In this document: piece by piece, positions 1-64,000 of the stretch
Layout of the letters: each line of letters begins with the position of its first letter
Position numbering within the stretch: position 1 is the first letter of the stretch
NCBI GenBank assembly: GCA_016192035.1
Contig: JACPUW010000032.1
Coordinates: forward strand, 1,450-65,449
Length of the DNA stretch: 64,000 nucleotides
Reading direction: 5' to 3'
From: Bacteroidota bacterium
GTDB taxonomy: Bacteria; Bacteroidota; Bacteroidia; CAILMK01; JACPUW01
The notes under the pieces: generated by a model
Seen by the model: the letters and a program-made list of their open reading frames with translations, nothing else
Told to the model about the DNA's origin: nothing
Databases searched by the model: none
Made by a program: the position numbers and the translations under genes

Positions 1-57
1 TCGGAATTGGTGAATACATACCAACAATTTAATGCGTCACCAAATGGCTGAAAGCGC

Positions 58-1266
58 CTAGGGGCGCAAAATGTCGTGCCCCATTTTGTCCCGTTTGGTC
101 TTTAAGTATTTTTCATTGTGCACGTTAGGCATTATCTCTAGAGATGTTCTCCCCACAATTTCCAGTCCATATCCGGCCAGTCCGGTCCTTTTGGCGGGGT
201 TGTTAGATATCAGGTTAAGTTTTCGGATGCCCAGGTTTCTAAGTATCTGCGCGCCGATACCATAATCCCTGTTATCCATTTTGAAACCCAAACTGATATT
301 GGCGTCCACGGTATCAAGCCCATCTTGCTGAAGTTTATATGCCTTTAGTTTATTGAGCAGTCCAATACCCCTTCCCTCTTGGTTCATATAAAGGATAACC
401 CCACGACCTGCCTTTTCTACAAGTTTCATGGCACCATGCAGCTGCTCGCCACAATCACAGCGACATGACCCAAATATATCTCCGGTCATACAAGAGGAGT
501 GCACCCTCACCAGTACTTCGTCTTCCTCTGTCCAGGTGCCCTTAACTAGGGCAAGGTGTGTTTCATCGGAGGTTATTTGCTTAAATGCCAGCAATTTAAA
601 ATCCCCAAAAGCGGTTGGCATATCCACCTCATCCACCTGACGCTCTATGAGGCTTTCGCGCAACATGCGGTATTTGATAAGGTCTTGGATTGTAATTATC
701 TTTAAGTCAAAGCGTTTAGCCAGTTCAATTAGCTGTGGCAAGCGGGCCATGGTACCGTCATCGTTCATGATTTCTACAATGGCACCAGCCGGTTCATATC
801 CGCAGAGCCTTGCCAGATCTATACAGGCCTCGGTATGTCCTGCCCTGCGCAGCACCCCTCCTTTTTTGGCCCGCAGCGGAAACACATGTCCAGGCCGGCC
901 AAAATCTTGAGGCTTGGAGTTGGGATCAATAAGCGCCTTAATGGTTTTGGCCCGGTCGTGGGCTGAGATACCCGTTGTACATCCATGTCCAATAAGGTCA
1001 ATGGGTACAGTAAATGGTGTTTCGTGCAGAGCGGTATTGGTCTCTACCATTAGGTTCAGTTCCAGTTCGTCAGCCCTGGATTCTATAATGGGTGCACAGA
1101 TAAGCCCACGGCCCTCCCTGGCCATAAAATTGATGATTTCAGGACTCACATGGCGTGCGGGAATAACAAAGTCACCTTCGTTTTCCCTGTCTTCATCATC
1201 CACCACTATCAAGAGCTTACCCAGTTTCACATCTTTCAAAGCATCCTCTATGGTATTGACTATCAT
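58..1266 (-). CDS. ribBA: Bifunctional 3,4-dihydroxy-2-butanone-4-phosphate synthase / GTP cyclohydrolase II (RibBA)
   Basis: The 402-aa ORF has a DHBP synthase N-terminal half. The C-terminal GTP cyclohydrolase II half carries the zinc motif SCRCDCG and the NQEGRGIGL region. Confidence 0.9.
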
Positions 1267-2435
1267 GTGTGTTTTATAATAGTTTGGTCTAAGGCATGAA
1301 TAAATACATCCCAGCTAAAGTTTTGCTGGACAAAAGTACGGGCCTTACTGCGCAGCGAGTGGTAGGCCTGGTCCATGGAAAGCAAACCCAGAATAGACTG
1401 CGTGAACTCGTCTGCGGTATTTGCAATAACGATTTCAGTATTCTCATTTGCACCTATTGCATTGTTAGTCAATTGGGTGGTTACCACTGGAATCCCCGCC
1501 GCCATGGCCTCTAAAATCTTGTTTTGCAGACCGCTGCCATGAAAAAGCGGCGCTACAAACACTTTGGCCGAATGATAGACCGCCAAAATATCGTCGGCCC
1601 AGCCCAATACCTGAACCCCGGGCTGCGCCAGCGCGAGCACCTGCTGCGTAGGGTTTGCCCCACAAATACATATATTTATGTTAGGTTTGAATTGTTTGAG
1701 CAAGGGCAGAAGCACCTCTATCAAGTACTGTGCAGCCTTCACATTTGGGTAATACCCCATGTTGCCCACAAACAACACGTCATAACTGGGTTTTGGCTGA
1801 CTGGCATACCAAAACGCCTGAACATCCACCCCATTAGGCACTACCTCAATGGTATTGGCCTGAGGGTTGGCAATGGCATTGCGGTCTTGAACAGAAATAA
1901 TAGTATGTGAATCAAATTCATAAAAAATTCTTGCCTCATACTCCCTAAGCCTTTTTGATTCAGCTTGATAGATCCACTTGAGATACCAGGGCGAACTCTC
2001 GGCTTGGCGTTCCATTCCCTTGGAAAAAGCATCCATATAATCAAGGGTCTTGGCTATGTGGTACACGGGTTTTGCATACTCGGCCATGCGAACTAGCTGA
2101 CAATAGATATGGTCGGGGCGTTCCCTCTCAATTATCCTATTTATCTTATACTTCAATATTGGGCTAGTGAAATAACCCACTTGCAGGGACCGTCCATTCA
2201 TGAACCACCAGATAAGCCTAAGGTATATACCCACTTTATGAAGCCTAAAGGTGTAAATCTTGGTACAATACTTATCTAATTGTGCGATTTGCTCCGTGCT
2301 AAGCCCCTTATCGGTAAGCGCGACCAATACGATACTGTGTTGTCTTGATAATCCTTTGATTTGTTGGTAAATACGCAGTTTATCCCCTTTTTCAAGGGGG
2401 TAAGGAAACCGCGAGGCCAGCACCAATAGTTTCAT
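1263..2435 (-). CDS. Glycosyltransferase family 4 (GT1/GT4-like) protein
   Basis: The 390-aa ORF has a GT-B glycosyltransferase C-terminal region (…[28 protein letters not shown]…). It overlaps ribBA by 4 nt, which suggests an operon. Confidence 0.7.
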
Positions 2436-3637
2436 GTGCTTGGGTGACTTTTGAGGATATCTTGAAGCAGCTTGGCCGCTGCTGCTTCCGGAGCATGGGC
2501 ACGCGCAATGAAAGCCGTTGCAGCCTGACCAATCCTTTGCAGTTGGGCCTTTTTCATTGCATAGTTTATTATGGTCTTGGCAAATGATGGGGCATCATCG
2601 GCAATGAGTATTTCCTCATTTGGAGCGGCCTCTATACCCTCACAGCCTATGGCAGTTGACAAGACCGGAATGCCCAGGGACATACATTCCAACACCTTGA
2701 TCCTAACGCCACTGCCCGAACGCAAAGGGACTACCCCCAAGTGCACGCGTGCCCAAAAGTCGCGCGCATTTGTCACGGCACCTTCCACACTAAGATTTTC
2801 CAAGTGCAAGCCAAGCAAGTCCTGGGGCATACCCCGTCCGGCCATAATGGCCCTAACCCCAACTCCTGCGGCTAAAACCAAGGGCCATACTTCATCAATA
2901 AACCAGCGAACAGCATCCTCATTGGGCATCCAGTCCATGCTTCCTAAAAATCCAATAACCAGCCCCTCATGTTGCCATGGCAAGCCAGCGGGTGCATTTA
3001 CTGGACTTATGCCAAAAGGGACAACTGTTACCTGCGCTGTGGGCAAAAAGGTGGCATATGTAGCGGCGTCAATTGGGGTAATGGCGGCCACAAGCGAAAA
3101 CTTACGCGAAATCTTTAATTCATAAGATTTTAACCTTCGGGTCTGGACTTGTAGATACCACTTCCTAAAGGGATTCGCGGTTTCCTTGCACACGCGCTCC
3201 CAAATCAGGTACTCAATATTGTGCGACCGCAGAACCAGGAACCCACGCGATTTGGAAGAGACCAGATTAAGGTAAGGAGTCATAAAAACACTCTCGAATA
3301 CAATGGCGTCAAATGAGTCTTTGTCCAACAATTGAGAAAGTGCATCGGCAACGTCCTGGCTAAAAAAACGGCTCACATGAAATGGGTCTTTCCCCAATAG
3401 GTTCCATACCGCAGCCCCCGTCTTAATGCGGTTGTCAATGTACTGTTGGGATATCCTAAATCCCTTGGATGCTTCCCTTGCTACCTCTTGGCTTACAAAA
3501 TGTTTGCTTGTATTGAGCGCGAAAATGGTCAGGTCCACCCCATTGGCCACCAAGCCTTGTGCCAGGCTCACCATTGCCATAGTACCTCCATCACGCGGTG
3601 GAAAAGGATACCTAAGGCATAGCTGAAGCACTTTCAT
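2432..3637 (-). CDS. Glycosyltransferase family 4 protein
   Basis: The 401-aa ORF carries a GT4 C-terminal signature (…GVVPLRSGSGVRIKVLECMSLGIPVLSTAIG…). It overlaps its neighbours by 4 nt on each side. Confidence 0.7.
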   Translation of the reverse strand: MKVLQLCLRYPFPPRDGGTMAMVSLAQGLVANGVDLTIFALNTSKHFVSQEVAREASKGFRISQQYIDNRIKTGAAVWNLLGKDPFHVSRFFSQDVADALSQLLDKDSFDAIVFESVFMTPYLNLVSSKSRGFLVLRSHNIEYLIWERVCKETANPFRKWYLQVQTRRLKSYELKISRKFSLVAAITPIDAATYATFLPTAQVTVVPFGISPVNAPAGLPWQHEGLVIGFLGSMDWMPNEDAVRWFIDEVWPLVLAAGVGVRAIMAGRGMPQDLLGLHLENLSVEGAVTNARDFWARVHLGVVPLRSGSGVRIKVLECMSLGIPVLSTAIGCEGIEAAPNEEILIADDAPSFAKTIINYAMKKAQLQRIGQAATAFIARAHAPEAAAAKLLQDILKSHPST

Positions 3638-5079
3638 TTTGGCCTATTGCCTTTGTGGATCCTTAAGGCACGGGATAATGCGGCCTGAATGCCCGATATA
3701 TTAAACAGTTTTGAATCCGAATTGGCCCTGTAAGTGAGAAGGAAAGCAAAGGGAATGATAAAGAATACCGGAAACCACATGCCCATTTCAGGACTGATTA
3801 TCTGCTGCTTGGCCGATTTTTCGGCGCCAATCATCACGATATAGTAGATGACAAAAAGCACAATGGAAATGACTACTGGCAAGCCAAGCCCCCCTTTACG
3901 AATTATGGCGCCCAAAGGCGCACCAACAAAGAATAGGATAAGGCATGCAATGGACAAGGTAAACTTTCGGTGCAATTCAATTTTGGCTGAAATGCGCCGC
4001 TGGGTCTGATACTCCAGTTCATTGGCCGCTGATTTTAGGGCACCTTTCACGCTACGGGCATGGGACATAGCCCGCTGAAACAACTGGCGCCCTCCACCAT
4101 CGCCTAAGGTGGAAATATAATGACCGCCTTGTTGGTTGCCAGACAGGTCATGCCCCTCTAGGGCAAAGGTGCTATCGCCCAAAAAGCTGAAATACGGCAG
4201 GACATACTCATCCACATAGTCCAATTTATTGTTAACCAGGATGTAGGTCGAATCAATATAATGCGCTAACTGGGAAGTATTTAACATTTGGGTGCTGTTC
4301 TTCCAAAGGTCTTCCTTAGCACGTTTAAAGTTGAAGGAGGAAAGGTCAAATCGAATTTGATACTTTTCAAACGTGAGCCGGTTATGTGGAAAATGCAGTC
4401 CGCCATCCTTGCTCCGCTGTTCAGGCATTTCATGGTAGCGGGCGCCTTCATAGAGGTCGAACAATAAAAACCGCTTATCCTCAGTAATGTACATCTTTCC
4501 CTTATTCGCCCTGGTAACCATTACGTTGCCCCGCTTTTCGGTCTTGTCATAAATAATCACATCATGAAGTTCATCGGTTTCGGGGTCACGGTGACCTACC
4601 CTTATGCTAAACCCTTCTATCCCTGTATAAAAAACACCGTCTGGTATATCCATGGCCGGCTTTTGTTCTTTGACAGAGTACAACAAGGACCTAAATTTCA
4701 AATTGGCCACCGGCACCCCCCGATTGGCAAAAAAAAACGCACCTACCGACACAAGAAGTACGGTAAATGCCAAGGGCTTCATGATTCGCAGCAATGAAAC
4801 ACCCGTTGTTTTAAATGCAAGTATTTCATTGTTTTCGGCTAGGTTGCCAAAAGTCATGATACTGGAAAGAAGGACGGAAATAGGTATGGCCATGGGAATT
4901 AGGTTGGCCGATGCATACAGAAGGAGCTCTACTATAACGGAAGTTTCAAGTCCCTTTCCCGCTAGGTCGTCTATGTATTTCCAGAGAAACTGCATGACCA
5001 ACACAAACAAGGCTATAAAGAAGGTAGCCACAAATGGGCCAATAAAGGCAAACAACGAAAGGTTGTATATCTTCTTCAA
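3634..5079 (-). CDS. LptF/LptG (YjgP/YjgQ) family permease
   Basis: The 481-aa ORF has an N-terminal 3-TM block, a long periplasmic beta-jellyroll-like region and a C-terminal 3-TM block. This is the LptF/G topology at a length typical for Bacteroidota. Confidence 0.65.
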   Translation of the reverse strand: MKKIYNLSLFAFIGPFVATFFIALFVLVMQFLWKYIDDLAGKGLETSVIVELLLYASANLIPMAIPISVLLSSIMTFGNLAENNEILAFKTTGVSLLRIMKPLAFTVLLVSVGAFFFANRGVPVANLKFRSLLYSVKEQKPAMDIPDGVFYTGIEGFSIRVGHRDPETDELHDVIIYDKTEKRGNVMVTRANKGKMYITEDKRFLLFDLYEGARYHEMPEQRSKDGGLHFPHNRLTFEKYQIRFDLSSFNFKRAKEDLWKNSTQMLNTSQLAHYIDSTYILVNNKLDYVDEYVLPYFSFLGDSTFALEGHDLSGNQQGGHYISTLGDGGGRQLFQRAMSHARSVKGALKSAANELEYQTQRRISAKIELHRKFTLSIACLILFFVGAPLGAIIRKGGLGLPVVISIVLFVIYYIVMIGAEKSAKQQIISPEMGMWFPVFFIIPFAFLLTYRANSDSKLFNISGIQAALSRALRIHKGNRPK

Positions 5080-5167
5080 AAAGGTGAGGTGGTTACCACT
5101 GAAAAGGGAGGCAAATCTACAAGTGCGTTAGGGGCCGCCGTCCACGCCCGTGCATGGTGTGCCTTTT

Positions 5168-5575
5168 CTAGCCCCCTATGGTCATCTTTAGCTGGTCCAC
5201 ACAAACATCCCAAACAGCCCTGGCATCATTCAGTTCGTCCTCTTCTTCAAAATCCGTGATCAATAGCGACACATCATCGGTAAGGTCATCGCGCACTATT
5301 TCAAACATGACAAACTCATCGGCACCCCTGTCTAGCCATTTGTACTTGGTCATCTTATTGATTTTCTTCGAAACCAATTCGGCAGTTTCCTGTGCCCCGT
5401 CCCAGATAAAGGTGAATATCTTACCATTAACATTTACGTCGTCGGCAAACCAAGTGGCAAGCCCGCTAGCCGTACTTATATAGCCATACAGCAACTCAGG
5501 TTTAGCCCGCGTGGGGAATTCAAGGGTATATTTTACTCTCGCCATCTGTATCTGTTTATCAAAATAGGTCGGCAA
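5168..5575 (-). CDS. Hypothetical small acidic cytoplasmic protein (possible START/SRPBCC-like fold)
   Basis: Clean 135-aa ORF between LptF/G and psd. I recognised no motif with confidence. Confidence 0.4.
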   Translation of the reverse strand: MPTYFDKQIQMARVKYTLEFPTRAKPELLYGYISTASGLATWFADDVNVNGKIFTFIWDGAQETAELVSKKINKMTKYKWLDRGADEFVMFEIVRDDLTDDVSLLITDFEEEDELNDARAVWDVCVDQLKMTIGG

Positions 5576-5640
5576 TAAACCACTTTTATTTTGAATAGCC
5601 TAACCCAAGCGGTAAAAATTACATGAACAAATTCTACATC

Positions 5641-6339
5641 TTATTGTAAATCGGCTATTTCGGTCAATCCTCCCCGGCAAACATCCCCAAGACCCACATT
5701 TATCTTGGCGCCTAGGGGCAAGAAAATGTCGGCCCTGGAACCGAACTTAATAAAGCCCATCTCCTCGCCAGCTTTAACAAATTGACCTTCTTTCATATAG
5801 CATACTATTCTGCGGGCTACTGCCCCTGCTATCTGGCGCACCATCACTTGCTGGCCCGATCCGTGCTCATACACCACCGTGGTGCTTTCATTGAGGTCTG
5901 ATGACTTGGGGTGAAATGCCACCAAGTATTTGCCTTCATGGTACTTAGAGTGTACTACCCTTCCGGTAAACGGCACACGGTTCACATGCACATTAAATGG
6001 CGACATAAATATGGAAACCTGCATCATCTCCCGGTTAAAAAAACGCTTTTCCATTACCTTTTCAATAACCACCACCTTGCCGTCGGCAGGAGAAAGGACG
6101 GTATTTGGAAGGTCGGGGATTGTGCGGGTAGGATTCCGAAAAAACTGCAGCACCACCACGGCCAACACCAGGCCCAGTGTGTATATGATGTAGTTAATTG
6201 GCCTAGGAATGAACTTATAGCCCAAAAAGACCAGTAAGGCCACGGCTATGAACACTATGGCAATGGTAACGTATCCCTCGCGGTGTATCATGTATGATAT
6301 TGTGTGCGCAATATAGATAGATGGGTGTAATGGAAACAC
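5641..6339 (-). CDS. psd: Phosphatidylserine decarboxylase proenzyme
   Basis: The 232-aa ORF has an N-terminal TM segment and the self-cleavage motif FGSR near the C-terminus. It sits next to cdsA. Confidence 0.85.
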   Translation of the reverse strand: MFPLHPSIYIAHTISYMIHREGYVTIAIVFIAVALLVFLGYKFIPRPINYIIYTLGLVLAVVVLQFFRNPTRTIPDLPNTVLSPADGKVVVIEKVMEKRFFNREMMQVSIFMSPFNVHVNRVPFTGRVVHSKYHEGKYLVAFHPKSSDLNESTTVVYEHGSGQQVMVRQIAGAVARRIVCYMKEGQFVKAGEEMGFIKFGSRADIFLPLGAKINVGLGDVCRGGLTEIADLQ

Positions 6340-6342
6340 CCA

Positions 6343-7155
6343 CTACAGGAACACCCACTGGATATAAGCAGCGCCCACCGGCCCTGCAAACAAGAGTGCG
6401 TCAAAACGGTCGAGTACCCCCCCATGTCCTGGTATTAGGTTGCCCATATCCTTCACGCCCAAAGACCGTTTGAATGCGGACTCGATCAAATCGCCCAGTG
6501 TGGCACAAATGCCGCAAACAAGCCCAAAACCCATCCAAGCCCAGGTGGGCTCGCCAAGGATACCTGCCGTGACCACGCCGGCCACCATTGCCATGAATAG
6601 CCCACCCAAGGATCCTTCCCAGGTCTTTTTGGGCGAGAGCGCGGGCGCCAACTTTTTCCGTCCAAACCGGCGGCCCAAGAGGTACGCAAAAACATCATTT
6701 GACCAGATAAGCGCCAGTCCACCAATCAGGTAGTGATGCTGATAGCCAACACTGCCCAACTGCGCCCAATGGACCAACGAGGAAGTACAGAGCACCACAT
6801 AGCCAAACCCCAGGGTAGCCATAGAAGCCCTTACCAATGCCGATGATACCTGGCCCACCAAGGATAACACAAGGGGGGCCAATAACAGTAAAGGAATGAT
6901 AAAATACGTCTCCATTGGCCAATAATACAAATGAATTACAGCATATAAGCCAGTAGCACAGCCTCCTATAAATACTAAGATCCCCTTGTGCGTAAAGTGA
7001 GGCACCGCGCCGGTCTTTTCCATGTTGCCATATAGTTCCCACAGCCCTCCTACCGCTATGGCTACCAAAAGTGCCGTAAAGCCCAGTGGCCCTGAAAGAA
7101 TGGCCGCCAAAATGACTGCCATGAATACTGTTCCCGATATGGCCCGCTGTTTCAT
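6343..7155 (-). CDS. cdsA: Phosphatidate cytidylyltransferase (CDP-diglyceride synthase)
   Basis: The 270-aa polytopic ORF carries the C-terminal CdsA signature KRSLGVKDMGNLIPGHGGVLDRFDALLFAGP. Confidence 0.85.
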   Translation of the reverse strand: MKQRAISGTVFMAVILAAILSGPLGFTALLVAIAVGGLWELYGNMEKTGAVPHFTHKGILVFIGGCATGLYAVIHLYYWPMETYFIIPLLLLAPLVLSLVGQVSSALVRASMATLGFGYVVLCTSSLVHWAQLGSVGYQHHYLIGGLALIWSNDVFAYLLGRRFGRKKLAPALSPKKTWEGSLGGLFMAMVAGVVTAGILGEPTWAWMGFGLVCGICATLGDLIESAFKRSLGVKDMGNLIPGHGGVLDRFDALLFAGPVGAAYIQWVFL

Positions 7156-7158
7156 TCT

Positions 7159-8286
7159 CTATGAGGATTGATCAATAAATGCCCTAGCCGATTCGTATTG
7201 ATGGTATGGCACATGCACCTCGGCTTCGCCAAAACCGTAACTGGAGTCTTTCTTGTTCACAATCATCACATCATACCCGTCACGGGCCAGGCTATCATTT
7301 ACCATTTGTATTTTGAGCAAATCACTTGATGCAAAGACCTTGACCCATGCCTCCTGGGCAGTATCCAGTTTCACCCTCACCGAAACCCGGTCCCAGTACT
7401 TACCCAGCATGACCAGTGCACCAATGGTCAATAAAAGTGCTGCCCAGCCAATGGCAGGCGGCAACACAATATCATTTGGGTCAGTTTGAAGGTGCCCCTG
7501 GCGGTAAAGCCCATCCAGCAACAGCGAAATTCCATTGTTAAAAAAATGAAAAACAATAGGATACCATAGATTAGTGGTGATATGGTACAAATACCCCAAA
7601 ACCAATCCCATAAATGTGAAAGCCAGGATGCCGGTGGCCTGTCCATGAATGAGGGCAAATACTATGGCTCCCATAGAAATGGCCACATGATGGTTTCTAA
7701 ACAGTTGACCAAAAATGCGCTGAAGACATCCCCGAAAATAAATCTCCTCTACCAGGGCCGGCATTACCGCAAAAATCAACAGATTGACCAGCCAGCCCAG
7801 GCCACCGCTGGTAGCTAAGAGGGTATCCATAAGCTTCATGCTTAAAGATTCTGACTCTAGCAACACCGACGGCCATTCTATCCAAGAAATAATTTCAACT
7901 AAATGGCTGCTAGCCAGAGCGGCAAAAAACAACAACATGGGCAAGAATACCCACATCACCCTGCGAAACGCCTTTTTTTCAAGGCTGTATAAACGTCCGG
8001 GTGATTTTCTCATGACCATGGCCACAAATAGTGGCGGAAGCAAGAATGCACCCACCTGATAAAACAATTGGGTGAGTTTATAGGTCTGTATTTCCAACGA
8101 GGTCAATTCCCCGTCTAGGTCAATGTTTACATAGCTGGTGCCAAACAGTTTAAAGCAAATAAAATTTCCTATTATGTTCACCACCACATACATAAACACC
8201 CCGGTAGAAGAAATGAGTATGAGTAGCCTTAGCAAGGCTTCTACCTTAGGGTTGGGTTGTCGGTGTTCAATAATTGGCAACAACAC
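7159..8286 (-). CDS. CPBP-family intramembrane metalloprotease (CAAX protease-like) with C-terminal DUF2007-like domain
   Basis: The 375-aa ORF has the CPBP motifs EEIYFRG and FxxxH…HFFNN in a multi-TM core. The last ~70 aa (…FASSDLLKIQMVNDSLARDGYDVMIVN…) resemble DUF2007. Confidence 0.65.
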   Translation of the reverse strand: MLLPIIEHRQPNPKVEALLRLLILISSTGVFMYVVVNIIGNFICFKLFGTSYVNIDLDGELTSLEIQTYKLTQLFYQVGAFLLPPLFVAMVMRKSPGRLYSLEKKAFRRVMWVFLPMLLFFAALASSHLVEIISWIEWPSVLLESESLSMKLMDTLLATSGGLGWLVNLLIFAVMPALVEEIYFRGCLQRIFGQLFRNHHVAISMGAIVFALIHGQATGILAFTFMGLVLGYLYHITTNLWYPIVFHFFNNGISLLLDGLYRQGHLQTDPNDIVLPPAIGWAALLLTIGALVMLGKYWDRVSVRVKLDTAQEAWVKVFASSDLLKIQMVNDSLARDGYDVMIVNKKDSSYGFGEAEVHVPYHQYESARAFIDQSS

Positions 8287-8318
8287 GGGGGATTAATTTT
8301 GCAAATTAAACCACCCAA

Positions 8319-9314
8319 TTGCCAAACATTGGCCATATAAGCCTTCCGGATTTCCCACTGCTATTGGCTCCCATGGAGGATGTAAGCGACCCACCCTTTA
8401 GGGCGGTATGCAAGGAGCAGGGAGCCGACCTGATGTTTACTGAGTTTATTTCATCGGAAGGACTCATAAGGCAGGCTGCCAAGAGCCATAAAAAACTTGA
8501 TATTTTTGAATATGAACGTCCTATAGGTATCCAAATTTTTGGATCAGAGATTGACTCCATGCGGGAGGCTGCCCAGATAAGCACCGATTCAAATCCTGAC
8601 CTGATTGACATAAACTACGGCTGTCCGGTTAAAAAAGTGGCATGCAGAGGGGCTGGCGCCGGTATTCTGCAAGACATACCCAAAATGGTGAGCATGACCG
8701 CAGAAATTGTGAAAAGCACCCACCTGCCGGTAACCGTAAAAACCCGTCTTGGATGGGACGACTCTTCAAAATACATAGTGGAGGTAGCAGAAAGGCTCCA
8801 GGATGTGGGCATCAAGGCCATAACCATCCACGGGCGTACCCGCCAGCAGATGTACAAGGGGAACGCCGACTGGCAATTAATAGGGGAGGTGAAAAACAAT
8901 CCCCGCATGGGCATACCCGTGTTTGGCAATGGGGATGTGGACAGCCCTGGTAAGGCTGTAGAAATGCGCAACACCTTTGGGGTGGACGGGATAATGATAG
9001 GTAGGGCATCGATAGGGTATCCCTGGATTTTTAGTGAAATAAAGCACTATATAAAAACGGGAAACCTATTGCCTCCGCCTTCAATTGAAGAAAGGGTAAG
9101 GGTGTGTAGGGCGCACCTAGATTTCTCCATCCGCTGGAAAGGAGAAACCCTTGGTATTGTAGAAATGCGCCGTCATTACACCAATTACTTCAAAGGGTTC
9201 GCCAATTTCAAGCCATTCAGGCAAATACTGGTTACTGCAACAAGCCTACAGAGTATCCGCGAAGTGCTCACAGAAATACAGGCATCTTTTGGTCAAGAGG
9301 TGTGGGTTTCTTAG
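8319..9314 (+). CDS. dusB: tRNA-dihydrouridine synthase (DusB-like)
   Basis: The 331-aa ORF has the Dus TIM-barrel N-terminus (LAPMEDVSDPPFR) and the catalytic Cys region (NYGCPVKKV). Confidence 0.85.
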   Translation: MPNIGHISLPDFPLLLAPMEDVSDPPFRAVCKEQGADLMFTEFISSEGLIRQAAKSHKKLDIFEYERPIGIQIFGSEIDSMREAAQISTDSNPDLIDINYGCPVKKVACRGAGAGILQDIPKMVSMTAEIVKSTHLPVTVKTRLGWDDSSKYIVEVAERLQDVGIKAITIHGRTRQQMYKGNADWQLIGEVKNNPRMGIPVFGNGDVDSPGKAVEMRNTFGVDGIMIGRASIGYPWIFSEIKHYIKTGNLLPPPSIEERVRVCRAHLDFSIRWKGETLGIVEMRRHYTNYFKGFANFKPFRQILVTATSLQSIREVLTEIQASFGQEVWVS

Positions 9315-9390
9315 CGTGCTTGCGCTAGCCAGGTCACCATGGCGCTGAAACCCTTTGGGCACAAACTTGTTATGAAACCTAAAACCGCAC

Positions 9391-9993
9391 ATGACTTTTT
9401 TCAACGAACTGTCAAATAAGCTTTTTCCTAAGAAAAGCACCGAAACATCTACTGGGAGCTTCCCGGTGGTGCATGAAATAATCCATAGAAGCCAAACCTA
9501 CCTAAATGGCTATAATGCCTGGAAAGGTGGCCCCGTACAGCAGGAGTCCCTCGAATTTATTTTGGCGCAATTTCATAATCAATTGGCTGAAAACGACTAC
9601 AGCCCCTTGTTTTCGCTGGTACAGGCTGAAACCACCAGGGGGTTTATGCTGCGCGCCTGGCAAGGCTTGTCCGGCCATGAGTTTTCCTACTTGTTTGACT
9701 ATTTGGCTGAGCGGGTGAGAGACATGGGATATACGTTCTACACTTCCGACAGAAGGTTGCATGACAAGGAAGATGGGGTGCTTTGTATTGAGCGGCACTA
9801 CCTAAAACCCTCTTGGCGTATAGCCCCCATAAATGGCAAGATAAACCAGCTCAGTGGCAACACCACCATAGAACTACACATATTGAATAACCAAATGCAG
9901 CACATCAAGTTTGTATGTCAACCATACCAGGATGCCAAGTACCACACGGCTGCACCTTTTGCCGATATGGTGTGCCATATTTGTAAGACATGA
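9391..9993 (+). CDS. Hypothetical protein
   Basis: The 200-aa ORF has no recognisable motif. Its stop overlaps the next start (ATGA), so it is translationally coupled to the histidine phosphatase gene. Confidence 0.4.
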   Translation: MTFFNELSNKLFPKKSTETSTGSFPVVHEIIHRSQTYLNGYNAWKGGPVQQESLEFILAQFHNQLAENDYSPLFSLVQAETTRGFMLRAWQGLSGHEFSYLFDYLAERVRDMGYTFYTSDRRLHDKEDGVLCIERHYLKPSWRIAPINGKINQLSGNTTIELHILNNQMQHIKFVCQPYQDAKYHTAAPFADMVCHICKT

Positions 9994-10601
9994 AACGGGT
10001 GTTCATCATACGTCACGGACAAACAGACTATAACCTAAAAGGCATAGTGCAAGGCAGTGGAGTGGATGCTCCGCTGAACGAAACAGGCAAAAAACAAGCA
10101 TTCGCGTTCTATAAACACTTCCGCTCCATTCCTTTTGACAAGGTATATACCTCCACGCTGAGAAGGACGCATGAAACGGTATCACATTTTGTAAACTATA
10201 CCCCACATGAGGCACACTGGGGGCTCAATGAAATATCATGGGGCAGCTATGAGGGAAAGAAGGGCAGCCATGAAGATCGCGAAGCGTTAAAAAGTTTGGT
10301 ATCCACCTGGCGTTCGGGCAACTTGGGTGCAGCCGCCCCGCTTGGCGAATCGCCGCTGGATGTAGCTCAGCGACAGCGTGAGTTCCTTCCCATGCTGTTG
10401 GAGCGCAAGGGGGAAGAAAATGTCTTGGTATGCACACATGGAAGGGCCATGAGGGTGTTTCTCTGTGTATTGCTCCAAATACCCTTAGTGGAAATGGATA
10501 GGTTTTCCCATCAAAACCTTTGTCTGTATGAACTGGAGTGCACCCAATCGGGTAAGTTTAGGCTAGTTAGGGAGAATTATACGGGACACTTGTTGGGTTA
10601 A
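9990..10601 (+). CDS. Histidine phosphatase family protein (phosphoglycerate mutase-like)
   Basis: The 203-aa ORF has the RHG motif (IIRHGQTDYN) near the N-terminus and the downstream conserved H (TSTLRRTHET). Confidence 0.7.
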   Translation: MKRVFIIRHGQTDYNLKGIVQGSGVDAPLNETGKKQAFAFYKHFRSIPFDKVYTSTLRRTHETVSHFVNYTPHEAHWGLNEISWGSYEGKKGSHEDREALKSLVSTWRSGNLGAAAPLGESPLDVAQRQREFLPMLLERKGEENVLVCTHGRAMRVFLCVLLQIPLVEMDRFSHQNLCLYELECTQSGKFRLVRENYTGHLLG

Positions 10602-10608
10602 ACCAGTT

Positions 10609-11358
10609 CTACTTATTCATTAATGCAATAGGGGCAAATGATAACCCTATCGAAATGACATTGAAGCCTTTATTAGAAAACCCGGAATGTGCGGCAAATG
10701 GGTTGCGGGTATTATTGGAAAAAAAAAACTGAATGTTCCCACCAAGTCCACCGTGCCAGTAACCAAATTGAAAGGCAATATCGTTGGACCACATGGTGGG
10801 GTTTACCAAATTGGGGTCATTTTCAAAGGCTTCTTGATATTCCATGGCATGTTTGCCGTAGTACACCATATGTACGTGGTTAAATTTCCAGTTGCTAAGA
10901 CGAAATGCACCCGATATGTAAAACTTGCCGGGTTGGTACCTAAATGAAGGCTGGAATGCGAACCTATACATATTGGCATTAAAATTTGCTGTCAGATTTC
11001 CCAGTAGCCCATCGGTCCAACCCGTTTTCCCTGTTGTACCTAAGGCACTGCAATTTATAACCATCACGGAATTCAGTCTATAAAACCCGTGAATGCCCAT
11101 TTCGCCGTGAATCTGCTTGTAAGAAAAGGTCGCCAAATTCTCCCACTCCATATCGTGAAATCCGCCTCCCAAGCTCAGTCCCAAATGATTTGTGGGCGCA
11201 TACATCAGGTTGCCGCTTAGGCCGAGCACATATGTTTGAGCACTGGCTACCAAATCACCCTTTTCTTCCAACAAAGGCAATTGTACAGTGGTGGGTATGG
11301 CCGCGCAAGCACCAAGCAACCAGCCAATGAGGGCAAAATATATCACTTTGTTTTTCAT
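10609..11358 (-). CDS. Hypothetical lipoprotein (probable outer-membrane protein)
   Basis: The 249-aa ORF has a signal peptide with lipobox LLGAC. The mature protein is rich in aromatic residues and Gly. Confidence 0.5.
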   Translation of the reverse strand: MKNKVIYFALIGWLLGACAAIPTTVQLPLLEEKGDLVASAQTYVLGLSGNLMYAPTNHLGLSLGGGFHDMEWENLATFSYKQIHGEMGIHGFYRLNSVMVINCSALGTTGKTGWTDGLLGNLTANFNANMYRFAFQPSFRYQPGKFYISGAFRLSNWKFNHVHMVYYGKHAMEYQEAFENDPNLVNPTMWSNDIAFQFGYWHGGLGGNIQFFFSNNTRNPFAAHSGFSNKGFNVISIGLSFAPIALMNK

Positions 11359-11375
11359 ATAACTGTAGGGATTAC

Positions 11376-12749
11376 TTATTCTACGAACTTAGTCATGGCC
11401 TTGCGGAATGCCGCTTTTATTCCTTCGGCACCCAAATGTACATTATTGCGCACTACCCATTTACCCGCTACCAAAGTTCCCAGGTTTGCCGTAGCATCTG
11501 CGGCAAAGAGGTATTTGGGCAGAAGGTGTTCGGGCTGAAAAACCGACCATAATGGATAATTGGCATCAAGCACCACCGCATCAAGGGGTGCACCTATGTC
11601 AAAACCCACAACCTGATGCAAACCCATGGCTCTGGCCCCTGCGGCAAATGCCTGGGTATAACCCCAGTCATGCGCGGGAACCCTGAAAGTATCCCTTCTT
11701 TGCCTCTTGAGCCGCTGTCCGTAATCCAGCAAGCGGAATTCGCCCTTTGGATCCAAGCCTATTTGGCTATCGGTGCCTATGCTCCAGCTGCCTCCTGCCG
11801 CCATGTACTCCAAAAGTGGAAAAATACCGTCGCCCAAGTTGCCTTCCGTACTTGGGCACAATACCACCTGCGCCCCACTGCGGGCCAGGGCTGCGGTTTC
11901 CTCATGGGTCATATGGGTGGCGTGTACCAAGTGCCATTGGCTGCTCACAGGCATGTTGTGGAGCAACCACTCTACGGGACGGGCTCCGAGAAAAGCCTGG
12001 GCTTCTTCTACTTCCCGTATTTGCTCTGCTATGTGCATATGGATGGGCAGTGAGGCGGCAAAGGGCAAAGTTTCCAGGGCAGCCTGTGGGTCCACGGCCC
12101 TAAGGGAATGTAGGCCAAACCCCAACTTGGCCCCATGGTAGGCCGACACTACGCGCCGGCTTGCATCCAATAGTTGCAGGTACCTTTCAGATGTTTCACA
12201 TAAAAACCGCCTTTGGTCATGCCCAGGGACCTGGCCAAATCCGCCGTTTTTGTAAAAAATAGGAATCAGTGTAATATGAATTCCTGCCGCTTGGGCAGCA
12301 CGCACCAGGCGTTCGCCCATTTCGGCCAGGTGGGCATAGGGCTTACCCGCTGGGTCGTGGTGCAGGTAGTGAAACTCGGCCACATGGGTAAATCCATGGC
12401 GGAGCATTTCGGCGTACAGCATGGTGGCTATGGCTTCCAATTGTTCCGGATTTACCTGTAGGGCCACCTGGTACATGGCATTGCGCCAAGTCCAGAAATC
12501 ATCATTTGTACCTTGTGCTGCCCGTTCGGCTGTTCCCGCCATGGCGTATTGAAAAGCATGGGAATGTGCATTGACAAATCCGGGCAAGGCATATCCATCC
12601 ACCCATTCTATCTGTTTTTCCATAGGCTTGGTGGCAGCAATTGCGCATATAGTGCCCTGCGCATCTATTTCCACAAAGGCGGGTTCAATCCACTTCCCAG
12701 TGGAGTACAAACCATTGAACCTAAATACCTTATTGTTCATTTTGCCCAA
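11376..12749 (-). CDS. hutF: Formimidoylglutamate deiminase (amidohydrolase superfamily)
   Basis: The 457-aa ORF has the metal-binding HSHAFQ motif of the amidohydrolase/guanine-deaminase class. It lies directly upstream of an N-formylglutamate amidohydrolase, which is the classic HutF-HutG(FGase) pairing. Confidence 0.65.
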   Translation of the reverse strand: MGKMNNKVFRFNGLYSTGKWIEPAFVEIDAQGTICAIAATKPMEKQIEWVDGYALPGFVNAHSHAFQYAMAGTAERAAQGTNDDFWTWRNAMYQVALQVNPEQLEAIATMLYAEMLRHGFTHVAEFHYLHHDPAGKPYAHLAEMGERLVRAAQAAGIHITLIPIFYKNGGFGQVPGHDQRRFLCETSERYLQLLDASRRVVSAYHGAKLGFGLHSLRAVDPQAALETLPFAASLPIHMHIAEQIREVEEAQAFLGARPVEWLLHNMPVSSQWHLVHATHMTHEETAALARSGAQVVLCPSTEGNLGDGIFPLLEYMAAGGSWSIGTDSQIGLDPKGEFRLLDYGQRLKRQRRDTFRVPAHDWGYTQAFAAGARAMGLHQVVGFDIGAPLDAVVLDANYPLWSVFQPEHLLPKYLFAADATANLGTLVAGKWVVRNNVHLGAEGIKAAFRKAMTKFVE

Positions 12750-13650
12750 TATATTTAATCAATTTTTGAAAAAACGACATTAAATGCTCCCTCATGGACT
12801 GGGCACGCCCGGCCTCCCATTCCTTTTCCCCACTGTCCATATACAGGTCTTTACAGCGCTCCAATTGGAGTGCATGCTGGTGTTTGGCCGGATTGCCAAA
12901 GTAGCGGGTGATGTGCCCGCCCGAAAATGGGGTATCCACTTGAAGCCGGTAAGCACTCCCGGCATATGCCTGTACGGTTAAGTCTATAAGGGCTTTATCA
13001 GCGCTCAAGCCCCGGTTGGTACCCAAAATGCAATCGGAAAACCGATGGGCTTGAATGGATGGCACCACCGAACGGATGCTATGGGCATCATACAATATGG
13101 CTATGCCAAATTCATGGATAAAATCATGGATAATTCCCTGAATGGCCTCATAGTATGGCCAGTAATAATGGGCTAACCTATGCCCAATTTCCTGCGCATC
13201 GGGTTCCATGCTTGGCAGGTAAAGGGCATTTCCCAAAAAATCGGTGATGGGGCATAGTCCGGTAATCAATCGGCCATCACTGTACAACGGCTGGTTGGCG
13301 GGGTCGCGGTTTAGGTCTATTACCCAGCGGCATAGGTGTGCCTCAATGGTGGTTATACCCAAATCATGGGCAAAGTCATACAATTTGGGCAAGTACCAAT
13401 CCACATCATCCATGTTGGCCAACATATTGGCGTTCATGGTGCTTTTAATATGTGGTGGTATGTAATGGCCACTATGCGGAAAACCAATAAGAATGGGAAC
13501 CCTGTTTGTATTTGGTTGGCCAATGCTGAAAATGTCCAAATGGATGTACTTTAGCACAAATTTATGCGAATGAGCACCGCTTTCAGGACGCTTCAAATAC
13601 TCGTCTTGGCCTGTTTGCCCCTGTATGTCATGGCAGGCACCCCAGCACAT
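12730..13650 (-). CDS. N-formylglutamate amidohydrolase family protein
   Basis: The 306-aa ORF resembles the FGase family (…ILIGFPHSGHYIP…). Its end overlaps hutF by 20 nt. The true start may be the in-frame GTG at 13557 (MLKYIHLD…), which would remove the overlap with the divergent gene that starts at 13564. Confidence 0.55.
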   Translation of the reverse strand: MCWGACHDIQGQTGQDEYLKRPESGAHSHKFVLKYIHLDIFSIGQPNTNRVPILIGFPHSGHYIPPHIKSTMNANMLANMDDVDWYLPKLYDFAHDLGITTIEAHLCRWVIDLNRDPANQPLYSDGRLITGLCPITDFLGNALYLPSMEPDAQEIGHRLAHYYWPYYEAIQGIIHDFIHEFGIAILYDAHSIRSVVPSIQAHRFSDCILGTNRGLSADKALIDLTVQAYAGSAYRLQVDTPFSGGHITRYFGNPAKHQHALQLERCKDLYMDSGEKEWEAGRAQSMREHLMSFFQKLIKYIGQNEQ

Positions 13651-14469
13651 TCAGTAAAATTTAAGTTATTCGGCAACAAAATCTTCTTTACAGCCTATAT
13701 ACTTGATAGTCAAAAAATAGAAGTGCTTTTTGACCCTGGCGCCTATGCCTATCTCCACGCCGGCACCGCACAGAAATACCATATAGAATATACAGAAACC
13801 GGCAAAATGGCCAGTATGAACGGGGCAAAGGAGACCAACATGTTTACCAAATTTCCAGTGCTCTTTGACGGGTTGATAGATACGTTTGAAACCATTCGCT
13901 CGCAGGCCACGGCACCCTATTTAGAAAAGCGGGTTGACATGGTTTTTGGAAAAGAATGGGCTGACAAGTATGTGGTATATATAGACTACCAGTCGAGCCA
14001 AATCCATTTATACGAAACAGGAAATTTTAATGTCCCTGATGGATTTTTGCCCATTAAAACGGTGAGTTGGCACCGGTATCCCGTGGTAAGGTCATGGTTT
14101 GTGATGGAAAATGGCGACTCTGCCGAATTGAGGGTAGAGCTCAACGTGGGCAGTGAGGTGGGATTTCAATTGGACAAATTTGCCACCAATGAATACAAGA
14201 TGGATAAAATACAGACAGACAAAGGTTTTATGCGGGTATATGGCAGTGACGGAAAGGGCCTTGAGGGCATACTTACCTACATGCCGGCCATACAGATAGG
14301 CCAAATGCGACAAACCAGGGTAAGAGGTGGGTATTTCAAAGAAGGATACAGCAGCGGCGATGGTGAATTTGTGCACGGCATAGTGGGAATGGAGTTTTTG
14401 AAATGGTATGAGTTGGTGCTTGACCGTTGGTCGGGCACGGTATATTACCGGCCTAAAGCACAGGAGTAA
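13564..14469 (+). CDS. Secreted retropepsin-like (clan AA aspartyl-protease-like) protein, catalytic motif variant DPG
   Basis: The 301-aa ORF has a signal peptide. LFDPGAYA aligns to the D(T/S)GA of bacterial retropepsin-like proteins. GIVGMEFLKWYELVLD matches their conserved C-terminal ILGxDFL segment. Confidence 0.45.
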   Translation: MRMSTAFRTLQILVLACLPLYVMAGTPAHSVKFKLFGNKIFFTAYILDSQKIEVLFDPGAYAYLHAGTAQKYHIEYTETGKMASMNGAKETNMFTKFPVLFDGLIDTFETIRSQATAPYLEKRVDMVFGKEWADKYVVYIDYQSSQIHLYETGNFNVPDGFLPIKTVSWHRYPVVRSWFVMENGDSAELRVELNVGSEVGFQLDKFATNEYKMDKIQTDKGFMRVYGSDGKGLEGILTYMPAIQIGQMRQTRVRGGYFKEGYSSGDGEFVHGIVGMEFLKWYELVLDRWSGTVYYRPKAQE

Positions 14470-14516
14470 ACCGAAGTACTACTGTGGAACGCCCATGATA
14501 CAGAAATCTGGCAGGC

Positions 14517-14816
14517 TTGGAGATTAAGAAGCGACACACGGGCAAACAAGTTGAAGCCCAACCCGAAGAAGCACCAGCAATACCGGCGCCCGCTCAGGCC
14601 GACCCCCTGCACGGGGTAAAGCTGGCCGATATACTGGCATATTTAGTGAAAACGCACGGCTGGGAGGCCATGGGCAGGCGTATAGCCATCAAGTGTTTCA
14701 CCCACGGGCCAAGTGTTTCGTCCAGTTTACATTTCTTGCGCCGCACGCCATGGGCCAGGGCTAAGGTAGAGGCTTGGTATAGGGAGGATGCGTTGAAAGG
14801 GTCAAAATTGTCCTAG
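14517..14816 (+). CDS. VF530/DUF2132 family small putative DNA-binding protein
   Basis: The 99-aa ORF has the core LHGVKLADILAYLVKTHGWEAMGRRIAIKCF…LHFLRRTPWARAKVEAWY, which matches DUF2132. The start is a TTG in the ORF track, and the N-terminus is Pro/Ala-rich. Confidence 0.5.
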   Translation: MEIKKRHTGKQVEAQPEEAPAIPAPAQADPLHGVKLADILAYLVKTHGWEAMGRRIAIKCFTHGPSVSSSLHFLRRTPWARAKVEAWYREDALKGSKLS

Positions 14817-14999
14817 CCCTACTCACTCCTACACCCAATGGTTAATTTGAAATTTAGCATATTGGCAGAATAACCGGTTTTTCCATGCATAGGTCCCCTC
14901 CTTGGTGGATCAACTTAATTGGCGGCAGGCCAGTACATCATAAATAATATTCAGTCAAGCGCAGAATTCAAACAATTCAACATATTTGAGAAAAAAAGC

Positions 15000-16220
15000 A
15001 TGAATCGGCTTTTAGTCATCTTATTGTCCATTTGTACATTTCACCTAACCAAAGGCCAAGGATACCCCAACCTAGACCGCGTTACCTCAGGCAATCCCCG
15101 GCTTTATGAAGTCATTCAACAGTCGTGGATAGCCAATGAACATCCAAATAGATTGGCCCTTTCGCCTGTGATATTTCCATTGTTTACCAGGCACATACCC
15201 CTAAGGCCAAGTGAAGGCAGCTGGCTGCAGGTTTTTGAGGCCGACATACACCTGCGATATACCATTGCCATGGGCCGGGAATCTTCAAATGATTTGTACC
15301 GACGGGGAAAGTTCACATTTGACTATTCACCCAATTTTAGAATGCTTTCGTCTGAATCCCTTCCACTTACGCCAATGAACAATAAAGTAGGCTTTGGGTT
15401 AAATTTTAATATTTGGAACAGCATTTTGGGTTTTCCCACCAATTCTGAAGAACCTGAACCCATTGTTAAACCCAGTGAGAGCCTGCATCTGGTTGACCTG
15501 TTGGTGCAAGCACACCATTACAGCAACGGCCAGGCACCTGGGATTTACTATTACCCGAACGAGCCTGACCTAACCCAGAAGCGCAATGATTACCTTGGAG
15601 GCGATTTTAGCACCAATTACCTATATGCGGAATTTACTTTCGGGCAATTATATAACCACACACTTAAACAGTTAAGCCTTGGAATAAGGCTAGATGGCGC
15701 TGTATTTGGCCTTATACCGTTTTCTGAAGAGCAGGAATACAGTTATGGCAAAGTTCGACTCAGGATGACTTATTGCACGAAATCAGCACCCAAGAAACGG
15801 ATCTTTCGCAAATTGCTATTGGATGGTAAGGGATGTCCGGATTCTTGGAAACAAGATGGAGTGTCGTACTTATTTTACAAGACCTTTTGTATCAACACCC
15901 GTTTTTGGGCCGAGCTAATAACTTCAAATCTGGATAACTACCAAGCCAATGCCCTTGACCGCGATGGAGTTCCAATTACAGCGAAATACCGTTTATCGGC
16001 TGGGGGAATGCTGGAACTGGCACCGAGCAACCACCGTTCCGTTGGGTATTTCGCTATGCTTTATGCGGGTAGGGATTACCTAAACGTGCGATATGATGAC
16101 ATTATCTGGACTTTTCAAGCCGGACTTACCATCACCTTCAACAAGTATGTGCCCGCCACCTGGCAATCAAAAGAAACCGTGTATGGCATAGCCAACGAAC
16201 CCACATCAAAAGACCGTTAA
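15000..16220 (+). CDS. Hypothetical secreted protein (possible outer-membrane protein)
   Basis: Within ORF 14919..16220, the internal start MNRLLVILLSICTFHLTKGQG gives a clean signal peptide. The mature protein is about 380 aa and rich in Tyr/Asn/Gly. Confidence 0.5.
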   Translation: MNRLLVILLSICTFHLTKGQGYPNLDRVTSGNPRLYEVIQQSWIANEHPNRLALSPVIFPLFTRHIPLRPSEGSWLQVFEADIHLRYTIAMGRESSNDLYRRGKFTFDYSPNFRMLSSESLPLTPMNNKVGFGLNFNIWNSILGFPTNSEEPEPIVKPSESLHLVDLLVQAHHYSNGQAPGIYYYPNEPDLTQKRNDYLGGDFSTNYLYAEFTFGQLYNHTLKQLSLGIRLDGAVFGLIPFSEEQEYSYGKVRLRMTYCTKSAPKKRIFRKLLLDGKGCPDSWKQDGVSYLFYKTFCINTRFWAELITSNLDNYQANALDRDGVPITAKYRLSAGGMLELAPSNHRSVGYFAMLYAGRDYLNVRYDDIIWTFQAGLTITFNKYVPATWQSKETVYGIANEPTSKDR

Positions 16221-16263
16221 TAATAGCATTGGCGCACTTATCAGGCCATGTTACACTATACCA

Positions 16264-16297
16264 CAAAAAAACCCGGCAGGTAAGGCCGGGTTTCTCA
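16264..16297. terminator. Bidirectional rho-independent terminator between convergent genes
   Basis: An A-run, then stem ACCCGGC (16271-16277), a 7-nt loop, stem GCCGGGT (16285-16291), then a T-rich tract. It lies between the stops at 16220 (+) and 16313 (-). Confidence 0.55.
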
Positions 16298-16312
16298 CTA
16301 TTTAATATTTTA

Positions 16313-17596
16313 TTACTTGATATACAGCTTTTTGGTGCTAATCTCGCCACCTGCCCTCAGGGTTACCAAGTACAAACCCGGTTGAAAAGCACTTACATCA
16401 AGTACCATCTCATCGCCTGAAGTTATTTGCCGCTTGTGGTACACGGTTTTTCCAGTGATGTTTACTACCTGCAAGTCCAGTTCGCCCCCATTGGTCCAGG
16501 CCAAGCCTTTCACTACCAATTTGTCATGGGCGGGGTTGGGGTACAATGCTACTTGGGCCAATGATTCAGCGGGTTTGATGCCTATACCTACCTCCTTTAC
16601 CTTGCGTATCAAGTGATTGTCAAAATCGGCTACATATAGGCTTTTCTCGGCATCCACATACATCATCTGGTACACCATTTCAAACATGGCAAATGTGTCG
16701 CGCTTGTTGGTCTTATACCCACAATCATTTGCAAAGGTGCTTCCGGCCATTACTTGGAATTTATCGGTGCCTACCTCATAGCGGCGCAGAGAGCACCCGT
16801 CTGAGAGCACCCATTGGTTGCCTACTTTTTCTATATCGGTAACATTGAATAGGTTGCCCATATTGAATGACCAATCGTAATCAGGAAAAAGGCTCACCGT
16901 GCTCACTTTTCCACCCGAAATTTTGCGCACTGCCCCGGCATCGGCCACATAAATGTCATTGCCATCGATATACAGGCCCGTAGGCGATAGAAACTTGGCT
17001 TTGGAGAGGGCGTCACCATCATCCGTACCTGTTTTGCCTACTTGTCCGGCTATGATGCTAACGGTACCGGCCGCGTCAATTTTCTTAACCACATAGTTCT
17101 GTCTGTCTGCTACATATAGGTTTCCCACCGCATCCACTTCCACATCGGATGGATCGTTAAAACCGGTAAAGTCAGCCGCCATGCTTGAGGTAATAGAAGT
17201 AAGGTTTGAAATGTTTATCAACCGCACCACATTGTTTCCGGCATCACATACTACCATGATTTCGTTTCCGCCGCGTTCGGTAATGAGAATGCCTTTGGGC
17301 GATGAAAAACGTATGGCCACCCCCTGCCCGTCGGTATAACCAGGGGTGTTTACGGCCCCAACAGCCATTTTAAAGGAAGATCCATTGTGATATACCAAGT
17401 TATGCCCACCTGTGTTGCAAATCCAGAGGTTGCCCCGGCTGTCAAAGGCCATACCGTAGGGCTGGTTGATATTATTAGATGGCTTTCCAACCGCTCCTAA
17501 ATGATCGGTAACCTCATAGTTCTGAGCCCGTACCGGCTGGATCGTTGTCGCTAGCAAAATGCAGGCAGCGTACATGATAGTAATAGCTGATCTCAT
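16313..17596 (-). CDS. NHL-repeat beta-propeller protein with T9SS type-A C-terminal sorting domain
   Basis: The C-terminal ~80 aa (LYPNPAHDKLVV…LDVSAFQPGLYLVTLRAGGEISTKKLYIK) match the Por_Secre_tail / type-A CTD. NHL-like repeats precede it. The start is reassigned to the internal ATG at 17596 (MRSAITIMYAACILLATTIQPVRAQ, a signal peptide). This removes the ORF-track overlap with purC. Confidence 0.7.
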   Translation of the reverse strand: MRSAITIMYAACILLATTIQPVRAQNYEVTDHLGAVGKPSNNINQPYGMAFDSRGNLWICNTGGHNLVYHNGSSFKMAVGAVNTPGYTDGQGVAIRFSSPKGILITERGGNEIMVVCDAGNNVVRLINISNLTSITSSMAADFTGFNDPSDVEVDAVGNLYVADRQNYVVKKIDAAGTVSIIAGQVGKTGTDDGDALSKAKFLSPTGLYIDGNDIYVADAGAVRKISGGKVSTVSLFPDYDWSFNMGNLFNVTDIEKVGNQWVLSDGCSLRRYEVGTDKFQVMAGSTFANDCGYKTNKRDTFAMFEMVYQMMYVDAEKSLYVADFDNHLIRKVKEVGIGIKPAESLAQVALYPNPAHDKLVVKGLAWTNGGELDLQVVNITGKTVYHKRQITSGDEMVLDVSAFQPGLYLVTLRAGGEISTKKLYIK

Positions 17597-17606
17597 AGAA
17601 ATTGAA

Positions 17607-18590
17607 TTAGCTGCCAAAAATAAACTTATAGTGCCAATCAGGCAACTGCTGTAGGAAAGCGAGAATGGAATGTTCCATAAGTTGGGCCACCTCTCCCCGC
17701 TCAGAACCCTGAAACGGTTTGCCCAAGAGCCGTTCATAAAGTTCAAAATACCTGGTTTGAATAAGTTCCACCCTTTCATTGTCCATTTGCGGCATAGACT
17801 GTCCATCCAGGCCTTGAAATCCTTGCTGTATAAGCCATTCCCGCACAAATTCTTTGGAAAGGTGGGTCAGTGGAAGCCCTTTTGAGATGTTTTCTGCATA
17901 CCCATCAAGGTAAAAATACCTGGATGAGTCAGGTGTGTGGACCTCATCTATGAGCATAACCTTATCGCGGTAAAGGCCAAACTCATACTTGGTATCGGCG
18001 AGTATGAGTCCGCGCTGGTGGGCCATGCGGGTACCCATCTCAAAAAGTTGCCGGGTATATTGCTCCATTTCCATATACACCTCATGGGGTACCAAGCCGG
18101 TATCCAGTATTTCTTCACGGCTTATGTCCATGTCATGGCCTTCTGGCGCTTTGGTGGCAGGTGTTATGATGGGCACAGGAAAAGCCATGTTTTCCCTAAG
18201 GCCATCGGGCAGCGCTACCCCACAAAGGCTTCTTGCACCTCCCTCATAGATACGCCAGGCATGGCCCACACAGTATCCCCTGATAACCATTTCAATACGG
18301 ATAGGCTCTGCCTTAATCCCTACCGAAACCGCAGGATGCGGGCAGCCCAGTAGCCAGTTGGGCACCACAGGGCGGGTATCTTCAAGAAAATGAGCCGCTA
18401 TCTGGTTGAGCACTTCGCCCTTGTAGGGTATGGGTTTGGGCAGTATATGGTCAAAGGCCGAAATGCGGTCGGTGGCTATCATCACCAGCAAATCGCCTTT
18501 TAGTTCATACACTTCACGCACCTTGCCGGTGTATTTGCCTATTTGTCCCGGAAAATGAAAATCCGTCTGTGTAATGGCTATTTCACTCAT
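17607..18590 (-). CDS. purC: Phosphoribosylaminoimidazole-succinocarboxamide synthase (SAICAR synthetase)
   Basis: The 327-aa ORF has the long-form PurC N-terminus (…GKVREVYELKGDLLVMIATDRISAFD…). Confidence 0.9.
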   Translation of the reverse strand: MSEIAITQTDFHFPGQIGKYTGKVREVYELKGDLLVMIATDRISAFDHILPKPIPYKGEVLNQIAAHFLEDTRPVVPNWLLGCPHPAVSVGIKAEPIRIEMVIRGYCVGHAWRIYEGGARSLCGVALPDGLRENMAFPVPIITPATKAPEGHDMDISREEILDTGLVPHEVYMEMEQYTRQLFEMGTRMAHQRGLILADTKYEFGLYRDKVMLIDEVHTPDSSRYFYLDGYAENISKGLPLTHLSKEFVREWLIQQGFQGLDGQSMPQMDNERVELIQTRYFELYERLLGKPFQGSERGEVAQLMEHSILAFLQQLPDWHYKFIFGS

Positions 18591-19549
18591 CTTTCGTTAT
18601 TGGTATCGTTTTCGTAGGCCGTTATGATGCGCTTGACCAAACGGTGCCTTATCACATCGCGGGTATCAAAAAAAACCTGGCCTATACCTTCTATATCGCG
18701 CAGTATCCGGAGTGCGGTGGGAAGGCCGCTCATGGTTTTTTTTGGCAAGTCAATCTGGGTAAGGTCGCCATTTACAATTACTTTGGCCTCTGGGCCCATT
18801 CGGGTGAGGAACATTTTAAGTTGTGCTTCGGTACAATTCTGGGCTTCATCCAAGATCACAAAAGCATTGTTGAGCGTTCGCCCTCGCATAAATGCCAGAG
18901 GGGCAATTTCTATAACCCTATTTTCCAAATACATGCGTAGTTTTTCAGGCGACAGCATGTCATCAAGGGCATCATATAGCGGCCTGAGGTAAGGGTCTAT
19001 TTTATCCTTAAGGTCGCCGGGCAAGAAACCCAGGTTCTCCCCTGCCTCCACGGCTGGTCGGGTAAGGATTATGCGCTTTACAGTTTTTTGTTTCAGGGCC
19101 CTTACGGCCAGCGCCACAGATGTGTAGGTTTTTCCTGTCCCCGCAGGGCCTATGGCAAACACCAAGTCAGATTTGCCCACTACATCAACCAGCTCATGCT
19201 GGTGCAGCGTACGGGCCTTTACCGCTTGCCCTCTTTCTGTACTGATGATGCTTCCATTTCCTTTAGCCAGTGTGTCGCCCGTTTGAGCACTTGTTTCCTG
19301 GCTGCTGAGAAGCTCAGCTACCCGCTCTTGGTCTAAGGGCCCCAATTTACTCATTTTCACCATCATTAATAGCTTGTCCTCCACTGGGTCCAGTTCGTCT
19401 TCATCCCCCATTATCTTAAGCTCATTGCCCCTGGCCACAAACTTCACTCGGGGAAATGCTTTCTTGAGAAGGGTAAAATTTTCATTGTTTGGCCCAAACA
19501 ATTCTACCGGGTGGGCTTGGTCAAGTAAAAACTTCTTTTCTTTCAACAA
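18587..19549 (-). CDS. phoH: PhoH-family ATPase
   Basis: The 320-aa ORF has Walker A GPAGTGKT, Walker B ILDEAQN, and the PhoH C-terminal region. It overlaps purC by 4 nt. Confidence 0.85.
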   Translation of the reverse strand: MLKEKKFLLDQAHPVELFGPNNENFTLLKKAFPRVKFVARGNELKIMGDEDELDPVEDKLLMMVKMSKLGPLDQERVAELLSSQETSAQTGDTLAKGNGSIISTERGQAVKARTLHQHELVDVVGKSDLVFAIGPAGTGKTYTSVALAVRALKQKTVKRIILTRPAVEAGENLGFLPGDLKDKIDPYLRPLYDALDDMLSPEKLRMYLENRVIEIAPLAFMRGRTLNNAFVILDEAQNCTEAQLKMFLTRMGPEAKVIVNGDLTQIDLPKKTMSGLPTALRILRDIEGIGQVFFDTRDVIRHRLVKRIITAYENDTNNER

Positions 19550-19660
19550 TCAATTTGAGAATTACAAAAATAAAGCGGGGTACTATGGCCCGCATTGGCT
19601 GTCCAAAAGCAAAATCCACGTGTTAATTCAAAATAACTTTGTGGTTCCTTTTACGCCTGC

Positions 19661-20461
19661 ATGACGGTAGTGACTTTGACTTCAGACCTAGGTACCGGTG
19701 ACTACCACGTGGCTGCGGTAAAGGGCACCTTGCTACAAACTGCTGCACCCATACAACTGGTTGATATAAGCCATGATATCAAACCGTACAACTACATTCA
19801 TGCCGCACGGGTGGTAGATGGTTGTTTCCGCGACTTTCCGAAGGGAAGCCTCCACTTGGTGGGGGTAGAAGGGGACTTTGGCCGAAAGAATGAATGGTTG
19901 CTGGCACACGTGGAAAACCACATGTTCATCGTGAAGAATACTGGATTTCTGTCGCTTATAAGCCCTGAGCCCCCAGGTTGGTGTTACTTGTTGCCGGTGA
20001 ACGGATCCCAAAGTTTGAAATTCCCATTAAAAAGCATTGTTGCACAGGCGGCCCTGGGGCTACTGGATGGCAAAAAACCCGCATCCCTGGGCAGCCCCTT
20101 CCAGCAATTGGTAGAAAGCCGAAACCTGAGCGCGAGTATCATGCAGCAATCCATACGGGGCCAGGTAGTACATATAACACCTTACAACAACGTGGTAACC
20201 AACATACACCGACGCGATTTGGAGAATTTCGGCCACTTTAGGACTTGTAAAATCCACTACAACCGCCTTGATTACTTTGACCGGATATACAACTCATACC
20301 ACGACGTGCCCGAAGGAGCAGCCGCATGTTTTTTTGGGAGCGATGGCTTTTTGGAAATAGGCATACACGGTGGTAATGCCCACTCACTTTTGAATATGCA
20401 CGAGGGAAAATATATCACACTAGAATTTGACAATCCAAAACATGATACAGCGACTGGTTAA
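19661..20461 (+). CDS. SAM hydroxide adenosyltransferase family protein (DUF62; fluorinase/chlorinase-related)
   Basis: The 266-aa ORF has the N-terminus VTLTSDLGTGDYHVAAVKGTL…VDISHD, which is characteristic of the SAM_adeno_trans family. Confidence 0.65.
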   Translation: MTVVTLTSDLGTGDYHVAAVKGTLLQTAAPIQLVDISHDIKPYNYIHAARVVDGCFRDFPKGSLHLVGVEGDFGRKNEWLLAHVENHMFIVKNTGFLSLISPEPPGWCYLLPVNGSQSLKFPLKSIVAQAALGLLDGKKPASLGSPFQQLVESRNLSASIMQQSIRGQVVHITPYNNVVTNIHRRDLENFGHFRTCKIHYNRLDYFDRIYNSYHDVPEGAAACFFGSDGFLEIGIHGGNAHSLLNMHEGKYITLEFDNPKHDTATG

Positions 20462-20462
20462 A

Positions 20463-20738
20463 ATGGAGTTTACGCCGGAGGGGACCGTGGCATTCTTGGA
20501 AAATTTTGACCGGGTAAAGGACAAGATACGGGCACAAGAAGGGTGTGTACACTTAGAACTGCTACGGGATATACACCATTCCCACACACTATTTACAAGA
20601 AGCCTCTGGAAAGGCCCCGAATATTTGGAGCGGTATAGAAAGTCAGACTTGTTCCAAGAAACCTGGGCTTTTACCAAATCGCTATTTGCTTCGCCAGCCC
20701 AGGCTTGGTCGGTGGAGACCATACGCGAGTTGCCATAG
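20463..20738 (+). CDS. Antibiotic-biosynthesis-monooxygenase (ABM)-like small protein
   Basis: The 91-aa ORF is taken from the internal ATG at 20463 of ORF 20427..20738. It has the ABM-like pattern (…EGCVHLELLRD…LFTRSLWKGPEYLERY…). Position 20463 directly follows the upstream stop. Confidence 0.5.
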   Translation: MEFTPEGTVAFLENFDRVKDKIRAQEGCVHLELLRDIHHSHTLFTRSLWKGPEYLERYRKSDLFQETWAFTKSLFASPAQAWSVETIRELP

Positions 20739-20789
20739 CGCAAAAACTTTACACGGGCTTGGCCGCCAGTCAATACCCGAGGCCATAAA

Positions 20790-21623
20790 TTGCAGGCCAT
20801 GACCAGGGTTTTCCATATTTGTACTTGTCTTTTCGCTTTTGTGCAATGCGTTGTTGGCCAGCCATCTATTCTGGGTATAGGCCCCCAATCACGGGCCATG
20901 GGCGGTGTGGCGAGCACCTTGTCAAATGCCTGGTCGGCGGCCAATAACCAAGCATGCCTGGCCATGTTAGAAACGGCCCAATTAGGTGTGAGCGCCGTGC
21001 GACACTACAACTTGGGAGAACTGACCCAGGGCCACATTTCAGGTGCATTGCCCATTAAAAAATTTGGCAATCTGGGATTTAGTTTCAGTCACCTGGCCAT
21101 GACAGATGTAATGTCCGACGATAGGTTTGGCCTTTCGCTGGGCAGAAAATTTGGCCCCAATTTTTCAGCTGGCATTCAGCTTCAATTACTTTGGTTCAAC
21201 CTTCCTGCCTACGGCAACCGGGTTGCGCTATCACCGGGCATGGGGTTTTTATACTTACCCAATCCATTACTCTCCATAGGTGTGTATGCGCGCAACATCT
21301 TTACCCTTTTTGGCAAGCAGGATAATACCGGTTTGTTGCCACCAACCGCCGTGATGGGCATCAGCTATGTGCTCAGCGAGAAGCTGACAGCCTATGCCGA
21401 TGCAGGATTTTCAGTGGCCCAGGGGGCTAACATGATGATAGGGGCAAGCTATAAGCCAAACAAAAGGCTAAGACTTAGGGCTGGGGTATCTACGGCCACT
21501 TTTACCTATTCTTTGGGCCTTGACATTCGCTTCGGGTCCATTAACGTACTAGTAGGCATATCACACCACCAACGGCTGGGGGCCAGCCCCGAACTAGGCA
21601 TGAACTATGGCACCGCTCAATAG
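20790..21623 (+). CDS. Short FadL/PorV-like outer-membrane protein (family uncertain; PorP/SprF-like not excluded)
   Basis: The 277-aa ORF has a signal peptide. The mature N-terminus GIGPQSRAMGGVASTLSNAWSAANNQACLAML resembles the FadL/OmpP1/PorV N-terminal motif. Confidence 0.45.
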   Translation: MQAMTRVFHICTCLFAFVQCVVGQPSILGIGPQSRAMGGVASTLSNAWSAANNQACLAMLETAQLGVSAVRHYNLGELTQGHISGALPIKKFGNLGFSFSHLAMTDVMSDDRFGLSLGRKFGPNFSAGIQLQLLWFNLPAYGNRVALSPGMGFLYLPNPLLSIGVYARNIFTLFGKQDNTGLLPPTAVMGISYVLSEKLTAYADAGFSVAQGANMMIGASYKPNKRLRLRAGVSTATFTYSLGLDIRFGSINVLVGISHHQRLGASPELGMNYGTAQ

Positions 21624-23661
21624 AATCTGGTTTGCCATAGCCATTATTTGGCTTCCGTCGGCAGCCTTGTCACAATCCGAGTCGGAGTTGGTGCAACAGG
21701 TAATGGAGTATATACTTGAAAACGAAGAAACTGAGTTAGACTATACCGACCTCCAACTTGACCTGTTGGGCTATCTACAGAAACCCTTGGATATAAATAA
21801 GACCAATCACCACGAATTGGGGCTTTTGGGATTTTTAACCGAACCGGAAATAGCAGCCATTCTTGCCCACCGCCAGCTATATGGCCAATTTATTTACACC
21901 TATGAACTGCAAAGCGTAGATGGCCTGGGCCTTGACCGGGCCAAATTGCTCTCCAATTTTGTGCAGTGTGGCGAGGGCGCACAAAAGGCATCACTTAGCG
22001 AAATGGTACACGAGGGCAAAGGCGATTTGCTAGTGAGATACAAGACCATAGTGCAGCAACAAGCGGGATATATCAGCAACATATCGGGCGAAAAAACCTA
22101 TGAGGGCAGCCCCTTTCAACTCATGTGTAGGGCAGGATACCGCTACAACAACAGGCTCAGCCTGGGCCTAACCGCCGAAAAAGATATGGGCGAGGCATTT
22201 TTAAGTGGAAACCAAGGACAGGGCTTTGATTTCTACTCAGGCCATATACACTATGCACACAGCGGCTTGTTCCGTTCGCTATGCTTGGGCGATTACCAGG
22301 TTCAGTTTGGCCAAGGAGTGGCACTATGGAGTGGCCTTTCATTTGGCAAGAGTGCCGAACCCCTACTGGTAGCCCGGCGTCCAAGAAAACTATTGCCTTA
22401 CCGGTCAATTAACGAGAACCAATTTCTAAGAGGCGCCGCTGCCACATTCGGGCTTGGCCCTTGGGAACTCACCGCCTTTGTCAGTAAGAAAAAACTGGAT
22501 GGGGCAGTGGGTTATGATAGCCTTGGCCAAGCCCTTTCGCATAGCACCTTATCACTGGATGGATTTCACCGAACCGCTTCGGAATTAGCAAAAAAAGACG
22601 CGATTGGCGAACAAATACTGGGATCGTGCCTGGAATGGAACAGAAAAGGTTACCGCGTAGGAGCCGTATATGCCCTTACCTCCTACACACCTGGCATGCA
22701 AAAACCCAACAGTCCGTACCAGTTACACGATTTATACGGCAAGGGGTACGCTACCTCCAGTGTGTACCATGCAGGTTCACTTGGAAAGGTGTACTTATTT
22801 GGCGAACTGGCTATCAATAACCTTGACCTAAACACCCTAAGCGGCATACAAGGTTTGATAGCCCCGCTTACCAATACCATGGAAATAGCCTTACTCCATA
22901 GGCACTATAGGCCTGGGTACCATACGGCCTACTATGGCGCATTTAGGGAGCAGAGCAAAGTGGAAAACGAAGCCGGGACCTATGTGGGCATTCATTATGC
23001 GCCACATACCCATTGGCTGTTCAAGGCCTACATTGACCGGTTTCGCTTTCCATGGTTGCGGTACCAGGCCGACATGCCCAGCTATGGGCATGAATACCTT
23101 GTGGAGGTGCAGTATAAACCCAGCCGAAATTTTGTGATGATAGGCCGGATAAGGAGCCAACTCAAGGAAGCGAACCTACCCGGTGATGCTGGTCATTTGT
23201 CGCCACTGGTGGGGGAGTCAACTACCCACTACAGGCTCCAAGCCAGGTTCAACACCATAGCAGGCCTAACCGCCACTTGTAGGGGTGAATATGCCGCTTA
23301 TACAAGGGCCGGGGGCACGCGCTATAGCGGCGCCCTGGTATTTCAGGATTTTGCATTTAAGCCCTTGGATAAAAAGTACCACCTATGCATGAGGTATGCC
23401 GTGTTTCATGTACAAGATTATGGTGCAAGGATTTACGCCTATGAAAACGACGTGCTGTATGCCTACTCCGTGCCCGCCTATACCGGGCGCGGTCAACGCA
23501 TGTACATACTCCTGAAATACAAACCCCTACACGGAATGGAGTGCTGGCTTCGGTACGCGGTGACCCAGTATAGCGACCGCAGCACCATAGGCACCGGAAA
23601 TGAAACCATAGCGGGCAATACGCGAGGTGAACTCAAGGTGCAGGCCAAGTTCCGGTTTTAA
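21607..23661 (+). CDS. Large outer-membrane protein with N-terminal helix-hairpin-helix (ComEA-like) segment
   Basis: The 684-aa ORF has a signal peptide and an HhH-like segment (ELGLLGFLTEPEIAAILAHRQLYGQF). The remainder is rich in Gly/Tyr/aromatics and ends in a terminal …KFRF, the beta-barrel OMP signal. It overlaps the upstream gene by 17 nt, so the two are translationally coupled. Confidence 0.5.
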   Translation: MAPLNRIWFAIAIIWLPSAALSQSESELVQQVMEYILENEETELDYTDLQLDLLGYLQKPLDINKTNHHELGLLGFLTEPEIAAILAHRQLYGQFIYTYELQSVDGLGLDRAKLLSNFVQCGEGAQKASLSEMVHEGKGDLLVRYKTIVQQQAGYISNISGEKTYEGSPFQLMCRAGYRYNNRLSLGLTAEKDMGEAFLSGNQGQGFDFYSGHIHYAHSGLFRSLCLGDYQVQFGQGVALWSGLSFGKSAEPLLVARRPRKLLPYRSINENQFLRGAAATFGLGPWELTAFVSKKKLDGAVGYDSLGQALSHSTLSLDGFHRTASELAKKDAIGEQILGSCLEWNRKGYRVGAVYALTSYTPGMQKPNSPYQLHDLYGKGYATSSVYHAGSLGKVYLFGELAINNLDLNTLSGIQGLIAPLTNTMEIALLHRHYRPGYHTAYYGAFREQSKVENEAGTYVGIHYAPHTHWLFKAYIDRFRFPWLRYQADMPSYGHEYLVEVQYKPSRNFVMIGRIRSQLKEANLPGDAGHLSPLVGESTTHYRLQARFNTIAGLTATCRGEYAAYTRAGGTRYSGALVFQDFAFKPLDKKYHLCMRYAVFHVQDYGARIYAYENDVLYAYSVPAYTGRGQRMYILLKYKPLHGMECWLRYAVTQYSDRSTIGTGNETIAGNTRGELKVQAKFRF

Positions 23662-23749
23662 GTTTGTGTGAGCAAATTGGTTTAAACCCGTAAGTCAGTG
23701 AAACTTTTTAGCTTTGCCGTACTTGTAAGCAGGTATCAATTTCAATAAC

Positions 23750-24331
23750 ATGAACATACAAATTATCCGGGTAGTCCTTTGGGTAGTCATTGCTTTCCTG
23801 GCATATAAAATAGTGAGTGTGGTCTATGCCGATATTCGGTTCTCGCGGATAAAGGCCATGAAAGAAACAGCACGGGTAGAGCGCATGGAAAAAATCCGAT
23901 CCTTGCAGTTTGCCTACCGCGACCAGTACAGGAAGTTTTCAAAAGAATGGGACGAACTACTTCAGTATGGCAAGGAAGGTAAAATCATGATTATCAAAAC
24001 CACGGGTGACCCTAACGATACCACCATAGAGGTGAAAAGGGACACGAGCTATATATCGGTGATTGACTCACTTTTTCAAGGCAACAAGGCACTGGTAGAT
24101 TCCCTGCCCCTTATTCCCTATTCCAAAACCCAGGCAAAATTTGCATTGGAGGCTGACAAAATCAACTTGCGGCAAGTGATGGTAGATGTGTTTCAGATAA
24201 CCGATACCGACCCCATATACCAAGACCCGGAACAAAAAGAGCCATCAGGGCCCGATGAATACCCGCTACAAATAGGAAACATGGGCACCGCCAACTATGA
24301 CCTAAATAGGGACCCACGATTGAAAAAGTAA
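23750..24331 (+). CDS. Hypothetical membrane-anchored protein
   Basis: The 193-aa ORF has one N-terminal TM helix (IIRVVLWVVIAFLAYKIVSVV) followed by a soluble domain. Confidence 0.4.
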   Translation: MNIQIIRVVLWVVIAFLAYKIVSVVYADIRFSRIKAMKETARVERMEKIRSLQFAYRDQYRKFSKEWDELLQYGKEGKIMIIKTTGDPNDTTIEVKRDTSYISVIDSLFQGNKALVDSLPLIPYSKTQAKFALEADKINLRQVMVDVFQITDTDPIYQDPEQKEPSGPDEYPLQIGNMGTANYDLNRDPRLKK

Positions 24332-24477
24332 TACATAGCGTTGATTACCAAGAGCTGTCGCCAGAAATAGCAATCGGTTGCCGCTTATATGAAAGCTACT
24401 CGCCAAGCTACTATTGCGCAGCGGCATACCAACCGGGCGACCGGCGGTTCTTAGCCCTTTTCTCCCTATTTGGCCCC

Positions 24478-25119
24478 TTGGCAGGGGCATCTTCTTCCAC
24501 TTATGCGCCACCATGGCTACAACTTGAGTTTGGCGAGCGGCTAGCCTGGAGTAAGGGCCATGTGATTTCCTTGGTACCAGACGTATTTTTTGATGGTGCA
24601 TTGGCAAAAGATTATTTGAAACAAACCGGAGCCCCTAGGCCCAAACATACCCGGTTTTCACATCTCGAAGCCCTGGGGTGCTATATAGTCTATGAAGAAA
24701 AAGCCATGACACAGGGACACTCCTTTGGCCATCTCATTGACCACTTGGCCTGTACGGTGCTTCCTTTCAACCCAAGTTTTCTCCACTTTCACTTGGATGT
24801 GGACTGCCTGTTTTTGGCCACTTTTTCAAATGGCAAATTGTTCTTGGCCAACAGTTTTCGTTTTAACACCAAAGAAGATATCCTGTATTACTTGGTTGCG
24901 GTGGCAGAGCAATCTGGCATTAAACTGTCAGAACATAGGGTAAGCTATAGTGGATTCTTACGGCCTACCTCCGCGCTAAAGCGCATGCTCATGGAGTATA
25001 TTCCTGATGTAGTGCCAATAGATTTGAGCATACACCACATTACATTTCCACCCCCCATCACACCTGACCTACAGCACATGTACGCCGATATGTTTATTTT
25101 GCCGCTATGCGGATTATAA
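24478..25119 (+). CDS. DUF3822-like hypothetical protein (start uncertain, non-ATG)
   Basis: The ORF-track start is TTG. The frame is open from 24310 with no in-frame ATG. The segment …FNTKEDILYYLVAVAEQSGI… resembles DUF3822 proteins, which commonly precede rsmD in Bacteroidota. It overlaps rsmD by 13 nt. Confidence 0.4.
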   Translation: MAGASSSTYAPPWLQLEFGERLAWSKGHVISLVPDVFFDGALAKDYLKQTGAPRPKHTRFSHLEALGCYIVYEEKAMTQGHSFGHLIDHLACTVLPFNPSFLHFHLDVDCLFLATFSNGKLFLANSFRFNTKEDILYYLVAVAEQSGIKLSEHRVSYSGFLRPTSALKRMLMEYIPDVVPIDLSIHHITFPPPITPDLQHMYADMFILPLCGL

Positions 25120-25649
25120 GTGGGCTACACAAGGGCTATCCCATCAAAGCACCCAAAGGACTTCCCACGCGCCCTACCACCGATAGGAGCAAGGAGGGAT
25201 TATTCAATATTCTGTGCAATTGGTACGACTTTGAAAATTGCGATGTGCTTGATTTATATTGCGGTACGGGCAATATCACCTATGAGTTTGCTTCGCGCGG
25301 GGCAAAATCGGTGGTTTCAATAGATAGGCACAAGCCCTGTGTGGACTTTGTAAAATCTCAGAGCGCTCAACTACAAATGAATCAGGTCCAGGTTGTTCAA
25401 TCAGATGCACTTGATTTTCTCAGGGCTACCCCATTGAAATTTGATATAGTATTTGCCGACCCACCCTTTGCTACCAAAGACTACGAAGCCCTACATGGGT
25501 ACATAGTTTCTAAAAACATGGTGCATGACAAGGGCTGTTTTATTATGGAACATCATTCGGTGCATAATTTTAGCCATTTGGCGCATTTTTCCCAAGCCAG
25601 GCACTATGGTCAAAACGTGATCAGCATTTACGAGATCGACGGACAATAA
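25107..25649 (+). CDS. rsmD: 16S rRNA (guanine966-N2)-methyltransferase
   Basis: The 180-aa ORF has MRIISG…LDLYCGTG (SAM-binding) and the catalytic DPPF motif. Confidence 0.85.
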   Translation: MRIISGLHKGYPIKAPKGLPTRPTTDRSKEGLFNILCNWYDFENCDVLDLYCGTGNITYEFASRGAKSVVSIDRHKPCVDFVKSQSAQLQMNQVQVVQSDALDFLRATPLKFDIVFADPPFATKDYEALHGYIVSKNMVHDKGCFIMEHHSVHNFSHLAHFSQARHYGQNVISIYEIDGQ

Positions 25650-25650
25650 A

Positions 25651-25680
25651 AAAGCCCCTCTTTTGGAGGGGCTTTTTTTA
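25651..25680. terminator. Bidirectional rho-independent terminator
   Basis: An A-run (25649-25653), stem GCCCCTC (25654-25660), loop TTTTG, stem GAGGGGC (25666-25672), then a T-run (25673-25679). It lies between the rsmD stop (+) and the stop of the 1969-aa gene (-). Confidence 0.7.
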
Positions 25681-25696
25681 TGTAAACCTAGGGCGA

Positions 25697-28600
25697 TTAT
25701 CTCACCAAGGTAATGGTTCCGTTTGCCGGAATCATTTCTGTTTCACCCTTAAACCTTGACTTAAACACAAAGAAATACGTACCTGGAGCGGCATTTCCTC
25801 CTTCGGTCCTGTTGGTGCCATCCCAGAATTTGCACACCGTGGTCTGGGTTTCTTCCTTGAAATAGCACTCCAGTTCATCGTCTTGGTCAGCGCGCATCAT
25901 AATGGCGCCCCAGCGGTTGTAGATGGTAAGTTCCCACTCAGGCACCACTTGCAACTGCATTTCCCACCAGTCGTTGACACCGTCGCCATTGGGGGTTATC
26001 ACGTTGTAGAACTGGAGTATGGGTTCTACAATTAACCGAACAACGGCCCTATCTGTACAAGCCCTGGCATCATCTGGATCTACGTAATCAGATACCAAAA
26101 GCTCCACCATGTATTCACCTTCAGTGAAATCGACATATACAAATCGGCTACTGTCAGAATAGGTTTCCTCATGTATCACTGTTAGGGTATCGGGCAATTT
26201 AAATACCCTCCAACGGCTATACAGTGCATTCAGTGATCGGTTAAGGAAGACGTAGTTGCCCATGGCCTCGTTGGAACGTTCGTCAACTTCTATTTCCGCT
26301 TTCACTTCCTTCACGTTAATGGTCACTGCATCGGTCAATGGGCAGATAGGGAAATCACCCAAACCAATAGCCGTGATGCTATACTTACCGGGCTCGGCAT
26401 AGACCTGTCCTATCTCCTCTGCTACCGCTTTGGCATACACCGAATTCTCCAATCCCATATTCCAAACTACCGAATTATACCCTGTGTAGGTGGAATCTGC
26501 CACCACAGAGAAGATGATTTCTTCGCCAGGGCAGATCACATAGTCACTGGCCTTAATGGTAAATGGATCATAGTCGCGTACTGTTACGGTTATCGTATCT
26601 TCCGTGGGGTCATCAGGGTTCGGATAAACGTCAAGACATTGTTTTTCAACACCTGTAATAGGATCATTAACCTTGGCAGAGACACCCACCGTTATGTTAT
26701 ATTTCCCTGGCTTATCAAAGTAAAGCCCCACTTTCCTTCGCTTCTTGAAATCTGAAATTGCTTGTGCCAACACAGGATCGGTAGTCCAATAGCTCTGAGT
26801 CCTTTCTTCAAAACTGCTACTATCTATGACATAGGCAGAATCATTGACACAAATCACGTCTTGGGGCAAGAAAAACTTAGCCTGAGGCCCTATAATTTTA
26901 ATATAGAACTTCTTTGTTATTTCATCTTCACAACCTTGCATAGTCTTTACTTTCAATCTCACAGTGTAGCCACTGTCATGGGCGTCTAGGTAAGTGTGGA
27001 TGGGGTTTTGGAGGATTGATGTGTCCCTTTCATCACCAAAATCCCATGACCAATAAACTACCGAATCCATCTTACCCTTGGTAACAGATCTACCGCTCGG
27101 CACATCTTCTTTATTTTCAATAATTTCAGATGTATCCTTAAACTCGATAGATGAAGGGGTACACACCAATATCGTATTGCAGGTATCACATACACCAAAG
27201 AATGCACGCACTCCGAGCACACGAACGGCGTTTTGTTTGGTATTTGGTGTCCAGCAGCCCATGCTATCGCGCGCCCAAAGGGTCACATCATAAACTCCCA
27301 CTCCAAACTTTTCACCATACTTTTTGGAAGGTCCATAAGTCCATTGGGTAGAACGCCATGCTGTATTCATATCCCAGTTGTATTTGCCATAACCTGGGAC
27401 ACCATTCTGAATTGAATCGGCGGGGTTAATCCACACTTCTATATTGGCCGAATCCATAACCCGCTGATAGTCCTCCATACGAATACGTAATCCATTGACA
27501 TCAAGCGAATCAGTACCATCGGCTTTGGTAAGGTAACGCTGGGCATCAAAGTCCCATGCTATCATTTCCTTGTACAGAGGCCCTGTATATCCCGCTATGT
27601 TTTTGTACCAAAAATATCGGGCAGCCGAACTATCGGGATTGTAGAAATAGCCATTTGAGTCAATGCATGTGGTGTTTTCCCACCATTCATTTAATTCGCA
27701 AAACACCTGGCCACCTGGATGCCAGTAATAGACTGAGTCGTTGAAGGTAACTGTTTGGAAATTGCACAGCACACTGTCGTCATACCTAAATGCCTGATGC
27801 TGACCCAGCCATATTTCTTTCGATGAGCCTCCAAAACAGAAGTCCGCTCCATGTTGGGCTTTGGTTGTGGAGGTAATGATGTATTTGCCCGGTTCCTTCA
27901 ATAGGTAGTTAACCGTGTCGCGCAGGTTAACCAATTTGGTATCGCCCACTTGCAGTGCCATATATCCATCAGGCATCATCAGGAGTGAGTCGGCCAACAT
28001 ACTTTTTGCTGCAAAACCATTTTGACTTGCCGATTTAACTATGAAATACTTGAAGTTGCGAAGTGAATCACGCGAAAGACAAGCGGACTTACCCCTATTG
28101 TTTCCGTCAAGGGTATCATTCCTCCTATAATCCTTTACCGATAGGATAATTGGATAAGGCAGTTTTGTAGGTAGCAAGTGCGGTTCCCTGGCTATACAGT
28201 CTGTAAACTCTATGGCATTTACCACATCGGGACGCTTCTGGCCTTCATTGCCTGCCGGCCTGCCGTCGGTTTCTTCCACCACGCGGGTCCTTGGATTGGG
28301 CGACACTAGGAATTCCCCGTTGGCATCTATAAAATAGCGGTAATTCTCATAGAAGAAGGTATCAAAACAGTCGCCTACCTTGATAACAATACCAGGTGTT
28401 TTGCAGCCGGCCGTACCGTAGCTCCAGCGCATACCTATCAATTGTAGGATCATTTCAGGAATCCAGCCACACTCATAATAAAAAGTGTCCACCTCCTCAT
28501 AACCATACACTATTATAGGGCGGCCACCCGATCCCGCATTGGCTGAATCGACAATCACCATTTTTACCCGGCCATTGTCCTTAATGCCCCCGGTTTGCTG

Positions 28601-31600
28601 CCTTACGTTCACACTCTGTAAGAAACCAAGGTTAGAAATGGTGGCAACACCTTTTGCCCGTACGGTACCATATACACCTGGGGTAATCAAATCGCGCCAT
28701 TCCACATTGTATGTGCCGCCCTTCTTGCCACTGCCTCGATTGATGATTTCGGTTTTTACAATTTTCCCCGCTCCGTCAGTTGTACACGATATCTTGTTGC
28801 AATCGTTGTCGGTAGGGTCATCGTTCTTGCCTTGATATTGGTTATCGCGGTTAAATATCATCCAGAAAGTCTCCCTTCCACAAAGTGGTATGGTCTGGGC
28901 TATATTGATGCGCTGGAAGTAAGGGTTTGCCGCGTTGCCCACGCAAGGAGCGGCACCACGGCCCAATTCTACCCCTTTTCTAAAGTCATTGCCATTTTGG
29001 TCCTTCTGAAATTGAGGTTGGTTATAGTAGTTCACAGAATCTACGGTGGCAAAACCCTCGGGATCTGCTGGGCCGCCATCGGGCTCTTGCATCACAATGG
29101 GTTGTTGATCACTTGATTCGCAATCGTTTACAGGATCATATACCGTCAACATGGCTGTCCAGCAACCATCGGTGGCATATAGGTGCTGTGGGGCTGCAAT
29201 CTCAGAGTACAGGCACCGAAGTGGATCGCCCGAAGGATTGCTTCCCTTTACCAACATGGATGTTCTACTGGCATCATAGTAAGTGGTGCATTGATCGCCG
29301 TCGTCCCCAAAGTTCCAGAGGTAGTACATACTGTCAGAAGCCCAAGGGTAATTGATGTTGTCCCTGCACGAATCCAGGTTGTTGGCACCAATAAAAGCCG
29401 CCGACATATTGTCCATATCGTGCATACCATGGGTTGGGATGGTATTGTAATCCCTGCCAAATAGCCTATATTTCAAACTGTTATTCTTAAAGGTAACCAA
29501 GTTTGGCGCTTTACAGTCAAACTTAAACTTATCGGAATCGTGCATGGTGCGCCATTCGTCGTCGCAGTCGGGAGGCAATGTGCCTGCGTACATGGCAGGA
29601 AAATGAAGTCCCCCTTTGTGCTTAATGGGGCTTCGCACAATGCGGTATAGGTAGTTAACCCCGCTTATGGTGATTTTGTGCGCCCTTAAGTAGGGTTCGT
29701 GCACCCAGAATGTGGTATAAACCTTAGGCCCCCCGCCTATTGGGGCTATGGAGTCTGTAATTTGGAGGGAATCCACTACCGGAATAGGGTCTGAGTAATC
29801 CCAAGTAGGTCTAAATGCCTGTGAGAATTGGTTGTAACGATAGCGCCAATTCCCGTTCACCCCATTGTCAGGTGCTTCATACACAGGTATGGAATCTATA
29901 ACATATGGGTTGCGCGGTATGGTATCGCCCTTTTTAAAGTAAAAGCTATCGCACAAGAAAGAGTAGAACCCATCAATGGTAGCTATAAATGATGTTTGAT
30001 CATAAAACACGGTATCACCTGCGCGTATGAATTTGGTGATACCCGGAGTCCTTACGGCATCCTTCGTCTGGTGCTTGTTAAAAATGGGTTTGCTCACCCA
30101 GCCATCTTTTTCGGCATAGTAAAAATTGGGCCCACATGCCGTGGCATCGTCGCCCGCTGCACCGAGTGAAACGGCATAGGAATCTATGTTGGCATTGCAA
30201 TAGACAAAGTAGCTGTCCCTCTTGGTTTTTTGCCTATGGTCCACCCACACATAGTCTATGGTTTGAATGCCCGATGAGGCACGATAGCACTCGTCATATT
30301 TGATTTTTTCAAATGCAGCGCGGGTTACTTCCCGCGGATCCACACAATTGTTTGCCGGAAACTCGGGTGGAGGTGGGAGGTTTATGGCCGCCGAGGGCCC
30401 CCTGAGCTTTACGAAACAAATGGTGGTATCACGGGTGGGGCATGGGGGCTCTGTAATGGCCAAACTGATGTTATAAAAACCTGGACCACCGACAAACTGG
30501 TGCGAAGGGCTCCAGCTATCGCGGTTCACGTTTAATTGTTGTGAGGCGGGGTCTCCAAAAGTCCACGTCCATTGGGTGGCATTTGGCCTGGGTGGGTGTA
30601 TAAAGGTGATGCTATTATTGGTAAAGCATGGGGTATCTGGCAACCATACAATATCAAATTTGAAATTGATGGAGCGTATGGCGTCTTTTAATATAAAGGT
30701 CTGTTCGCACCCATCTCTGGCCACTATGGTCAACGAAGGGGATTTATATCCATCGCTACAGTATTTCCTGGTAAAACCTGTCCACCAATTGTTGTAGTCT
30801 TCATTGCCCGGGCTGCGCATATAGAAGGTTTGAACCGACTTCTTCCCAGAGGTGCCAAAATTCCAAATCCAATGATCGATCAAGGAGGTGTCAAATGGCG
30901 TCCGGTTGTTAAATTTAATTTCCGTGCAAGGACAGCCCACGGGTCCAGATACGGTGAACCTAGCTCCAATGTCATTATACACTTCGGGGTGTGCTTTTCG
31001 TACTTTCACATCATTGCATCCCTTCTCGTCGGTTACCGTATAGACAATGTCAAAGTTTCCGCCCTGTGGGTAGCTATGGCAAATGGTAGGTTTGTTAGAC
31101 CCCGCGCCATCGCCAAAGTCATAAAAGTGTTTGGTTAGTTTGTGCCCTTCCTTACCGGGTACTGCCAAGCTACTAAAACAGAATTCATTGTCCTTAAAGC
31201 ACTGCGCAGTATCGCTCGTAATCTCGTAATCGGCCACCGGGTTGGAATAAACCAATATGGGGGCTGTAAGCAAATAATCCTTCCAGGTAGTGCCTGTTTT
31301 AATCTTTAGTATCGGGTTATAAGTCCCGGCATCGAAATTTCTTCCAAAAGTCCTAACGGTGCCTGAGGGCAACCAGTCGTCGTGTCGGACTATACGCGTT
31401 GTGCCCACCCAGACTTCCACGGAATCCACCGCCGCCCCGCTTATGTCAGCCGAAAAGGTGACCAGGTGCGGTTCACAACCCTCATATGGGTTGCCAATGC
31501 CTGAAATGCTGAATGTTACGGTTTGTGCCAACAGGGAGTTGGTTGGCAGCAGGCCTACTAAGGCAATAAGCCATAGCAAGGATGCGCCTGGGAGTTTCCG

Positions 31601-31606
31601 TTTCAT
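25697..31606 (-). CDS. Giant (1969 aa) cysteine-rich cell-surface protein with T9SS type-B C-terminal sorting domain (SprB-class adhesin-like)
   Basis: It has a signal peptide MKRKLPGASLLWLIALVGLLPTNSLLAQ. The C-terminus …YNVITPNGDGVNDWWEMQL…ELTIYNRWGAIMMRAD…FWDGTNRTEGGNAAPGTYFFVFKS…GTITLVR matches the gliding-motility-associated CTD (type B). The body is very long and rich in Cys/Trp/Tyr/Asn/Gly, consistent with multiple Ig/PKD-like domains. Confidence 0.75.
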   Translation of the reverse strand: MKRKLPGASLLWLIALVGLLPTNSLLAQTVTFSISGIGNPYEGCEPHLVTFSADISGAAVDSVEVWVGTTRIVRHDDWLPSGTVRTFGRNFDAGTYNPILKIKTGTTWKDYLLTAPILVYSNPVADYEITSDTAQCFKDNEFCFSSLAVPGKEGHKLTKHFYDFGDGAGSNKPTICHSYPQGGNFDIVYTVTDEKGCNDVKVRKAHPEVYNDIGARFTVSGPVGCPCTEIKFNNRTPFDTSLIDHWIWNFGTSGKKSVQTFYMRSPGNEDYNNWWTGFTRKYCSDGYKSPSLTIVARDGCEQTFILKDAIRSINFKFDIVWLPDTPCFTNNSITFIHPPRPNATQWTWTFGDPASQQLNVNRDSWSPSHQFVGGPGFYNISLAITEPPCPTRDTTICFVKLRGPSAAINLPPPPEFPANNCVDPREVTRAAFEKIKYDECYRASSGIQTIDYVWVDHRQKTKRDSYFVYCNANIDSYAVSLGAAGDDATACGPNFYYAEKDGWVSKPIFNKHQTKDAVRTPGITKFIRAGDTVFYDQTSFIATIDGFYSFLCDSFYFKKGDTIPRNPYVIDSIPVYEAPDNGVNGNWRYRYNQFSQAFRPTWDYSDPIPVVDSLQITDSIAPIGGGPKVYTTFWVHEPYLRAHKITISGVNYLYRIVRSPIKHKGGLHFPAMYAGTLPPDCDDEWRTMHDSDKFKFDCKAPNLVTFKNNSLKYRLFGRDYNTIPTHGMHDMDNMSAAFIGANNLDSCRDNINYPWASDSMYYLWNFGDDGDQCTTYYDASRTSMLVKGSNPSGDPLRCLYSEIAAPQHLYATDGCWTAMLTVYDPVNDCESSDQQPIVMQEPDGGPADPEGFATVDSVNYYNQPQFQKDQNGNDFRKGVELGRGAAPCVGNAANPYFQRINIAQTIPLCGRETFWMIFNRDNQYQGKNDDPTDNDCNKISCTTDGAGKIVKTEIINRGSGKKGGTYNVEWRDLITPGVYGTVRAKGVATISNLGFLQSVNVRQQTGGIKDNGRVKMVIVDSANAGSGGRPIIVYGYEEVDTFYYECGWIPEMILQLIGMRWSYGTAGCKTPGIVIKVGDCFDTFFYENYRYFIDANGEFLVSPNPRTRVVEETDGRPAGNEGQKRPDVVNAIEFTDCIAREPHLLPTKLPYPIILSVKDYRRNDTLDGNNRGKSACLSRDSLRNFKYFIVKSASQNGFAAKSMLADSLLMMPDGYMALQVGDTKLVNLRDTVNYLLKEPGKYIITSTTKAQHGADFCFGGSSKEIWLGQHQAFRYDDSVLCNFQTVTFNDSVYYWHPGGQVFCELNEWWENTTCIDSNGYFYNPDSSAARYFWYKNIAGYTGPLYKEMIAWDFDAQRYLTKADGTDSLDVNGLRIRMEDYQRVMDSANIEVWINPADSIQNGVPGYGKYNWDMNTAWRSTQWTYGPSKKYGEKFGVGVYDVTLWARDSMGCWTPNTKQNAVRVLGVRAFFGVCDTCNTILVCTPSSIEFKDTSEIIENKEDVPSGRSVTKGKMDSVVYWSWDFGDERDTSILQNPIHTYLDAHDSGYTVRLKVKTMQGCEDEITKKFYIKIIGPQAKFFLPQDVICVNDSAYVIDSSSFEERTQSYWTTDPVLAQAISDFKKRRKVGLYFDKPGKYNITVGVSAKVNDPITGVEKQCLDVYPNPDDPTEDTITVTVRDYDPFTIKASDYVICPGEEIIFSVVADSTYTGYNSVVWNMGLENSVYAKAVAEEIGQVYAEPGKYSITAIGLGDFPICPLTDAVTINVKEVKAEIEVDERSNEAMGNYVFLNRSLNALYSRWRVFKLPDTLTVIHEETYSDSSRFVYVDFTEGEYMVELLVSDYVDPDDARACTDRAVVRLIVEPILQFYNVITPNGDGVNDWWEMQLQVVPEWELTIYNRWGAIMMRADQDDELECYFKEETQTTVCKFWDGTNRTEGGNAAPGTYFFVFKSRFKGETEMIPANGTITLVR

Positions 31607-31656
31607 GTGTTTGGTTTTAAGAAGTGGTCAAAAGTATGGTTAATGTTCGTTATATG

Positions 31657-32976
31657 CTATCTGTTTAGGGATACAAGTCCCTTTATGGTTTCCGTAATGC
31701 TGTTGTCGCAAGGATTGGGATACTGTATTATATAGGTATATAGTCCAGGTTCGCACAAGGTGCCTTGGTTCATCCAAGAGCCATCCCATTCGTCACCCAT
31801 TCCATGACCTGATTTATATACAAGCACCCCTGATTGGTTATAGACTTCTAGTTCCATTTGCCCCTGGCCTTCTGCTACTTGGGGGAGCTTCACCCCAAAG
31901 ACATCGTTTTTGCCATCGCCATTCGGGGTAAAAATATTGGGTATCAACGGCCTCTTATGCTCTGTGGAAGCTGCGGCATGTAATACCATTTCCGCAGTAT
32001 CCCTACAATCTCCTTGTTTCACAATAAGTTGTAACCCCTTAGGCCCTGAATTCCCAAAGCCGACTTCCACGGTCTGCCCAGCATATTGCCGTGAGTCAAT
32101 ATTCCATAGGAAATCAAGATTCTTATCGGCCACCCCATACACCCGATATTGCCCGCAATGGGTTTCCTCTATGTCAATCTTGGCTTTCGGCCTTTCGGAT
32201 ACCACTATTTGCTTCTTGAGCAAAACCCTGGAACCCTTATCCAGCATCTCCAGGACTTCTAGCTCATAGTTTCCGGGCATAGTGATGGACAATCTTTTCT
32301 TTTGGCCAATTCCCCCTTGTTTAACCACAATTTTACTCTTTACTTCAAACAATCGATAGATATACAGATGATTGGCAATGGGATTGGCAATTGTAAGTTC
32401 CACCACATCATTGGCACAAACCTTTGAAGAAGAAACACTAGCCAAAGGGGGCTTTTTACCACTTTCTAACAGTTGATCTTTGGTAGAGTCCACCATGCTG
32501 CCGGCACGAGCTACACCCTTTCCCAACATGTTCTTACCGGTATCCCCACTTTTAGCTTTGTTCCCCACTCCTTTTGAAAGGGGCTCATTATCGCCCTGAT
32601 CTTTATAAGGTTCTGCCGTATCGGAAAGCCGACCATTTTCTGGCCCATTATCCTCAATGGAATTTGATGAATTATCTAAATTTTCCCCTTGATTTACAAA
32701 TACTTGTTCATGTATCAAGGTTGTTTCTTCCTTTTCGGCCTCCTCTTGCCAACTTGCATTTACCCACAACGTGGTGATTACCAATGCAATTCCTGCAATT
32801 GATGCAATACCCCAAAGCCCTACGCCACCACCAAGGCCGGTTTGTGGACCGCCTTTGGCAGGTACTTGGGCTGATGTCGCCAAACGCCCTTGCACCCGCT
32901 CCCAATCGGCACCCACTTCGTCAGTTGTGTGCGGGGCGCTATGGTTGCTGAAATGTGCTTTAAGTTGGTCCATCAA
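31657..32976 (-). CDS. Membrane-anchored anti-sigma-like protein ending in a T9SS type-B C-terminal sorting domain
   Basis: The 439-aa ORF has no N-terminal signal peptide. It has a ~54-aa charged N-terminus, then one TM helix (GLWGIASIAGIALVITTLWV), then a ~130-aa acidic low-complexity linker and small beta-rich domains. The C-terminus …IFTPNGDGKNDVFGV…ELEVYNQSGVLVYKS…WDGSWMNQG…PGLYTYIIQY…GLVSLNR matches the type-B CTD. It starts 6 nt after the ECF sigma stop. Confidence 0.6.
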   Translation of the reverse strand: MMDQLKAHFSNHSAPHTTDEVGADWERVQGRLATSAQVPAKGGPQTGLGGGVGLWGIASIAGIALVITTLWVNASWQEEAEKEETTLIHEQVFVNQGENLDNSSNSIEDNGPENGRLSDTAEPYKDQGDNEPLSKGVGNKAKSGDTGKNMLGKGVARAGSMVDSTKDQLLESGKKPPLASVSSSKVCANDVVELTIANPIANHLYIYRLFEVKSKIVVKQGGIGQKKRLSITMPGNYELEVLEMLDKGSRVLLKKQIVVSERPKAKIDIEETHCGQYRVYGVADKNLDFLWNIDSRQYAGQTVEVGFGNSGPKGLQLIVKQGDCRDTAEMVLHAAASTEHKRPLIPNIFTPNGDGKNDVFGVKLPQVAEGQGQMELEVYNQSGVLVYKSGHGMGDEWDGSWMNQGTLCEPGLYTYIIQYPNPCDNSITETIKGLVSLNR

Positions 32977-32981
32977 TGGGG

Positions 32982-33515
32982 CTATTTATAAAAGTTCAAT
33001 TGCTCTATTTGTCTCTTTAGCAACAGCTTTGCCTTATTCAACTGTGACTTGGATGTGCCTTCGGCTATACCTAGCAATTCACCTATTTCCTTGTGGGTAT
33101 ATCCTTCAATCACATACATGTTGAACACCGTACGATACCCTTTTGGCAAGCGTTGTATCATTTGGATAATTTCTTCGTAGGCCAAATCCTTAAACACATC
33201 ATTGTCCACCGATTGATTCGACAACACAGATTCATCGTCGCTGGTAGGCATGCGCATATCGCGCCTATATTGGTCTATGGCGTTGTTGACCATAACCCTT
33301 TTCATCCACCCTACAAATGAGTAATCGGGATGGTACTGGTCTATCTTTTCAAAGATCTTCACAAAGCCATCCTGCAACATATCACGTGCTTCCTCACGAC
33401 CCTGGGCATAGCGCAGGCAAATGCCTAGCATAATGCCATAGTAGTGCTCAAATACTTTTTTTTGGACTTTTGGGTCGTGCCGCTTGCACCCCTCAGCCAT
33501 TTCCATTTCGGTCAT
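32982..33515 (-). CDS. RNA polymerase ECF-type sigma-70 factor
   Basis: The 178-aa ORF is taken from the internal ATG at 33515 (MTEMEMAEG…) of ORF 32982..33683. It has region 2 (…FEHYYGIMLGICLRYAQGREEARDMLQDGFVKIF…) and region 4 HTH (…YTHKEIGELLGIAEGTSKSQLNKAK…). Confidence 0.75.
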   Translation of the reverse strand: MTEMEMAEGCKRHDPKVQKKVFEHYYGIMLGICLRYAQGREEARDMLQDGFVKIFEKIDQYHPDYSFVGWMKRVMVNNAIDQYRRDMRMPTSDDESVLSNQSVDNDVFKDLAYEEIIQMIQRLPKGYRTVFNMYVIEGYTHKEIGELLGIAEGTSKSQLNKAKLLLKRQIEQLNFYK

Positions 33516-33688
33516 TCGGATGCGTAGCCTTGCATGGTTGTACAAGCCAAAACTACGAAACAAGCTACCCCTTAGTTGCCTTTGGTGGCCTAAACTGTCT
33601 TTTACATCTATAGTTTGGCACTCCTGGGCCTCGTAGCCCGCCTTATGATGCTTACGGTAACTTCGCCACATTAAAAAAAGCACACTGC

Positions 33689-35179
33689 ATGGGTAAAATA
33701 CTTATTGCCAATAGAGGAGAGATAGCGGTAAGGATCATACGCTCGGCGCGTGAAATGGGGTACTCCACCGTAGCGGTATATAGCGATGCAGATATAGACG
33801 CCCCACACGTACGCCTTGCCGATGAAGCATACCGACTTGGGCCAGCCCCGTCAAATCAATCGTACTTGCTGGGAGACAAGATTATTGAAATTTCTAGGCA
33901 GGCCGGGGTATGGGGCATACACCCTGGATATGGATTCTTATCAGAGAACTACGCTTTTGCACAAGCTGTTACCGATGCCGGCTTGGTTTTTATTGGCCCA
34001 AAACCGCACGCTATTCAAATAATGGGAAACAAACTGGCTGCCAAGGCTGCCGTTTCGGCCTACCAAATCCCCATGCTTGGCGGCACTGCCGGTGCGGTGG
34101 TAGATGTGGAGGAGGCCAAGGAAATAGCCGAAAAAATTGGATACCCCGTATTAATTAAGGCTGCGGCCGGTGGCGGAGGCAAGGGCATGAGGGTGGTTTA
34201 TGAATCCGCTTTGCTTGAAAATGAAATGAAAAGGGCTGTATCAGAAGCACTTTCCTCCTTTGGTGATGGATCGGTCTTTATAGAGAAATACGTAACATCA
34301 CCCAGGCATATAGAGATACAGGTGCTTTTTGACAGCCATGGCAACGGAGTATATTTATTTGAGCGTGACTGCTCTATACAACGAAGGCACCAAAAGGTAG
34401 TAGAAGAAGCCCCATCAGCCGTGCTTAGCCCATCGCTGCGCAAGGCCATGGGGGAGGCGGCCCTTGATGTAGGCCGTTCATGTGATTACCTGGGTGCAGG
34501 CACCGTAGAGTTTTTGGTTGATGACCAAGGCAAGTTTTTCTTTTTGGAAATGAACACCCGGTTACAAGTGGAGCATCCTGTCACTGAATTGATTACCGGA
34601 CTCGACCTGGTAAAAGAGCAGATAAAGGTGGCTAGGGGCGAAGCACTTTCATTTAACCAGGAAGACCTGAAAATTTATGGCCATGCCATAGAGCTCAGGT
34701 TATACGCTGAAGACCCGGCCAACAATTTTTTGCCCTATACCGGTACGCTGACGCGCTACCGCCCATCAAACGGACCCGGGGTTAGGGTGGATAGCGGTTT
34801 TGAAGAGGGCATGACCATACCGGTTCACTATGACCCCATGATTGCAAAATTGATCGTTCATGGTGCCGACCGTGCTGAGGCCATTGCCCGTATGAAAAGG
34901 GCCATACATGAATTCCAACTGGAAGGCATTGAAAACACCCTTTCTTTTGGTCACTTTGTGATGGAGCACCCAGCCTTTATAAGTGGGGACTACAACACCC
35001 ATTTTGTGCCGGCCTATTTTAGTCCAGAAAAACTCTCAGTTGTTGAAAATCAATCTGATAATAAACTAATAGCCGCTTTGTCCGCTTGGATTTATGAATC
35101 AAATAAACAAGGAAATGGAGCAACTACCCCCATTGGCCCTGCCAACAACGGCGCATGGCTTAGGAGAAGGTGGGCCTGA
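33689..35179 (+). CDS. accC: Biotin carboxylase (acetyl-CoA carboxylase biotin carboxylase subunit-like)
   Basis: The 496-aa ORF has the N-terminus MGKILIANRGEIAVRIIRSAREMG and an ATP-grasp core with the CPSP-like region (…EMNTRLQVEHPVTE…). No accB/BCCP gene is adjacent. Confidence 0.8.
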   Translation: MGKILIANRGEIAVRIIRSAREMGYSTVAVYSDADIDAPHVRLADEAYRLGPAPSNQSYLLGDKIIEISRQAGVWGIHPGYGFLSENYAFAQAVTDAGLVFIGPKPHAIQIMGNKLAAKAAVSAYQIPMLGGTAGAVVDVEEAKEIAEKIGYPVLIKAAAGGGGKGMRVVYESALLENEMKRAVSEALSSFGDGSVFIEKYVTSPRHIEIQVLFDSHGNGVYLFERDCSIQRRHQKVVEEAPSAVLSPSLRKAMGEAALDVGRSCDYLGAGTVEFLVDDQGKFFFLEMNTRLQVEHPVTELITGLDLVKEQIKVARGEALSFNQEDLKIYGHAIELRLYAEDPANNFLPYTGTLTRYRPSNGPGVRVDSGFEEGMTIPVHYDPMIAKLIVHGADRAEAIARMKRAIHEFQLEGIENTLSFGHFVMEHPAFISGDYNTHFVPAYFSPEKLSVVENQSDNKLIAALSAWIYESNKQGNGATTPIGPANNGAWLRRRWA

Positions 35180-35828
35180 TACGGTCTTAGGTATCAAACC
35201 CTATGTGGTGGGCCTGGCCGGGGGAAGTGCCAGCGGCAAAAGCCTTTTGTTGTCTTTTTTACAACAGACGATTGGTTCCGTGATATGCGTAGTCGGATTG
35301 GACGATTTCTATCTCCCTCTGCACCTTCAACCCAAGGATGATCAAGGCCAATTCAATTTTGATGAACCCCAGGGCATAGACCGAAAAAAGTTGGTGGACT
35401 GCGTGACCACCCTGATAGAAGGAAAGGGCGTGGCCATAGAAGAATACGCGTATAACCACCCCGAAAGACGGGAGAAAACAACCAAATGGCTGCCTGCCAA
35501 ACCTATAATACTGGTAGAAGGCCTATTTGTTCTTTTCTATGAAGAAATGTGGCCATTACTTGACCTCAAGGTTTTCATTCATGCCGATGAAGCGCTTCGG
35601 TATAAGCGGCGGCTTGAGCGCGATACCAAAGTACGGGGCATAGCGCCTGAAATGGTGGACTATCAATGGAGGAACCACGTAAATCCCTCATATGAAAAGT
35701 ACTTGGCGCCCTGTATGTCACAAGCCGATTTGGTGGTGAACAACAACCAGGGATTCGACAAGGCCCTACGTATATTGCAGCAGCATTTACATAGTGAAGC
35801 AGCATGGCGAACAAATTCGCGGTCATAG
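35094..35828 (+). CDS. udk: Uridine kinase
   Basis: It has the P-loop GLAGGSASGKS and the uridine-kinase core (…EGLFVLFYEE…). The ORF-track start overlaps accC by 86 nt. A more likely start is the in-frame GTG at 35205, just before the P-loop and after the accC stop. Confidence 0.7.
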   Translation: MNQINKEMEQLPPLALPTTAHGLGEGGPDTVLGIKPYVVGLAGGSASGKSLLLSFLQQTIGSVICVVGLDDFYLPLHLQPKDDQGQFNFDEPQGIDRKKLVDCVTTLIEGKGVAIEEYAYNHPERREKTTKWLPAKPIILVEGLFVLFYEEMWPLLDLKVFIHADEALRYKRRLERDTKVRGIAPEMVDYQWRNHVNPSYEKYLAPCMSQADLVVNNNQGFDKALRILQQHLHSEAAWRTNSRS

Positions 35829-36496
35829 GATTAGGAAGGTTTGGAAACCGTATAGCACGTACCCTGTCCCAGCGCGGGGCAGAGGTGTTGGCCATAGACC
35901 TTTCACCAGATAGGGTAGAGCAAATAAAAGATGAGGTGGCCTATGCCGTGTCACTCGATAGCACAGACCTGAAGGCCCTAGAAGCCCATGATGTGCAGCA
36001 CATGGATGCAGTTGTAGTAGCAATAGGCGAAAATTTTGAAGCCCTACTCCTTACATCTGCGCTACTTAAAGATCTGAAAATTAAACGGATAATTACCAGG
36101 TCGTCTTCGCCTACCCAAACCACCATCCTAAAGCAAATGGGCATAACCGAAATCCTCTCTCCTGAGGATGAGGTGGGTATAAACGTGGCCCAGCGACTGC
36201 TCAATCCAGATGTTATCACCTTTTTTGAATTGCCCGATGGCTATGAAATAGTGGAAGTGGTAACGCCACACGCCGTAGTTAACAAGAGCATAGCCGATAT
36301 TAAGCTAAGGGAGAAATACAACCTAAACCTCATAACCATAAAAAGAGAATTTGAGGAGATAGAAGCCGGGGCTCCCGTTCGGGTGATGCACACCATAGGG
36401 GTTCCCAAACCCACATCAACCCTTTTTGAAGGCGACCTAATGATCCTAATGGGCCAGCGCAGCGATATTAAAAAGTTTATCGAAATCAATCGCTAG
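35804..36496 (+). CDS. trkA: TrkA-family K+ transport NAD-binding regulatory subunit (KtrA/TrkA-like)
   Basis: The 230-aa ORF has the Rossmann motif FAVIGLGRFG (TrkA-N) followed by a TrkA-C domain. Confidence 0.8.
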   Translation: MANKFAVIGLGRFGNRIARTLSQRGAEVLAIDLSPDRVEQIKDEVAYAVSLDSTDLKALEAHDVQHMDAVVVAIGENFEALLLTSALLKDLKIKRIITRSSSPTQTTILKQMGITEILSPEDEVGINVAQRLLNPDVITFFELPDGYEIVEVVTPHAVVNKSIADIKLREKYNLNLITIKREFEEIEAGAPVRVMHTIGVPKPTSTLFEGDLMILMGQRSDIKKFIEINR

Positions 36497-36611
36497 CCCA
36501 ACCCGTGGTTGTGGGTTATGCCACACTGCTTTAATTTCGCGGCTTAATATTGCCGCAATAGGCTTTTTTATTGATTTTCAGTTAATTAAGTAAGAATAAT
36601 CCAACTCACAC

Positions 36612-39600
36612 ATGAAGAGTAGAGGTGCTATACAGGCATTTACCATTGCACTGGCCTTGTCCTGCCTGTTCTATATGTCATTCTCGGTAGTGACCTACAT
36701 GGTAGAACGGAATGCCGATGAGTACGCCGCATCAAAAACCGATGCGGAGGCCGACGTGACCGCCCTAAGGAAACAATACCTCGATTCCATGGCTTCGGTG
36801 GATGTATATAATATAGGTATCACATCATATACCTACAGCGATTGCAAAAAGAACAAGCTTAACCTGGGGCTTGACCTGCAAGGGGGCATGCACGTGACGC
36901 TGGAAGTAGCCCTGGACAAGCTGATAAAAAGGCTAAGCGGCAACCAGGAAAGTGAAACGCTAAAAAAAGCCTTGGAACTGGCGAATGAACGCCAACTCAC
37001 TAGCCAAGAGCCGTATGTGGACCTGTTTTACGATGCCTTTAAGGAAGTAGCTGGCGATGAGAGTCTTTTTAGGGTTTTTGACACCCCTGAAAACCGCGAC
37101 AAGTTTGACCGCGAAAGCGAAAACCGCGATGAGGAAGTATTGAAATTTATAAGGAGCGAGGCGGAACAGGCCGTGCAGCGCACACAGGATATTATCCGGA
37201 CCAGGATAGATGAGTTTGGGGTAACCCAACCTACCATTCGGCAAGAGGGCGCCAGCAGGATTACCATAGAACTGCCAGGCGTGGACGACACCGAACGCGT
37301 GAGGAAACTGCTGAAACGGTCAGCCAAGTTGGAATTTTGGGAAACCTATGGTGCTACCGACATGATTAACAAGCACTTTGTGAGTGTTAACGAGGTTTTG
37401 GCCGCCAAACTGGGCTTGGACGACAAGAAAAAAGATGCCACAGACACCACTGGCACTGCCGATGCTACCGACACTACCGCTGCCAGCACAACTGCCGATA
37501 TAGCATCAACCCCAAATACGGATGAAAAAAGCGATAAGGACGAAACTGCTCCTGTCTTGGAGAAAGAGGGTGATAGCCTGGCTGCCGAAACCGGGGATAG
37601 TGCACAGAGCGATTCGCTTAAAGATGCCGCTGCACAGAAAGAAGCAGCCGCAAAAGTTCCTTTATATCAGAAACTTAGACCACAGGTTGATTTTAATAAC
37701 CAAAACCAGATAATGGAGGGCCCTGTGGTAGGTACTGCCTTTGTGAACGATACGGGCATCATCATGACCTACCTGAATTACCCTGAGGTTAAGGCCGTGC
37801 TGCCCGCCGATGTCAAATTCCTTTGGTCAGTAAATGAAGTACAAGAAGGTTCCAGGGTGTTTAGCCTCTATGCGTTGAAAACCGAAAGGGGCAAAGCCCC
37901 ACTGGATGGGTCGGTAATCACCGATGCATTTCAGAACTATGACCAAATCACGGGGAAACCAGACGTGAACATGAAGATGAACCCGGCCGGTGCCCGTAGG
38001 TGGAAAGCCATGACCGAGGCCAACATAGACAAATGGATAGCCATTTCACTTGACAACAAAGTCTATTCGGCCCCACAGGTAAATTCGGTGATACCCAACG
38101 GTAGCTCGGTTATTCAGGGTGGTTTTAGCATAGAAGAAGCAAAAGATTTGGCCAGTGTGCTCAAAGCCGGCAAACTGCCCGTGACGGTGGACATAGCCGA
38201 AGAAGAAACCGTAGGGCCCACCCTCGGCGCAGAGTCCGTGCGCAACGGGTTGATTTCTCTGGTAATAGGATTTTTATTGGTACTGTTCTTTATGGGCTTT
38301 TACTATAGGAGCAGCGGCCTTGTGGCCAATATTGCCCTGTTTGCCAACCTGTTCTTCATCATAGGCATTTTGTCATCACTCCATGCGGCGCTCACATTAC
38401 CTGGCATGGCAGGTATCGTGCTTACCATAGGCATGGCGGTTGATGCCAACGTGCTCATTTTTGAAAGGATACGTGAAGAGCTAAAAGCAGGCAAAAGCTT
38501 AAAGGCCGCCATAGAAGACGGTTACAGAAATGCCTACTCCTCCATCATAGACTCCAACCTAACCACCTTCCTCACGGGAATTATCCTGTTGATTTTTGGC
38601 AAAGGCCCCATAAGCGGTTTCGCGGTCATACTGGTCATAGGCATTCTTACCTCCCTGTTTTGTGCCATTTTCCTTAGCCGCTTGATTTTTACCTGGATGC
38701 TCGCCAGGGAAAAGCCCATCAGCTTTGGTTCGGAGAAAACTACCAATATGTTGTCAGGGCTCAATTTTGACTTTATGGCCAAGCGCAAGTTGGCGTATAT
38801 CGTTTCGGGGTCGGTAATCGTGATTGGACTTATTTCACTGATGACCCGAGGTCTTAACTTAAGCGTTGATTTTGAAGGCGGTAGAACGTATGTGGTACAA
38901 TTTGATGAAAACACCTCGGTAACAGAGGTTCGAGATCTGCTTACCCCCATTTTTGGTAGTTCACCAGAGGTAAAAACTTATGGCTCACCTTCCAAACACA
39001 AAATAACCACAAAATATAGGATAAACGACAACAACGACAATGTGGACCAAGAGGTACAAGAAGTGCTTCAAACCACACTCGGAGAAAAGTATCCCGATGG
39101 TTTTGTGATAGAGAAAAGCCAAAAGGTAGGCCCCACGTTTGCCCGCGACATTGAAATATCGGCCATTCTTTCCATTCTGGTGGGTCTTATTGGCATCTTT
39201 TTATACATAGTGGTCAGATTTAGAAAATGGCAATATGGGCTGGGCGCCCTGGTGGCCCTGGTGCACGATGTATTGTTGGTAATTGGCTTGTTCTCTTTAC
39301 TATGGGGCGTACTGCCCATAAACCTAGAGGTGGACCAAGCCTTTATTGCCGCCATACTCACCGTGGTGGGTTACTCCATAAACGACACGGTGGTGGTATT
39401 TGACCGCATACGGGAAATGCTCTCTCTGCACCCCAAATCACCCCTGTACGCCACCATTAACACGGCGCTTAACCAAACCATAAGCCGGACGCTTATCACT
39501 TCCCTAACCACCCTGCTTGTGGTTTTGATACTTTTCCTACTTGGAGGTGAAATTATCCGAGGTTTCTCCTTTGCCTTGTTGATAGGCATAACGGTAGGTA

Positions 39601-39671
39601 CCTACTCCTCCCTCTTTATAGCTACGCCCATAGTGGTGGACCTAGACCGCTCAGGGCGCAAAAAGGAATAG
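36612..39671 (+). CDS. secDF: Fused protein-export membrane protein SecD/SecF
   Basis: The 1019-aa ORF has a SecD periplasmic domain and a 6-TM block, followed by a SecF periplasmic domain and a second 6-TM block. It contains an ~80-aa acidic low-complexity insertion at 37420-37655. Confidence 0.9.
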   Translation: MKSRGAIQAFTIALALSCLFYMSFSVVTYMVERNADEYAASKTDAEADVTALRKQYLDSMASVDVYNIGITSYTYSDCKKNKLNLGLDLQGGMHVTLEVALDKLIKRLSGNQESETLKKALELANERQLTSQEPYVDLFYDAFKEVAGDESLFRVFDTPENRDKFDRESENRDEEVLKFIRSEAEQAVQRTQDIIRTRIDEFGVTQPTIRQEGASRITIELPGVDDTERVRKLLKRSAKLEFWETYGATDMINKHFVSVNEVLAAKLGLDDKKKDATDTTGTADATDTTAASTTADIASTPNTDEKSDKDETAPVLEKEGDSLAAETGDSAQSDSLKDAAAQKEAAAKVPLYQKLRPQVDFNNQNQIMEGPVVGTAFVNDTGIIMTYLNYPEVKAVLPADVKFLWSVNEVQEGSRVFSLYALKTERGKAPLDGSVITDAFQNYDQITGKPDVNMKMNPAGARRWKAMTEANIDKWIAISLDNKVYSAPQVNSVIPNGSSVIQGGFSIEEAKDLASVLKAGKLPVTVDIAEEETVGPTLGAESVRNGLISLVIGFLLVLFFMGFYYRSSGLVANIALFANLFFIIGILSSLHAALTLPGMAGIVLTIGMAVDANVLIFERIREELKAGKSLKAAIEDGYRNAYSSIIDSNLTTFLTGIILLIFGKGPISGFAVILVIGILTSLFCAIFLSRLIFTWMLAREKPISFGSEKTTNMLSGLNFDFMAKRKLAYIVSGSVIVIGLISLMTRGLNLSVDFEGGRTYVVQFDENTSVTEVRDLLTPIFGSSPEVKTYGSPSKHKITTKYRINDNNDNVDQEVQEVLQTTLGEKYPDGFVIEKSQKVGPTFARDIEISAILSILVGLIGIFLYIVVRFRKWQYGLGALVALVHDVLLVIGLFSLLWGVLPINLEVDQAFIAAILTVVGYSINDTVVVFDRIREMLSLHPKSPLYATINTALNQTISRTLITSLTTLLVVLILFLLGGEIIRGFSFALLIGITVGTYSSLFIATPIVVDLDRSGRKKE

Positions 39672-39694
39672 TTTTTTGAATTCATGTTGAACCG

Positions 39695-39723
39695 AAGCCC
39701 GGGCAAACCCGGGCTTTTTTTAT
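39695..39723 (+). terminator. Rho-independent terminator downstream of secDF
   Basis: Stem GCCCGGG (39697-39703), loop CAAA, stem CCCGGGC (39708-39714), then an 8-nt T-run. Confidence 0.7.
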
Positions 39724-39724
39724 T

Positions 39725-42508
39725 TTGCCAATCATGAAAGTTGACCTTCTCTTACCGATCACCGCCATGGTGTTTTGCTTGCAAATAGCCTATGGACAAA
39801 AGCCACTTACCATAAATGACTTTAACGCCTGGAAGGAACTCCAGGACATGGCCATTTCCACCGGCGGCAAGCACTTGTGCTACCTTGAAAAACCCCTGGT
39901 GGGCAATGCCCATATTGTGATGCACAACCTGACTGCTGGCACCAACGACACTTTTGAAAATGCGGCAGGGCCAGCCTATACATTCAACGGGAAATTTTTG
40001 GCCGTGACCCGGGTAGCCGATTATGAACAGATACGCAGCCTAAAACTGAAAAAGGAGAAAAAAGAGCTTTTTCCACCAGACTCCCTATTTTTAATCAAAA
40101 CATCAACCTTTGATTATCAATTTATTGACCTGGTAAAAAGCTGGAAGCTACCAGAGACCAATAGCCAATGGATGGCCTATGCCAAGGCTGATATGCTTCC
40201 AAACAAGGGCGATGTAAAGGAAGAGGAAACTGAACCCAAGGCCAAGCCCCTAGCCAAACCCAAAAAACTTGATGGCTGCTTTACGCTGGTACTATACAAT
40301 ATACAAACACAAGAAAAAGAAGAATTTAGCAATGTAAAAACCTATGGTTTTAGCAGCAATGGGCGCATACTGTTTTATCATACCCTGGGCGATAGCGGCC
40401 AAAGTGAGGGTGTGTATGTGTACCGCCCCAATGACGGCAGGCCTACGCGAATGGAGGCCGATGGGAAATCCTTTGCCAGCATCACTTGCGACACCGCAGG
40501 TAGGCATATCGCATTTATGTACGGCCCCAAAAGGCCAAATGCACAGGTCAATCCCTACCGGTTTTTTTTGTACGACCTGGACAAAAGTGAGGTGGTGGCC
40601 GACTTAGATGCCAATATTATGGATCCGGGCTGGACCATGAACCACCTTGGCAAACTGTACTTTAGCGAAAAAGGCCATCGTTGTTTTTTTGGTCTGTCAC
40701 CTGATAGGAGCAGCCTTAAGACCGATACCACATTGCTGGATGAAGAAAGGCCTAAACTGGACGTATGGTCTTACATGGACGGACGGCTACAACCGCAACA
40801 GTTGGTAGAGCTGAAAGATGATGCAAAACAGGCCGTTACCTTTTGTATAGATGTAAAAACCAAGAAAGTGACCCAGATAAACGACCACCCGGCCCATACG
40901 GTGGTGGTTTCCAATAAGGGCGATGGGGACTTCGCGCTTCTTTTTGATCCTTTGCCTTATGAGGTAGAAACCAGTTGGGAATACCCGTGGCCACGGGACG
41001 TCTATTTGAAGAATTTGAACAGTGAATCTTCAACCCTACTCCTTGCCCGTTTCATTGGTTCAGTGGCATTATCGCCCAGTGGCAAATACACCTACTGGTT
41101 TGACCAAGAGTCCGGTACATGGTGGATTATGGACAACAAATCGGGCAAAAAACAGGATGTAAGCCGTTTTAACCCATCCATTTTTGTTGATATAGAAGAC
41201 GATCACCCATCAAAACCTGCAAGCTATGGAAGCGGCGGGTGGGCAGAAGGAGAAAAGTATCTGATCGTCAACGATAAAACCGGTTTTTGGTGCATAGATC
41301 CAGAGGGCAGGCTCCCTGCCCGCCGGGTGGGCAAAAAGCCTGATGGCCGATGGGCATATAGGGTGGAAAAGTGGGATACCGAGTTGCCATACCATGCACT
41401 GTCAAAACCGCTACGAATTAGGGCAGTAAACCATAACACGAAAGAAGAGAAGTACGTAAATCTTGATTGGGGTACCTGGCAGCTTACGGAGTGGAGCCCT
41501 GGCCCCGCAGCAGGCACTACCCCAAGTTTTTTTACCCAGTCGCGCAACGGTGGCACACCCATTTTCAGGATAAAATCATCTACAGATTATCCCGATCTAT
41601 TCACTACCAAGCAGATAAGTTCAGTTAACCCGCAGCAAAAAGATTTTGCTTGGTACAAGGTGGAATTGGTACACTACCTCAACGCCGATGGCGACTCCAT
41701 GATGGGTTTGCTCTACTTGCCCGAATCCCTGGATGCCACAAAGAAATACCCCATGATAGTGTATTTCTATGAGCGAATGTCTGATTACCTACATACCTAT
41801 CAATCGCCAAAGCCTTCATACAGTACCATATCCCGGTCATTTTACTGCAGCAATGGTTATGCGGTATTTGTGCCCGACATACAATACAAGGTGGGCCAGC
41901 CGGGGCCGAGTGCCTTTAACTGCATAGTACCCGGAGTGCTTTCCGTATTGCACCAATACCCATTTATTGACCACGGCCGCATTGGCCTTCAGGGTCAAAG
42001 CTGGGGTGGGTACCAAACAGCTTACCTGATTACCAGGACCGATCTCTTTGCCTGCGGCATGGCAGGTGCCCCGGTGAGCAATATGACCAGCGCCTATGGA
42101 GGCATGCGCTGGGGCAGCGGGCTTCACCGTGCATTTCAGTATGAACATGGGCAGAGCCGCATAGGCGGAACCCTTTGGGAAAAACCGCTTTGGTACCTGG
42201 AAAACTCACCCATTTTCTACGCCGACAGGGTGCAAACGCCCTTGCTCATTATGCACAACGACAAGGACGGGGCAGTGCCATGGTATCAAGGCATAGAGTA
42301 CTTTACGGCACTGCGCCGGTTGGAAAAACCTGTGTGGATGTTGACATACAACGAGGAAGACCACAACCTAACCAAATTGCCAAATAGGATAGACCTAAGC
42401 CATAGGATGTTTGGCTTTTTTAACCACTACCTAAAGGGTGAGCCCATGCCAGTGTGGATGGAGCAGGGTATTCCCGCCATTGACAAAGAGATCAAAAAGG
42501 GGTACTAG
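39725..42508 (+). CDS. S9-family serine peptidase (prolyl oligopeptidase / DPP-like alpha/beta hydrolase)
   Basis: The 927-aa ORF has a signal peptide and a long beta-propeller-like N-terminal region. The C-terminal catalytic domain has the nucleophile motif GQSWGG plus downstream Asp/His (…HNDKDGAVP…EEDHNL…). Confidence 0.75.
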   Translation: MPIMKVDLLLPITAMVFCLQIAYGQKPLTINDFNAWKELQDMAISTGGKHLCYLEKPLVGNAHIVMHNLTAGTNDTFENAAGPAYTFNGKFLAVTRVADYEQIRSLKLKKEKKELFPPDSLFLIKTSTFDYQFIDLVKSWKLPETNSQWMAYAKADMLPNKGDVKEEETEPKAKPLAKPKKLDGCFTLVLYNIQTQEKEEFSNVKTYGFSSNGRILFYHTLGDSGQSEGVYVYRPNDGRPTRMEADGKSFASITCDTAGRHIAFMYGPKRPNAQVNPYRFFLYDLDKSEVVADLDANIMDPGWTMNHLGKLYFSEKGHRCFFGLSPDRSSLKTDTTLLDEERPKLDVWSYMDGRLQPQQLVELKDDAKQAVTFCIDVKTKKVTQINDHPAHTVVVSNKGDGDFALLFDPLPYEVETSWEYPWPRDVYLKNLNSESSTLLLARFIGSVALSPSGKYTYWFDQESGTWWIMDNKSGKKQDVSRFNPSIFVDIEDDHPSKPASYGSGGWAEGEKYLIVNDKTGFWCIDPEGRLPARRVGKKPDGRWAYRVEKWDTELPYHALSKPLRIRAVNHNTKEEKYVNLDWGTWQLTEWSPGPAAGTTPSFFTQSRNGGTPIFRIKSSTDYPDLFTTKQISSVNPQQKDFAWYKVELVHYLNADGDSMMGLLYLPESLDATKKYPMIVYFYERMSDYLHTYQSPKPSYSTISRSFYCSNGYAVFVPDIQYKVGQPGPSAFNCIVPGVLSVLHQYPFIDHGRIGLQGQSWGGYQTAYLITRTDLFACGMAGAPVSNMTSAYGGMRWGSGLHRAFQYEHGQSRIGGTLWEKPLWYLENSPIFYADRVQTPLLIMHNDKDGAVPWYQGIEYFTALRRLEKPVWMLTYNEEDHNLTKLPNRIDLSHRMFGFFNHYLKGEPMPVWMEQGIPAIDKEIKKGY

Positions 42509-42522
42509 TTCACGCAAATCCA

Positions 42523-45500
42523 TCACACTTTTTGCCCAATGGCCTGTACGGCTTCTTGCATCACCCGCGACAAATCTTCCAATTTGGCAGGTTTGCTCAA
42601 CACATTGTTGAACCCTTGACCCTGGAAATACGCCAGGTCCTTATTGAAAATATTTGCGCTAAAAGCTACGATATAAGGCTCTTTTTGAAATTTTTGGGCA
42701 CGTATCTGCCGAGTGGCCTCCAAACCGTCCATTTCAGGCATTAGCAAATCCATAAGTATCACGTCATACCCATTTTCCTGCTGCATGGCCAGCGCTTCCT
42801 TGCCATCAACGGCTATATCAAGCTCAAAGCCAATCTTCTTGAAAATCTTTGAGGTAACCATCTGGTTCACCTTGTTGTCTTCGGCCAACAACACTTTATA
42901 CGAGTGGCCATCACCCCAATTGATGGGTTGGTTGCCTGCGGTATTTGCCCCGTCCAACGTAGATGTGACAGCTACCTTAAACAGCTTTTCAAAATCATCG
43001 CGCCAAATAGGCATGGATAATTGCCTATGTCCGTGAACCAATGGTTGGGTATCCCATTCACTTCCATGGGTGAGCAACACCGTTTCATGCGCTATGGCAT
43101 CCAAACCCTCAGGAAACTCGGTCCGCAGCGTGCGCATATCCACAAAAGCCAGGTCAAATCGGTGTGTATCATTTAGGGCAGACATATCATCCAACGACTC
43201 AGCTTGCCAGCCCCATTCTTTTGCCAAACGCACCAGTTGGGCCGCGTTAGATTTGGCGCTCAAGCCTATAATAATACGCCTTGTTGGAATGGAAACCACC
43301 TCCGGGACGCGTTCTTGGGCCACCAGGGGCAAGGTAACAGTAAAACTTGACCCCACTCCTTCCTCGCTCTTTACCTGCACATTACCGCCCAGAATACCCA
43401 CCATGCTTTTCACAATGGCCAGGCCCAGGCCTGTTCCGCCATACTCTCGGGTCGATGAGTTGTCCACCTGGGTAAATGCTTCCCAAATCTCCAATTGCTT
43501 GGCTTTTGGAATCCCTATCCCAGAGTCGTCCACCCTAAAAACAACTTCGTGCTTGTTACTACCTCTGGCACGGCCAAGCGACACCTCCACATGCACATAC
43601 CCCCTGCGGGTAAATTTAACAGCGTTGGATATTATGTTGTTGAGTACCTGAACAATCCTGGCCCTATCTCCCACGGCGTTCCTGGGTACATTGGGCGCAA
43701 TAAAGCAAGACAACTCCAGGCCTTTTCCAAATGCCCTTGAGGCGTGGCTATTGACGGTAAACTTTACGGCCCCCACTAAATCAAAGCCCTCTTCTACCGC
43801 GTGCAGTTTTCCTGATTCAATTTTTGAATAGTCGAGTATCTCATTGATTATGGCCAGCATATTGTCGCCCGATTCTGAAATTATGCTGAGCTGTTCCTTT
43901 TGTTCATCGGTTAAACCTGTGTGGTCCAATATGCTAACCGAACCCAAAATGCCATTCATCGGCGTCCGTATTTCATGGCTCATGGTGGCCATAAACTCCG
44001 ACTTTGCCTTGTCAGAAGCTAATGCGCGCTCCTTGGCTATTTCCAGTTCTTTATTCTGTTTTTTAAGGATCTCGGTGCGCTTTTCCACCTCCCTTTCCAG
44101 TATCCGGCTACGGGCCTTTTCTTGCCTAAACCGATAAAGGTACACCGTTCCCACGCCACCCAACAACAACAATGTTAATATGATACGAAACCAAGTGGTG
44201 GTATAGAACGGAGGTTTGATTTCAATATTGAGCACAATCTCATTCCTGCTTTCGTTGCCGTGGCTGCCATAAGCCTTTATCCTAAGGGCATATTGCCCGC
44301 TTTGCAGGTTTGAAAAAGTGAGTTCATTCGAATTTCCGAGTGAAACCCAGTCTGCGTTCAGTCCTTCCATTTTGTAGGCATAGCGCACCTTATCGGGCGC
44401 ACCAAACTCCAGTGCGGCAAATGATAGGGAAAAACTATGTTCAAAATACCCCACCTTGAGCGAAGAAATTACCGGAATCTCTAGGTCATTTAAAATTGGT
44501 TTGCCGGCCACCTGTATGGATGTGAGCAACAGTTTGGGCGCGTGGTAGCTGGAAGTGACCTGATTGGGATTGAAAAACACCAAACCTCTCCTTGATGCCA
44601 AAAAAAGGCGTCCATCTAGCAACAAGGCTTTTTGGTTGTCAAACACATCAGATAGCAGGCCGTCATTCTCATAAAAGTTGGCCACGCTCCCATTGGCAGG
44701 ATCTATCATGCTTAGCCCCAAAATGGTGCTCACCCAAAGCCGCCCTGCGCCATCTTGTGCCATGGCCATCACATGGCCATTTGCCAGGCCCTGTAAAAAG
44801 TGCGCTACCGCTACGTATTGGTTGCCTTCCGTTTGTCTAAACTGAAATACCCCTTGGTTCTTGGTGCCTACCCAAAGAAACTTTCCCTGTGCTACCACCG
44901 ATGTTATGCCCTGATACATGCCGGGATCAATATCAGATAGCACCAATGGATCCACGCCTCCCCCTTCGCGGTAGGCAAATAGGCCACCGGTGGTACCCAG
45001 AAAGTGGGCCTTTTGCCCCATGTATGCCGCCAAAACGCCTTCTCCATTGTCCATTAAGCGTGTAGCCAAGCCCGTACCCAGGTCTAGCTTGTCATAACCC
45101 CGGGCAGTGGCAGCGTAGATATACCCATCGGCCAATTGGAGGGATAGAACCCGGTTGTCACTTATTGTCAAATTGTTATCAAGATCGCTAATTATGTTAT
45201 CTATCTCTATGCCCGACTTATTTAGTCGCACAATACCTTGATTGGTGGCTACCCAATAGCCGTCGTTCACTGCCACCATATCATTTATATCATACCGGGC
45301 GTGCAAAAACACGGGGGTTTCTTTGACCTGTACCCTATCCTTAAACTCATAAATTGCGTCATCTACCAACAGATGAATGGATTGGTCATGCGAGAAAAGG
45401 GCCTTGGCAGCATAGTATTTTCTTGAAGGAATGGGCAGAAAATCAAACGGACTAAACACCGATTCTAGGTTGATGTGCATCACCCCGTCGCCGGCGGTTC

Positions 45501-46443
45501 CCATAAAAAGGTTTCCTTCAAGGTCTTGGAACCTACTAGTAAGTCCGGCATAAAACCCTGATGACCCTGAATAGTCCATGCAGCTAATCAGTTCATTGGT
45601 GGTTTTGTTTAGTATCCAGAACACATACCCTTCACTTCCCAGAAGCACATAATCACCCTTAATGGCCACCACTTGTAGGGTGTATTCATTGGGATTAAAC
45701 CCTGGCGGGTCTATCCTGGCAATCTCAAGGGTTGATGATATTTGATAAATGCCATGGTCGGCCACCGCCCAGTATTCCCTTGATGATGCCGTGATATCTT
45801 TTAGGTTCAGTGTTTCGCTCCCAGGCACCAAGGCCATTTGTCCTTGTCCACGGCTCAGGTACAGGCCGTTGCTGGTGCTCAACCAAACTATGCCCATGGG
45901 GTCTTTTACCAAAAAGTGGCAATCGCCCATGTTGGCCAGGGCCGGCTGTGGCACTATGGTATAGTCTTGGGCATTGATCAGTACCACATGGTGGTCGGTT
46001 GCTACGTACACCAATCCATTTGCACTGACAATAGCTTTGATCCGCTGCCCTTGAATTTCCTTAAATAACAAAGATTTGCGCCTGCGTTTCTGAATGTCCA
46101 TTATCAAGAGCTCCCCTTCCGGCCCACCAAGCAAAAGCATCCCATTGTCCAGGGGCGTTATGGCGGTGACATTATCAAAGGTGAGCCCAAAGCTATCGGC
46201 CGTATTTGCCCTAAGCGACACGATGCTGCGGCCATCATATCGGTTGATTCCATCTTCGGTGGCTATCCAGAGAAAACCATCAAGATCCCTAACTATGTCA
46301 TTGATATACCCAGTGGATAAGCCTTGGGCTACATCTATCCTTTCATAGTGAATTTGGCAGGACTGGGTTGTTCCCATTTTAGGAACCAATACCAAAAACA
46401 AAACTGCCGTACAGGCAAAACCGAAACCCAACTTAGCATGCAT
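42523..46443 (-). CDS. Hybrid sensor histidine kinase/response regulator with periplasmic two-propeller + Y_Y_Y sensor
   Basis: The 1306-aa ORF has a signal/TM, then a periplasmic region of about 700 aa, then TM, HisKA (…MSHEIRTPMNGI…), HATPase_c (…DSGIGIP…GGTGLGLAIV…), a degenerate receiver and a C-terminal REC (…VLLAEDN…DVILMDLLMPEMDG…). There is no DNA-binding output domain. Confidence 0.8.
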   Translation of the reverse strand: MHAKLGFGFACTAVLFLVLVPKMGTTQSCQIHYERIDVAQGLSTGYINDIVRDLDGFLWIATEDGINRYDGRSIVSLRANTADSFGLTFDNVTAITPLDNGMLLLGGPEGELLIMDIQKRRRKSLLFKEIQGQRIKAIVSANGLVYVATDHHVVLINAQDYTIVPQPALANMGDCHFLVKDPMGIVWLSTSNGLYLSRGQGQMALVPGSETLNLKDITASSREYWAVADHGIYQISSTLEIARIDPPGFNPNEYTLQVVAIKGDYVLLGSEGYVFWILNKTTNELISCMDYSGSSGFYAGLTSRFQDLEGNLFMGTAGDGVMHINLESVFSPFDFLPIPSRKYYAAKALFSHDQSIHLLVDDAIYEFKDRVQVKETPVFLHARYDINDMVAVNDGYWVATNQGIVRLNKSGIEIDNIISDLDNNLTISDNRVLSLQLADGYIYAATARGYDKLDLGTGLATRLMDNGEGVLAAYMGQKAHFLGTTGGLFAYREGGGVDPLVLSDIDPGMYQGITSVVAQGKFLWVGTKNQGVFQFRQTEGNQYVAVAHFLQGLANGHVMAMAQDGAGRLWVSTILGLSMIDPANGSVANFYENDGLLSDVFDNQKALLLDGRLFLASRRGLVFFNPNQVTSSYHAPKLLLTSIQVAGKPILNDLEIPVISSLKVGYFEHSFSLSFAALEFGAPDKVRYAYKMEGLNADWVSLGNSNELTFSNLQSGQYALRIKAYGSHGNESRNEIVLNIEIKPPFYTTTWFRIILTLLLLGGVGTVYLYRFRQEKARSRILEREVEKRTEILKKQNKELEIAKERALASDKAKSEFMATMSHEIRTPMNGILGSVSILDHTGLTDEQKEQLSIISESGDNMLAIINEILDYSKIESGKLHAVEEGFDLVGAVKFTVNSHASRAFGKGLELSCFIAPNVPRNAVGDRARIVQVLNNIISNAVKFTRRGYVHVEVSLGRARGSNKHEVVFRVDDSGIGIPKAKQLEIWEAFTQVDNSSTREYGGTGLGLAIVKSMVGILGGNVQVKSEEGVGSSFTVTLPLVAQERVPEVVSIPTRRIIIGLSAKSNAAQLVRLAKEWGWQAESLDDMSALNDTHRFDLAFVDMRTLRTEFPEGLDAIAHETVLLTHGSEWDTQPLVHGHRQLSMPIWRDDFEKLFKVAVTSTLDGANTAGNQPINWGDGHSYKVLLAEDNKVNQMVTSKIFKKIGFELDIAVDGKEALAMQQENGYDVILMDLLMPEMDGLEATRQIRAQKFQKEPYIVAFSANIFNKDLAYFQGQGFNNVLSKPAKLEDLSRVMQEAVQAIGQKV

Positions 46444-46498
46444 ATCGAAATCGTTTCATGTTTGGGCAATGGATATAGCCGTGGTAATCGATGCCTTG

Positions 46499-48499
46499 TT
46501 AGTAACCAAATAGTTGGTCAAGTGCCACTAAAAGCCTGTCTTTCGCCAGGAATTGTTGTTCCAACTCCATATTGAAAGGTACCGGCGTGTCTAGGGAACT
46601 TACCCGGACTACTGGGCCATCCAAATACTCAAACAAATGTTGTCCAATCCAGGCTGCAAGTTCCGAACCAATACCAAACGACTCGGTATCTTCGGTCAAT
46701 ATCAATGCTTTACCCGTTTTTTTGACGCTTTCGGTTACCATTTCTTTATCCCAGGGCAAGAGCGTACGCAAGTCAATTAAATCGGCATGGATATGCGGCC
46801 TGCTGTCCAGGACATCTTTAGCCCAGTGTACACCATACCCATAGGTTATGATGGACAAATCTTCTCCTTGGCCCACCCGGTTGGCCTTGCCTATGGGTAT
46901 GGCATAAATACCCGCAGGCACCTCGGCGCTTATGCTGCGGTAAAGGGCCTTATGTTCAAAAAACATGACTGGATTTGGGTCTTGGATGGATGAAAGCAGC
47001 AAGCCCTTGGCATCAATCGGATTTGAGGGATAGACCACCTTTAGGCCAGGAGTATGGGCAAACCAAGCCTCGGTAGATTGAGAGTGAAAAGGCCCAGCGC
47101 CTACCCCGGCTCCCGTAGGCATGCGCACTACCACGTCGGCAGGCTGGCCCCATCTATAGTATATCTTAGCTAAATTATTGACTATCTGTGTAAAGGCGCA
47201 TGTTACAAAATCAGAAAACTGCATTTCTACTATGGATTTCATTCCCTTGAGCGACAATCCCAAGGCCATGCCCACCACAGCCGATTCACAAATCGGTGTA
47301 TTGCGCACCCTTTCACTCCCGTATTTCTCCATAAGACCTTCAGTTACCTTGAAAACCCCACCATACCCCGCAATATCCTGTCCCATAATGACCAATTCAG
47401 GCCAGTGCCCCATGGCTTGGTCTATGGCCTGGGCGCAAGCGTCAACCAGCCTGGCATTGGTTAGTTCCCCTGTTGGCAAGTCCAGGTTTAGTGCGGGTAT
47501 TGTGGTTTGGTGCACATCAGGTTCCATATATACTTCGCGCAATTCTACCATAGGATCCAGTGTGGGCCAGGGCATGGCATTGGCATCTTTTAGCCCTTTG
47601 TCTATCTGGGCCTTAAACTCCCCTTTGGTTATTTTGATAGATTCAGGGGAAATCAATCCTTCTTCAAGCAACCAGTTTTCATACAGCGTGACAGGGTCTT
47701 TGGCCGCCCAGTGGTCTAAGAGTTCCTTAGGCACATACTTGGTGCCCGATGCCTCTTCATGCCCCCGCATCCTAAATGTTTTGCATTCTACCAAAACCGG
47801 CCTGGGGTTTACCCGTATTTCTTGGGCCAGTCGGCCTATGGTATCATAGACTTCCACCACATTATTGCCATCTATGGCCAAACCCTCCATGCCATAACCC
47901 TTGGCCTTTTCCCAGAGGTTTTCACAGGCATACTGTTCCAGGGTAGGGGTTGATAGCCCATATCCATTGTTTTCAATTAAAAAAATTACCGGTAGGTTCC
48001 ACACTGCGGCCATGTTGAGCGCTTCGTGAAATTCGCCTTCCGAAGTGCCACCATCGCCGGTAAAGGCCAGCGCACACCGCGCTTCCTTTTTAAGCTTATG
48101 GGCCAGCGCCACACCGGCTGCCACGCTTAATTGTGGACCCAGGTGTGAGATCATGCCACATATATAGTGTTCATTGTCACCAAAATGAAATGAACGTTCA
48201 CGGCCCTTGGAATACCCGGTGGCCTTGCCCATCCACTGGGCAAAGAGCCTTTGGAGCGGCATGTGGCGGGTAGTAAAAACGCCTAGGTTGCGGTGGAGGG
48301 GCATGATGTATTCATCATCCAGCATGGCCGCAGTGGCCCCTACCGATATGGCTTCTTGCCCTATGCCAGAAAACCACTTGCTCACTTCACCTTTTCTCAG
48401 CAACAGCAACATTTTCTCCTCTATCATTCTAGGAAGCAACATGCTATTGTACAAATAAATAAGTGTTTCCCTGTCGATTCTTTTACTCGAAAATTCCAT
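46499..48499 (-). CDS. Fused 2-oxoacid dehydrogenase E1 component alpha/beta subunit (TPP-dependent)
   Basis: The 666-aa ORF has an E1-alpha TPP-binding motif (…AFTGDGGTSEGEFHEALNMAAVWNLPVIFLIENNGYG…), then a transketolase-like E1-beta half. No E2 or E3 gene is adjacent. Confidence 0.8.
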   Translation of the reverse strand: MEFSSKRIDRETLIYLYNSMLLPRMIEEKMLLLLRKGEVSKWFSGIGQEAISVGATAAMLDDEYIMPLHRNLGVFTTRHMPLQRLFAQWMGKATGYSKGRERSFHFGDNEHYICGMISHLGPQLSVAAGVALAHKLKKEARCALAFTGDGGTSEGEFHEALNMAAVWNLPVIFLIENNGYGLSTPTLEQYACENLWEKAKGYGMEGLAIDGNNVVEVYDTIGRLAQEIRVNPRPVLVECKTFRMRGHEEASGTKYVPKELLDHWAAKDPVTLYENWLLEEGLISPESIKITKGEFKAQIDKGLKDANAMPWPTLDPMVELREVYMEPDVHQTTIPALNLDLPTGELTNARLVDACAQAIDQAMGHWPELVIMGQDIAGYGGVFKVTEGLMEKYGSERVRNTPICESAVVGMALGLSLKGMKSIVEMQFSDFVTCAFTQIVNNLAKIYYRWGQPADVVVRMPTGAGVGAGPFHSQSTEAWFAHTPGLKVVYPSNPIDAKGLLLSSIQDPNPVMFFEHKALYRSISAEVPAGIYAIPIGKANRVGQGEDLSIITYGYGVHWAKDVLDSRPHIHADLIDLRTLLPWDKEMVTESVKKTGKALILTEDTESFGIGSELAAWIGQHLFEYLDGPVVRVSSLDTPVPFNMELEQQFLAKDRLLVALDQLFGY

Positions 48500-48929
48500 G
48501 AGGCGGATATATGAGGCGAAAATAGGCCAGCCCAGAAGGCTGGTGATAAGGAAAAACCCATGGGTAAAGGCGGTTTATGGGGCAAAAACCAATTCCATCC
48601 ACAGCCATTTTCCGTACTTACCACCAATTACCTATGGATATGGCCTTTCCAATAACTGAGTATTGCTACTGTGTTAGGTAACCTCATTACCAATAGAAAC
48701 CTGGGCCTAGGGAGTACTTGTTCAAAGATGAAAACCTAACCATGATTCGCGTCCAGAGCAGTACGCCCAGTTATTCTTATTGCCTGCCGCGCCCCGCGCC
48801 GCACAAAATGAAAACAGTGAGAAGTTTTGTCAACCTGCGCTCACTGCCTAGAGAAGCCGGCTTGGTAAATTGCAGGCCACTATACCATGACCGGTTATTC
48901 CAAATTCTTATACCGCATAGAGTTATACC

Positions 48930-50702
48930 ATGTCCGTCACCATGCATAGTAGCAGGTTTAATTGGCTATTGGCCGCAATCCCCCTAGTGCTGGGTTTACT
49001 GGCACACTCCAACGGGGTGGGAGGAGAACTACTACTATTTGACGACAATCAATACTTTGAATCATATCCAGAAATACGTACGCTCAACTGGGAAAATGTG
49101 CGGAAATATTTCAGCAATCACTATGTAATCATGTACCACCCCTTGCCCATACTGTCTATGGCGGTACAGTATCATTTTACGGGCAGCGACCCATATCCCT
49201 TACATGTATATAGCCTGGTATTGCACTTGCTCAATATATTGTTGGTATCTGTCCTGGCAAGGAGGCTAGGGGTCACTGCCATAGGCGCACTAATCGCCTC
49301 GAGTGTGTTTGCCGTTCACCCCATGGCTACCGAGTCGGTGGCTTGGTTTTCTGCCCGCAGTAGCCTTATGTACTCCCTCTTTTTCATGCTTGCCCTCATC
49401 GCCTATATTCAGTACATAAAGCAACAGTCCAATTGGGTCATATGGTACATAATCTGTATTTTATGCGCCATTTTGTCCTTTTTTAGCAAGGCCAATGCAC
49501 TCCCCCTTCCTTTTGTGCTACTGCTTGTGGACTGGTATCTGGGGCGCAGATGGTCATGGAAAATGGCCGCTGACAAACTACCGTTCCTGGCCATGTCGGT
49601 GGGCTTTGGGCTCATGGCCCTTAGCGACCAAGGCACTTCCAACAATTTATACCTGGGGGCAGAAAACCATGGCATATTCCACGGCTTGTTGTTCAGTTCC
49701 TATTCACTGTGGCACTACCTGGTCCACTTTTTTATACCCTATCACCTTTCGGCCATTCATACCTATCCACTCATGGTAGAGGGCACACTTCCCATCGCCT
49801 TTTATCTGGCTCCCTTAGGTTTGGCCATATTGGTTTTTGTGCTCTGGCGGCTAAAACCACACCGGTCCATCCTATTTGCCACCTTGTTTTTTGGCCTGGT
49901 CATATCAGTTACCCTACAGGTGGTGCCATCAAGACTCTTTATGATGGCCGATAGATATACCTACCTGCCCTATGTGGGGTTTGTGACTGCCCTGGGCCAC
50001 GGCTTGGGCACTAAGGCCAAATCCTGGCACTGGATACTCCTATGTGGCTGGATAGCTGGCCTAACCCTAGCCGCCCACCACCGCAATACCTTTTGGAACA
50101 ACACATTGACACTGGTAAACGACATCATTGACAAGAATCCTGAACATCCGTACCTGAGCCGTGCCTTTGGCATACGCGCCTTGGAACTGGAGAAAAAAGG
50201 AGACTGGAAACATGCCCTTGCCGATCAATCCAAAGCCATAGCGCTGAGGCCAACCGAAGGCCAATCATATTATAACAGAGGCCGGTTACACTATAATATG
50301 AACCGCTATGACCTGGCCAAAAGCGATTTTGAAAAAGCCCTGGAAATCTTGGGGCCTCACCACGACCTATGGAACTACCTAGCCGGCATAGCATTCAACC
50401 AGAAAAGGTTTGAAGATGCGGTAAGCCTGTACAAAAAAGCCCTGTTGCTCAACGACAACCGGAGCGAAACCTGGAGAAACCTGGGGGCAAGCCAAGCCAT
50501 GATTGGAAAGCTGGAAAAGGCCCTCGGCGCCTTTGACAAAGCCTTGGCCTTATCGCCCGGTGATTCGGAGAACTACCGTATGAGAGGCCTCTTGTACCTA
50601 CGTATGAACCTAAGGGATAGCGCCTGCGATGACTTGCTCCGGGCAAAACTATTGGGTGCCAAGACCGTTGATGAACTAATTGAAAAAAACCGCTGTCAAT
50701 AG
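48930..50702 (+). CDS. TMTC-like membrane protein: GT-C-fold (DUF1736/PMT-like) polytopic N-terminal domain + C-terminal TPR repeats
   Basis: The 590-aa ORF has about 400 aa with many TM helices. An acidic DD sits in the first predicted loop (LLLFDDNQYFESYPE), like the DE motif of GT39/ArnT-type transferases. The last ~190 aa form several TPR repeats. Confidence 0.55.
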   Translation: MSVTMHSSRFNWLLAAIPLVLGLLAHSNGVGGELLLFDDNQYFESYPEIRTLNWENVRKYFSNHYVIMYHPLPILSMAVQYHFTGSDPYPLHVYSLVLHLLNILLVSVLARRLGVTAIGALIASSVFAVHPMATESVAWFSARSSLMYSLFFMLALIAYIQYIKQQSNWVIWYIICILCAILSFFSKANALPLPFVLLLVDWYLGRRWSWKMAADKLPFLAMSVGFGLMALSDQGTSNNLYLGAENHGIFHGLLFSSYSLWHYLVHFFIPYHLSAIHTYPLMVEGTLPIAFYLAPLGLAILVFVLWRLKPHRSILFATLFFGLVISVTLQVVPSRLFMMADRYTYLPYVGFVTALGHGLGTKAKSWHWILLCGWIAGLTLAAHHRNTFWNNTLTLVNDIIDKNPEHPYLSRAFGIRALELEKKGDWKHALADQSKAIALRPTEGQSYYNRGRLHYNMNRYDLAKSDFEKALEILGPHHDLWNYLAGIAFNQKRFEDAVSLYKKALLLNDNRSETWRNLGASQAMIGKLEKALGAFDKALALSPGDSENYRMRGLLYLRMNLRDSACDDLLRAKLLGAKTVDELIEKNRCQ

Positions 50703-50711
50703 GCCATCAGT

Positions 50712-51599
50712 ATGAACAACTCCATTTTCAACGACATAAAACTCCAGGTGCTGCAAGGAAGAAACACCATAGTGCACCTCATTGCCATCAATGTGGGTTT
50801 ATTCTTGGTCATGGCCATTCCCCTAGGCATACTCTCCGTACTCTCGCCACACGCCATGCGCAATACCTACGCTTGGATCACTGACTGGTTGTTCATTCCG
50901 GCCGACCCCATGGTATTTTTCACCCGTCCCTGGACACTCATCACCCATTTTTTCCTTCATAGCTTTAGCATAGGCCACATACTCTGGAACATGCTCATTT
51001 TCTTTTGGTTTGGCCGCATTTACCACAATTTGCTGGGCAATCAGCGCAGCCTACAGCTATATTTACTTGCGGGCATGGCAGGAGGATTGGCCTATTTAAT
51101 CAGCGCACAGGTATTGCCCACCATTTCTGGCAGTGGCCAATTGGTAGGTGCATCGGGGGCCATTATGGGGTTTGTAGTAGCGGCCACAACCCTGAGCCCT
51201 ACATTCACCATTCGTTTACTCTTTTTTGGCGACATAAAACTCTGGATGATAGCTGCTTTCATGATTGTGAGCGATTTGGTTTTCTTGGCGGAAAACACTG
51301 GGGGCAGAGTAGCCCATCTGGCCGGTGGTTTTATGGGTTATCTATTTGTAACACAGCTACGCCAGGGGCGCGATCTGGGAAGGTGGATTACCCAATTGCT
51401 TGGCACCCTAAAAGGAGTAGCCAATTTTGAGAAAAAAACACGCTTTCAGGTACATAGGGGCAAATCAAGCCACTCAGCCACTCAGCCCGTGGGGCAAGAA
51501 CAGATTGATGCCATACTCGACAAAATATTGCGCACGGGATATGACTCCTTGAGCCAAAGGGAAAAAGACATCCTATTCCGTTCGGGCAATTCTGAGTAA
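50712..51599 (+). CDS. Rhomboid-family intramembrane serine protease
   Basis: The 295-aa ORF has the catalytic GASGAIMGF (GxSG) and the downstream His in a TM helix (AHLAGGFMGY), plus a C-terminal extension. It starts 10 nt after the upstream gene. Confidence 0.7.
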   Translation: MNNSIFNDIKLQVLQGRNTIVHLIAINVGLFLVMAIPLGILSVLSPHAMRNTYAWITDWLFIPADPMVFFTRPWTLITHFFLHSFSIGHILWNMLIFFWFGRIYHNLLGNQRSLQLYLLAGMAGGLAYLISAQVLPTISGSGQLVGASGAIMGFVVAATTLSPTFTIRLLFFGDIKLWMIAAFMIVSDLVFLAENTGGRVAHLAGGFMGYLFVTQLRQGRDLGRWITQLLGTLKGVANFEKKTRFQVHRGKSSHSATQPVGQEQIDAILDKILRTGYDSLSQREKDILFRSGNSE

Positions 51600-51660
51600 G
51601 GCGGGTTGGTGCCCTGCCTAATTTTGCCCGCTCCTTATTACCAACAGAAATACTTGACCC

Positions 51661-53166
51661 ATGAATGGGATAAAAAAACACAATTTACACATATACAATA
51701 GCCTAACAAGAAAAAAAGAGCGATTTGAACCCTTGAGGTCCTCATCGGTAGGCATGTATGTGTGTGGCCCCACCGTATATGGAGACCCCCACCTAGGCCA
51801 TGCCAGGCCTTATACCACTTTTGACGTGTTGTTTCGCTACTTGGTCTATCTGGGGTATAAGGTGCGCTATGTGCGCAACATTACCGATGTGGGCCATTTG
51901 GTTAACGATGCGGACGAGGGGGCGGACAAAATAGCCCAAAAAGCAAAATTGGAGCAACTGGAACCTATGGAAGTGGTTCAGCGCTACACCAATAGTTTCC
52001 ATGATGCCATGCGCATGCTGAACAATCTGCCTCCAAGCATAGAGCCTTCGGCGGCCGGGCACATACCAGAGCAAATCAAAATGGTGCAGGAAATCCTTGA
52101 TGCCGGATTGGGCTACATTACCCAAGGTTCGGTGTATTTTGATGTATCCAAATACGCTCAGGGCCATGACTATGGCCAGCTTTCGGGCAAGGTGCTTGAA
52201 GACCTCATAGCCAGTGCCGACCGCGACGAGACCCCAAGAAGCCTAGAGGGCCAGGATGAAAAACGCAGTCCAGCCGATTTTGCCATTTGGAAAAAGGCGC
52301 TACCAGAACACATCATGCGCTGGGAATCGCCCTGGAGCGATGGTTTCCCGGGATGGCACCTGGAGTGCTCGGCCATGAGCCGGAAATACCTCGGATTCCC
52401 TTTTGATATACACGGCGGCGGCATGGACCTGCTCTTTCCTCACCACGAATGTGAAATAGCACAGGCACAAGCGGCTACTGGCACAAGTCCAGTAAAATAC
52501 TGGATGCACAACAACATGATCACCTTGGATGGAAAGAAAATGGGCAAGTCCTACGGCAACGGGATCAACCTGCACCAGTTTTTTACGGGCGACCACCCAC
52601 TTTTGGAACAAGCGTATAGCCCCATGACCGTACGTTTTTACATCCTCACGGCCCACTATCGCTCCACATTGGATTTTGGCAATGAAGCCTTGAAAGCGGC
52701 ACACAAGGCGTATCAACGGCTCATGAATGCCCAAGACTTACTGCAAACACTCTCAGCAAGTAAGAATCAAAACAATTGGGACTTGGCCGCCTGGGAAAAA
52801 AACTGCTTTGATGTACTGGACGACGACTTAAACACAGCCCAACTCATTGCCCTTTTGTTTGAAGGGGCCAAGCAGGCAAACCTGCTCAAGGAGGGCAAAA
52901 TAGGCATGGATCATTCCCAGCTTGAACGTTTTAAGGCGATTTATAACACATTGCTGACAGATATCCTGGGCCTTAGGGCAGAAGAAGGCAGCCATGAAAG
53001 TGACCATGTGCTTGAAGGTGTGATGGATTTGGTACTTGCACTGCGGCATGATGCCAAGCTGGCCAAAGACTGGGCCACCGCCGACAAAATCAGGAACCGG
53101 CTCACCGAAATGCGGATCAAGGTAATGGACGGCAAGGACGGCAGCCGATGGGAAAAGGGGGATTAG
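51661..53166 (+). CDS. cysS: Cysteine--tRNA ligase
   Basis: The 501-aa ORF has HIGH-class motifs [15 protein letters not shown] and KMGKSYGN (KMSKS), with zinc-binding Cys residues (…WHLECSAM…). Confidence 0.9.
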
Positions 53167-53177
53167 TGAACAGGTAT

Positions 53178-55610
53178 TTAGAAATCAAACTTGTAGTAGA
53201 ACACTGGTAAGAAGCCTATTTGGTAGCTATAGGCCAGGTCACTGCCCGCATTGATGCCCGGTGCCCAGGCTATGTTTAATATATTCCTGGTTCCAAATAG
53301 GTTAACCAAATCAAAGGCCAGTTCATGTGACACCTTGGGCCGGTTTACTACATAGGTAATGCGCAGGTCGGTGCGGAAATAGTCCTTAAACCTTAATTCA
53401 TTTCTCTTCTCATCTTTCCATATGATTTCCTTGGCGGCCTCAGTGGCGGCGGTATCCACTATACCATGTCGCCTGCCCCCCGCATAGATAAGCTTGGGCC
53501 CTATGCCCATCACTGCGTTTTTTGTAATCTTAAATTCTTTGGTCCCCAGTATGTTGAACATGTAGTTGCCGTTAAAATCGGTATTTCTCAATATTCCGTC
53601 ACTACCACGGTATTTGGATTCATACAGCGACGCGGTGGCCATAAAAAAGTAGTTGTTGTCAAAAAATCGCTCTAGGGTAAATTCAATTCCATAGTTGTGT
53701 CCGGTACCCGTATTTTCAAGCTGTAGGGGGAAGAACCTGGAGAATCCTGATCCAGAATTGATTAAGGAGAAGGCAGATTCCCTATCCCTCTCCACAGGAA
53801 TGTTAAACAGGTGCTGGTAATAGGTTTCTGCCTTGAACCGCAAGTTTTTGCCCAGCATGGCATTATAGCCCAACACGGCATGCCAACTTTTGCTTAGGCC
53901 CATACCTCGGTTGTACTCCCAGCCATTGCTGGCTACCAGCGCAGGGTCGGTGTAATAGTATAGGTAGGGCGATTGAATCTGGGTATGCAAGCCTCCCCCT
54001 AGGGTGATGCTCTGGTTGTTTTCCAGTGCCAAGCGCAACCCCAGCCTGGGCTCTATGGGTGAAAGGCTGTTGCTGAGACTATAGAATGTGCCGTGTATGC
54101 CCACATTGGCTGAAAGGCGATCGGTAAAATTGTGCTTATACTGCATATAATACTGGGCCAAAACCGCCTTGCCGTTGGCATCCCAGCGCACTGTCCAATC
54201 GTGGGAATTAGGCCAAAGGCCATCATTTTCTATGCGCAGGCTGTCATGGTACCGCATTCCGTATAGGTCAGCCATTAGACCCACTTTCAGCACCTTACCC
54301 GGTGCCAGTTTGCGGTATAGCGAGGAGGAGAGTGTGTATTTTGATTCTGAAAAAGTATAATCCAAGAGCGGGGTAACCACTGCCCCTTCTGGGTTAAATG
54401 TGCCATCGGCCAGGGTGTCACGGCCTACTATCCTGTCATGGTGGGCATTGATCTTTTGGTTTGATGCTGCCAGAGTGGTTTTCCAATACGTGTTTTTGTT
54501 GATGGGGTAACTGTAGGTAATCCCGGTTATGCCCACGTTTGACCTGAAATACTGGTCCCGGTCGCTATCGCCATAGAGTTCTTGGACAGGCTCTATCTGT
54601 GGACTTATCAATATCTCGGTGTATGACAAGCCTCCCATGCCCCACAAGGCCAGTTCGGCGCCGTTCTTTTGGGGAAAGGAAAACCTAAACGAAGCGTCCT
54701 GGTAAGTAGGTGATGAGTTGGTGCCCACATCAATACCCATTGACAAAAAGAGGGAAATAGTGGAATACCTATAGTTGACCAGGTAAGAGGAGCCTTTTTC
54801 CTTACTTATGGGGCCTTCGGCAAAGGCTTCCATGCCCATGAGGCCAAACATGCCGCTAAACTCGTGCTTTTGGTTGTTGCCGTTGCGCAGCCTTAGGTCA
54901 AACACCCCCGCCGTACTATTGCCAAATTCGGCCGGAAAGGCCCCGGTATAAAAGTCGGAATTGCGCAATGTTTTGAAATTGACTATACTTATAGGCCCCC
55001 CATTGGTACCGGGTATGGCAAAATGGTTGGGGTTTGGTATGATGACCCCTTCTACTTGCCAAATAACGGATTGGGGGGAATTTCCCCTGATCACGATGTC
55101 ATTGCGCGAATCATCCGCCCCCTGTACCCCGGCAAAATTGGATGCCGTACGCGCAGGATCTCCCCGGCTACCGGCATATCGCATGGTTTCATCCACGGTA
55201 AATTCCCTGGCACTTACCGTGGCCATTTCATTTTGCACTTCCCCGTCACGCGCCGTGCTTATTACCACCTCATCTAGGTTCATGGATGTTTCTTCCAACT
55301 CAATATTGAATATGACCTCTTTGGCCGAAGTAACCACTATATTATTGACAATCTTCTCCTTGTATCCAATATAATTTACTTTGAAACCCTGCCGCCCCAG
55401 GGGAACGGACTCAAGTCTATAGTTGCCATCGGCATCTGTTATTGCGCCCATTGCCACCGTGTTGTCAGGCCCCAAAAGAGATATGGTAGCGCCTATTAGT
55501 GGAAACTTGGTTTCGGCGTCTGTTATTTTACCTCTAACTACTTGGTTGATTTGCGCTTGGGCTGGATTAAGATATAAAAAAACCGCCAACACCAAAAATG
55601 CCTTGCTCAT
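53178..55610 (-). CDS. TonB-dependent outer-membrane receptor with N-terminal carboxypeptidase-regulatory-like domain
   Basis: The 810-aa ORF has a signal peptide, a CarbopepD_reg-like segment (VRGKITDAETKFPLIGATISL), a plug, a long barrel, and a terminal …YYKFDF. Confidence 0.8.
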   Translation of the reverse strand: MSKAFLVLAVFLYLNPAQAQINQVVRGKITDAETKFPLIGATISLLGPDNTVAMGAITDADGNYRLESVPLGRQGFKVNYIGYKEKIVNNIVVTSAKEVIFNIELEETSMNLDEVVISTARDGEVQNEMATVSAREFTVDETMRYAGSRGDPARTASNFAGVQGADDSRNDIVIRGNSPQSVIWQVEGVIIPNPNHFAIPGTNGGPISIVNFKTLRNSDFYTGAFPAEFGNSTAGVFDLRLRNGNNQKHEFSGMFGLMGMEAFAEGPISKEKGSSYLVNYRYSTISLFLSMGIDVGTNSSPTYQDASFRFSFPQKNGAELALWGMGGLSYTEILISPQIEPVQELYGDSDRDQYFRSNVGITGITYSYPINKNTYWKTTLAASNQKINAHHDRIVGRDTLADGTFNPEGAVVTPLLDYTFSESKYTLSSSLYRKLAPGKVLKVGLMADLYGMRYHDSLRIENDGLWPNSHDWTVRWDANGKAVLAQYYMQYKHNFTDRLSANVGIHGTFYSLSNSLSPIEPRLGLRLALENNQSITLGGGLHTQIQSPYLYYYTDPALVASNGWEYNRGMGLSKSWHAVLGYNAMLGKNLRFKAETYYQHLFNIPVERDRESAFSLINSGSGFSRFFPLQLENTGTGHNYGIEFTLERFFDNNYFFMATASLYESKYRGSDGILRNTDFNGNYMFNILGTKEFKITKNAVMGIGPKLIYAGGRRHGIVDTAATEAAKEIIWKDEKRNELRFKDYFRTDLRITYVVNRPKVSHELAFDLVNLFGTRNILNIAWAPGINAGSDLAYSYQIGFLPVFYYKFDF

Positions 55611-55758
55611 GTGCTGATTTTAGGGGCAATATATGGGTATTCTTAACATGTAACCTTGGGCAATGGTGCCCTCTAATTGGCCGAACAAAAGGCCTTATGG
55701 ACAGGTTAGGGTAGCCAATCTACTTACCTTTGATGTCCCATTCCACCCCAAGATTACC

Positions 55759-56649
55759 ATGAACAGCTTTAAAACCATAGTGCCTGAAAATGTGCCCGTA
55801 CCAGAGTTGCACGGGTATCTACTGGGTGCCATAAACCCCAGGCCCATAGCCTTTGTGGCCACACTTGATGCCGAAAACCGGCCTAACCTGGCTCCGTTCA
55901 GTTTCTACAACGTGTTTGGGGCAAACCCGCCCATAGTGGTATTCTCCCCTGCCCGCCGTGGACGCGACAACAGTACCAAAAACACTTTTGAAAACCTTAA
56001 GGTAAGGGGGGAGTGTACCATCAACACGGTGAGTTACTCCATGATACACCAAGCTGTATTGGCGAGTACAGAATACCCAGCCGGGGTAAACGAATTTGCG
56101 AAAGCTGGTTTTGGCACCCTGAAATCAGAAGTGGTGAAAGTGCCCCGGGTGGCAGAATCACCTGCCCAAATGGAATGTAAGGTGCGCGATGTGATAAACT
56201 ATGGCAAACTGCCCGGAGGGGGCAACCTGGTAATAGCCGAGGTGGTACGCGTGCACGTGAGCACCCGGGTGCTGGATGATGCCGGAAAAATAGACCCCTA
56301 TAAGATTGACACAGTAGGCCGGTGTGGGGGCGAGTGGTACAACAGGGTGCGCGATGGGCTTTTTGAGATAGCCACGCCAAAAGGCCAAAGCAACGTAGGT
56401 TTTGATCAAATGCCCAAGCGGATTCGCGACAGCAAAGTGCTTACCGGCAATGATTTGGGCAAACTTGGCCTGGCCGCCGAACTGCCGAAGAAGGAATCCA
56501 TTGCGGAGTTTGTAAAGCAAAGCCCAGAGCTCAGAAACCTGCTAAACGAGGGGGAGATAGAACAGCGCCTGCATATACTTGCCAAGAAACACCTAGAAAA
56601 AGGCGACGTGGAAAGCGCATGGAAAGTGCTGATGGCCAACAAGGTGTGA
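55759..56649 (+). CDS. Flavin reductase-like FMN-binding family protein
   Basis: The start is taken at the internal ATG 55759 (MNSFKTIVPENVP…) of ORF 55663..56649. It has the flavin_reduct motif …NPRPIAFVATLDAENRPNLAPFSFYNVFGANPPIVVFSP…. Confidence 0.6.
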   Translation: MNSFKTIVPENVPVPELHGYLLGAINPRPIAFVATLDAENRPNLAPFSFYNVFGANPPIVVFSPARRGRDNSTKNTFENLKVRGECTINTVSYSMIHQAVLASTEYPAGVNEFAKAGFGTLKSEVVKVPRVAESPAQMECKVRDVINYGKLPGGGNLVIAEVVRVHVSTRVLDDAGKIDPYKIDTVGRCGGEWYNRVRDGLFEIATPKGQSNVGFDQMPKRIRDSKVLTGNDLGKLGLAAELPKKESIAEFVKQSPELRNLLNEGEIEQRLHILAKKHLEKGDVESAWKVLMANKV

Positions 56650-56724
56650 TTCGGGATGTGGAATGAAAAAAGTTTTTGGACAAATTGAAACTTATGCTAC
56701 TTTTGCAAGCCCAAATCCAAGGAG

Positions 56725-57033
56725 ATGTACGCAATAGTTGAAATTGCAGGAATGCAATACAAAGTAGAAAAAGACCAAAAGATTTACACCAATAGGCTGG
56801 AAGGAGCCCAGGGAGATGAATTGACCTTTGACAAGGTGCTGCTACTGGACCGCGACGGGGAAGTACAGATAGGCTCCCCCAGCGTGAGCGGCAGTTCGGT
56901 AAAAGCCACCATCTTGGGTCATGTAAAAGGCGATAAATTAATCGTATTCAAAAAGAAACGCCGCAAGGGTTACGAAAAGAAAAACGGCCATAGGCAAGCA
57001 CTTACCCAATTGGAAATTAAAGAAATAGCTTAA
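56725..57033 (+). CDS. rplU: 50S ribosomal protein L21
   Basis: The 102-aa ORF begins [21 protein letters not shown]…. Confidence 0.9.
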
Positions 57034-57043
57034 TCATACACAC

Positions 57044-57313
57044 ATGGCACACAAAAAAGGCGTTGGTAGTTCCAAAAACGGACGCGAGTCTGAAAGCAAA
57101 CGACTTGGAGTAAAAGTGTTTGGAGGACAACAGGTTATTAACGGCAACATCATTATCCGCCAGCGTGGCACCCACCACCACCCCGGAGCCAATGTAGGCA
57201 TAGGCAAAGACCATACGCTCTATGCATTGACCGATGGCGTGGTAGCCTTTAAGAAAACCATAGTAAATAAAAAGCCCAGGTCTTTTGTCTCGGTGGTTCC
57301 CGCCCAGGCATAA
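57044..57313 (+). CDS. rpmA: 50S ribosomal protein L27
   Basis: The 89-aa ORF begins [29 protein letters not shown]…. Confidence 0.9.
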
Positions 57314-57359
57314 GCCCGTGTTCACCAACCCAGTTTTTTTTACCCACAAGACATAAATA

Positions 57360-57388
57360 GCTGACCTATCGCGGGTCGGCTTTTTTTA
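57360..57388. terminator. Rho-independent terminator after rplU-rpmA (also downstream of the convergent 1407-aa gene)
   Basis: Stem GCTGACC (57360-57366), loop TATCGCG, stem GGTCGGC (57374-57380, with one G-U pair), then a 7-nt T-run. Confidence 0.6.
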
Positions 57389-57421
57389 TGCCCAGTACAT
57401 GGGAAAGGCCCACCAACCGGC

Positions 57422-60400
57422 CTATTCAGGCTTCACCACGCTGTCTATTCCTTCCCTGTTGCGAAGGCCTATTGACTCCTTAATGCCCGTTAGCAGGGCC
57501 TTTGCCCCATAATTGAAAATTGACAGGTACTCATTGCGCACGTAGTCAATCTTGCCGGTGCGGGGGAACAGCCTGTTGCTGTTCTTGATAACGAAGTTAT
57601 TGGCCAGTACCTTCATTGCCCATTCCTTGAAACTGGTTTCCCCTTTCTCATCCAGCACTTCCACGTTAAGATCGCTGTACCTGAGGTCAACCGTGCCGCT
57701 GGCAAAGTATTTATTTGCCTGGCCCTTAAAGTTCATTCCATAGGTCTCCCCCTTGGTTATCCTTATTTGCACCAAGCTCATGAGCAGTGGGTTGATCTCG
57801 CGCATGTCCATGCCATTCATATTTCCCCAAAACGTAAAGGTGCACTCGGGGTCTGAGAGGGGGATATCAATGCCCAGGTTTACCCTTCCGTTTTCCATTA
57901 AGCCCGTGGTAAACAATAGTTTCACCACCGTGGTATCCATTTGGTTTGGTATATTGGTTACGGCACTTATGGTGCCGGTGAGGTGATGAAACTCGATACT
58001 CCCAGGTTCCATGAGGTTGTCGGCCTTTTCTTCATATTGTATGTTCCAGTCCACCAATGATGTTTTTCCTATGTATAGTTCTATGGGAACTTGCCCCAGG
58101 ATTTCTTGCGGCATGTCCCTTAGTTTGGCCTTATCTGGCGGATAGGTCTTGTCTGTATAAACGGAAATATCGGTCTTGCGCAACCATACTTCTTCAGCCA
58201 CATATCGTCCATAATAAAGCCACTCCTTGAAATTGAATCCTTCAATGCTTGAATTTGTGTTGGTTACCTCTATGCGGTCTATCTTCTTGCCATATTTGGC
58301 GGCATAGGCCACCTTGCTGTATTTGGGCACCAGTTTCACGGAGTCCAAATAGATCCGTCCTCGGTTCACATCGGCATTTAGGGTGCCCAGGTAAACTTGG
58401 TTCAAACCATCGGGGAGGTCATAGCTAAAGTTGCTCAATTTGGCCGAAATAGCCCTTGAATATAAGAAATTTAGCTTACCCAAATCACGGTTCACCTCAA
58501 AGACCTGAAAAAGGATGTCCCATCCATCTATGCGCTGGCGGTCCACCTGCCTGGTGGCCTTGTTGCGGTAATACACATTGATTCCGGCACTCCCTAGGTG
58601 TACCGTGTCGGCATAAATCCGGTTGAAAGCCCTGGTAAGGGCCCTAGGGATGGTTTCTTCAAAGAATTGTTTGTTATCGGCCGTTTTCTTGCGCATGCCC
58701 ACAGTAAGGGAAGCTCCTTGAAAATCAGCTTTCTGAAGGAGCAGCGATTTCTTCAGAAGAAATTGTAGAAAGTTGAATTCCAACAAATGGACCCTATCAC
58801 TCTTGATGGAAAAATGGGCCAGGGAACCCTCTTGCCTTCTGTTCTTAAGCTCCAATTGTTCTAATACCACCGAATTTTTGTGAGGCAATAACATAACCCC
58901 GCCCAGGCTCAGGACCATGGAGGTGTCATTGGCCCTCTGCTCAAAATTCTTAAACCCAATCTCTGATTTTTTGGCAAAGAACATATTAGACTCGGTAAGG
59001 GTGGTATTTGTGTCTATATGTAGGTCTTCCATGTAGGCCATCAGGTCGCTCACGGTATATTCCACCTGCCGCTGGCCCTCATAGGAGGTATAGTGCACCT
59101 CACCCTCATGTATCCTTACCGCCTGTATGGCAATTGGCCCCAAGTACTCCTTAATTTTCATGAACGGTGAGGTAAGGAAAGAAACAAGCCCGTTGTTGTC
59201 AGCTTTATGTATATGGCCCACAAAACGCGGTTTGGATGAATAAAAATTGTCGGCTTCCACCGCACGGGTTGCAAAAAACCGGGGCAAGTCCACTCCACTA
59301 ATCTTTGTGCTGGGAGTACTGAACCAAACCGAGTTTTTCCCCGAATAGGTATCGGAGAGTGGACGAATGTCCAATCCTGACACCTGGGCCAATTCAAAGC
59401 CAGAATTAATGGCAAAACGCTGGGCCTTGACCCCGTATCCCTCATTTCCAAAAACCCCCTCCACTTCATTGCCCAGGGCCAGAATAGAGTACAGGTTAAA
59501 CCGCCCAGGTGCCATGGTGGTATCCCAAGTGAGGTCACAAGCCTGAAAAACAAGCCCTTTAATATTTACGGTGTTGCTATTTTGTCCGCTGGGCCTGCTT
59601 TCCACCCGTAGGTCCACACTGTCTATGTTCAATTCGCCCAAACGAAGGCCTGCTACGCCCTGGCCCTGGGGCAATGCACCCAAAAAAAGGTCCAAATGGC
59701 CGCGACCCTTGCACTCCACATAGTCAATATCAATCATTTGTTGTTTCTGCCACATCTCCAAGTGCAATCCCTCAATACCCACATTGGTGAACAAGGCTTG
59801 CCTTATGACCGTAGGAAGCGTGACACCTGAATCTGCGGGCAATTGCTTTCCATTAATCGCTATTTCATTGGCAAAAAACCCGTTTTTATCAGAAAAGTAT
59901 TTGAGATTGACCGCCACCAACTCATGCACGCCATCACCCAGGTACGCCCGTGCACTGCGCAACTGCACATTGTACCAAGCGGAAAGCAAGCCAAGGCCAT
60001 CACTCCGGGCAGGGTTGTTCAGGTCAAACTTATTGCAGTACAGCTTGATGCCATCGGCCGCAGATTCTGTCTTGCCCTTGTGGTTGTTTACCACCAGTTT
60101 GGCATTATCAATTTCCAAGTTTTCAATGCTGGCTTTTCTGAACTGTTTCTTAACCATGAGCCTAATGGCTTCATCTGGCGTGAGTTGACCCCTTTCCTTA
60201 GGCCCATTATAGATTAGGTTGGGCGACTCTACCAGCATGGCCCTGGCAATCAATTCCCTCCCCAATAATGCCTGCATGGGGTCAAGTCCAAAAACTTGAA
60301 TAGAGCGTATGTCGCCTCTCAGCCTGGACTTTTCATTGGCAGTGCCGGTGGGTTCCAGGTGTACGTTAAAAAGGAGCAGTTCTCGGTTAAGGGTTGATAG

Positions 60401-61645
60401 ATTGGTTGACTCTACGGTGATCATGTGCAGTTTATCAGCACTTGCAATTTCCATAGTCCCCAGGTTCAGCGTCACATCTCGGGAATACAGGGTTTTCTTG
60501 TTGTTCATGAACGCGTTGGAGTCAACAAACAACCTGGAAAGCATGAGGCGCTGAATGGGCAAATCGAGTTGGGTTTTCCGCCGGCCAAAGGCATTATATA
60601 GGACTAACCCAGTATTGCTTATAACCAACTTGTTGACCAACAAAGTGTCAAACACCTGGCGAAGCCTGGCCCATACACCAAGGGAATCCGCCCGCTGGTA
60701 TAACTTCCGGTTAGCCACGCCAGAATCAGCCACTACAATCCTGGCTTTGAAATTGTTATTAAAATACATACCGGCAAAGTCCACTCCCCCCAATTCCACG
60801 GTCTTGAATACACCGTTCATCTGGTTGAACGTACCGTTTCCCACTGCACTGCCGGTTTGCAAACCCAAGTCCCTAAACCGAACAATGGAATCCAATGTGT
60901 TAAAATATACGCTTGAAAACTGTATCCCATGTAAGCTATCAATTCCAATTTTGTTGCTATCTAAATGAATCTCTAGCTTGTTTAGCACGATTAGGGAGTC
61001 CTTTGGTTTGAATTTGTCCAAAGCAAAACCTTCAATTAGCGTTTGTATTCCAGTAAGTTGAAACGATGATTCCTTTGTTTCGTGCCGGGTGGTCACCCGC
61101 AGGCTGGCATTGTCCACCATGAGATACTCTATGTGCAACACGTCTATGTAGCGGGCCAAAACTTGGTGGAAATTCCTAAAACTAACCCTTCCCTTTCGTA
61201 CTGCCCCATAAATGGCCAGGTCTGTTTCCAGGCCGTCAATCTCTAGCCTCTTCACGTGCAAGGTTTTATTGAAAAACCATTTCAATATGCTTGGCCCTTT
61301 CATAGAGAACTGCCCACAGGCAAAGGAAATCATCCTATTGCTAAGGCCCTTTTCAAGCATGTTGTTTGCAAAAAGCACCGTATCAGGCACCAATTTCACG
61401 CCTTCAAAATCCATTTCATTTCCCAGCAGGTTAAATCGCACCCCATCATACTGGAGCCTATACACCCCTTCGGAACTCTGGTACACTACCTCTTTGATAA
61501 CCCTTCCGATGAGTGCATCGGAGTACAGCAAAAAGACAAGCTGGAATACCAACACAAGCCCTAAGAATGAGATACCCATATACAAAAACCAACGGCGTGG
61601 TTTTCGTGCCTGGTGCTTTCCTGTGTTTGGAAGGGTATCGGTCAT
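57422..61645 (-). CDS. TamB/AsmA-like giant inner-membrane-anchored protein (translocation-assembly-module family)
   Basis: The 1407-aa ORF has a single N-terminal TM anchor (WFLYMGISFLGLVLVFQLVFLLY). The rest is a very long, beta-rich, repetitive extracytoplasmic region. Size and architecture are typical of Bacteroidota TamB-domain proteins. The assignment is by architecture only. Confidence 0.5.
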   Translation of the reverse strand: MTDTLPNTGKHQARKPRRWFLYMGISFLGLVLVFQLVFLLYSDALIGRVIKEVVYQSSEGVYRLQYDGVRFNLLGNEMDFEGVKLVPDTVLFANNMLEKGLSNRMISFACGQFSMKGPSILKWFFNKTLHVKRLEIDGLETDLAIYGAVRKGRVSFRNFHQVLARYIDVLHIEYLMVDNASLRVTTRHETKESSFQLTGIQTLIEGFALDKFKPKDSLIVLNKLEIHLDSNKIGIDSLHGIQFSSVYFNTLDSIVRFRDLGLQTGSAVGNGTFNQMNGVFKTVELGGVDFAGMYFNNNFKARIVVADSGVANRKLYQRADSLGVWARLRQVFDTLLVNKLVISNTGLVLYNAFGRRKTQLDLPIQRLMLSRLFVDSNAFMNNKKTLYSRDVTLNLGTMEIASADKLHMITVESTNLSTLNRELLLFNVHLEPTGTANEKSRLRGDIRSIQVFGLDPMQALLGRELIARAMLVESPNLIYNGPKERGQLTPDEAIRLMVKKQFRKASIENLEIDNAKLVVNNHKGKTESAADGIKLYCNKFDLNNPARSDGLGLLSAWYNVQLRSARAYLGDGVHELVAVNLKYFSDKNGFFANEIAINGKQLPADSGVTLPTVIRQALFTNVGIEGLHLEMWQKQQMIDIDYVECKGRGHLDLFLGALPQGQGVAGLRLGELNIDSVDLRVESRPSGQNSNTVNIKGLVFQACDLTWDTTMAPGRFNLYSILALGNEVEGVFGNEGYGVKAQRFAINSGFELAQVSGLDIRPLSDTYSGKNSVWFSTPSTKISGVDLPRFFATRAVEADNFYSSKPRFVGHIHKADNNGLVSFLTSPFMKIKEYLGPIAIQAVRIHEGEVHYTSYEGQRQVEYTVSDLMAYMEDLHIDTNTTLTESNMFFAKKSEIGFKNFEQRANDTSMVLSLGGVMLLPHKNSVVLEQLELKNRRQEGSLAHFSIKSDRVHLLEFNFLQFLLKKSLLLQKADFQGASLTVGMRKKTADNKQFFEETIPRALTRAFNRIYADTVHLGSAGINVYYRNKATRQVDRQRIDGWDILFQVFEVNRDLGKLNFLYSRAISAKLSNFSYDLPDGLNQVYLGTLNADVNRGRIYLDSVKLVPKYSKVAYAAKYGKKIDRIEVTNTNSSIEGFNFKEWLYYGRYVAEEVWLRKTDISVYTDKTYPPDKAKLRDMPQEILGQVPIELYIGKTSLVDWNIQYEEKADNLMEPGSIEFHHLTGTISAVTNIPNQMDTTVVKLLFTTGLMENGRVNLGIDIPLSDPECTFTFWGNMNGMDMREINPLLMSLVQIRITKGETYGMNFKGQANKYFASGTVDLRYSDLNVEVLDEKGETSFKEWAMKVLANNFVIKNSNRLFPRTGKIDYVRNEYLSIFNYGAKALLTGIKESIGLRNREGIDSVVKPE

Positions 61646-61743
61646 CCTTTGCTATGGCCTACATGTATAGCCTGTTCAATACAAACGAAACAAATTTAGC
61701 CCCATGCATATACAGGCCTTGGGCACTTATTCACCCACGGGGC

Positions 61744-62451
61744 CTATGGAAACCAAAATGAAAGTCCCAGCGCGAAGTAATGCCCCTGCAGGGCCGAACG
61801 CACGGAGACCAGTCCAGGCGCGTCTTGTGGCCCATAGTCCATATAAAGGCTACCCAGGTTGCCCATCATACGGTTGTAATACAGTCCTATATCCATGGCT
61901 GCCCCCGACTTAAAGCTAGTGCCAATCACTGCCCCTGCCCTAAGTGAAACCTTCGTTTTAGATTTCATATACACCAAGGCATAAAACCATTCATTTCCGC
62001 TGCCCACATCACTGGGATTCATTTCCAATACCGGCCCGGCCTCCAATCCAATCCTGGCCGTGGCCGATAAAGGCACTTGCAACAGCCCGAGTAGCGGCAC
62101 CTGAAATCCTGGCTGCCGGAGTTTGCCCCTAAAAGTATCGGTACTGCCGGTCATAGAAAACACATAAGCGCGGTTTACCATGCTAATACCTGTTTGAAAA
62201 GCAAACCTATCACGCAATGGAAAGCGCAATTTGGAGTCGATGGCCATAGACAACCGGGGCGCATAGCTAAAGGCCACTCCCTGCTCCTGCAAGACGACCT
62301 CACCCCCCCACAGCGCATCACTCGTTATGATTAGGGATGTCCCCGCACCAAACGATGCGCCTGATTCCTGGCCCTGGGCAATGCCATACCTGGGAGCCAT
62401 AGCTACAAGAAACAGTATGCTACAGCACCATAAGCTCCTTGGTAACGCCAT
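61744..62451 (-). CDS. Small outer-membrane beta-barrel protein (PorT/OmpA-barrel-like family, uncertain)
   Basis: The 235-aa ORF has a signal peptide (…AMAPRYGIA/QGQ). The mature protein shows alternating hydrophobic beta-strand patterns and an aromatic-rich C-terminus (…YFALGLSFWFP). It overlaps the M24 peptidase gene by 32 nt. Confidence 0.45.
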   Translation of the reverse strand: MALPRSLWCCSILFLVAMAPRYGIAQGQESGASFGAGTSLIITSDALWGGEVVLQEQGVAFSYAPRLSMAIDSKLRFPLRDRFAFQTGISMVNRAYVFSMTGSTDTFRGKLRQPGFQVPLLGLLQVPLSATARIGLEAGPVLEMNPSDVGSGNEWFYALVYMKSKTKVSLRAGAVIGTSFKSGAAMDIGLYYNRMMGNLGSLYMDYGPQDAPGLVSVRSALQGHYFALGLSFWFP

Positions 62452-63502
62452 TATTCAGGTTTATACATCCATCTTCCTTGATCACCACGCAATCTTCAAT
62501 CCTCACCCCTCCTACACCTTCTATATATATACCTGGTTCTATGGACACTACTGAGTTTACAGGCAATAGTTCTTCATTGTTGCTGTTCACATAGGGTTGT
62601 TCGTGTACGTCCATGCCCAGGCCATGGCCGGTGCCATGCACAAAATATTGACCGTATCCTTTGGAATCTATATAGTTGCGGCATACCATATCCAGTCCCG
62701 ACCCAGTTACATGTGCCGATGCCCTGTCTAAACCAGCCTGTTGCGACCCTTTCACTGTTTCATAGATATCCCTGAGCCTATCACTAATCTGGCCCAGGGC
62801 CACTGTCCTTGTCATGTCTGATGCGTATCCGTCCAAATAACAACCCCAATCTATGGTTATCAACTCTCCGCTCACCAGTTCCTTGGCACTGGGGCTATAG
62901 TGAGGAAAAGCACCGTTGGTACCTGAGGCTACTATGGTGTCAAAACTGTATTTATCTGCCCCCATGTCCTTCATAAGGTACTCCAATCGGGCAGCAACCC
63001 ATTTTTCCGTTTTGCCTACTTGTATCTCCTTTACCAATTGATCAAAGGCCCTACAGGCAATGTCAGCCGCTTCTTGCAGCTTTTGTACCTCCGGCCCACT
63101 TTTTATCTGCCTAAGCCCCTGTAGCATGCCGGGTGCTGAGATGATCCTTAAAGCTGGGTGTATCTCGTTTATGGTAAGCACACTGCTGTATTTGGTAATA
63201 TGGGGGTCAAGCAATAGGGAATCCACTCCCAGTTCTTTGAAAAGGGCCACAAGTCCATGATAGGCCTTGCCTCTTACTACCATGCGCACTTCATAATCAG
63301 GCGACTCCATCTTGGCTCGGGTGGTGTATCGACCGTCAATGCAAAGTATTTGGGCATTCTTGGTTATCACCAGTATGGATTCAGAACCGGTAAATCCAGC
63401 GATGTAAGCGGTATCAGGTTGGCCTGAATGCTCGTGGTTGATTACTACCAGCGCATCTGCATGGTGCTGGTGCAGGGCTTCTCTAATATATGCCAATTTC
63501 AT
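62420..63502 (-). CDS. M24-family Xaa-Pro aminopeptidase/dipeptidase
   Basis: The 360-aa ORF has the creatinase-like N-domain and a pita-bread catalytic domain with the signature HGTGHGLGMDVHE and metal ligands (…EPGIY…RIED…). Confidence 0.8.
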   Translation of the reverse strand: MKLAYIREALHQHHADALVVINHEHSGQPDTAYIAGFTGSESILVITKNAQILCIDGRYTTRAKMESPDYEVRMVVRGKAYHGLVALFKELGVDSLLLDPHITKYSSVLTINEIHPALRIISAPGMLQGLRQIKSGPEVQKLQEAADIACRAFDQLVKEIQVGKTEKWVAARLEYLMKDMGADKYSFDTIVASGTNGAFPHYSPSAKELVSGELITIDWGCYLDGYASDMTRTVALGQISDRLRDIYETVKGSQQAGLDRASAHVTGSGLDMVCRNYIDSKGYGQYFVHGTGHGLGMDVHEQPYVNSNNEELLPVNSVVSIEPGIYIEGVGGVRIEDCVVIKEDGCINLNNGVTKELMVL

Positions 63503-63674
63503 GTGTAATGGGGCTAATGTTTTGCCGAGCGAAAGTAAGCCTATGCTTGACTTGTGCTGCCAGCGTATTGGAATTGGCTTAAGTACATTACCCTATAAAA
63601 CGGGAATTCTGGTACCACGCAATTCTCTGTATGATGGCAACTGGGGTATATTAGCCCCCAATAAACAGCCCACC

Positions 63675-64000
63675 ATGAAAGGAGGAATTCTTACCCTGCT
63701 CCTAAGTATCAGTTACTTATTAAGTTTTGGACAAGCAGCTGATCCAGTGGCAGAAGGCATTCTGTATATCAATGAACAGTTTGCCAAGTATAACCCATAC
63801 AACACCAGTTTCAGGATAGACCGCAATAAGAAGACCGTGGCCTGGTACAATGACTATGGCGAGAGGGAGGCCCCTTTGTCAGCTGTGGAACTGCGGGTAA
63901 CGGAAGAAAAACACATTGGGGTCTATTGCCTTGACAGCAACAGTTCTTGCATAGTGCAAGACCGTGGTTCCTCATCCAATACCAGCTCCTATGACATGAC
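63675..64000 (+). CDS. Hypothetical secreted protein (5' partial, runs off window end)
   Basis: ATG at 63675. It begins with a signal peptide (MKGGILTLLLSISYLLSFGQA) and stays open to the window edge. It is absent from the ORF track only because there is no stop. Confidence 0.4.
   Translation, partial: MKGGILTLLLSISYLLSFGQAADPVAEGILYINEQFAKYNPYNTSFRIDRNKKTVAWYNDYGEREAPLSAVELRVTEEKHIGVYCLDSNSSCIVQDRGSSSNTSSYDM

Follow-up and report, generated by a model that had tools for sequence, protein, structure and literature searches.

A conserved outer-membrane gene pair of Bacteroidota, predicted to encode a minimal FadL/PorV barrel and a 24-strand barrel, adjoins comEC in one deep clade

Two neighbouring genes, here named P1 and P2, in the window (the whole 64-kb stretch of DNA that was analysed) very probably make up a two-gene outer-membrane module that is conserved in Bacteroidota and consists of a minimal FadL/PorV barrel and a 24-strand barrel. 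What is new here is the location of comEC directly downstream of P2 throughout one deep clade of the family. We infer, at a probability of roughly 40%, that P2 is the outer-membrane component of a ComEC-dependent DNA-uptake route in these bacteria.

Results

P1 (20790..21623, plus strand) encodes 277 amino acids when read from its TTG start and 274 from the first ATG at 20799. P2 (21607..23661, plus strand) encodes 684 amino acids, predicted to form a signal peptide, an acidic helical N-terminal domain with a ComEA-like (HhH)2 module, and a 24-strand barrel. The ATG of P2 at 21607 is located inside P1, whose TAG stop was read at 21621-23, and the two genes overlap by 17 nt (21607..21623, plus strand), as previously noted and as both the ORF coordinates and the sequence confirmed. 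Judged from the sequence, this overlap indicates translational coupling; overlaps or gaps of a few nucleotides between P1 and P2 were also found at loci L001, L002, L037, L061 and L083. Since both proteins belong to large families, with at least 449 homologues of P1 in a P1 profile search and at least 881 of P2 in a word-seeded search, P1 and P2 are real genes and not chance ORFs. The signal peptides that the preliminary description had assigned to both proteins were supported by the AF2 models, each of which opens with a hydrophobic helix at residues 2-19. That of P1 (20799..20858, plus strand; MTRVFHICTCLFAFVQCVVG) is probably cleaved before a Gln, and that of P2 (21607..21672, plus strand) is followed by Gln23, invariant in 60 of 60 sequences. 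The NCBI call of the protein identical to P1 (P0121, 241 aa) begins at Met37, without the signal peptide region. A promoter and terminator scan of positions 20300-25800 gave counts no better than in shuffled sequences, and the PADLOC defence-system models had no match.

The conservation of the gene pair was determined at genome and metagenome loci. P1 was located upstream of P2 on the same strand in 77 of the 78 testable genome loci, directly adjoining it in 74; the two are thus conserved as neighbours, as the preliminary description had required for its reading. Across loci, the only recurrent flanking genes were P1 and P2 themselves. An adjacent P1 was missing from 23 testable metagenome loci, 20 of which were ComEC-linked. 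The downstream gene P3 (23750..24331, plus strand), which encodes a 193-aa single-pass membrane protein, had been described as a further member, and it falls outside the conserved module: a homologue followed P2 in one of 82 genome loci (L014) and in none of 74 metagenome loci. P3 had no Pfam, NCBIfam or PADLOC match, and folding of the P2-P3 spacer RNA gave no structure signal (z = -0.45).

The preliminary description considered P1 far too short for a FadL barrel. The structure model (pLDDT 91) indicates otherwise, since it shows a complete 14-strand FadL/PorV fold with N-terminal hatch and short external loops and with no truncation; the FadL superposition covers 249-252 of the 277 residues. 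The barrel (20979..21611, plus strand) comprises the DSSP elements E64-71 through E264-274. The hatch (20865..20969, plus strand) carries the most conserved motif of the family, G-x-R-S-x-A-M-G ... N-Q-A-G-L, in which G31, N53 and Q54 are invariant and R33, A55, G56 and L57 near-invariant among 62 P1 sequences, and this stretch aligns with the N-terminus of PorV.

The FadL/PorV-like motif noticed earlier is real, although it scores below cut-off on the window sequence. Toluene_X (PF03349) gave 19.2 bits, over the N-terminal motif only, against a gathering threshold of 29.7 bits, and PorV_fam (NCBIfam NF033709) gave 30.4 bits (E 3e-7) against a cut-off of 90 bits. Family profiles and structure model agree on the assignment: the PorV/PorQ model was matched by all 62 family members, each below cut-off (best E 4.2e-23), PorV/PorQ is the closest sequence family of P1, and PorV is its best PDB sequence match. 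PDB sequence searches with single proteins, in contrast to those with profiles, returned no significant match. P1 has in common with PorV/PorQ the 14-strand FadL-type barrel and the N-terminal hatch, but is about 100 residues shorter owing to trimmed loops and has N-Q-A where PorV has N-P-A; it likewise shares the fold of FadL/TodX, with N-Q-A in place of the N-P-A of the FadL hatch. The model for BamG, a protein of the Bacteroidota BAM complex (9n2d_B, 9hjm_F, 9hj3_F), was matched weakly, and by few P1 members.

P2 is also modelled as a barrel (pLDDT 87.1, pTM 0.83), and the two models together are consistent with the earlier assignment of both proteins as outer-membrane beta-barrels. Its 24 predicted strands (22018..23658, plus strand) end in the ...KFRF beta-signal, and the terminal Phe, correctly read before as a barrel signal, is at least 90% conserved in the family. 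Long conserved external loops were found at L3 (40 aa), L4 (35 aa) and L11 (24 aa). The family comprises 5,445 cluster representatives at E<=1e-30 (clusters at 50% identity); the 150 of these that were listed have lengths of 652-744 aa, and with one exception each aligns to the profile in one continuous stretch over essentially its full length. No Pfam or NCBIfam model covers the barrel, the barrel has no specific solved relative, and a literature search found no paper describing the family, whose database labels are limited to 'HhH domain-containing' or 'ComEA family'.

Compared with large monomeric barrels, P2 gave TM-scores of 0.3-0.45, the level of generic barrels. Assignment as a TonB-dependent transporter, usher, LptD, AlgE or MtrB was rejected, as the likeness is that of any barrel and has neither domain nor sequence support. 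TonB-dependent transporters have 22 strands and the PapC/FimD ushers 24, but P2 carries no Plug domain (PF07715), TonB box or usher domain and has no sequence similarity to them. The Pfam scan of P2 likewise gave no Secretin match, and the model is a monomeric barrel. The barrel strands have a median net charge of +14.5; this was dropped as a sign of polyanion conduction because P1 is equally basic (pI 9.1).

A ComEA-like HhH segment in P2 had been proposed, and the family profile and the model both support a ComEA-type fold. The module (21784..21966, plus strand; residues 60-120) has a conserved scaffold and in the model shows the four-helix (HhH)2 pattern, with helices at 68-72, 79-92, 98-103 and 109-115. 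On the window P2, HHH_3 (PF12836) reached 15.6 bits against a gathering threshold of 27 bits; a precomputed PF12836 match is carried by many family members, and over positions 60-133 the family profile matched the HhH repeats of EEPD1 (1.9e-8) and the ComEA structures 8dfk (E 1.2e-5) and 8dss (2.9e-5). The module is preceded by acidic helices (21676..21783, plus strand; median family net charge -8), and the whole N-domain, about 113 residues ahead of strand 1, is strongly acidic (median net charge -12, pI 4.4).

The four-helix layout is that of ComEA, but ComEA is a small soluble or anchored periplasmic receptor, whereas the P2 module forms the N-terminal sixth of a 684-aa barrel protein. ComEA contacts DNA phosphates through Gly-hydrophobic-Gly hairpins; in P2 the Gly-x-Gly signature is gone from both hairpins family-wide, the ComEC-linked clade included. 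Hairpin 1 reads x-[LF]-L-[ST]-x, without Gly, and hairpin 2 reads [GY]-[FWL]-D in most members, G-L-G being kept there only by the window P2. The residues after the first hairpin are P-S-K in ComEA 8dfk and mostly acidic or neutral, e-l-q, in the P2 consensus. Canonical DNA binding by the P2 HhH module is therefore doubtful, given the loss of Gly-x-Gly and the acidic domain. The turn and loop lengths of the modelled barrel place the N-domain most likely in the periplasm rather than outside, which makes the extracellular DNA binding suggested in the preliminary description unlikely. In a distant homologue of P2 (631 aa; L152 and L154) most of the HhH module is missing, and P1 is not its neighbour.

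Each of the four Sphingobacteriaceae genome loci has a gene encoding ComEC (PF03772 + DUF4131) directly 3' of P2 and in the same orientation; at L061 and L037 it overlaps P2 by 1-4 nt. In metagenomes, ComEC came next after P2 in 43 of 43 testable members of one neighbour-joining clade, which comprises 47 P2 sequences from Sphingobacteriaceae and relatives. Internal identity in this clade goes down to 34%, a depth equal to that of the whole family. At the P2-comEC junction the stop codon of one gene often overlaps the start codon of the next, whereas the outer neighbours differ between loci; a RecQ-like helicase was next after ComEC in 23 of the 43 loci. ComEC was absent next to P2 in other lineages and was not found within the 64-kb window, and the adjacency represents a single ancestral event in one clade. 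Thus the suggested link of P2 to nucleic acid is plausible, backed by the P2-ComEC operon of this clade; the part of it that relied on canonical HhH binding is the doubtful one.

Discussion

P1 and P2 probably form one complex. Such a complex would parallel the docking of FadL-fold barrels on larger ones, as with PorV on SprA and BamG on BamA, and FadL-fold barrels are known as partner subunits in the BAM complex and the T9SS of Bacteroidota (PMC12611786). The partners differ: that of PorV is the much larger SprA barrel and that of P1 the 684-aa P2, which, unlike the BamG partner BamA, is not an Omp85 protein and shows no bamA/bamD linkage.

In the DNA-uptake model that we propose, the P2 barrel would provide the passage, or the site of passage, for DNA over the outer membrane. 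With 24 strands it matches the pilus ushers in size class and could admit double-stranded DNA once unplugged. The ComEA-like periplasmic domain would act at the pore exit, in DNA hand-on or in gating, after which ComEC would take in a single strand. Given its degenerate hairpins and its acidity, the HhH domain may be less a DNA clamp than an electrostatic cap or plug on the positively charged periplasmic rim or lumen, or alternatively the place where a separate, basic protein of the ComEA type docks. P1 could be a lateral partner that stabilises or gates P2. The gene order resembles that of the Bacillus comE operon, where comEA is upstream of comEC as the P2 gene is in the one deep clade. The proposed job is that of the PilQ secretin with its ComEA ratchet in Vibrio, Neisseria and Thermus, namely a wide conduit and a periplasmic HhH domain upstream of ComEC; PilQ, however, is a multimeric secretin, whereas P2 is modelled as a monomer and has no Secretin domain or pilus genes in its operon. 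That P1 and P2 make up a whole DNA-uptake machine, independent of pilus and secretin, specific to Bacteroidota and related phyla and with a diverged built-in ComEA module that feeds ComEC, is the more doubtful form of the proposal, and we consider it rather unlikely.

Transformation of Riemerella anatipestifer needs ComEC, DprA and ComF together with non-canonical outer-membrane proteins (PMC8459023). The beta-barrel, surface and HhH proteins encoded by RA0C_RS04915, RA0C_RS04920 and RA0C_RS02645, respectively, are essential for it, and pilus and secretin genes were not among the hits of that non-saturating screen of 3,000 mutants (PMC8459023). This work is the one genetic study of the step in Bacteroidota, and the Riemerella set, which likewise consists of Bacteroidota-specific, non-pilus envelope proteins acting with ComEC, offers the sole experimental precedent there for DNA uptake over the outer membrane by unconventional means. 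None of its members is an obvious P2 homologue; the outer-membrane proteins are others, and so is the HhH protein (PMC8459023). RS04915 is a CarboxypepD_reg-type barrel and RS02645, predicted to be periplasmic, has its HhH at residues 236-301, and the architecture of P2 differs from both.

A very large (about 5,400 clusters), uniformly built and uncharacterised family is thus described as a predicted 24-strand barrel with a FadL-fold partner, and its deep, strictly kept operon link to ComEC makes outer-membrane DNA entry in Bacteroidota directly testable. Bacteroidota are dominant bacteria of the gut, the soil and the ocean, and their exchange of genes is extensive. DNA is known to pass the Gram-negative outer membrane by type IV pilus/secretin systems and, in Helicobacter, by the ComB type IV secretion system; P1-P2 would add a third route if the proposal is true. 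Should the DNA hypothesis fail, the pair would still be the third case, after T9SS and BAM, of FadL-fold subunits in larger Bacteroidota machines.

Several observations count against the DNA-uptake reading: the degenerate hairpins and acidic N-domain, the HhH-poor homologue of L152 and L154, the restriction of the ComEC link to a single clade, the missing P1 beside P2 at 23 metagenome loci, 20 of them ComEC-linked, the lack of an obvious P2 homologue among the Riemerella hits, and the housekeeping neighbours elsewhere. The pair could instead be a complex for envelope transport or housekeeping in general, with no connection to DNA, its HhH domain repurposed as a periplasmic plug or protein-interaction domain and P1 passing a hydrophobic or amphipathic substrate laterally as FadL does. 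The ComEC adjacency would then be a lineage-specific accident of gene order, but accidental adjacencies rarely persist across such depth, and all 43 members that could be tested keep the junction, down to 34% identity, while their outer neighbours change; the P1 hatch, moreover, has N-Q-A and not the N-P-A of FadL. We regard this alternative as rather unlikely. A role as T9SS accessory, in which P1 would shuttle or anchor in the manner of PorV/PorQ, with P2 as its own partner, for a subset of the cargo, draws on the match of all 62 P1 members to PorV/PorQ, on PorV as best PDB sequence match, on the occurrence of the family in the T9SS phylum and on cargo genes nearby in the window (Por_Secre_tail at 16313-17848; CHU_C at 25697-31606 and 31657-32976). 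Genomes of this kind contain a great many T9SS cargo genes, so that finding some in a single window is no more than chance would give. Among 145 immediate neighbours at the 82 genome loci, three had a Por_Secre_tail domain and no T9SS core gene recurred, so that gene neighbourhood does not support the T9SS link suggested for the pair in the preliminary description; porV genes, however, are not necessarily linked to T9SS genes. Since, in addition, the PorV_fam score is far below its cut-off and P2 is unlike SprA, PorU and PorZ, an accessory role in T9SS is improbable.

P1 might also be BamG-like, and P2 a substrate-specific insertase or exporter, in the biogenesis of outer-membrane proteins or surface lipoproteins. 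The lateral opening of BamG holds the lipid-anchored N-terminus of its partner; P2 is not a lipoprotein, having no Cys after the signal peptide, and has no POTRA domain. The BamG similarity of P1 is below that to FadL and PorV, no bam gene is linked, and this reading leaves the operon with ComEC and RecQ unexplained, so that we give a biogenesis role little credence. Least probable is a polyanion exporter in the manner of AlgE or PgaA, whose electropositive barrel would let out extracellular DNA or an acidic polysaccharide. AlgE is among the top Foldseek matches of P2 (E about 4e-9) and the barrel strands are basic, but the TM-scores are low (0.29-0.43), as for generic barrels, and the charge does not discriminate, P1 being just as basic. 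Polysaccharide synthesis genes are not recurrent nearby, and ComEC is an importer.

In lineages other than the ComEC-linked clade the genes flanking the pair are housekeeping genes, for example those for PurE and ECF sigma factors. Neighbours with functions in nucleotide metabolism, judged too weak and too lineage-bound to serve as evidence, were PurE, PurC, Hpt, Adk and PyrD, together with an NPP-type phosphodiesterase in L001 and Metallophos proteins in 12 loci.

Conservation of the P1-P2 gene pair

The three open reading frames of the preliminary description were recovered at exactly the positions reported, namely P1 (20790-21623, +; TTG start, first ATG at 20799), P2 (21607-23661, +; ATG start, ending in KFRF) and P3 (23750-24331, +). 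The ATG of P2 precedes the TAG of P1 by 17 nt, confirming the gene overlap, and the hydrophobic signal sequence described at the N-terminus of both P1 and P2 is present. The NCBI protein HYZ16_07435 (241 aa) is identical to a fragment of P1, its annotated start being Met37 (window 20790-20900). A protein begun there would lack the signal peptide as well as three conserved residues of the hatch (G31, R33 and A36), so the deposited model has probably lost part of its N-terminus, and the ATG at 20799 is likely to be the true start of P1. All 60 aligned P2 sequences have Gln at the position that directly follows the predicted signal peptide (Gln23 in the window P2, 21673-21675); cyclisation of an N-terminal Gln to pyroglutamate is a hallmark of proteins that Bacteroidota export. 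The closest relatives of P2 are about 50% identical to it, except for one sequence at 93%.

The neighbourhood of P2 homologues was compared in 82 genome loci (two reached through the contigs of named homologues, 80 by scanning one genome per species) covering Flavobacteriales, Bacteroidales, Chitinophagales, Sphingobacteriales and Cytophagales. Enough upstream sequence was available in 78 loci, and 77 of these carry a same-strand P1 homologue upstream of P2, in support of the proposed pairing; it directly adjoins P2 in 74, one gene intervenes in three (L059, L070 and L080), and L045 is the only one of the 78 without P1. Clustering of all flanking ORFs revealed that P1 and P2 alone recur, next in frequency being PurE, immediately upstream in 15 loci, and an ECF sigma factor, seen in 13. 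We consider it secure that P1 and P2 are outer-membrane barrels encoded by a conserved pair of translationally coupled genes. P1 falls in the FadL/PorV/BamG fold class, and P2 represents a new family of 24-strand barrels whose diverged ComEA-like domain is probably periplasmic. A full-text literature search found no description of the P1/P2 family.

The otherwise tight coupling of the pair is interrupted in the two Pontibacter loci by a gene on the opposite strand (L059 3578-4837, -; L070 3645-4916, -), encoding a polytopic membrane protein of about 420 aa that looks like a Na+/H+ antiporter.

Linkage of P2 to ComEC

Competence (PF03772) and DUF4131 domains, which together mark ComEC, were present in four of the immediate neighbours in the genome loci, and these four are the Sphingobacteriaceae loci (L037, L052, L061 and L062). 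In them comEC lies immediately downstream of P2 and is read in the same direction; the two genes overlap by 1 nt in L061 and by 4 nt in L037, and 44 nt separate them in L062. Scanning metagenomes with the L061 P2 as seed yielded 74 more loci. When 142 full-length P2 sequences were arranged in a neighbour-joining tree, every ComEC-linked P2 fell in a single clade of 47 leaves. ComEC lies directly after P2 in all 43 clade members with downstream sequence, the remaining four stopping at a contig edge. Pairs within this clade share as little as 34% identity, which is also the median for pairs of one clade member and one P2 from outside it.

The P2-ComEC junction is invariant while the outer neighbours vary: upstream of P2 lies P1 or GyrB, and downstream of ComEC a RecQ-like helicase in 23 loci and other genes elsewhere. 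Such invariance usually signals functional coupling, although it traces to one ancestral event. P1 is not adjacent in 20 ComEC-linked loci. A sub-clade shows the order GyrB, P2, ComEC, RecQ-like helicase on one strand (L107 3989-10004; also L098-L123, L131, L143, L146 and L149); in L107, the sole locus for which exact ORF coordinates were read, overlapping stop and start codons run through P2-ComEC-RecQ. To our knowledge, coupling of a helicase to ComEC is unusual. The P2-ComEC adjacency is absent from other lineages, and the 64-kb window contains no ComEC.

Other neighbours include a gene of the NPP-type Phosphodiest/Sulfatase fold directly after P2 in L001 (8107-9042), a 353-aa Metallophos phosphoesterase near the pair in 12 ComEC-linked loci (L061 9965-11026 and 11 others) and, in other lineages, PurE, Hpt, Adk, PyrD and Nth. 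These genes may hint at nucleic-acid scavenging, although they are too weak to serve as evidence.

The HhH module of P2

The ComEA-like helix-hairpin-helix segment noted in P2 is a sound fold assignment, because positions 60-133 of the family profile match EEPD1 in its HhH repeats (1.9e-8) and ComEA in its DNA-binding domain (8dfk, 1.2e-5; 8dss, 2.9e-5), and the P2 model contains the four helices expected of the module (68-72, 79-92, 98-103 and 109-115). Column statistics and a 157-locus comparison showed that the Gly-hydrophobic-Gly signature is gone from both hairpins, the first reading x-[LF]-L-[ST]-x and the second [GY]-[FWL]-D; the G-L-G of hairpin 2 in the window P2 is an exception to this family-wide loss. 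Where ComEA 8dfk has P-S-K after the first hairpin, the family consensus is mostly acidic or neutral. The whole N-domain preceding the barrel is strongly acidic across the family (median net charge -12, pI 4.4), equally so in the ComEC-linked clade, the basic parts of P2 being the barrel strands (+14.5) and periplasmic turns (+9).

A distant 631-aa homologue (L152 3749-5644; L154 3860-5755) shares 27% identity over residues 103-684, which take in the whole barrel, and keeps the acidic leader helices with most of the HhH module missing. In both loci no P1 adjoins it and a LytTR two-component pair lies beside it on the opposite strand. The lost hairpin signature, the acidic N-domain and this HhH-poor homologue make canonical DNA clamping by the module doubtful, and a role as electrostatic cap, plug or docking element is at least as likely.

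Possible roles of the pair

Bacteroidota repeatedly employ barrels of the FadL/PorV/BamG fold as lateral partners of larger barrels (PMC12611786). A natural-transformation screen in Riemerella anatipestifer recovered ComEC, DprA, ComF and non-canonical outer-membrane proteins, with no pilus or secretin genes among the hits (PMC8459023). We propose, with a probability of roughly 0.4, that the P1-P2 complex forms the outer-membrane end of a ComEC DNA-uptake route, because of the ComEA homology, the ComEC/RecQ operon, the size class of the pore and the unsettled outer-membrane step in this phylum. The main rival, that the pair is an envelope transporter unrelated to DNA in which the HhH fold has been repurposed, is somewhat less probable than the uptake route. 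Less likely still are functions as a BAM or lipoprotein accessory or as a polyanion exporter.

A T9SS accessory is also less likely. The preliminary description had suggested this link from nearby type-B cargo, and the window encodes a protein with NHL repeats and a type-A Por_Secre_tail (16313-17848, -) and two type-B CHU_C proteins, a 1969-aa PKD protein (25697-31606, -) and a 439-aa protein (31657-32976, -), followed by an ECF sigma factor (32982-33683, -). The link was not borne out among neighbouring genes: T9SS sorting domains occurred in 3 of 145 immediate neighbours of the pair, so that the cargo genes in the window are most simply coincidental. No PorP/SprF-type partner gene is visible beside the type-B cargo in the window. 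Inclusion of P3 in the module likewise failed, since a homologue follows P2 in L014 alone among the 82 genome loci and in none of the 74 metagenome loci, and no family match was found.

Some gene boundaries in the window deserve mention. The 511-aa ORF of the NHL-repeat protein (TTG start) runs about 240 nt into the PurC gene (17607-18590, -); its real start is probably the internal Met preceding the signal-like MRSAITIMYAACILLATT... segment. A SAM_HAT (SAM hydroxide adenosyltransferase-type) gene and a small ABM monooxygenase gene (19661-20738, +) overlap by 35 nt and end about 50-60 nt before P1, which has the same orientation and with which they may be co-transcribed; in other loci they are not conserved beside the pair. 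Downstream of P3, a 13-nt overlap joins a DUF3822 gene to RsmD (16S rRNA m2G966 methyltransferase; 24478-25649, +); the listed DUF3822 ORF aligns with no more than the last two-thirds of the Pfam model, and the gene may start further upstream or be truncated.

Follow-up and report, generated by a model that had tools for sequence, protein, structure and literature searches.

A large orphan type-B T9SS cargo protein encoded behind a sigma factor of the ECF type and an anti-sigma-like membrane protein with a T9SS sorting domain at its end

The gene at positions 25697-31606 of the window (the whole 64-kb stretch of Bacteroidota DNA that was analysed) encodes a fairly ordinary 'orphan' type-B T9SS cargo of 1969 residues, here called the giant. 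What is unusual at this locus is the gene upstream, whose anti-sigma-like product is anchored in the membrane and has a T9SS signal at its own C-terminus. Taking the evidence together, we think it reasonably probable that the giant is a displayed T9SS cargo, belonging to a module that also comprises an ECF sigma factor and this trans-envelope, anti-sigma-like 'middle' protein. Alone, the giant would simply be a further uncharacterised surface protein of the T9SS in a lineage that is uncultured; the module, by contrast, hints at a class not yet described, that of Dma-like anti-sigma factors which end in a T9SS sorting signal and not in an outer-membrane barrel. The features of the locus, in order along the window, are as follows.

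25107-25649, (+): RsmD-like methyltransferase gene, convergent with the giant gene (Cons_hypoth95, 129.9 bits)
25650..25680, both strands: bidirectional intrinsic terminator (-20.2 and -20.6 kcal/mol, with a U-run on each strand)
25697..31606, (-): giant T9SS type-B cargo gene, 1969 aa
31629..31636, (-): sigmaA-type -7 box TACTTTTG (TAnnTTTG), 22 nt upstream of the giant ATG
31657..32973, (-): gene for the middle protein, anti-sigma-like/Dma-like, 438 aa
32982..33515, (-): ECF sigma factor gene, 177 aa from the ATG at 33515
33554..33579, (-): GCAAC-N16-CGTA, a promoter motif of the ECF type that precedes the sigma gene

The giant and its place in the locus

As originally predicted, an ECF sigma gene and a gene for a transmembrane protein lie directly upstream of the giant gene on the same strand. 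The order of sigma, middle protein and giant is kept in nine orthologous loci (within L001-L010) from an uncultured Bacteroidia lineage, in which the three genes share one strand and are separated by gaps of 0-50 nt with no terminator between them, while both flanks vary. Here, 5 nt lie between the sigma stop and the start of the middle gene (the two overlap in some loci), and the 50-nt gap from the middle gene to the giant is unstructured and terminator-free; together with the nine conserved loci, this upholds the operon-like position proposed for the giant behind a sigma/anti-sigma-like pair. The bidirectional terminator facing rsmD is present too, as a hairpin with z-scores of -4.3 and -4.8 on its two strands. 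No tandem repeats were found between 25000 and 34000, and an Rfam scan of the 64-kb window returned no match.

The open reading frame of the giant is real, has a family of 14 full-length relatives, and divides into five parts (minus strand where nucleotides are given).

Residues 1-27: signal peptide, read from sequence
Residues 28-~420: first PKD/Ig-like block
Residues ~420-1470: conserved middle region, mostly without a domain match, with one PKD-like domain at ~745-840
Residues ~1470-1864: second PKD/Ig-like block
Residues 1865-1969 (nt 25700-26014, (-)): CHU_C, the type-B CTD

Its start, MKRKLPGASLLWLIALVGLLPTNSLLA|QT, reads as a Sec signal peptide, with A27 and Q28 invariant in the orthologues. 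At the other end, the type-B CTD that had been predicted is found as CHU_C, with a Pfam score of 52.7 bits against a cutoff of 27 that places it among the type-B sorting domains; the corresponding NCBIfam model, TIGR04131, aligns over its first half only and reaches 31 bits (E 2e-7), under the 35-bit cutoff, because an insertion splits the domain. The same model matches all 14 members of the giant family (best E 1.5e-12), and the NCBI name of one orthologue, P0003, is that of a TIGR04131-type product.

Between these ends, the annotation of the body is partial: the two blocks are divergent PKD/Ig-like domains, but some 700 residues are left without assignment. Each domain is conserved from orthologue to orthologue; the domains are not alike among themselves and do not repeat. 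Representative hits to the giant number 134, and two of its modules are delimited, A at about residues 690-930 and B at about 1180-1365. Every one of its wider relatives is a T9SS cargo of type A or type B with PKD domains, and none has an enzyme domain; its central region is present in only 4 clusters among 1.84 billion representatives. A profile search of the giant family against PDB sequences matched PKD domains alone, and relaxed Pfam scans of five segments gave weak PKD matches and nothing further. As both structure predictions were unusable (AlphaFold2 mean pLDDT 32.0 for giant residues 420-1470 with 8 sequences, and 31.6 for the middle protein with 2), the function of the giant is read from its sequence, from which a role as an adhesin or polymer-binding protein is a reasonable inference.

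The body had also been described as unusually rich in cysteine and tryptophan, which overstates a modest enrichment (Cys 2.49%, where the window averages 1.03%; Trp 2.39%, where it averages 1.49%), and the 'many CxxC-like spacings' attributed to it were an error. A single CxxC occurs, at residue 1473, and a CxxC or metal-binding reading of the cysteine pattern was accordingly dropped. The cysteines are modest in number (49), yet nearly all are invariant across 13 orthologues of 45-61% identity.

For type-B CTD cargo, a cognate shuttle or anchor of the PorP/SprF family is usually encoded directly downstream. A scan of ORFs over the 64-kb window gave no such match, next to the giant (as had been claimed) or elsewhere, and none stands beside the module in loci whose called genes carry Pfam annotation. 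That this orphan status should be unusual does not hold up: three of the 12 type-B substrates of Flavobacterium johnsoniae (Fjoh_1123, Fjoh_1720, Fjoh_4934) count as orphans, and all three use the orphan shuttle Fjoh_1677 (PMC12618676). The 'FadL/PorV-like' ORF at 20790 does match the PorV/PorQ family, but weakly (30 bits against a cutoff of 90), and is unlinked to the module in L002 or L003, and we reject it as a PorP/SprF partner on both counts. This weak match and a type-A CTD protein encoded elsewhere in the window, at 16313-17848, are indirect signs that the host has a T9SS; core T9SS genes are absent from this contig.

The sigma factor and the middle protein

The sigma factor has the domains Sigma70_r2 and Sigma70_r4_2 (TIGR02937, 91.5 bits) and is 63-76% identical among the module loci. 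Its metagenomic relatives number 505, at 42-51% identity, and include sigma factors that adjoin Dma-type barrel proteins and are followed by OMP_b-brl_2 proteins of Dma architecture. The protein that follows it here is laid out as follows.

Residues 1-35: cytoplasmic motif
Residues ~51-73 (nt ~32755-32823, (-)): transmembrane helix
Residues ~74-180 (nt ~32434-32754, (-)): polar tether
Residues ~181-343: two Ig-like domains
Residues ~344-438 (nt 31660-31944, (-)): type-B CTD

The CTD, overlooked in the original prediction, is the only Pfam match of the middle protein (CHU_C, 58.9 bits); TIGR04131 gives 33.9 bits, just under the NCBI cutoff. In word-indexed searches, two relatives were full-length and the others covered 11-39% of the query, consistent with the CTD. 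A hydrophobic 19-mer at residues 51-69 has a mean hydropathy of 2.05, and the tether that follows is 91-120 residues long and 63-79% polar in the orthologues, with its sequence unconserved. The N-terminal motif of about 35 residues is conserved where the remainder of the protein diverges (alignment A3, seven orthologues), and is common to proteins encoded after homologous sigma factors in dozens of loci, where it is joined either to an OMP_b-brl_2 barrel or to PKD and CHU_C domains. By hhalign, the N-terminus of the module family matches that of the other CHU_C class (94.9%, E 4e-8), which in turn matches that of the barrel class (97.3%, E 1.7e-11); since the module family, compared directly with the barrel (Dma-like) class, gives a weak match (41%, E 2.7e-4), this homology is a transitive one. 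Four sigma-adjacent CHU_C proteins in other metagenomes score above the Pfam cutoff (L023, L082, L084 and L087), with a weaker candidate, below it, in L016; four or five independent occurrences suggest that the architecture is no accident of a single lineage.

Might the middle gene instead encode a small PKD/Ig T9SS cargo, or an accessory of the giant, one whose N-terminal signal-anchor is unusually long? Seven orthologues searched for the known anti-sigma domains of Pfam (ZAS/RsrA, RskA or FecR) gave no match even at E<=10, the AlphaFold2 model is uninformative, and the JGI annotation is 'gliding motility-associated-like protein', all of which would suit such a protein. Against it stand the conserved cytoplasmic motif, whose sharers include the barrel class in which Dma1 and Reo have been shown to bind their sigma factor through the N-terminus (PMC10927553), and the tight coupling of the middle gene to the sigma gene; moreover, the other CHU_C proteins sampled carry ordinary signal peptides, at residues 1-30. 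We consider it improbable, by some distance, that the middle protein is anything of this kind.

Control of the giant and a speculative model

The motif GCAAC-N16-CGTA has a single match in the 64-kb window and one match per locus, just upstream of the sigma gene, in 8/9 loci (alignment A5). ECF promoters typically have a CGT -10 box (PMC9723704), and the motif is probably an autoregulated sigma promoter. The giant has an element of its own, the -7 box, which fits the Bacteroidota sigmaA consensus TAnnTTTG (PMC9723704) and is, on sequence grounds, a candidate internal promoter: its TA.TTTTGA core is invariant in 7/7 aligned loci, and of the 37 copies of TAnnTTTG in the window 10 lie in intergenic DNA, in the orientation of a gene that begins 15-45 nt downstream, against an intergenic share of 6.7%. 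The presence of this box suggests that the giant is probably not strictly sigma-dependent.

The adjacency might, at the extreme, have no regulatory role, with the giant transcribed constitutively from a housekeeping sigmaA promoter and the sigma pair controlling other genes. Such an arrangement would fit the TAnnTTTG box that stands invariant 22 nt ahead of the giant in seven loci, the promoter-like behaviour of that element in the window, and the lack of any ECF-type motif in the 400 nt upstream of the giant. It would also fit two features of other loci: in L009 and L010 a giant paralogue precedes the sigma gene, separated from the sigma operon and behind a terminator-like hairpin, and in L016, L023, L084 and L087 homologous sigma/CHU_C-anti-sigma pairs occur without a downstream giant, such that the linkage of pair and giant may be lineage-specific. 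The -7 box and the paralogues outside the sigma operon argue that sigma is not required for expression of the giant, and the sigma-dependent co-regulation originally proposed, for which an internal promoter had been named as a refuting condition, is weakened to that extent, with its operon-like order intact. What speaks against adjacency without a role is that the three genes stay together, with gaps of 0-50 nt and no terminator, while their flanks vary, an order from which read-through from the ECF promoter is physically expected; Dma2 likewise sits within a three-gene operon (PMC13088901). We therefore treat this as a possibility to be taken seriously, albeit on the unlikely side.

Our preferred reading, of the giant as displayed cargo in a module with a sigma factor and a trans-envelope anti-sigma-like protein, can be set out as a speculative model. 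The giant would be exported by Sec, sorted by its type-B T9SS domain and most likely displayed on the cell surface as a rigid stalk, stabilised by disulfides, in which divergent PKD/Ig-like domains flank some 700 lineage-specific, beta-rich residues that probably serve in binding or adhesion. The middle protein is predicted to be a single-pass inner-membrane protein, with two Ig-like domains and a type-B CTD in place of an outer-membrane beta-barrel, that may keep sigma at the inner membrane, its tether being the means by which the Ig-Ig-CTD portion could make contact, at the outer membrane, with the T9SS or a PorP-like anchor. We suggest that a change there (in secretion status, surface contact or damage) might trigger proteolysis and free the sigma factor, which could then switch on its own promoter with read-through into the giant gene, the latter also being transcribed basally from the sigmaA-type promoter.

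The most literal form of this model would have the middle protein as a true T9SS substrate that is still anchored in the inner membrane, its tether of roughly 100 residues threading the periplasm and its Ig-Ig-CTD module brought by the T9SS to a PorP-like anchor. Signal peptidase normally frees T9SS cargo from the inner membrane, and the middle protein shows no conserved site for such cleavage, which makes secretion of an anchored protein mechanistically unprecedented to our knowledge; we regard this form as rather unlikely. Were it true, T9SS function or cell-surface events would act directly on the ECF sigma factor and, by way of read-through, on the giant. The CTD might instead never be secreted, and act as a periplasmic 'bait' that competes with the giant for the translocon or for a PorP-like shuttle, so that the anti-sigma would report secretion capacity or cargo load in a homeostatic feedback, without spanning both membranes. 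A protein that is anchored in the inner membrane with an intact CTD, on a tether whose length suffices to touch the outer membrane from within the periplasm, would be suited to this task, and in PorA-PorXY-SigP there is an earlier example of a CTD protein that feeds into ECF control of T9SS genes (PMC7712824). However, the CTDs of the giant and the middle protein are only 29% identical, which gives no indication of a shared shuttle, and the same CHU_C anti-sigma class occurs without co-encoded cargo; both the bait itself and the feedback that it would serve seem doubtful to us.

If our preferred reading is right, the module would provide a direct link from T9SS or surface status to ECF transcription outside the PorXY-SigP system of Porphyromonas.

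Comparison with known systems

The giant is most readily compared with the F. johnsoniae orphans, which are likewise large, are predicted to be adhesin-like, end in a TIGR04131/CHU_C domain and have no sprF-like gene beside them (PMC12618676); it differs from them in a body unrelated to characterised proteins and in the position of its gene behind a sigma/anti-sigma pair. With SprB it has in common that it is a very large type-B T9SS surface protein, but it has no SprB repeats (no PF13573 match), no adjacent sprF, and domains that are individually conserved and do not repeat.

For the middle protein the closest parallel is Dma, which is encoded beside sigma factors of the ECF21 family and whose architecture and sigma binding have been described (PMC10927553, PMC13088901). 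Both are encoded right after homologous Bacteroidota ECF sigma factors, can occur in a three-gene operon (as Dma2 does; PMC13088901), and combine a short cytoplasmic motif, one transmembrane helix and a long disordered tether with a C-terminal module meant for the outer membrane. In the middle protein, however, two Ig/PKD-like domains and a type-B CTD take the place of the 8-stranded OMP_b-brl_2 barrel, and its neighbour is a giant T9SS cargo, not OMV genes; as the C-terminal barrel is absent, it is Dma-like in design and not a member of the family as defined. The T9SS is unmentioned in the Dma papers (PMC10927553, PMC13088901). The authors of that work leave the route of protein insertion in both membranes as an open question, for which the CTD-bearing variant suggests one testable answer.

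In the PorA-PorXY-SigP pathway of Porphyromonas gingivalis, a CTD-bearing protein also stands upstream of a T9SS-connected ECF sigma factor, but PorA is a soluble type-A CTD cargo that acts via a two-component system (PMC7712824), whereas in the present case the putative anti-sigma carries the CTD within its own chain. The overall logic would resemble that of FecA-FecR-FecI and SusC-like signalling, in which an outer-membrane event is passed to an inner-membrane anti-sigma and on to an ECF sigma factor; the present module differs in having neither a TonB-dependent transducer nor a FecR domain, and in that receptor and anti-sigma would be one polypeptide, carrying its own secretion signal.

The giant protein and its gene

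The three genes of the module are arranged as follows:

25697-31606, minus strand: the giant, a T9SS type-B cargo protein of 1969 aa
31657-32973, minus strand: the anti-sigma-like 'middle protein', 438 aa, between the sigma gene and the giant
32982-33515, minus strand: the ECF sigma gene, upstream of the giant on the same strand

The ORF of the middle protein begins 5 nt past the sigma stop and stops 50 nt ahead of the giant. All related loci that were looked at keep the order sigma, middle protein, giant (L002/L006, L003-L005, L007-L010 and L001, which is the contig of the window itself), in support of the placement of the giant downstream of a sigma/anti-sigma-like pair, and the downstream flank varies by locus (RsmD/DUF3822 in some, DUF481 in others). 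In L009 and L010 a second giant paralogue (~1900 aa, with CHU_C; L009 2121-7832, L010 63-5786) sits directly upstream of sigma, giving the order giant, sigma, anti-sigma, giant; in L009 the two are separated by a terminator-like GC-rich hairpin.

At its N-terminus the giant carries a Sec signal peptide of typical form, MKRKLPGASLLWLIALVGLLPTNSLLA then QT (as read from the sequence). It has PKD_4 and PKD domains close to both termini (Pfam), and its C-terminus is a type-B T9SS domain (CHU_C in Pfam, 52.7 bits against a cutoff of 27). The NCBIfam model TIGR04131 is matched with E 2e-7 at 31 bits, slightly below its 35-bit cutoff and over model positions 2-48 only, because an insertion splits the C-terminal sorting domain (CTD); all 14 members of the family match this model, and one orthologue is named gliding motility-associated C-terminal domain protein by NCBI, such that the type-B assignment of the original prediction holds. 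As also anticipated, the gene ends at a bidirectional terminator facing rsmD: a hairpin of ~-20 kcal/mol, with A- and U-runs either side, in the 47 nt between its end and the convergent RsmD-like methyltransferase gene.

The body is indeed rich in Cys (2.49% vs a window mean of 1.03%) and Trp (2.39% vs 1.49%), but the many CxxC-like spacings ascribed to it reduce to a single CxxC; this claim excepted, the observation on the giant is largely real. Nearly all of its 49 Cys are invariant across 13 orthologues (45-61% identity), a pattern that would fit structural disulfides in a protein folding in the periplasm. Each Ig/PKD-like domain is kept among orthologues, with little likeness between domains within the giant and no DNA tandem repeats; the protein is no SprB-like array of recent repeats. 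Some 700 residues have no match in Pfam or among PDB sequences, and structure prediction gave no usable model for either the giant (AlphaFold2 on aa 420-1470 with 8 sequences, mean pLDDT 32) or the middle protein. Another large ORF in the window (57422-61645, minus strand; 1407 aa, N-terminal TM segment) has no Pfam/NCBIfam match at E<=1e-2/1e-3.

Full-length relatives (n=14; 1900-2400 aa) all come from metagenomes or MAGs labelled just Bacteroidia or Bacteroidetes, and the family is present in three GTDB species representatives. When 1.84 billion cluster representatives were searched exhaustively by HMM, no more than four clusters had the central region (aa 420-1470) in full, and 81 proteins at E<1e-10 had one or both of its sub-modules (~aa 690-930 and 1180-1365). 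Nine wider relatives were scanned for domains: eight have PKD and/or a type-A or type-B CTD, one (a fragment of 441 aa) has no domain match, and none has an enzymatic domain. This architecture, together with known type-B cargo (PMC12618676, PMC9143113), suggests surface display and a role in binding or adhesion; the giant adds a new protein to a kind already known.

Missing partner gene and putative promoters

In agreement with the original prediction, no PorP/SprF-family match adjoins the giant: there is none among the candidate ORFs of the 64-kb window (Pfam, NCBIfam), nor among called genes adjoining the module in five related loci. A short FadL/PorV-like gene had been put forward as an orphan partner, and is one of a pair:

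20790-21623, plus strand: barrel with a weak PorV/PorQ-family match (30 bits against a cutoff of 90)
21607-23661, plus strand: 684-aa protein with no family match in the window copy, weak HHH_3 in orthologues

The barrel gene overlaps the start of its neighbour, whose product terminates ...KFRF, as outer-membrane proteins do. The pair is kept in L005, L007 and L009, but L002 and L003 lack it near the module; the weakly matching 20790 ORF is therefore rejected as the giant's dedicated partner. In F. johnsoniae, a sprF-like gene adjoins 9 of 12 type-B substrates, and the three orphans are all served by the orphan shuttle Fjoh_1677 (PMC12618676). The giant resembles these orphans and, given that they are on record, its missing neighbour is an already known variant and no anomaly. 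We also note an NHL-repeat protein with a type-A CTD (16313-17848, minus strand; Por_Secre_tail, 51 bits), syntenic in L001, L005 and L009; type-A and type-B CTDs are thus both present in this organism.

Ahead of the sigma gene lies a conserved motif, GCAAC-N16-CGTA(A), present as a single copy in the window and one per locus, invariably at this position; its AAC/CGT pattern is that of ECF promoters (PMC9723704), which makes autoregulation of the sigma probable. Between the middle protein and the giant, the 50-nt gap has neither secondary structure nor terminator, so that read-through into the giant is expected, and to this extent the proposed sigma-dependent co-regulation stands. Strict dependence is weakened by TA(T/C)TTTTGA, invariant 22 nt upstream of the giant's ATG in 7/7 aligned loci, which is the Bacteroidota sigmaA -7 box, TAnnTTTG (PMC9723704), and marks a candidate internal promoter. 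Copies of TAnnTTTG are rarer than expected in the window (37 vs ~54), and yet 10 of them fall between genes, 15-45 nt ahead of a gene start and in the orientation of that gene, with only 6.7% of the window being intergenic; these 10 indicate that the box is in use here. Example copies are:

5112-5119, minus strand
8294-8301, plus strand
19565-19572, minus strand
19634-19641, plus strand
56698-56705, plus strand

None of the loci has an AAC-N15-18-CGT in the 400 nt ahead of the giant. With its own -7 box, no ECF-type motif and paralogues upstream of sigma, the giant most likely has a housekeeping-type promoter of its own that drives its expression, to which read-through dependent on sigma would add; regulation through the sigma operon alone is doubtful. 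The window also encodes a 1306-aa hybrid two-component sensor (42523-46443, minus strand), with periplasmic Reg_prop/Y_Y_Y repeats, HisKA, HATPase_c and a receiver domain.

The anti-sigma-like neighbour and its relatives

A more interesting lead than the giant is its neighbour, the middle protein, whose C-terminus is itself a type-B CTD (CHU_C 58.9 bits; TIGR04131 33.9 bits), overlooked in the original prediction. Seven orthologues, with identity of only 20-30%, share a single architecture:

Part 1: conserved N-terminal motif of ~35 aa, L..F..EAPF..EEMQADW..V..IG
Part 2: Gly/Ser/Ala-rich stretch
Part 3: single hydrophobic helix, ~aa 51-85
Part 4: tether of 91-120 aa, 63-79% polar, sequence unconserved
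Parts 5 and 6: two Ig-like domains with conserved Cys, then the CTD

The N-terminal 80 aa have no Pfam family match even at E<=10; of 35 other CHU_C proteins that the searches brought up, those that are not fragments carry an ordinary signal peptide at residues 1-30.

Scanning metagenome contigs with the sigma alignment gave 505 relatives, the best 80 at 41-71% identity (41-51% apart from the orthologous locus L010, at 71%). The motif F/Y-E..P....W..I...L opens the gene after sigma in 40 of 41 loci analysed, the odd one being L071, where part of the sigma gene itself was taken; most of these proteins have a TM helix at ~residue 45-110, and their C-terminal parts fall into three classes.

C-terminal classes of the proteins encoded after sigma
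Barrel (OMP_b-brl_2): L019, L026 and human-gut duplicates, L045; L075 at 25.1 bits, under the 27-bit cutoff
PKD + CHU_C: L023 6521-7429 (55 bits), L082 2740-3879 (55), L084 4325-5443 (74), L087 954-2285 (31); L016 6527-7435 (23 bits, under cutoff)
Short (~220-310 aa, the members listed here 222-316 aa; motif duplicated in most): L011-L014, L017, L022, L056, L060-L068, L072, L074, L076, L079, L083, L088

The CHU_C-class proteins are independent finds in other metagenomes. They share the N-terminal motif and a TM helix, and PKD domains are seen in those of L082, L084 and L087. No large cargo gene adjoins the sigma/anti-sigma pair in L016, L023, L084 or L087; coupling of the pair to a giant may therefore be specific to the module's lineage. 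Most short-class proteins carry the motif E..PP..W..I twice ahead of the TM helix, and many end in a common tail, ...NFMDIL.L..SL...; the protein of L011 has no Pfam match.

Proposed mechanism and comparison with Dma

Building on the domain order, conservation, promoter-like motifs and terminator observed for the module, we propose a model that is speculative in part. From what is known of these families, the giant would be exported by Sec, fold with disulfides, pass through the T9SS by means of its CTD and stay on the surface through a PorP-like protein whose gene lies elsewhere, while the middle protein would bind sigma in the cytoplasm. We speculate that the tether allows the Ig-Ig-CTD module to reach, or cross, the T9SS, such that the anti-sigma would link outer membrane with cytoplasm in the manner of Dma, a known anti-sigma type with an outer-membrane barrel; a broken link or surface signal might then lead to proteolysis and sigma release. 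Signal peptidase normally frees T9SS cargo from the inner membrane and, with no conserved cleavage site apparent in the middle protein, such an anchored cargo would present the main mechanistic difficulty. A serious alternative is that the CTD acts as a periplasmic 'bait'. That a CTD protein can work upstream of an ECF sigma has a precedent in P. gingivalis PorA (PMC7712824). Among the papers covered by full-text search, the PorA paper was the single match for anti-sigma factors in combination with TIGR04131, type B or the T9SS, a negative that holds for those papers.

Returning to the Dma-like link, Dma proteins bind sigma with an N-terminal domain, which a TM helix and a long disordered tether connect to an 8-stranded barrel at the C-terminus; their genes adjoin an ECF21 sigma, and sequestration of sigma by the N-terminus has been demonstrated experimentally, in two papers that leave the T9SS unmentioned (PMC10927553, PMC13088901). 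In hhalign profile-profile comparisons of the N-terminal 80 residues, the middle-protein family matches the other CHU_C class (94.9% probability, E 4e-8), which matches the barrel class in turn (97.3%, E 1.7e-11). Compared directly, middle-protein family and barrel class align in the same register but reach no more than 41% (E 2.7e-4). In our reading the middle protein has a Dma-like design, and its sigma-binding end is probably homologous to that of Dma; it falls outside Dma as defined, because Ig/PKD domains and a T9SS signal stand in place of the barrel. The middle protein, anti-sigma-like and ending in a type-B CTD for the T9SS, is a new variation on the Dma kind.

Follow-up and report, generated by a model that had tools for sequence, protein, structure and literature searches.

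Can a protein that carries a T9SS sorting domain stay anchored in the inner membrane and take part in the control of a sigma factor? This question is raised by three genes arranged in series on the minus strand of the window, i.e., the whole 64,000-nt stretch of Bacteroidota DNA analysed here: the gene of an ECF sigma factor (33515..32982), that of a 438-residue protein ending in a type-B C-terminal sorting domain (CTD; CHU_C in Pfam) (32973..31657) and that of a giant protein (31606..25697). To our knowledge, the control of giant surface adhesins in Bacteroidota is largely unknown. All T9SS effectors are said to carry a Sec signal peptide (PMC12618676). An earlier note on this DNA had described the second protein as anti-sigma-like, and every element it named was found on the minus strand at the positions it gave.

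Organization of the Locus

33554..33580, minus strand: candidate ECF-type promoter GGCAAC-N17-TCGTA, found by motif match about 40 nt 5' of the sigma ATG
32982..33515, minus strand: ECF sigma factor gene, 177 aa from ATG 33515; Pfam Sigma70_r2 and Sigma70_r4_2; TIGR02937, 92.6 bits
25697..31606, minus strand: giant T9SS cargo, 1969 aa, with a classical signal peptide, PKD_4 and PKD domains and CHU_C (52.7 bits)

The open frame of the sigma gene reaches further upstream, to GTG 33683, and the protein consists of sigma-2 and sigma-4 domains only, as expected for ECF (group IV sigma-70) factors. From its stop codon to the next gene there are 8 nt if the latter starts at ATG 32973, or 5 nt if it starts at TTG 32976, an alternative start codon located one codon 5' and giving 439 residues instead of 438. 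The earlier note had given 6 nt and 439 aa. The gap between the gene of the 438-residue protein and that of the giant is 50 nt long and contains no terminator-like site on the minus strand, so that the two genes are probably co-transcribed. On the 3' side of the giant lies a convergent methyltransferase gene.

No similarity between the 438-residue protein and the giant was found outside the CTD, and even there the CTDs of the anti-sigma-like proteins and those of their giants form separate subgroups without a sign of cognate similarity, which leaves the idea of a shared shuttle, or of competition via cognate CTDs, unsupported. The N-terminal motif of PorP/SprF was found in no frame of the 64-kb window; in one related locus (L096), a PorP_SprF gene is located about 5 kb away, and "orphan" type-B cargo without an adjacent shuttle gene is known from the T9SS literature. 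A PorV/PorQ-like candidate at 20790..21623 was rejected as a weak match far below the cut-off. Other T9SS cargo is also encoded in the window, e.g., a type-A CTD protein at 16313..17848.

Structure of the 438-Residue Protein

32875..32973, minus strand: residues 1–33, conserved two-helix cytoplasmic module, putative sigma-binding region (AlphaFold, conservation, hhalign)
32758..32817, minus strand: residues ~53–72, the only hydrophobic helix, taken to anchor the protein in the inner membrane, N-terminus inside (hydropathy scans)
32449..32757, minus strand: residues 73–175, disordered linker, acidic, of low complexity and rich in Ser, Asn and Thr (AlphaFold, conservation)
31969..32448, minus strand: residues 176–335, two Ig-like (PKD-like) beta-sandwich domains with conserved cysteines (AlphaFold, pLDDT > 90)
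31660..31968, minus strand: residues 336–438, type-B T9SS CTD (CHU_C, PF13585) at the extreme C-terminus

The family to which this protein belongs was revealed by an exhaustive HMMER search, a word-index homology search having returned only the protein itself and one weak match. The architecture listed above is common to 63 of the best-scoring 149 cluster representatives.

In the N-terminal module, AlphaFold places helices at residues 2–8 and 17–32 (pLDDT 74–81), and this is the best-conserved part of the protein within the clade, with a mean pairwise identity of 45% vs 11% for the linker, residues 73–161 of which have pLDDT < 50. With a profile of 63 N-terminal sequences, hhalign gave a probability of 92% (P 6e-7) against 118 proteins of the Dma architecture, discussed below, and of 97% (P 1.6e-10) against 66 generic sigma-coupled proteins; an earlier profile of six sequences had given a probability of 46%. 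By such profile–profile comparison, homology exists between the module and that of membrane proteins coupled to sigma factors in Bacteroidota. This relation is visible in this way only, since an ordinary HMM built on the generic N-terminal motif scored the window clade no higher than shuffled controls.

Hydropathy scans revealed neither a second hydrophobic segment in the protein nor one at its N-terminal end, in agreement with the single-pass, anti-sigma-like topology without a Sec signal peptide proposed earlier. None of the 63 family members has a hydrophobic 10-mer within the first 20–30 residues. The helix starts after the conserved domain, at a median position of residue 58; the charge bias is positive-inside (net positive on the N-side, net negative on the C-side) in 52 members, and the uncharged segment, with a median length of 26 residues, is anchor-like rather than signal-peptide-like. 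These features support the anchoring of the protein in the inner membrane by the helix, and the linker of about 100 residues is predicted to cross the periplasm. Directly after the helix, the window protein contains VNA|SW, a sequence similar to a signal-peptidase site that orthologues do not keep. For this reason, and because the N-terminus is the best-conserved region, a long signal peptide with cleavage was rejected as a general explanation.

For the Ig-like region, Foldseek found tandem Ig/FN3-type domains, including fragments of Aureispira GhpA; a fold search of the PDB gave generic Ig/FN3 tandems only, a sequence search of the PDB gave no match, and relatives match Pfam PKD. C186 and C323 are conserved, and conserved cysteines are confined to the distal domains. 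The AlphaFold model is confident for the Ig-like domains and the CTD and contains no barrel; CHU_C is the sole Pfam match.

The type-B CTD claimed in the earlier note was recovered by PF13585 at residues 344–432 with 58.9 bits (threshold 27), and TIGR04131 was borderline, its 33.9 bits being slightly below the cut-off of 35. The anti-sigma models suggested alongside it, by contrast, matched nowhere in the 438-residue protein (zinc-binding ZAS/zf-HC2, RskA, FecR and RsgI_N; Pfam and NCBIfam, E <= 0.1). RsgI_N matched 5 of 73 proteins scanned with Pfam, a set made up of the window protein, three of its orthologues and 69 products of genes located 3' of sigma homologues. The motif TPNGDGxND and residues W396, G398, Y412 and G432 show no or almost no variation in 40 family members and, as these motifs are kept, the CTD is judged to be under selection. 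The CTD of L009, the closest GTDB relative, is degenerate and lacks TPNGDGxND.

Distribution of the Gene Arrangement

A sigma gene is located directly upstream of the gene of this family in all 13 loci examined, at protein identities down to 24–25%, and often overlaps it. The gene of a giant PKD/CHU_C or SprB-repeat protein follows in 11 of the 12 assessable loci; one locus (L091) contains the sigma/anti-sigma-like pair without a giant. Thus, the arrangement of sigma gene, membrane protein with a CTD and giant, noticed at first in the window only, recurs, and since both orthologous and diverged loci repeat the gene order, and the first 33 residues are the best-conserved part of the protein, the juxtaposition is not a matter of chance. 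The family is common in environmental Bacteroidota. All members seen so far originate from metagenomes or MAGs, and in databases they are named only as "gliding motility-associated", "T9SS type B sorting domain" or "hypothetical" proteins.

The orthologues of the sigma factor (59–77% identity) occupy the same three-gene context. Next to homologues at 41–47% identity, the following gene encodes a protein in which the N-terminal motif is followed by one transmembrane helix, a linker and OMP_b-brl_2. In a neighbour-joining tree of the sigma factors, the window clade is monophyletic, and other CHU_C-coupled sigma factors are scattered among barrel-coupled ones, on long unreliable branches.

The sequence GGCAAC-N17-TCGTA, of the AAC...CGT type expected 5' of the gene of an ECF sigma factor, has a single match across the 64-kb window. 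The same motif was found 43–76 nt 5' of the sigma gene in L003, L005, L007, L009 and L089 (six loci including the window) and was absent 5' of about 75 sigma homologues without CHU_C coupling; among the control windows, 4 of 345 matched. Conservation of this candidate promoter, as far as motif matches tell, is restricted to CHU_C-coupled loci.

Similarity to Known Systems

In the literature searched, no description was found of a sigma-coupled, membrane-anchored anti-sigma-like protein ending in a type-B CTD. To this extent the arrangement is undescribed, as supposed in the earlier note, but it has a close published precedent in Dma ("dual membrane-spanning anti-sigma"), a Bacteroidota family in which the N-terminus holds the sigma factor and a C-terminal beta-barrel is placed in the outer membrane (PMC10927553). 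The architecture described for Dma1/Das1 is the one given above for the OMP_b-brl_2 proteins encoded next to sigma homologues; Dma1 is processed, and its C-terminal fragments are found in the outer membrane and in vesicles (PMC10927553).

Both systems belong to Bacteroidota, and in both the gene adjoins that of an ECF sigma factor (ECF21-type in the case of Dma). They share a short cytoplasmic N-terminus (sigma-binding in Dma, putatively so here), a single transmembrane helix, a long disordered periplasmic tether and a C-terminal module directed to the outer membrane (presumably so here); moreover, their N-terminal profiles are homologous, and the sigma family of the window includes members paired with OMP_b-brl_2. 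Among the top 120 matches, all of them unnamed or MAG proteins, none of the barrel relatives was identified with Dma1 of Bacteroides thetaiotaomicron by name or accession. The two systems differ at the distal end where, as read from the sequence, two Ig-like domains and the type-B sorting domain stand in the place of the eight-stranded outer-membrane barrel of Dma. The contact of the window protein with the outer membrane would accordingly run via the T9SS or a PorP/SprF-like partner and not via BAM insertion. The operon also carries a giant T9SS adhesin-like cargo, and vesiculation, the known output of Dma, may not hold for the system considered here. Rather than an isolated oddity, the window protein is thus most suitably regarded as a putative variant of the Dma class with a T9SS type-B sorting domain in place of the barrel.

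Type-B cargo proteins with PorP/SprF shuttles include SprB with SprF and Fjoh_3952 with Fjoh_3951 in Flavobacterium johnsoniae, as well as PG1035 with PorP in Porphyromonas gingivalis (PMC12618676, PMC9143113). The window protein resembles them in having a CHU_C/TIGR04131-type domain at the extreme C-terminus after Ig/PKD-like domains, and orphan cargo, too, has no shuttle gene beside it. It differs in that a membrane anchor, preceded by a conserved N-terminus in the cytoplasm, replaces the cleavable Sec signal peptide, in its small size (about 440 aa), in its coupling to a sigma gene and in the absence of an adjacent PorP/SprF gene, which usually lies directly downstream.

A CTD protein feeding an ECF sigma pathway is known in Porphyromonas gingivalis, where the system is PorA-PorXY-SigP (PMC7712824, PMC12152298). 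What is common is a protein with a T9SS CTD taking part in a signalling route whose end point is an ECF sigma factor. PorA, however, is a secreted type-A CTD surface protein acting via a two-component system; it is neither a membrane-anchored sigma partner nor encoded beside the sigma gene.

In the FecA/FecR/FecI system, FecR contacts FecA, and an outer-membrane machine thus informs an inner-membrane anti-sigma factor, whereas in the case of FlgM, sigma-28 is released once a secretion machine is competent. If the model given below holds, the window system would resemble the former in passing an outer-membrane signal to an anti-sigma factor and the latter in secretion-dependent sigma release. 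Unlike in FecA/FecR, a single polypeptide would both contact the receptor and act as the anti-sigma factor; the part of the machine would be played by the T9SS, and the protein has no sequence relationship to FecR or FlgM.

Possible Mode of Action and Its Alternatives

The window protein is read as an anti-sigma factor because of its coupling to a sigma gene in all the loci examined, the homology of its most conserved region, the N-terminus, to sigma-coupled proteins and its anchor topology. In our opinion, it is somewhat probable that the locus is an autoregulated operon of an ECF sigma factor, a Dma-like envelope-spanning anti-sigma factor and its cargo, in which the sorting domain ties sigma activity to the T9SS or the cell surface. 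The two-helix cytoplasmic N-terminus would hold the sigma factor and, by analogy, the sorting domain would dock the distal end on the T9SS translocon or on an outer-membrane shuttle of the PorP/SprF type. The docked protein would then bridge both membranes and report the state of the T9SS or of the cell surface. Altered engagement (candidate changes are pulling, loss of the partner, or cleavage with subsequent export of the ectodomain) may lead to proteolysis of the anti-sigma factor and release of the sigma factor, both trigger and proteolysis being proposed by analogy. Once free, the sigma factor would direct transcription of its operon from GGCAAC-N17-TCGTA, giving more of the giant T9SS adhesin and replenishing the anti-sigma factor.

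This model is favoured because the sigma family is also that of Dma-type pairs, RsgI_N matches occur among the sigma-coupled proteins scanned, the predicted structure has confident N-terminal helices, a disordered stretch and confident distal domains, the CTD motifs are conserved, the promoter motif is specific to CHU_C loci, the giant nearly always follows and PorA-PorXY-SigP provides a precedent. Several observations count against it: the lack of a match to any anti-sigma model, the plain HMM that scored the window clade no higher than shuffled controls, the TIGR04131 score below the cut-off, the absence of PorP/SprF from the window, the separate CTD subgroups, the barrel relatives not identified with Dma1 and the origin of all members seen so far from metagenomes or MAGs. 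A further objection is the difficulty of seeing how the T9SS translocon could be passed or occupied by a chain that is still attached to the inner membrane.

More tentatively, and by analogy, the T9SS itself could be the signal. The anti-sigma factor would then be a tethered "test cargo", whose CTD is grabbed by the translocon or a shuttle, and pulling or export by the T9SS, driven by the proton-motive force, would bring about intramembrane proteolysis and free the sigma factor.

A specific sub-case of the main model is a secretion checkpoint operating by export. The ectodomain would be severed from its anchor, either by a site-1 protease or, as RsiV is at site 1, by signal peptidase, and exported by the T9SS as type-B cargo; degradation of the stub would free the sigma factor, and the giant adhesin would be made only with a working T9SS, a logic similar to that of FlgM and sigma-28. 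The position of the CTD at the extreme C-terminus with its conserved secretion motifs, VNA|SW right behind the helix, the processing of Dma1 into outer-membrane and vesicle fragments (PMC10927553) and the presence in the operon of a very large T9SS cargo, costly if not secreted, are in line with this possibility, which has a rather low probability in view of the signal-peptidase-like motif unconserved in orthologues and the long, anchor-like uncharged segment.

It is unlikely that CHU_C is a co-opted fold, i.e., that it only serves an ordinary anti-sigma factor of the single-membrane kind as a sensor or binding domain, a beta-sandwich located in the periplasm and never engaged by the T9SS. The missing cleavable signal peptide and PorP/SprF neighbour, the TIGR04131 score, the degenerate CTD of L009 and the subgroup of anti-sigma CTDs apart from those of the giants would fit such a fold. 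Against it, CHU_C is always at the extreme C-terminus and far over the Pfam threshold, its motifs are kept in 40 diverged members, and the operon partner is a T9SS type-B cargo in all assessable loci except one.

Finally, an ordinary T9SS cargo, or a chaperone or tether of the giant adhesin, with an unusually long signal peptide and a sigma neighbour of no anti-sigma meaning, would agree with the CTD family and the probable transcript shared with the giant and with the database labels of relatives (only gliding-motility-associated or T9SS type-B sorting-domain), but is very improbable given that the first 33 residues are the most conserved and share homology with the N-terminal ends of other membrane proteins coupled to sigma factors, that an often overlapping sigma gene is upstream in all 13 loci examined, that L091 keeps the pair without a giant and that similarity to the giant is limited to the CTD.

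Conclusions

The members of the family would form a class of proteins with a CTD which remain fixed in the inner membrane and are linked to a sigma factor, unlike the effectors with Sec signal peptides (PMC12618676). Should the "test cargo" reading be true, it would be a FlgM-like checkpoint acting over two membranes and the first class of T9SS substrates inserted as inner-membrane proteins, and the giant adhesin would be made only when secretion capacity exists.

If the model of an autoregulated operon with an envelope-spanning anti-sigma factor is true, it provides a testable link from secretion or cell-surface status to transcription, by which the production of giant adhesins is coupled to the secretion machinery. 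The idea of Dma is thereby widened, in that the anti-sigma scaffold which spans the envelope seems to be built from modules and to accept, at its outer-membrane end, a beta-barrel in some proteins and a T9SS sorting domain in others.

Organization of the Three-Gene Locus

The earlier note proposed that an ECF sigma gene is closely followed by a gene for a membrane protein with a T9SS type-B C-terminal sorting domain (CTD) and then by a gene for a giant protein, and this proved correct in every particular. The locus comprises the following features:

33580..33554, minus strand: promoter candidate GGCAAC-N17-TCGTA, an ECF-type motif upstream of the sigma gene
33515..32982, minus strand: ECF sigma gene, 177 aa (Pfam Sigma70_r2 and Sigma70_r4_2; TIGR02937, 92.6 bits)
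32973..31657, minus strand: ORF of 438 aa with a C-terminal CHU_C match
31606..25697, minus strand: giant of 1969 aa with a classical signal peptide, PKD domains and a C-terminal CHU_C

The sigma stop codon is followed after 5 nt by a TTG and after 8 nt by the ATG of the 438-aa ORF, and a gap of 50 nt, in which no terminator-like site was found on the minus strand, separates this gene from the giant gene. On sequence grounds, the sigma, membrane-protein and giant-cargo genes form a predicted operon.

The promoter candidate fits the classical ECF pattern (-35 AAC, -10 CGT) and is the single match within the whole window. The same motif occurs 43–76 nt 5' of the sigma gene in the related loci L003, L005, L007, L009 and the diverged L089. 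It was not found at ~75 sigma homologues without a coupled CHU_C protein, and 4 of 345 control windows matched it. A motif conserved at this position suggests that the sigma factor is autoregulated and that the three genes are transcribed together.

The sigma open frame reaches 56 codons further 5', to a GTG (33516-33683, minus strand), and the public annotation of an identical sigma protein (P0003) has a 193-aa start. Because the conserved promoter candidate falls within this extension, the 177-aa start at 33515 is favoured over the longer annotated ones.

A divergent block (33689-39671, plus strand) encodes a biotin carboxylase, a PRK-family kinase, a TrkA-like protein and SecDF, and its synteny is kept in every close orthologous locus (L003, L005, L007). 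The biotin carboxylase gene remains the neighbouring gene in locus L096, the anti-sigma-like protein of which is only ~25% identical.

Domain Structure of the 438-aa Protein

The type-B assignment of the CTD stood with Pfam, in which CHU_C matched residues 344-432 with 58.9 bits (threshold 27), and narrowly missed with TIGR04131, the score of which (33.9 bits) was marginally, about 1 bit, below the 35-bit cut-off. None of the anti-sigma models of Pfam and NCBIfam matched the protein. Orthologues collected via the sigma factor, with overall identity of only ~30%, have a common order of elements: an N-terminal motif (L4, F8, A13, P14, E19, D23, W24, V27), a Gly/Ser-rich stretch, a hydrophobic helix, an acidic, hypervariable linker, two cysteine-containing beta domains and the CTD.

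An AlphaFold2 model built from a 40-sequence family alignment contains N-terminal helices 2-8 and 17-32 (pLDDT 74-81), disordered residues 34-58, helix 59-71, a second disordered stretch 73-161 (pLDDT below 50), Ig-like sandwiches 177-259 and 266-333, and the CTD at 340-438, the last three all with pLDDT above 90. Foldseek comparison with the PDB gave nothing beyond generic tandem Ig/FN3 folds. A disordered tether, Ig-like domains and a conserved type-B CTD are evident from the sequence. Mean pairwise identity in the close clade is highest in the N-terminal 33 residues (45%), being 39% in the CTD and 11% in the linker; this conservation indicates that the upstream start is real and that the N-terminus is under selection. 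In the closest GTDB relative, the sigma factor of which is 67% identical, the corresponding L009 protein (10533-11915) has a degenerate CTD without TPNGDGxND and a CHU_C score of 22 bits, under threshold, and this lineage may be losing its sorting domain.

Membrane Topology

The absence of a cleaved signal peptide, also part of the original claim, was borne out over 63 family members sharing the full architecture, none of which has a hydrophobic segment within the first 20-30 residues. The sole hydrophobic segment is internal, beginning at residue 58 (median; range 31-80), and the uncharged stretch has a median of 26 residues. Flanking charge is +0.84 on the N-side versus -1.59 on the C-side, with N exceeding C in 52 of the 63, in agreement with the positive-inside rule. 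In the window protein, the helix is followed by VNA|SW, which resembles a signal-peptidase site and is not kept in orthologues. Cargo with a cleaved signal peptide was rejected as the general explanation on account of the internal helix, the charge distribution, this unconserved site and the strongly conserved N-terminus, and we conclude from these sequence features that the 438-aa protein is a predicted signal-anchor protein, N-in and C-out.

Distribution of the Family

When 1.84 billion cluster representatives were searched exhaustively with HMMER (E <= 1e-3), 9034 proteins were found, most matching through CHU_C alone. Of the best 149 of these matches, 63 had the full architecture, which comprises a length of 400-490 aa, a single internal hydrophobic helix and CHU_C at the C-terminus. 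Neighbourhoods were studied at 13 loci (the window, L003, L005, L007, L009, L014, L089, L090, L091, L092, L094, L095 and L096), reaching protein identities as low as 24-25%. The expected co-conservation with the ECF sigma factor was complete, its gene being directly 5' of the anti-sigma-like gene in 13/13, mostly overlapping or a few nt apart. A giant PKD/CHU_C or SprB-repeat protein comes next in 11 of the 12 loci with enough contig, L091 being the sole exception.

Family members bear the database names 'gliding motility-associated', 'T9SS type B sorting domain-containing', 'PKD domain-containing' and 'hypothetical'. All those examined are of MAG or metagenome origin, and the window host belongs to an uncultured Bacteroidota lineage. 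One database protein (P0274, in the cluster of P0162) is filed under the cyanobacterium Oscillatoria amoena NRMC-F 0135, and identical proteins occur in Bacteroidota MAGs; its source is probably a Bacteroidota contig within a non-axenic culture assembly.

[quoted passage not shown]

With the sigma alignment as query, 80 loci across Bacteroidota (38-67% identity) were found in GTDB species genomes, almost all with a coupled gene downstream, the product of which has 1-3 copies of an LxxKLxxYEVxPPxxxWxxI-like motif at the N-terminus and then one transmembrane helix. In Chitinophagaceae-type loci (L011, L025, L030, L031, L035, L043, L047 and others), the putative sigma-binding motif YEVxPPxxxWxxI occurs in 2-3 tandem copies before the helix. 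Among 73 proteins (the window protein, three orthologues and 69 encoded downstream of sigma homologues), Pfam matches were OMP_b-brl_2 in 8, CHU_C in 6, OMP_b-brl in 5 and the anti-sigma model RsgI_N in 5.

Bacteroidales members and several others combine the N-terminal motif, transmembrane helix and linker with OMP_b-brl_2. [quoted passage not shown] A plain HMM of the generic N-terminal motif did not place the window clade above shuffled decoys, and a six-sequence N-terminal profile comparison was merely suggestive. The 63-sequence profile aligned in register with 118 OMP_b-brl_2 protein N-termini (probability 92%, P 6e-7) and matched 66 generic sigma-coupled N-termini (probability 97%, P 1.6e-10). 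These profiles support sequence homology of the conserved, predicted cytoplasmic N-terminal module to that of Dma-architecture proteins, so that the 438-aa protein has a Dma-type scaffold with a different outer module. A neighbour-joining tree of the sigma factors was poorly resolved; in it the window clade is monophyletic, and the other CHU_C-coupled sigma factors are dispersed among barrel-coupled ones on long branches of low reliability. Dma and their sigma partners, Das, are the nearest known system to the window pair, but the 438-aa protein lacks the defining beta-barrel and is thus not classed as a Dma member.

Comparison with T9SS Cargo and Proposed Mechanism

In its CTD the 438-aa protein corresponds to type-B T9SS cargo, but it is without the Sec signal peptide and adjacent shuttle gene that such cargo usually has. 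According to a 2025 paper on the T9SS, Sec signal peptides are present on all its effectors (PMC12618676). In PorA-PorXY-SigP, a CTD protein also feeds an ECF pathway, but the architecture differs from that of the window pair. In the literature searched, no description was found of a T9SS CTD on an anti-sigma-like, ECF-coupled membrane protein.

Other T9SS-related genes were also observed. An NHL-repeat protein in the window (16313-17848, minus strand) has a type-A sorting domain (TIGR04183, 42.6 bits), so that T9SS cargo with type-A and with type-B CTDs is encoded within the window. At 20790-23661 (plus strand), a 277-aa outer-membrane-like protein with only a weak PorV/PorQ-family match (30 bits, cut-off 90) overlaps the beginning of the next protein, of 684 aa, which has a signal peptide and matched no family. 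In the diverged locus L096 (2308-4819), two genes are located 4-5 kb 5' of the sigma gene, one of the PorP_SprF family, possibly a candidate shuttle, and one with an FGE-sulfatase domain, adjoined by that of a Peptidase_C25 protein; the FGE-sulfatase domain is of the type present in GldJ/PorK-type T9SS proteins.

On balance, we lean towards a model in which the N-terminal module would sequester the sigma factor, the CTD would dock the distal end on the T9SS translocon or a PorP/SprF-type shuttle, and altered CTD engagement would lead to proteolysis and sigma release. Against its simple versions are the lack of any PorP/SprF gene in the window, the fact that anti-sigma-like proteins and their giants have CTDs of separate subgroups, without cognate resemblance, and the mechanistic difficulty of an inner-membrane-tethered chain passing the translocon. 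A more specific version, considerably less probable, is a secretion checkpoint in which the ectodomain is cleaved and exported and sigma is freed only if the T9SS works. It is rather unlikely that the CHU_C fold has been co-opted as a periplasmic sensor that the T9SS never engages, and least of all do we expect an ordinary cargo or chaperone without an anti-sigma role.

In our opinion, the 438-aa protein most probably works like Dma. In the docking model it would, once docked, join both membranes, like Dma1, and the released sigma factor would increase expression of the operon, the giant adhesin-like cargo included.
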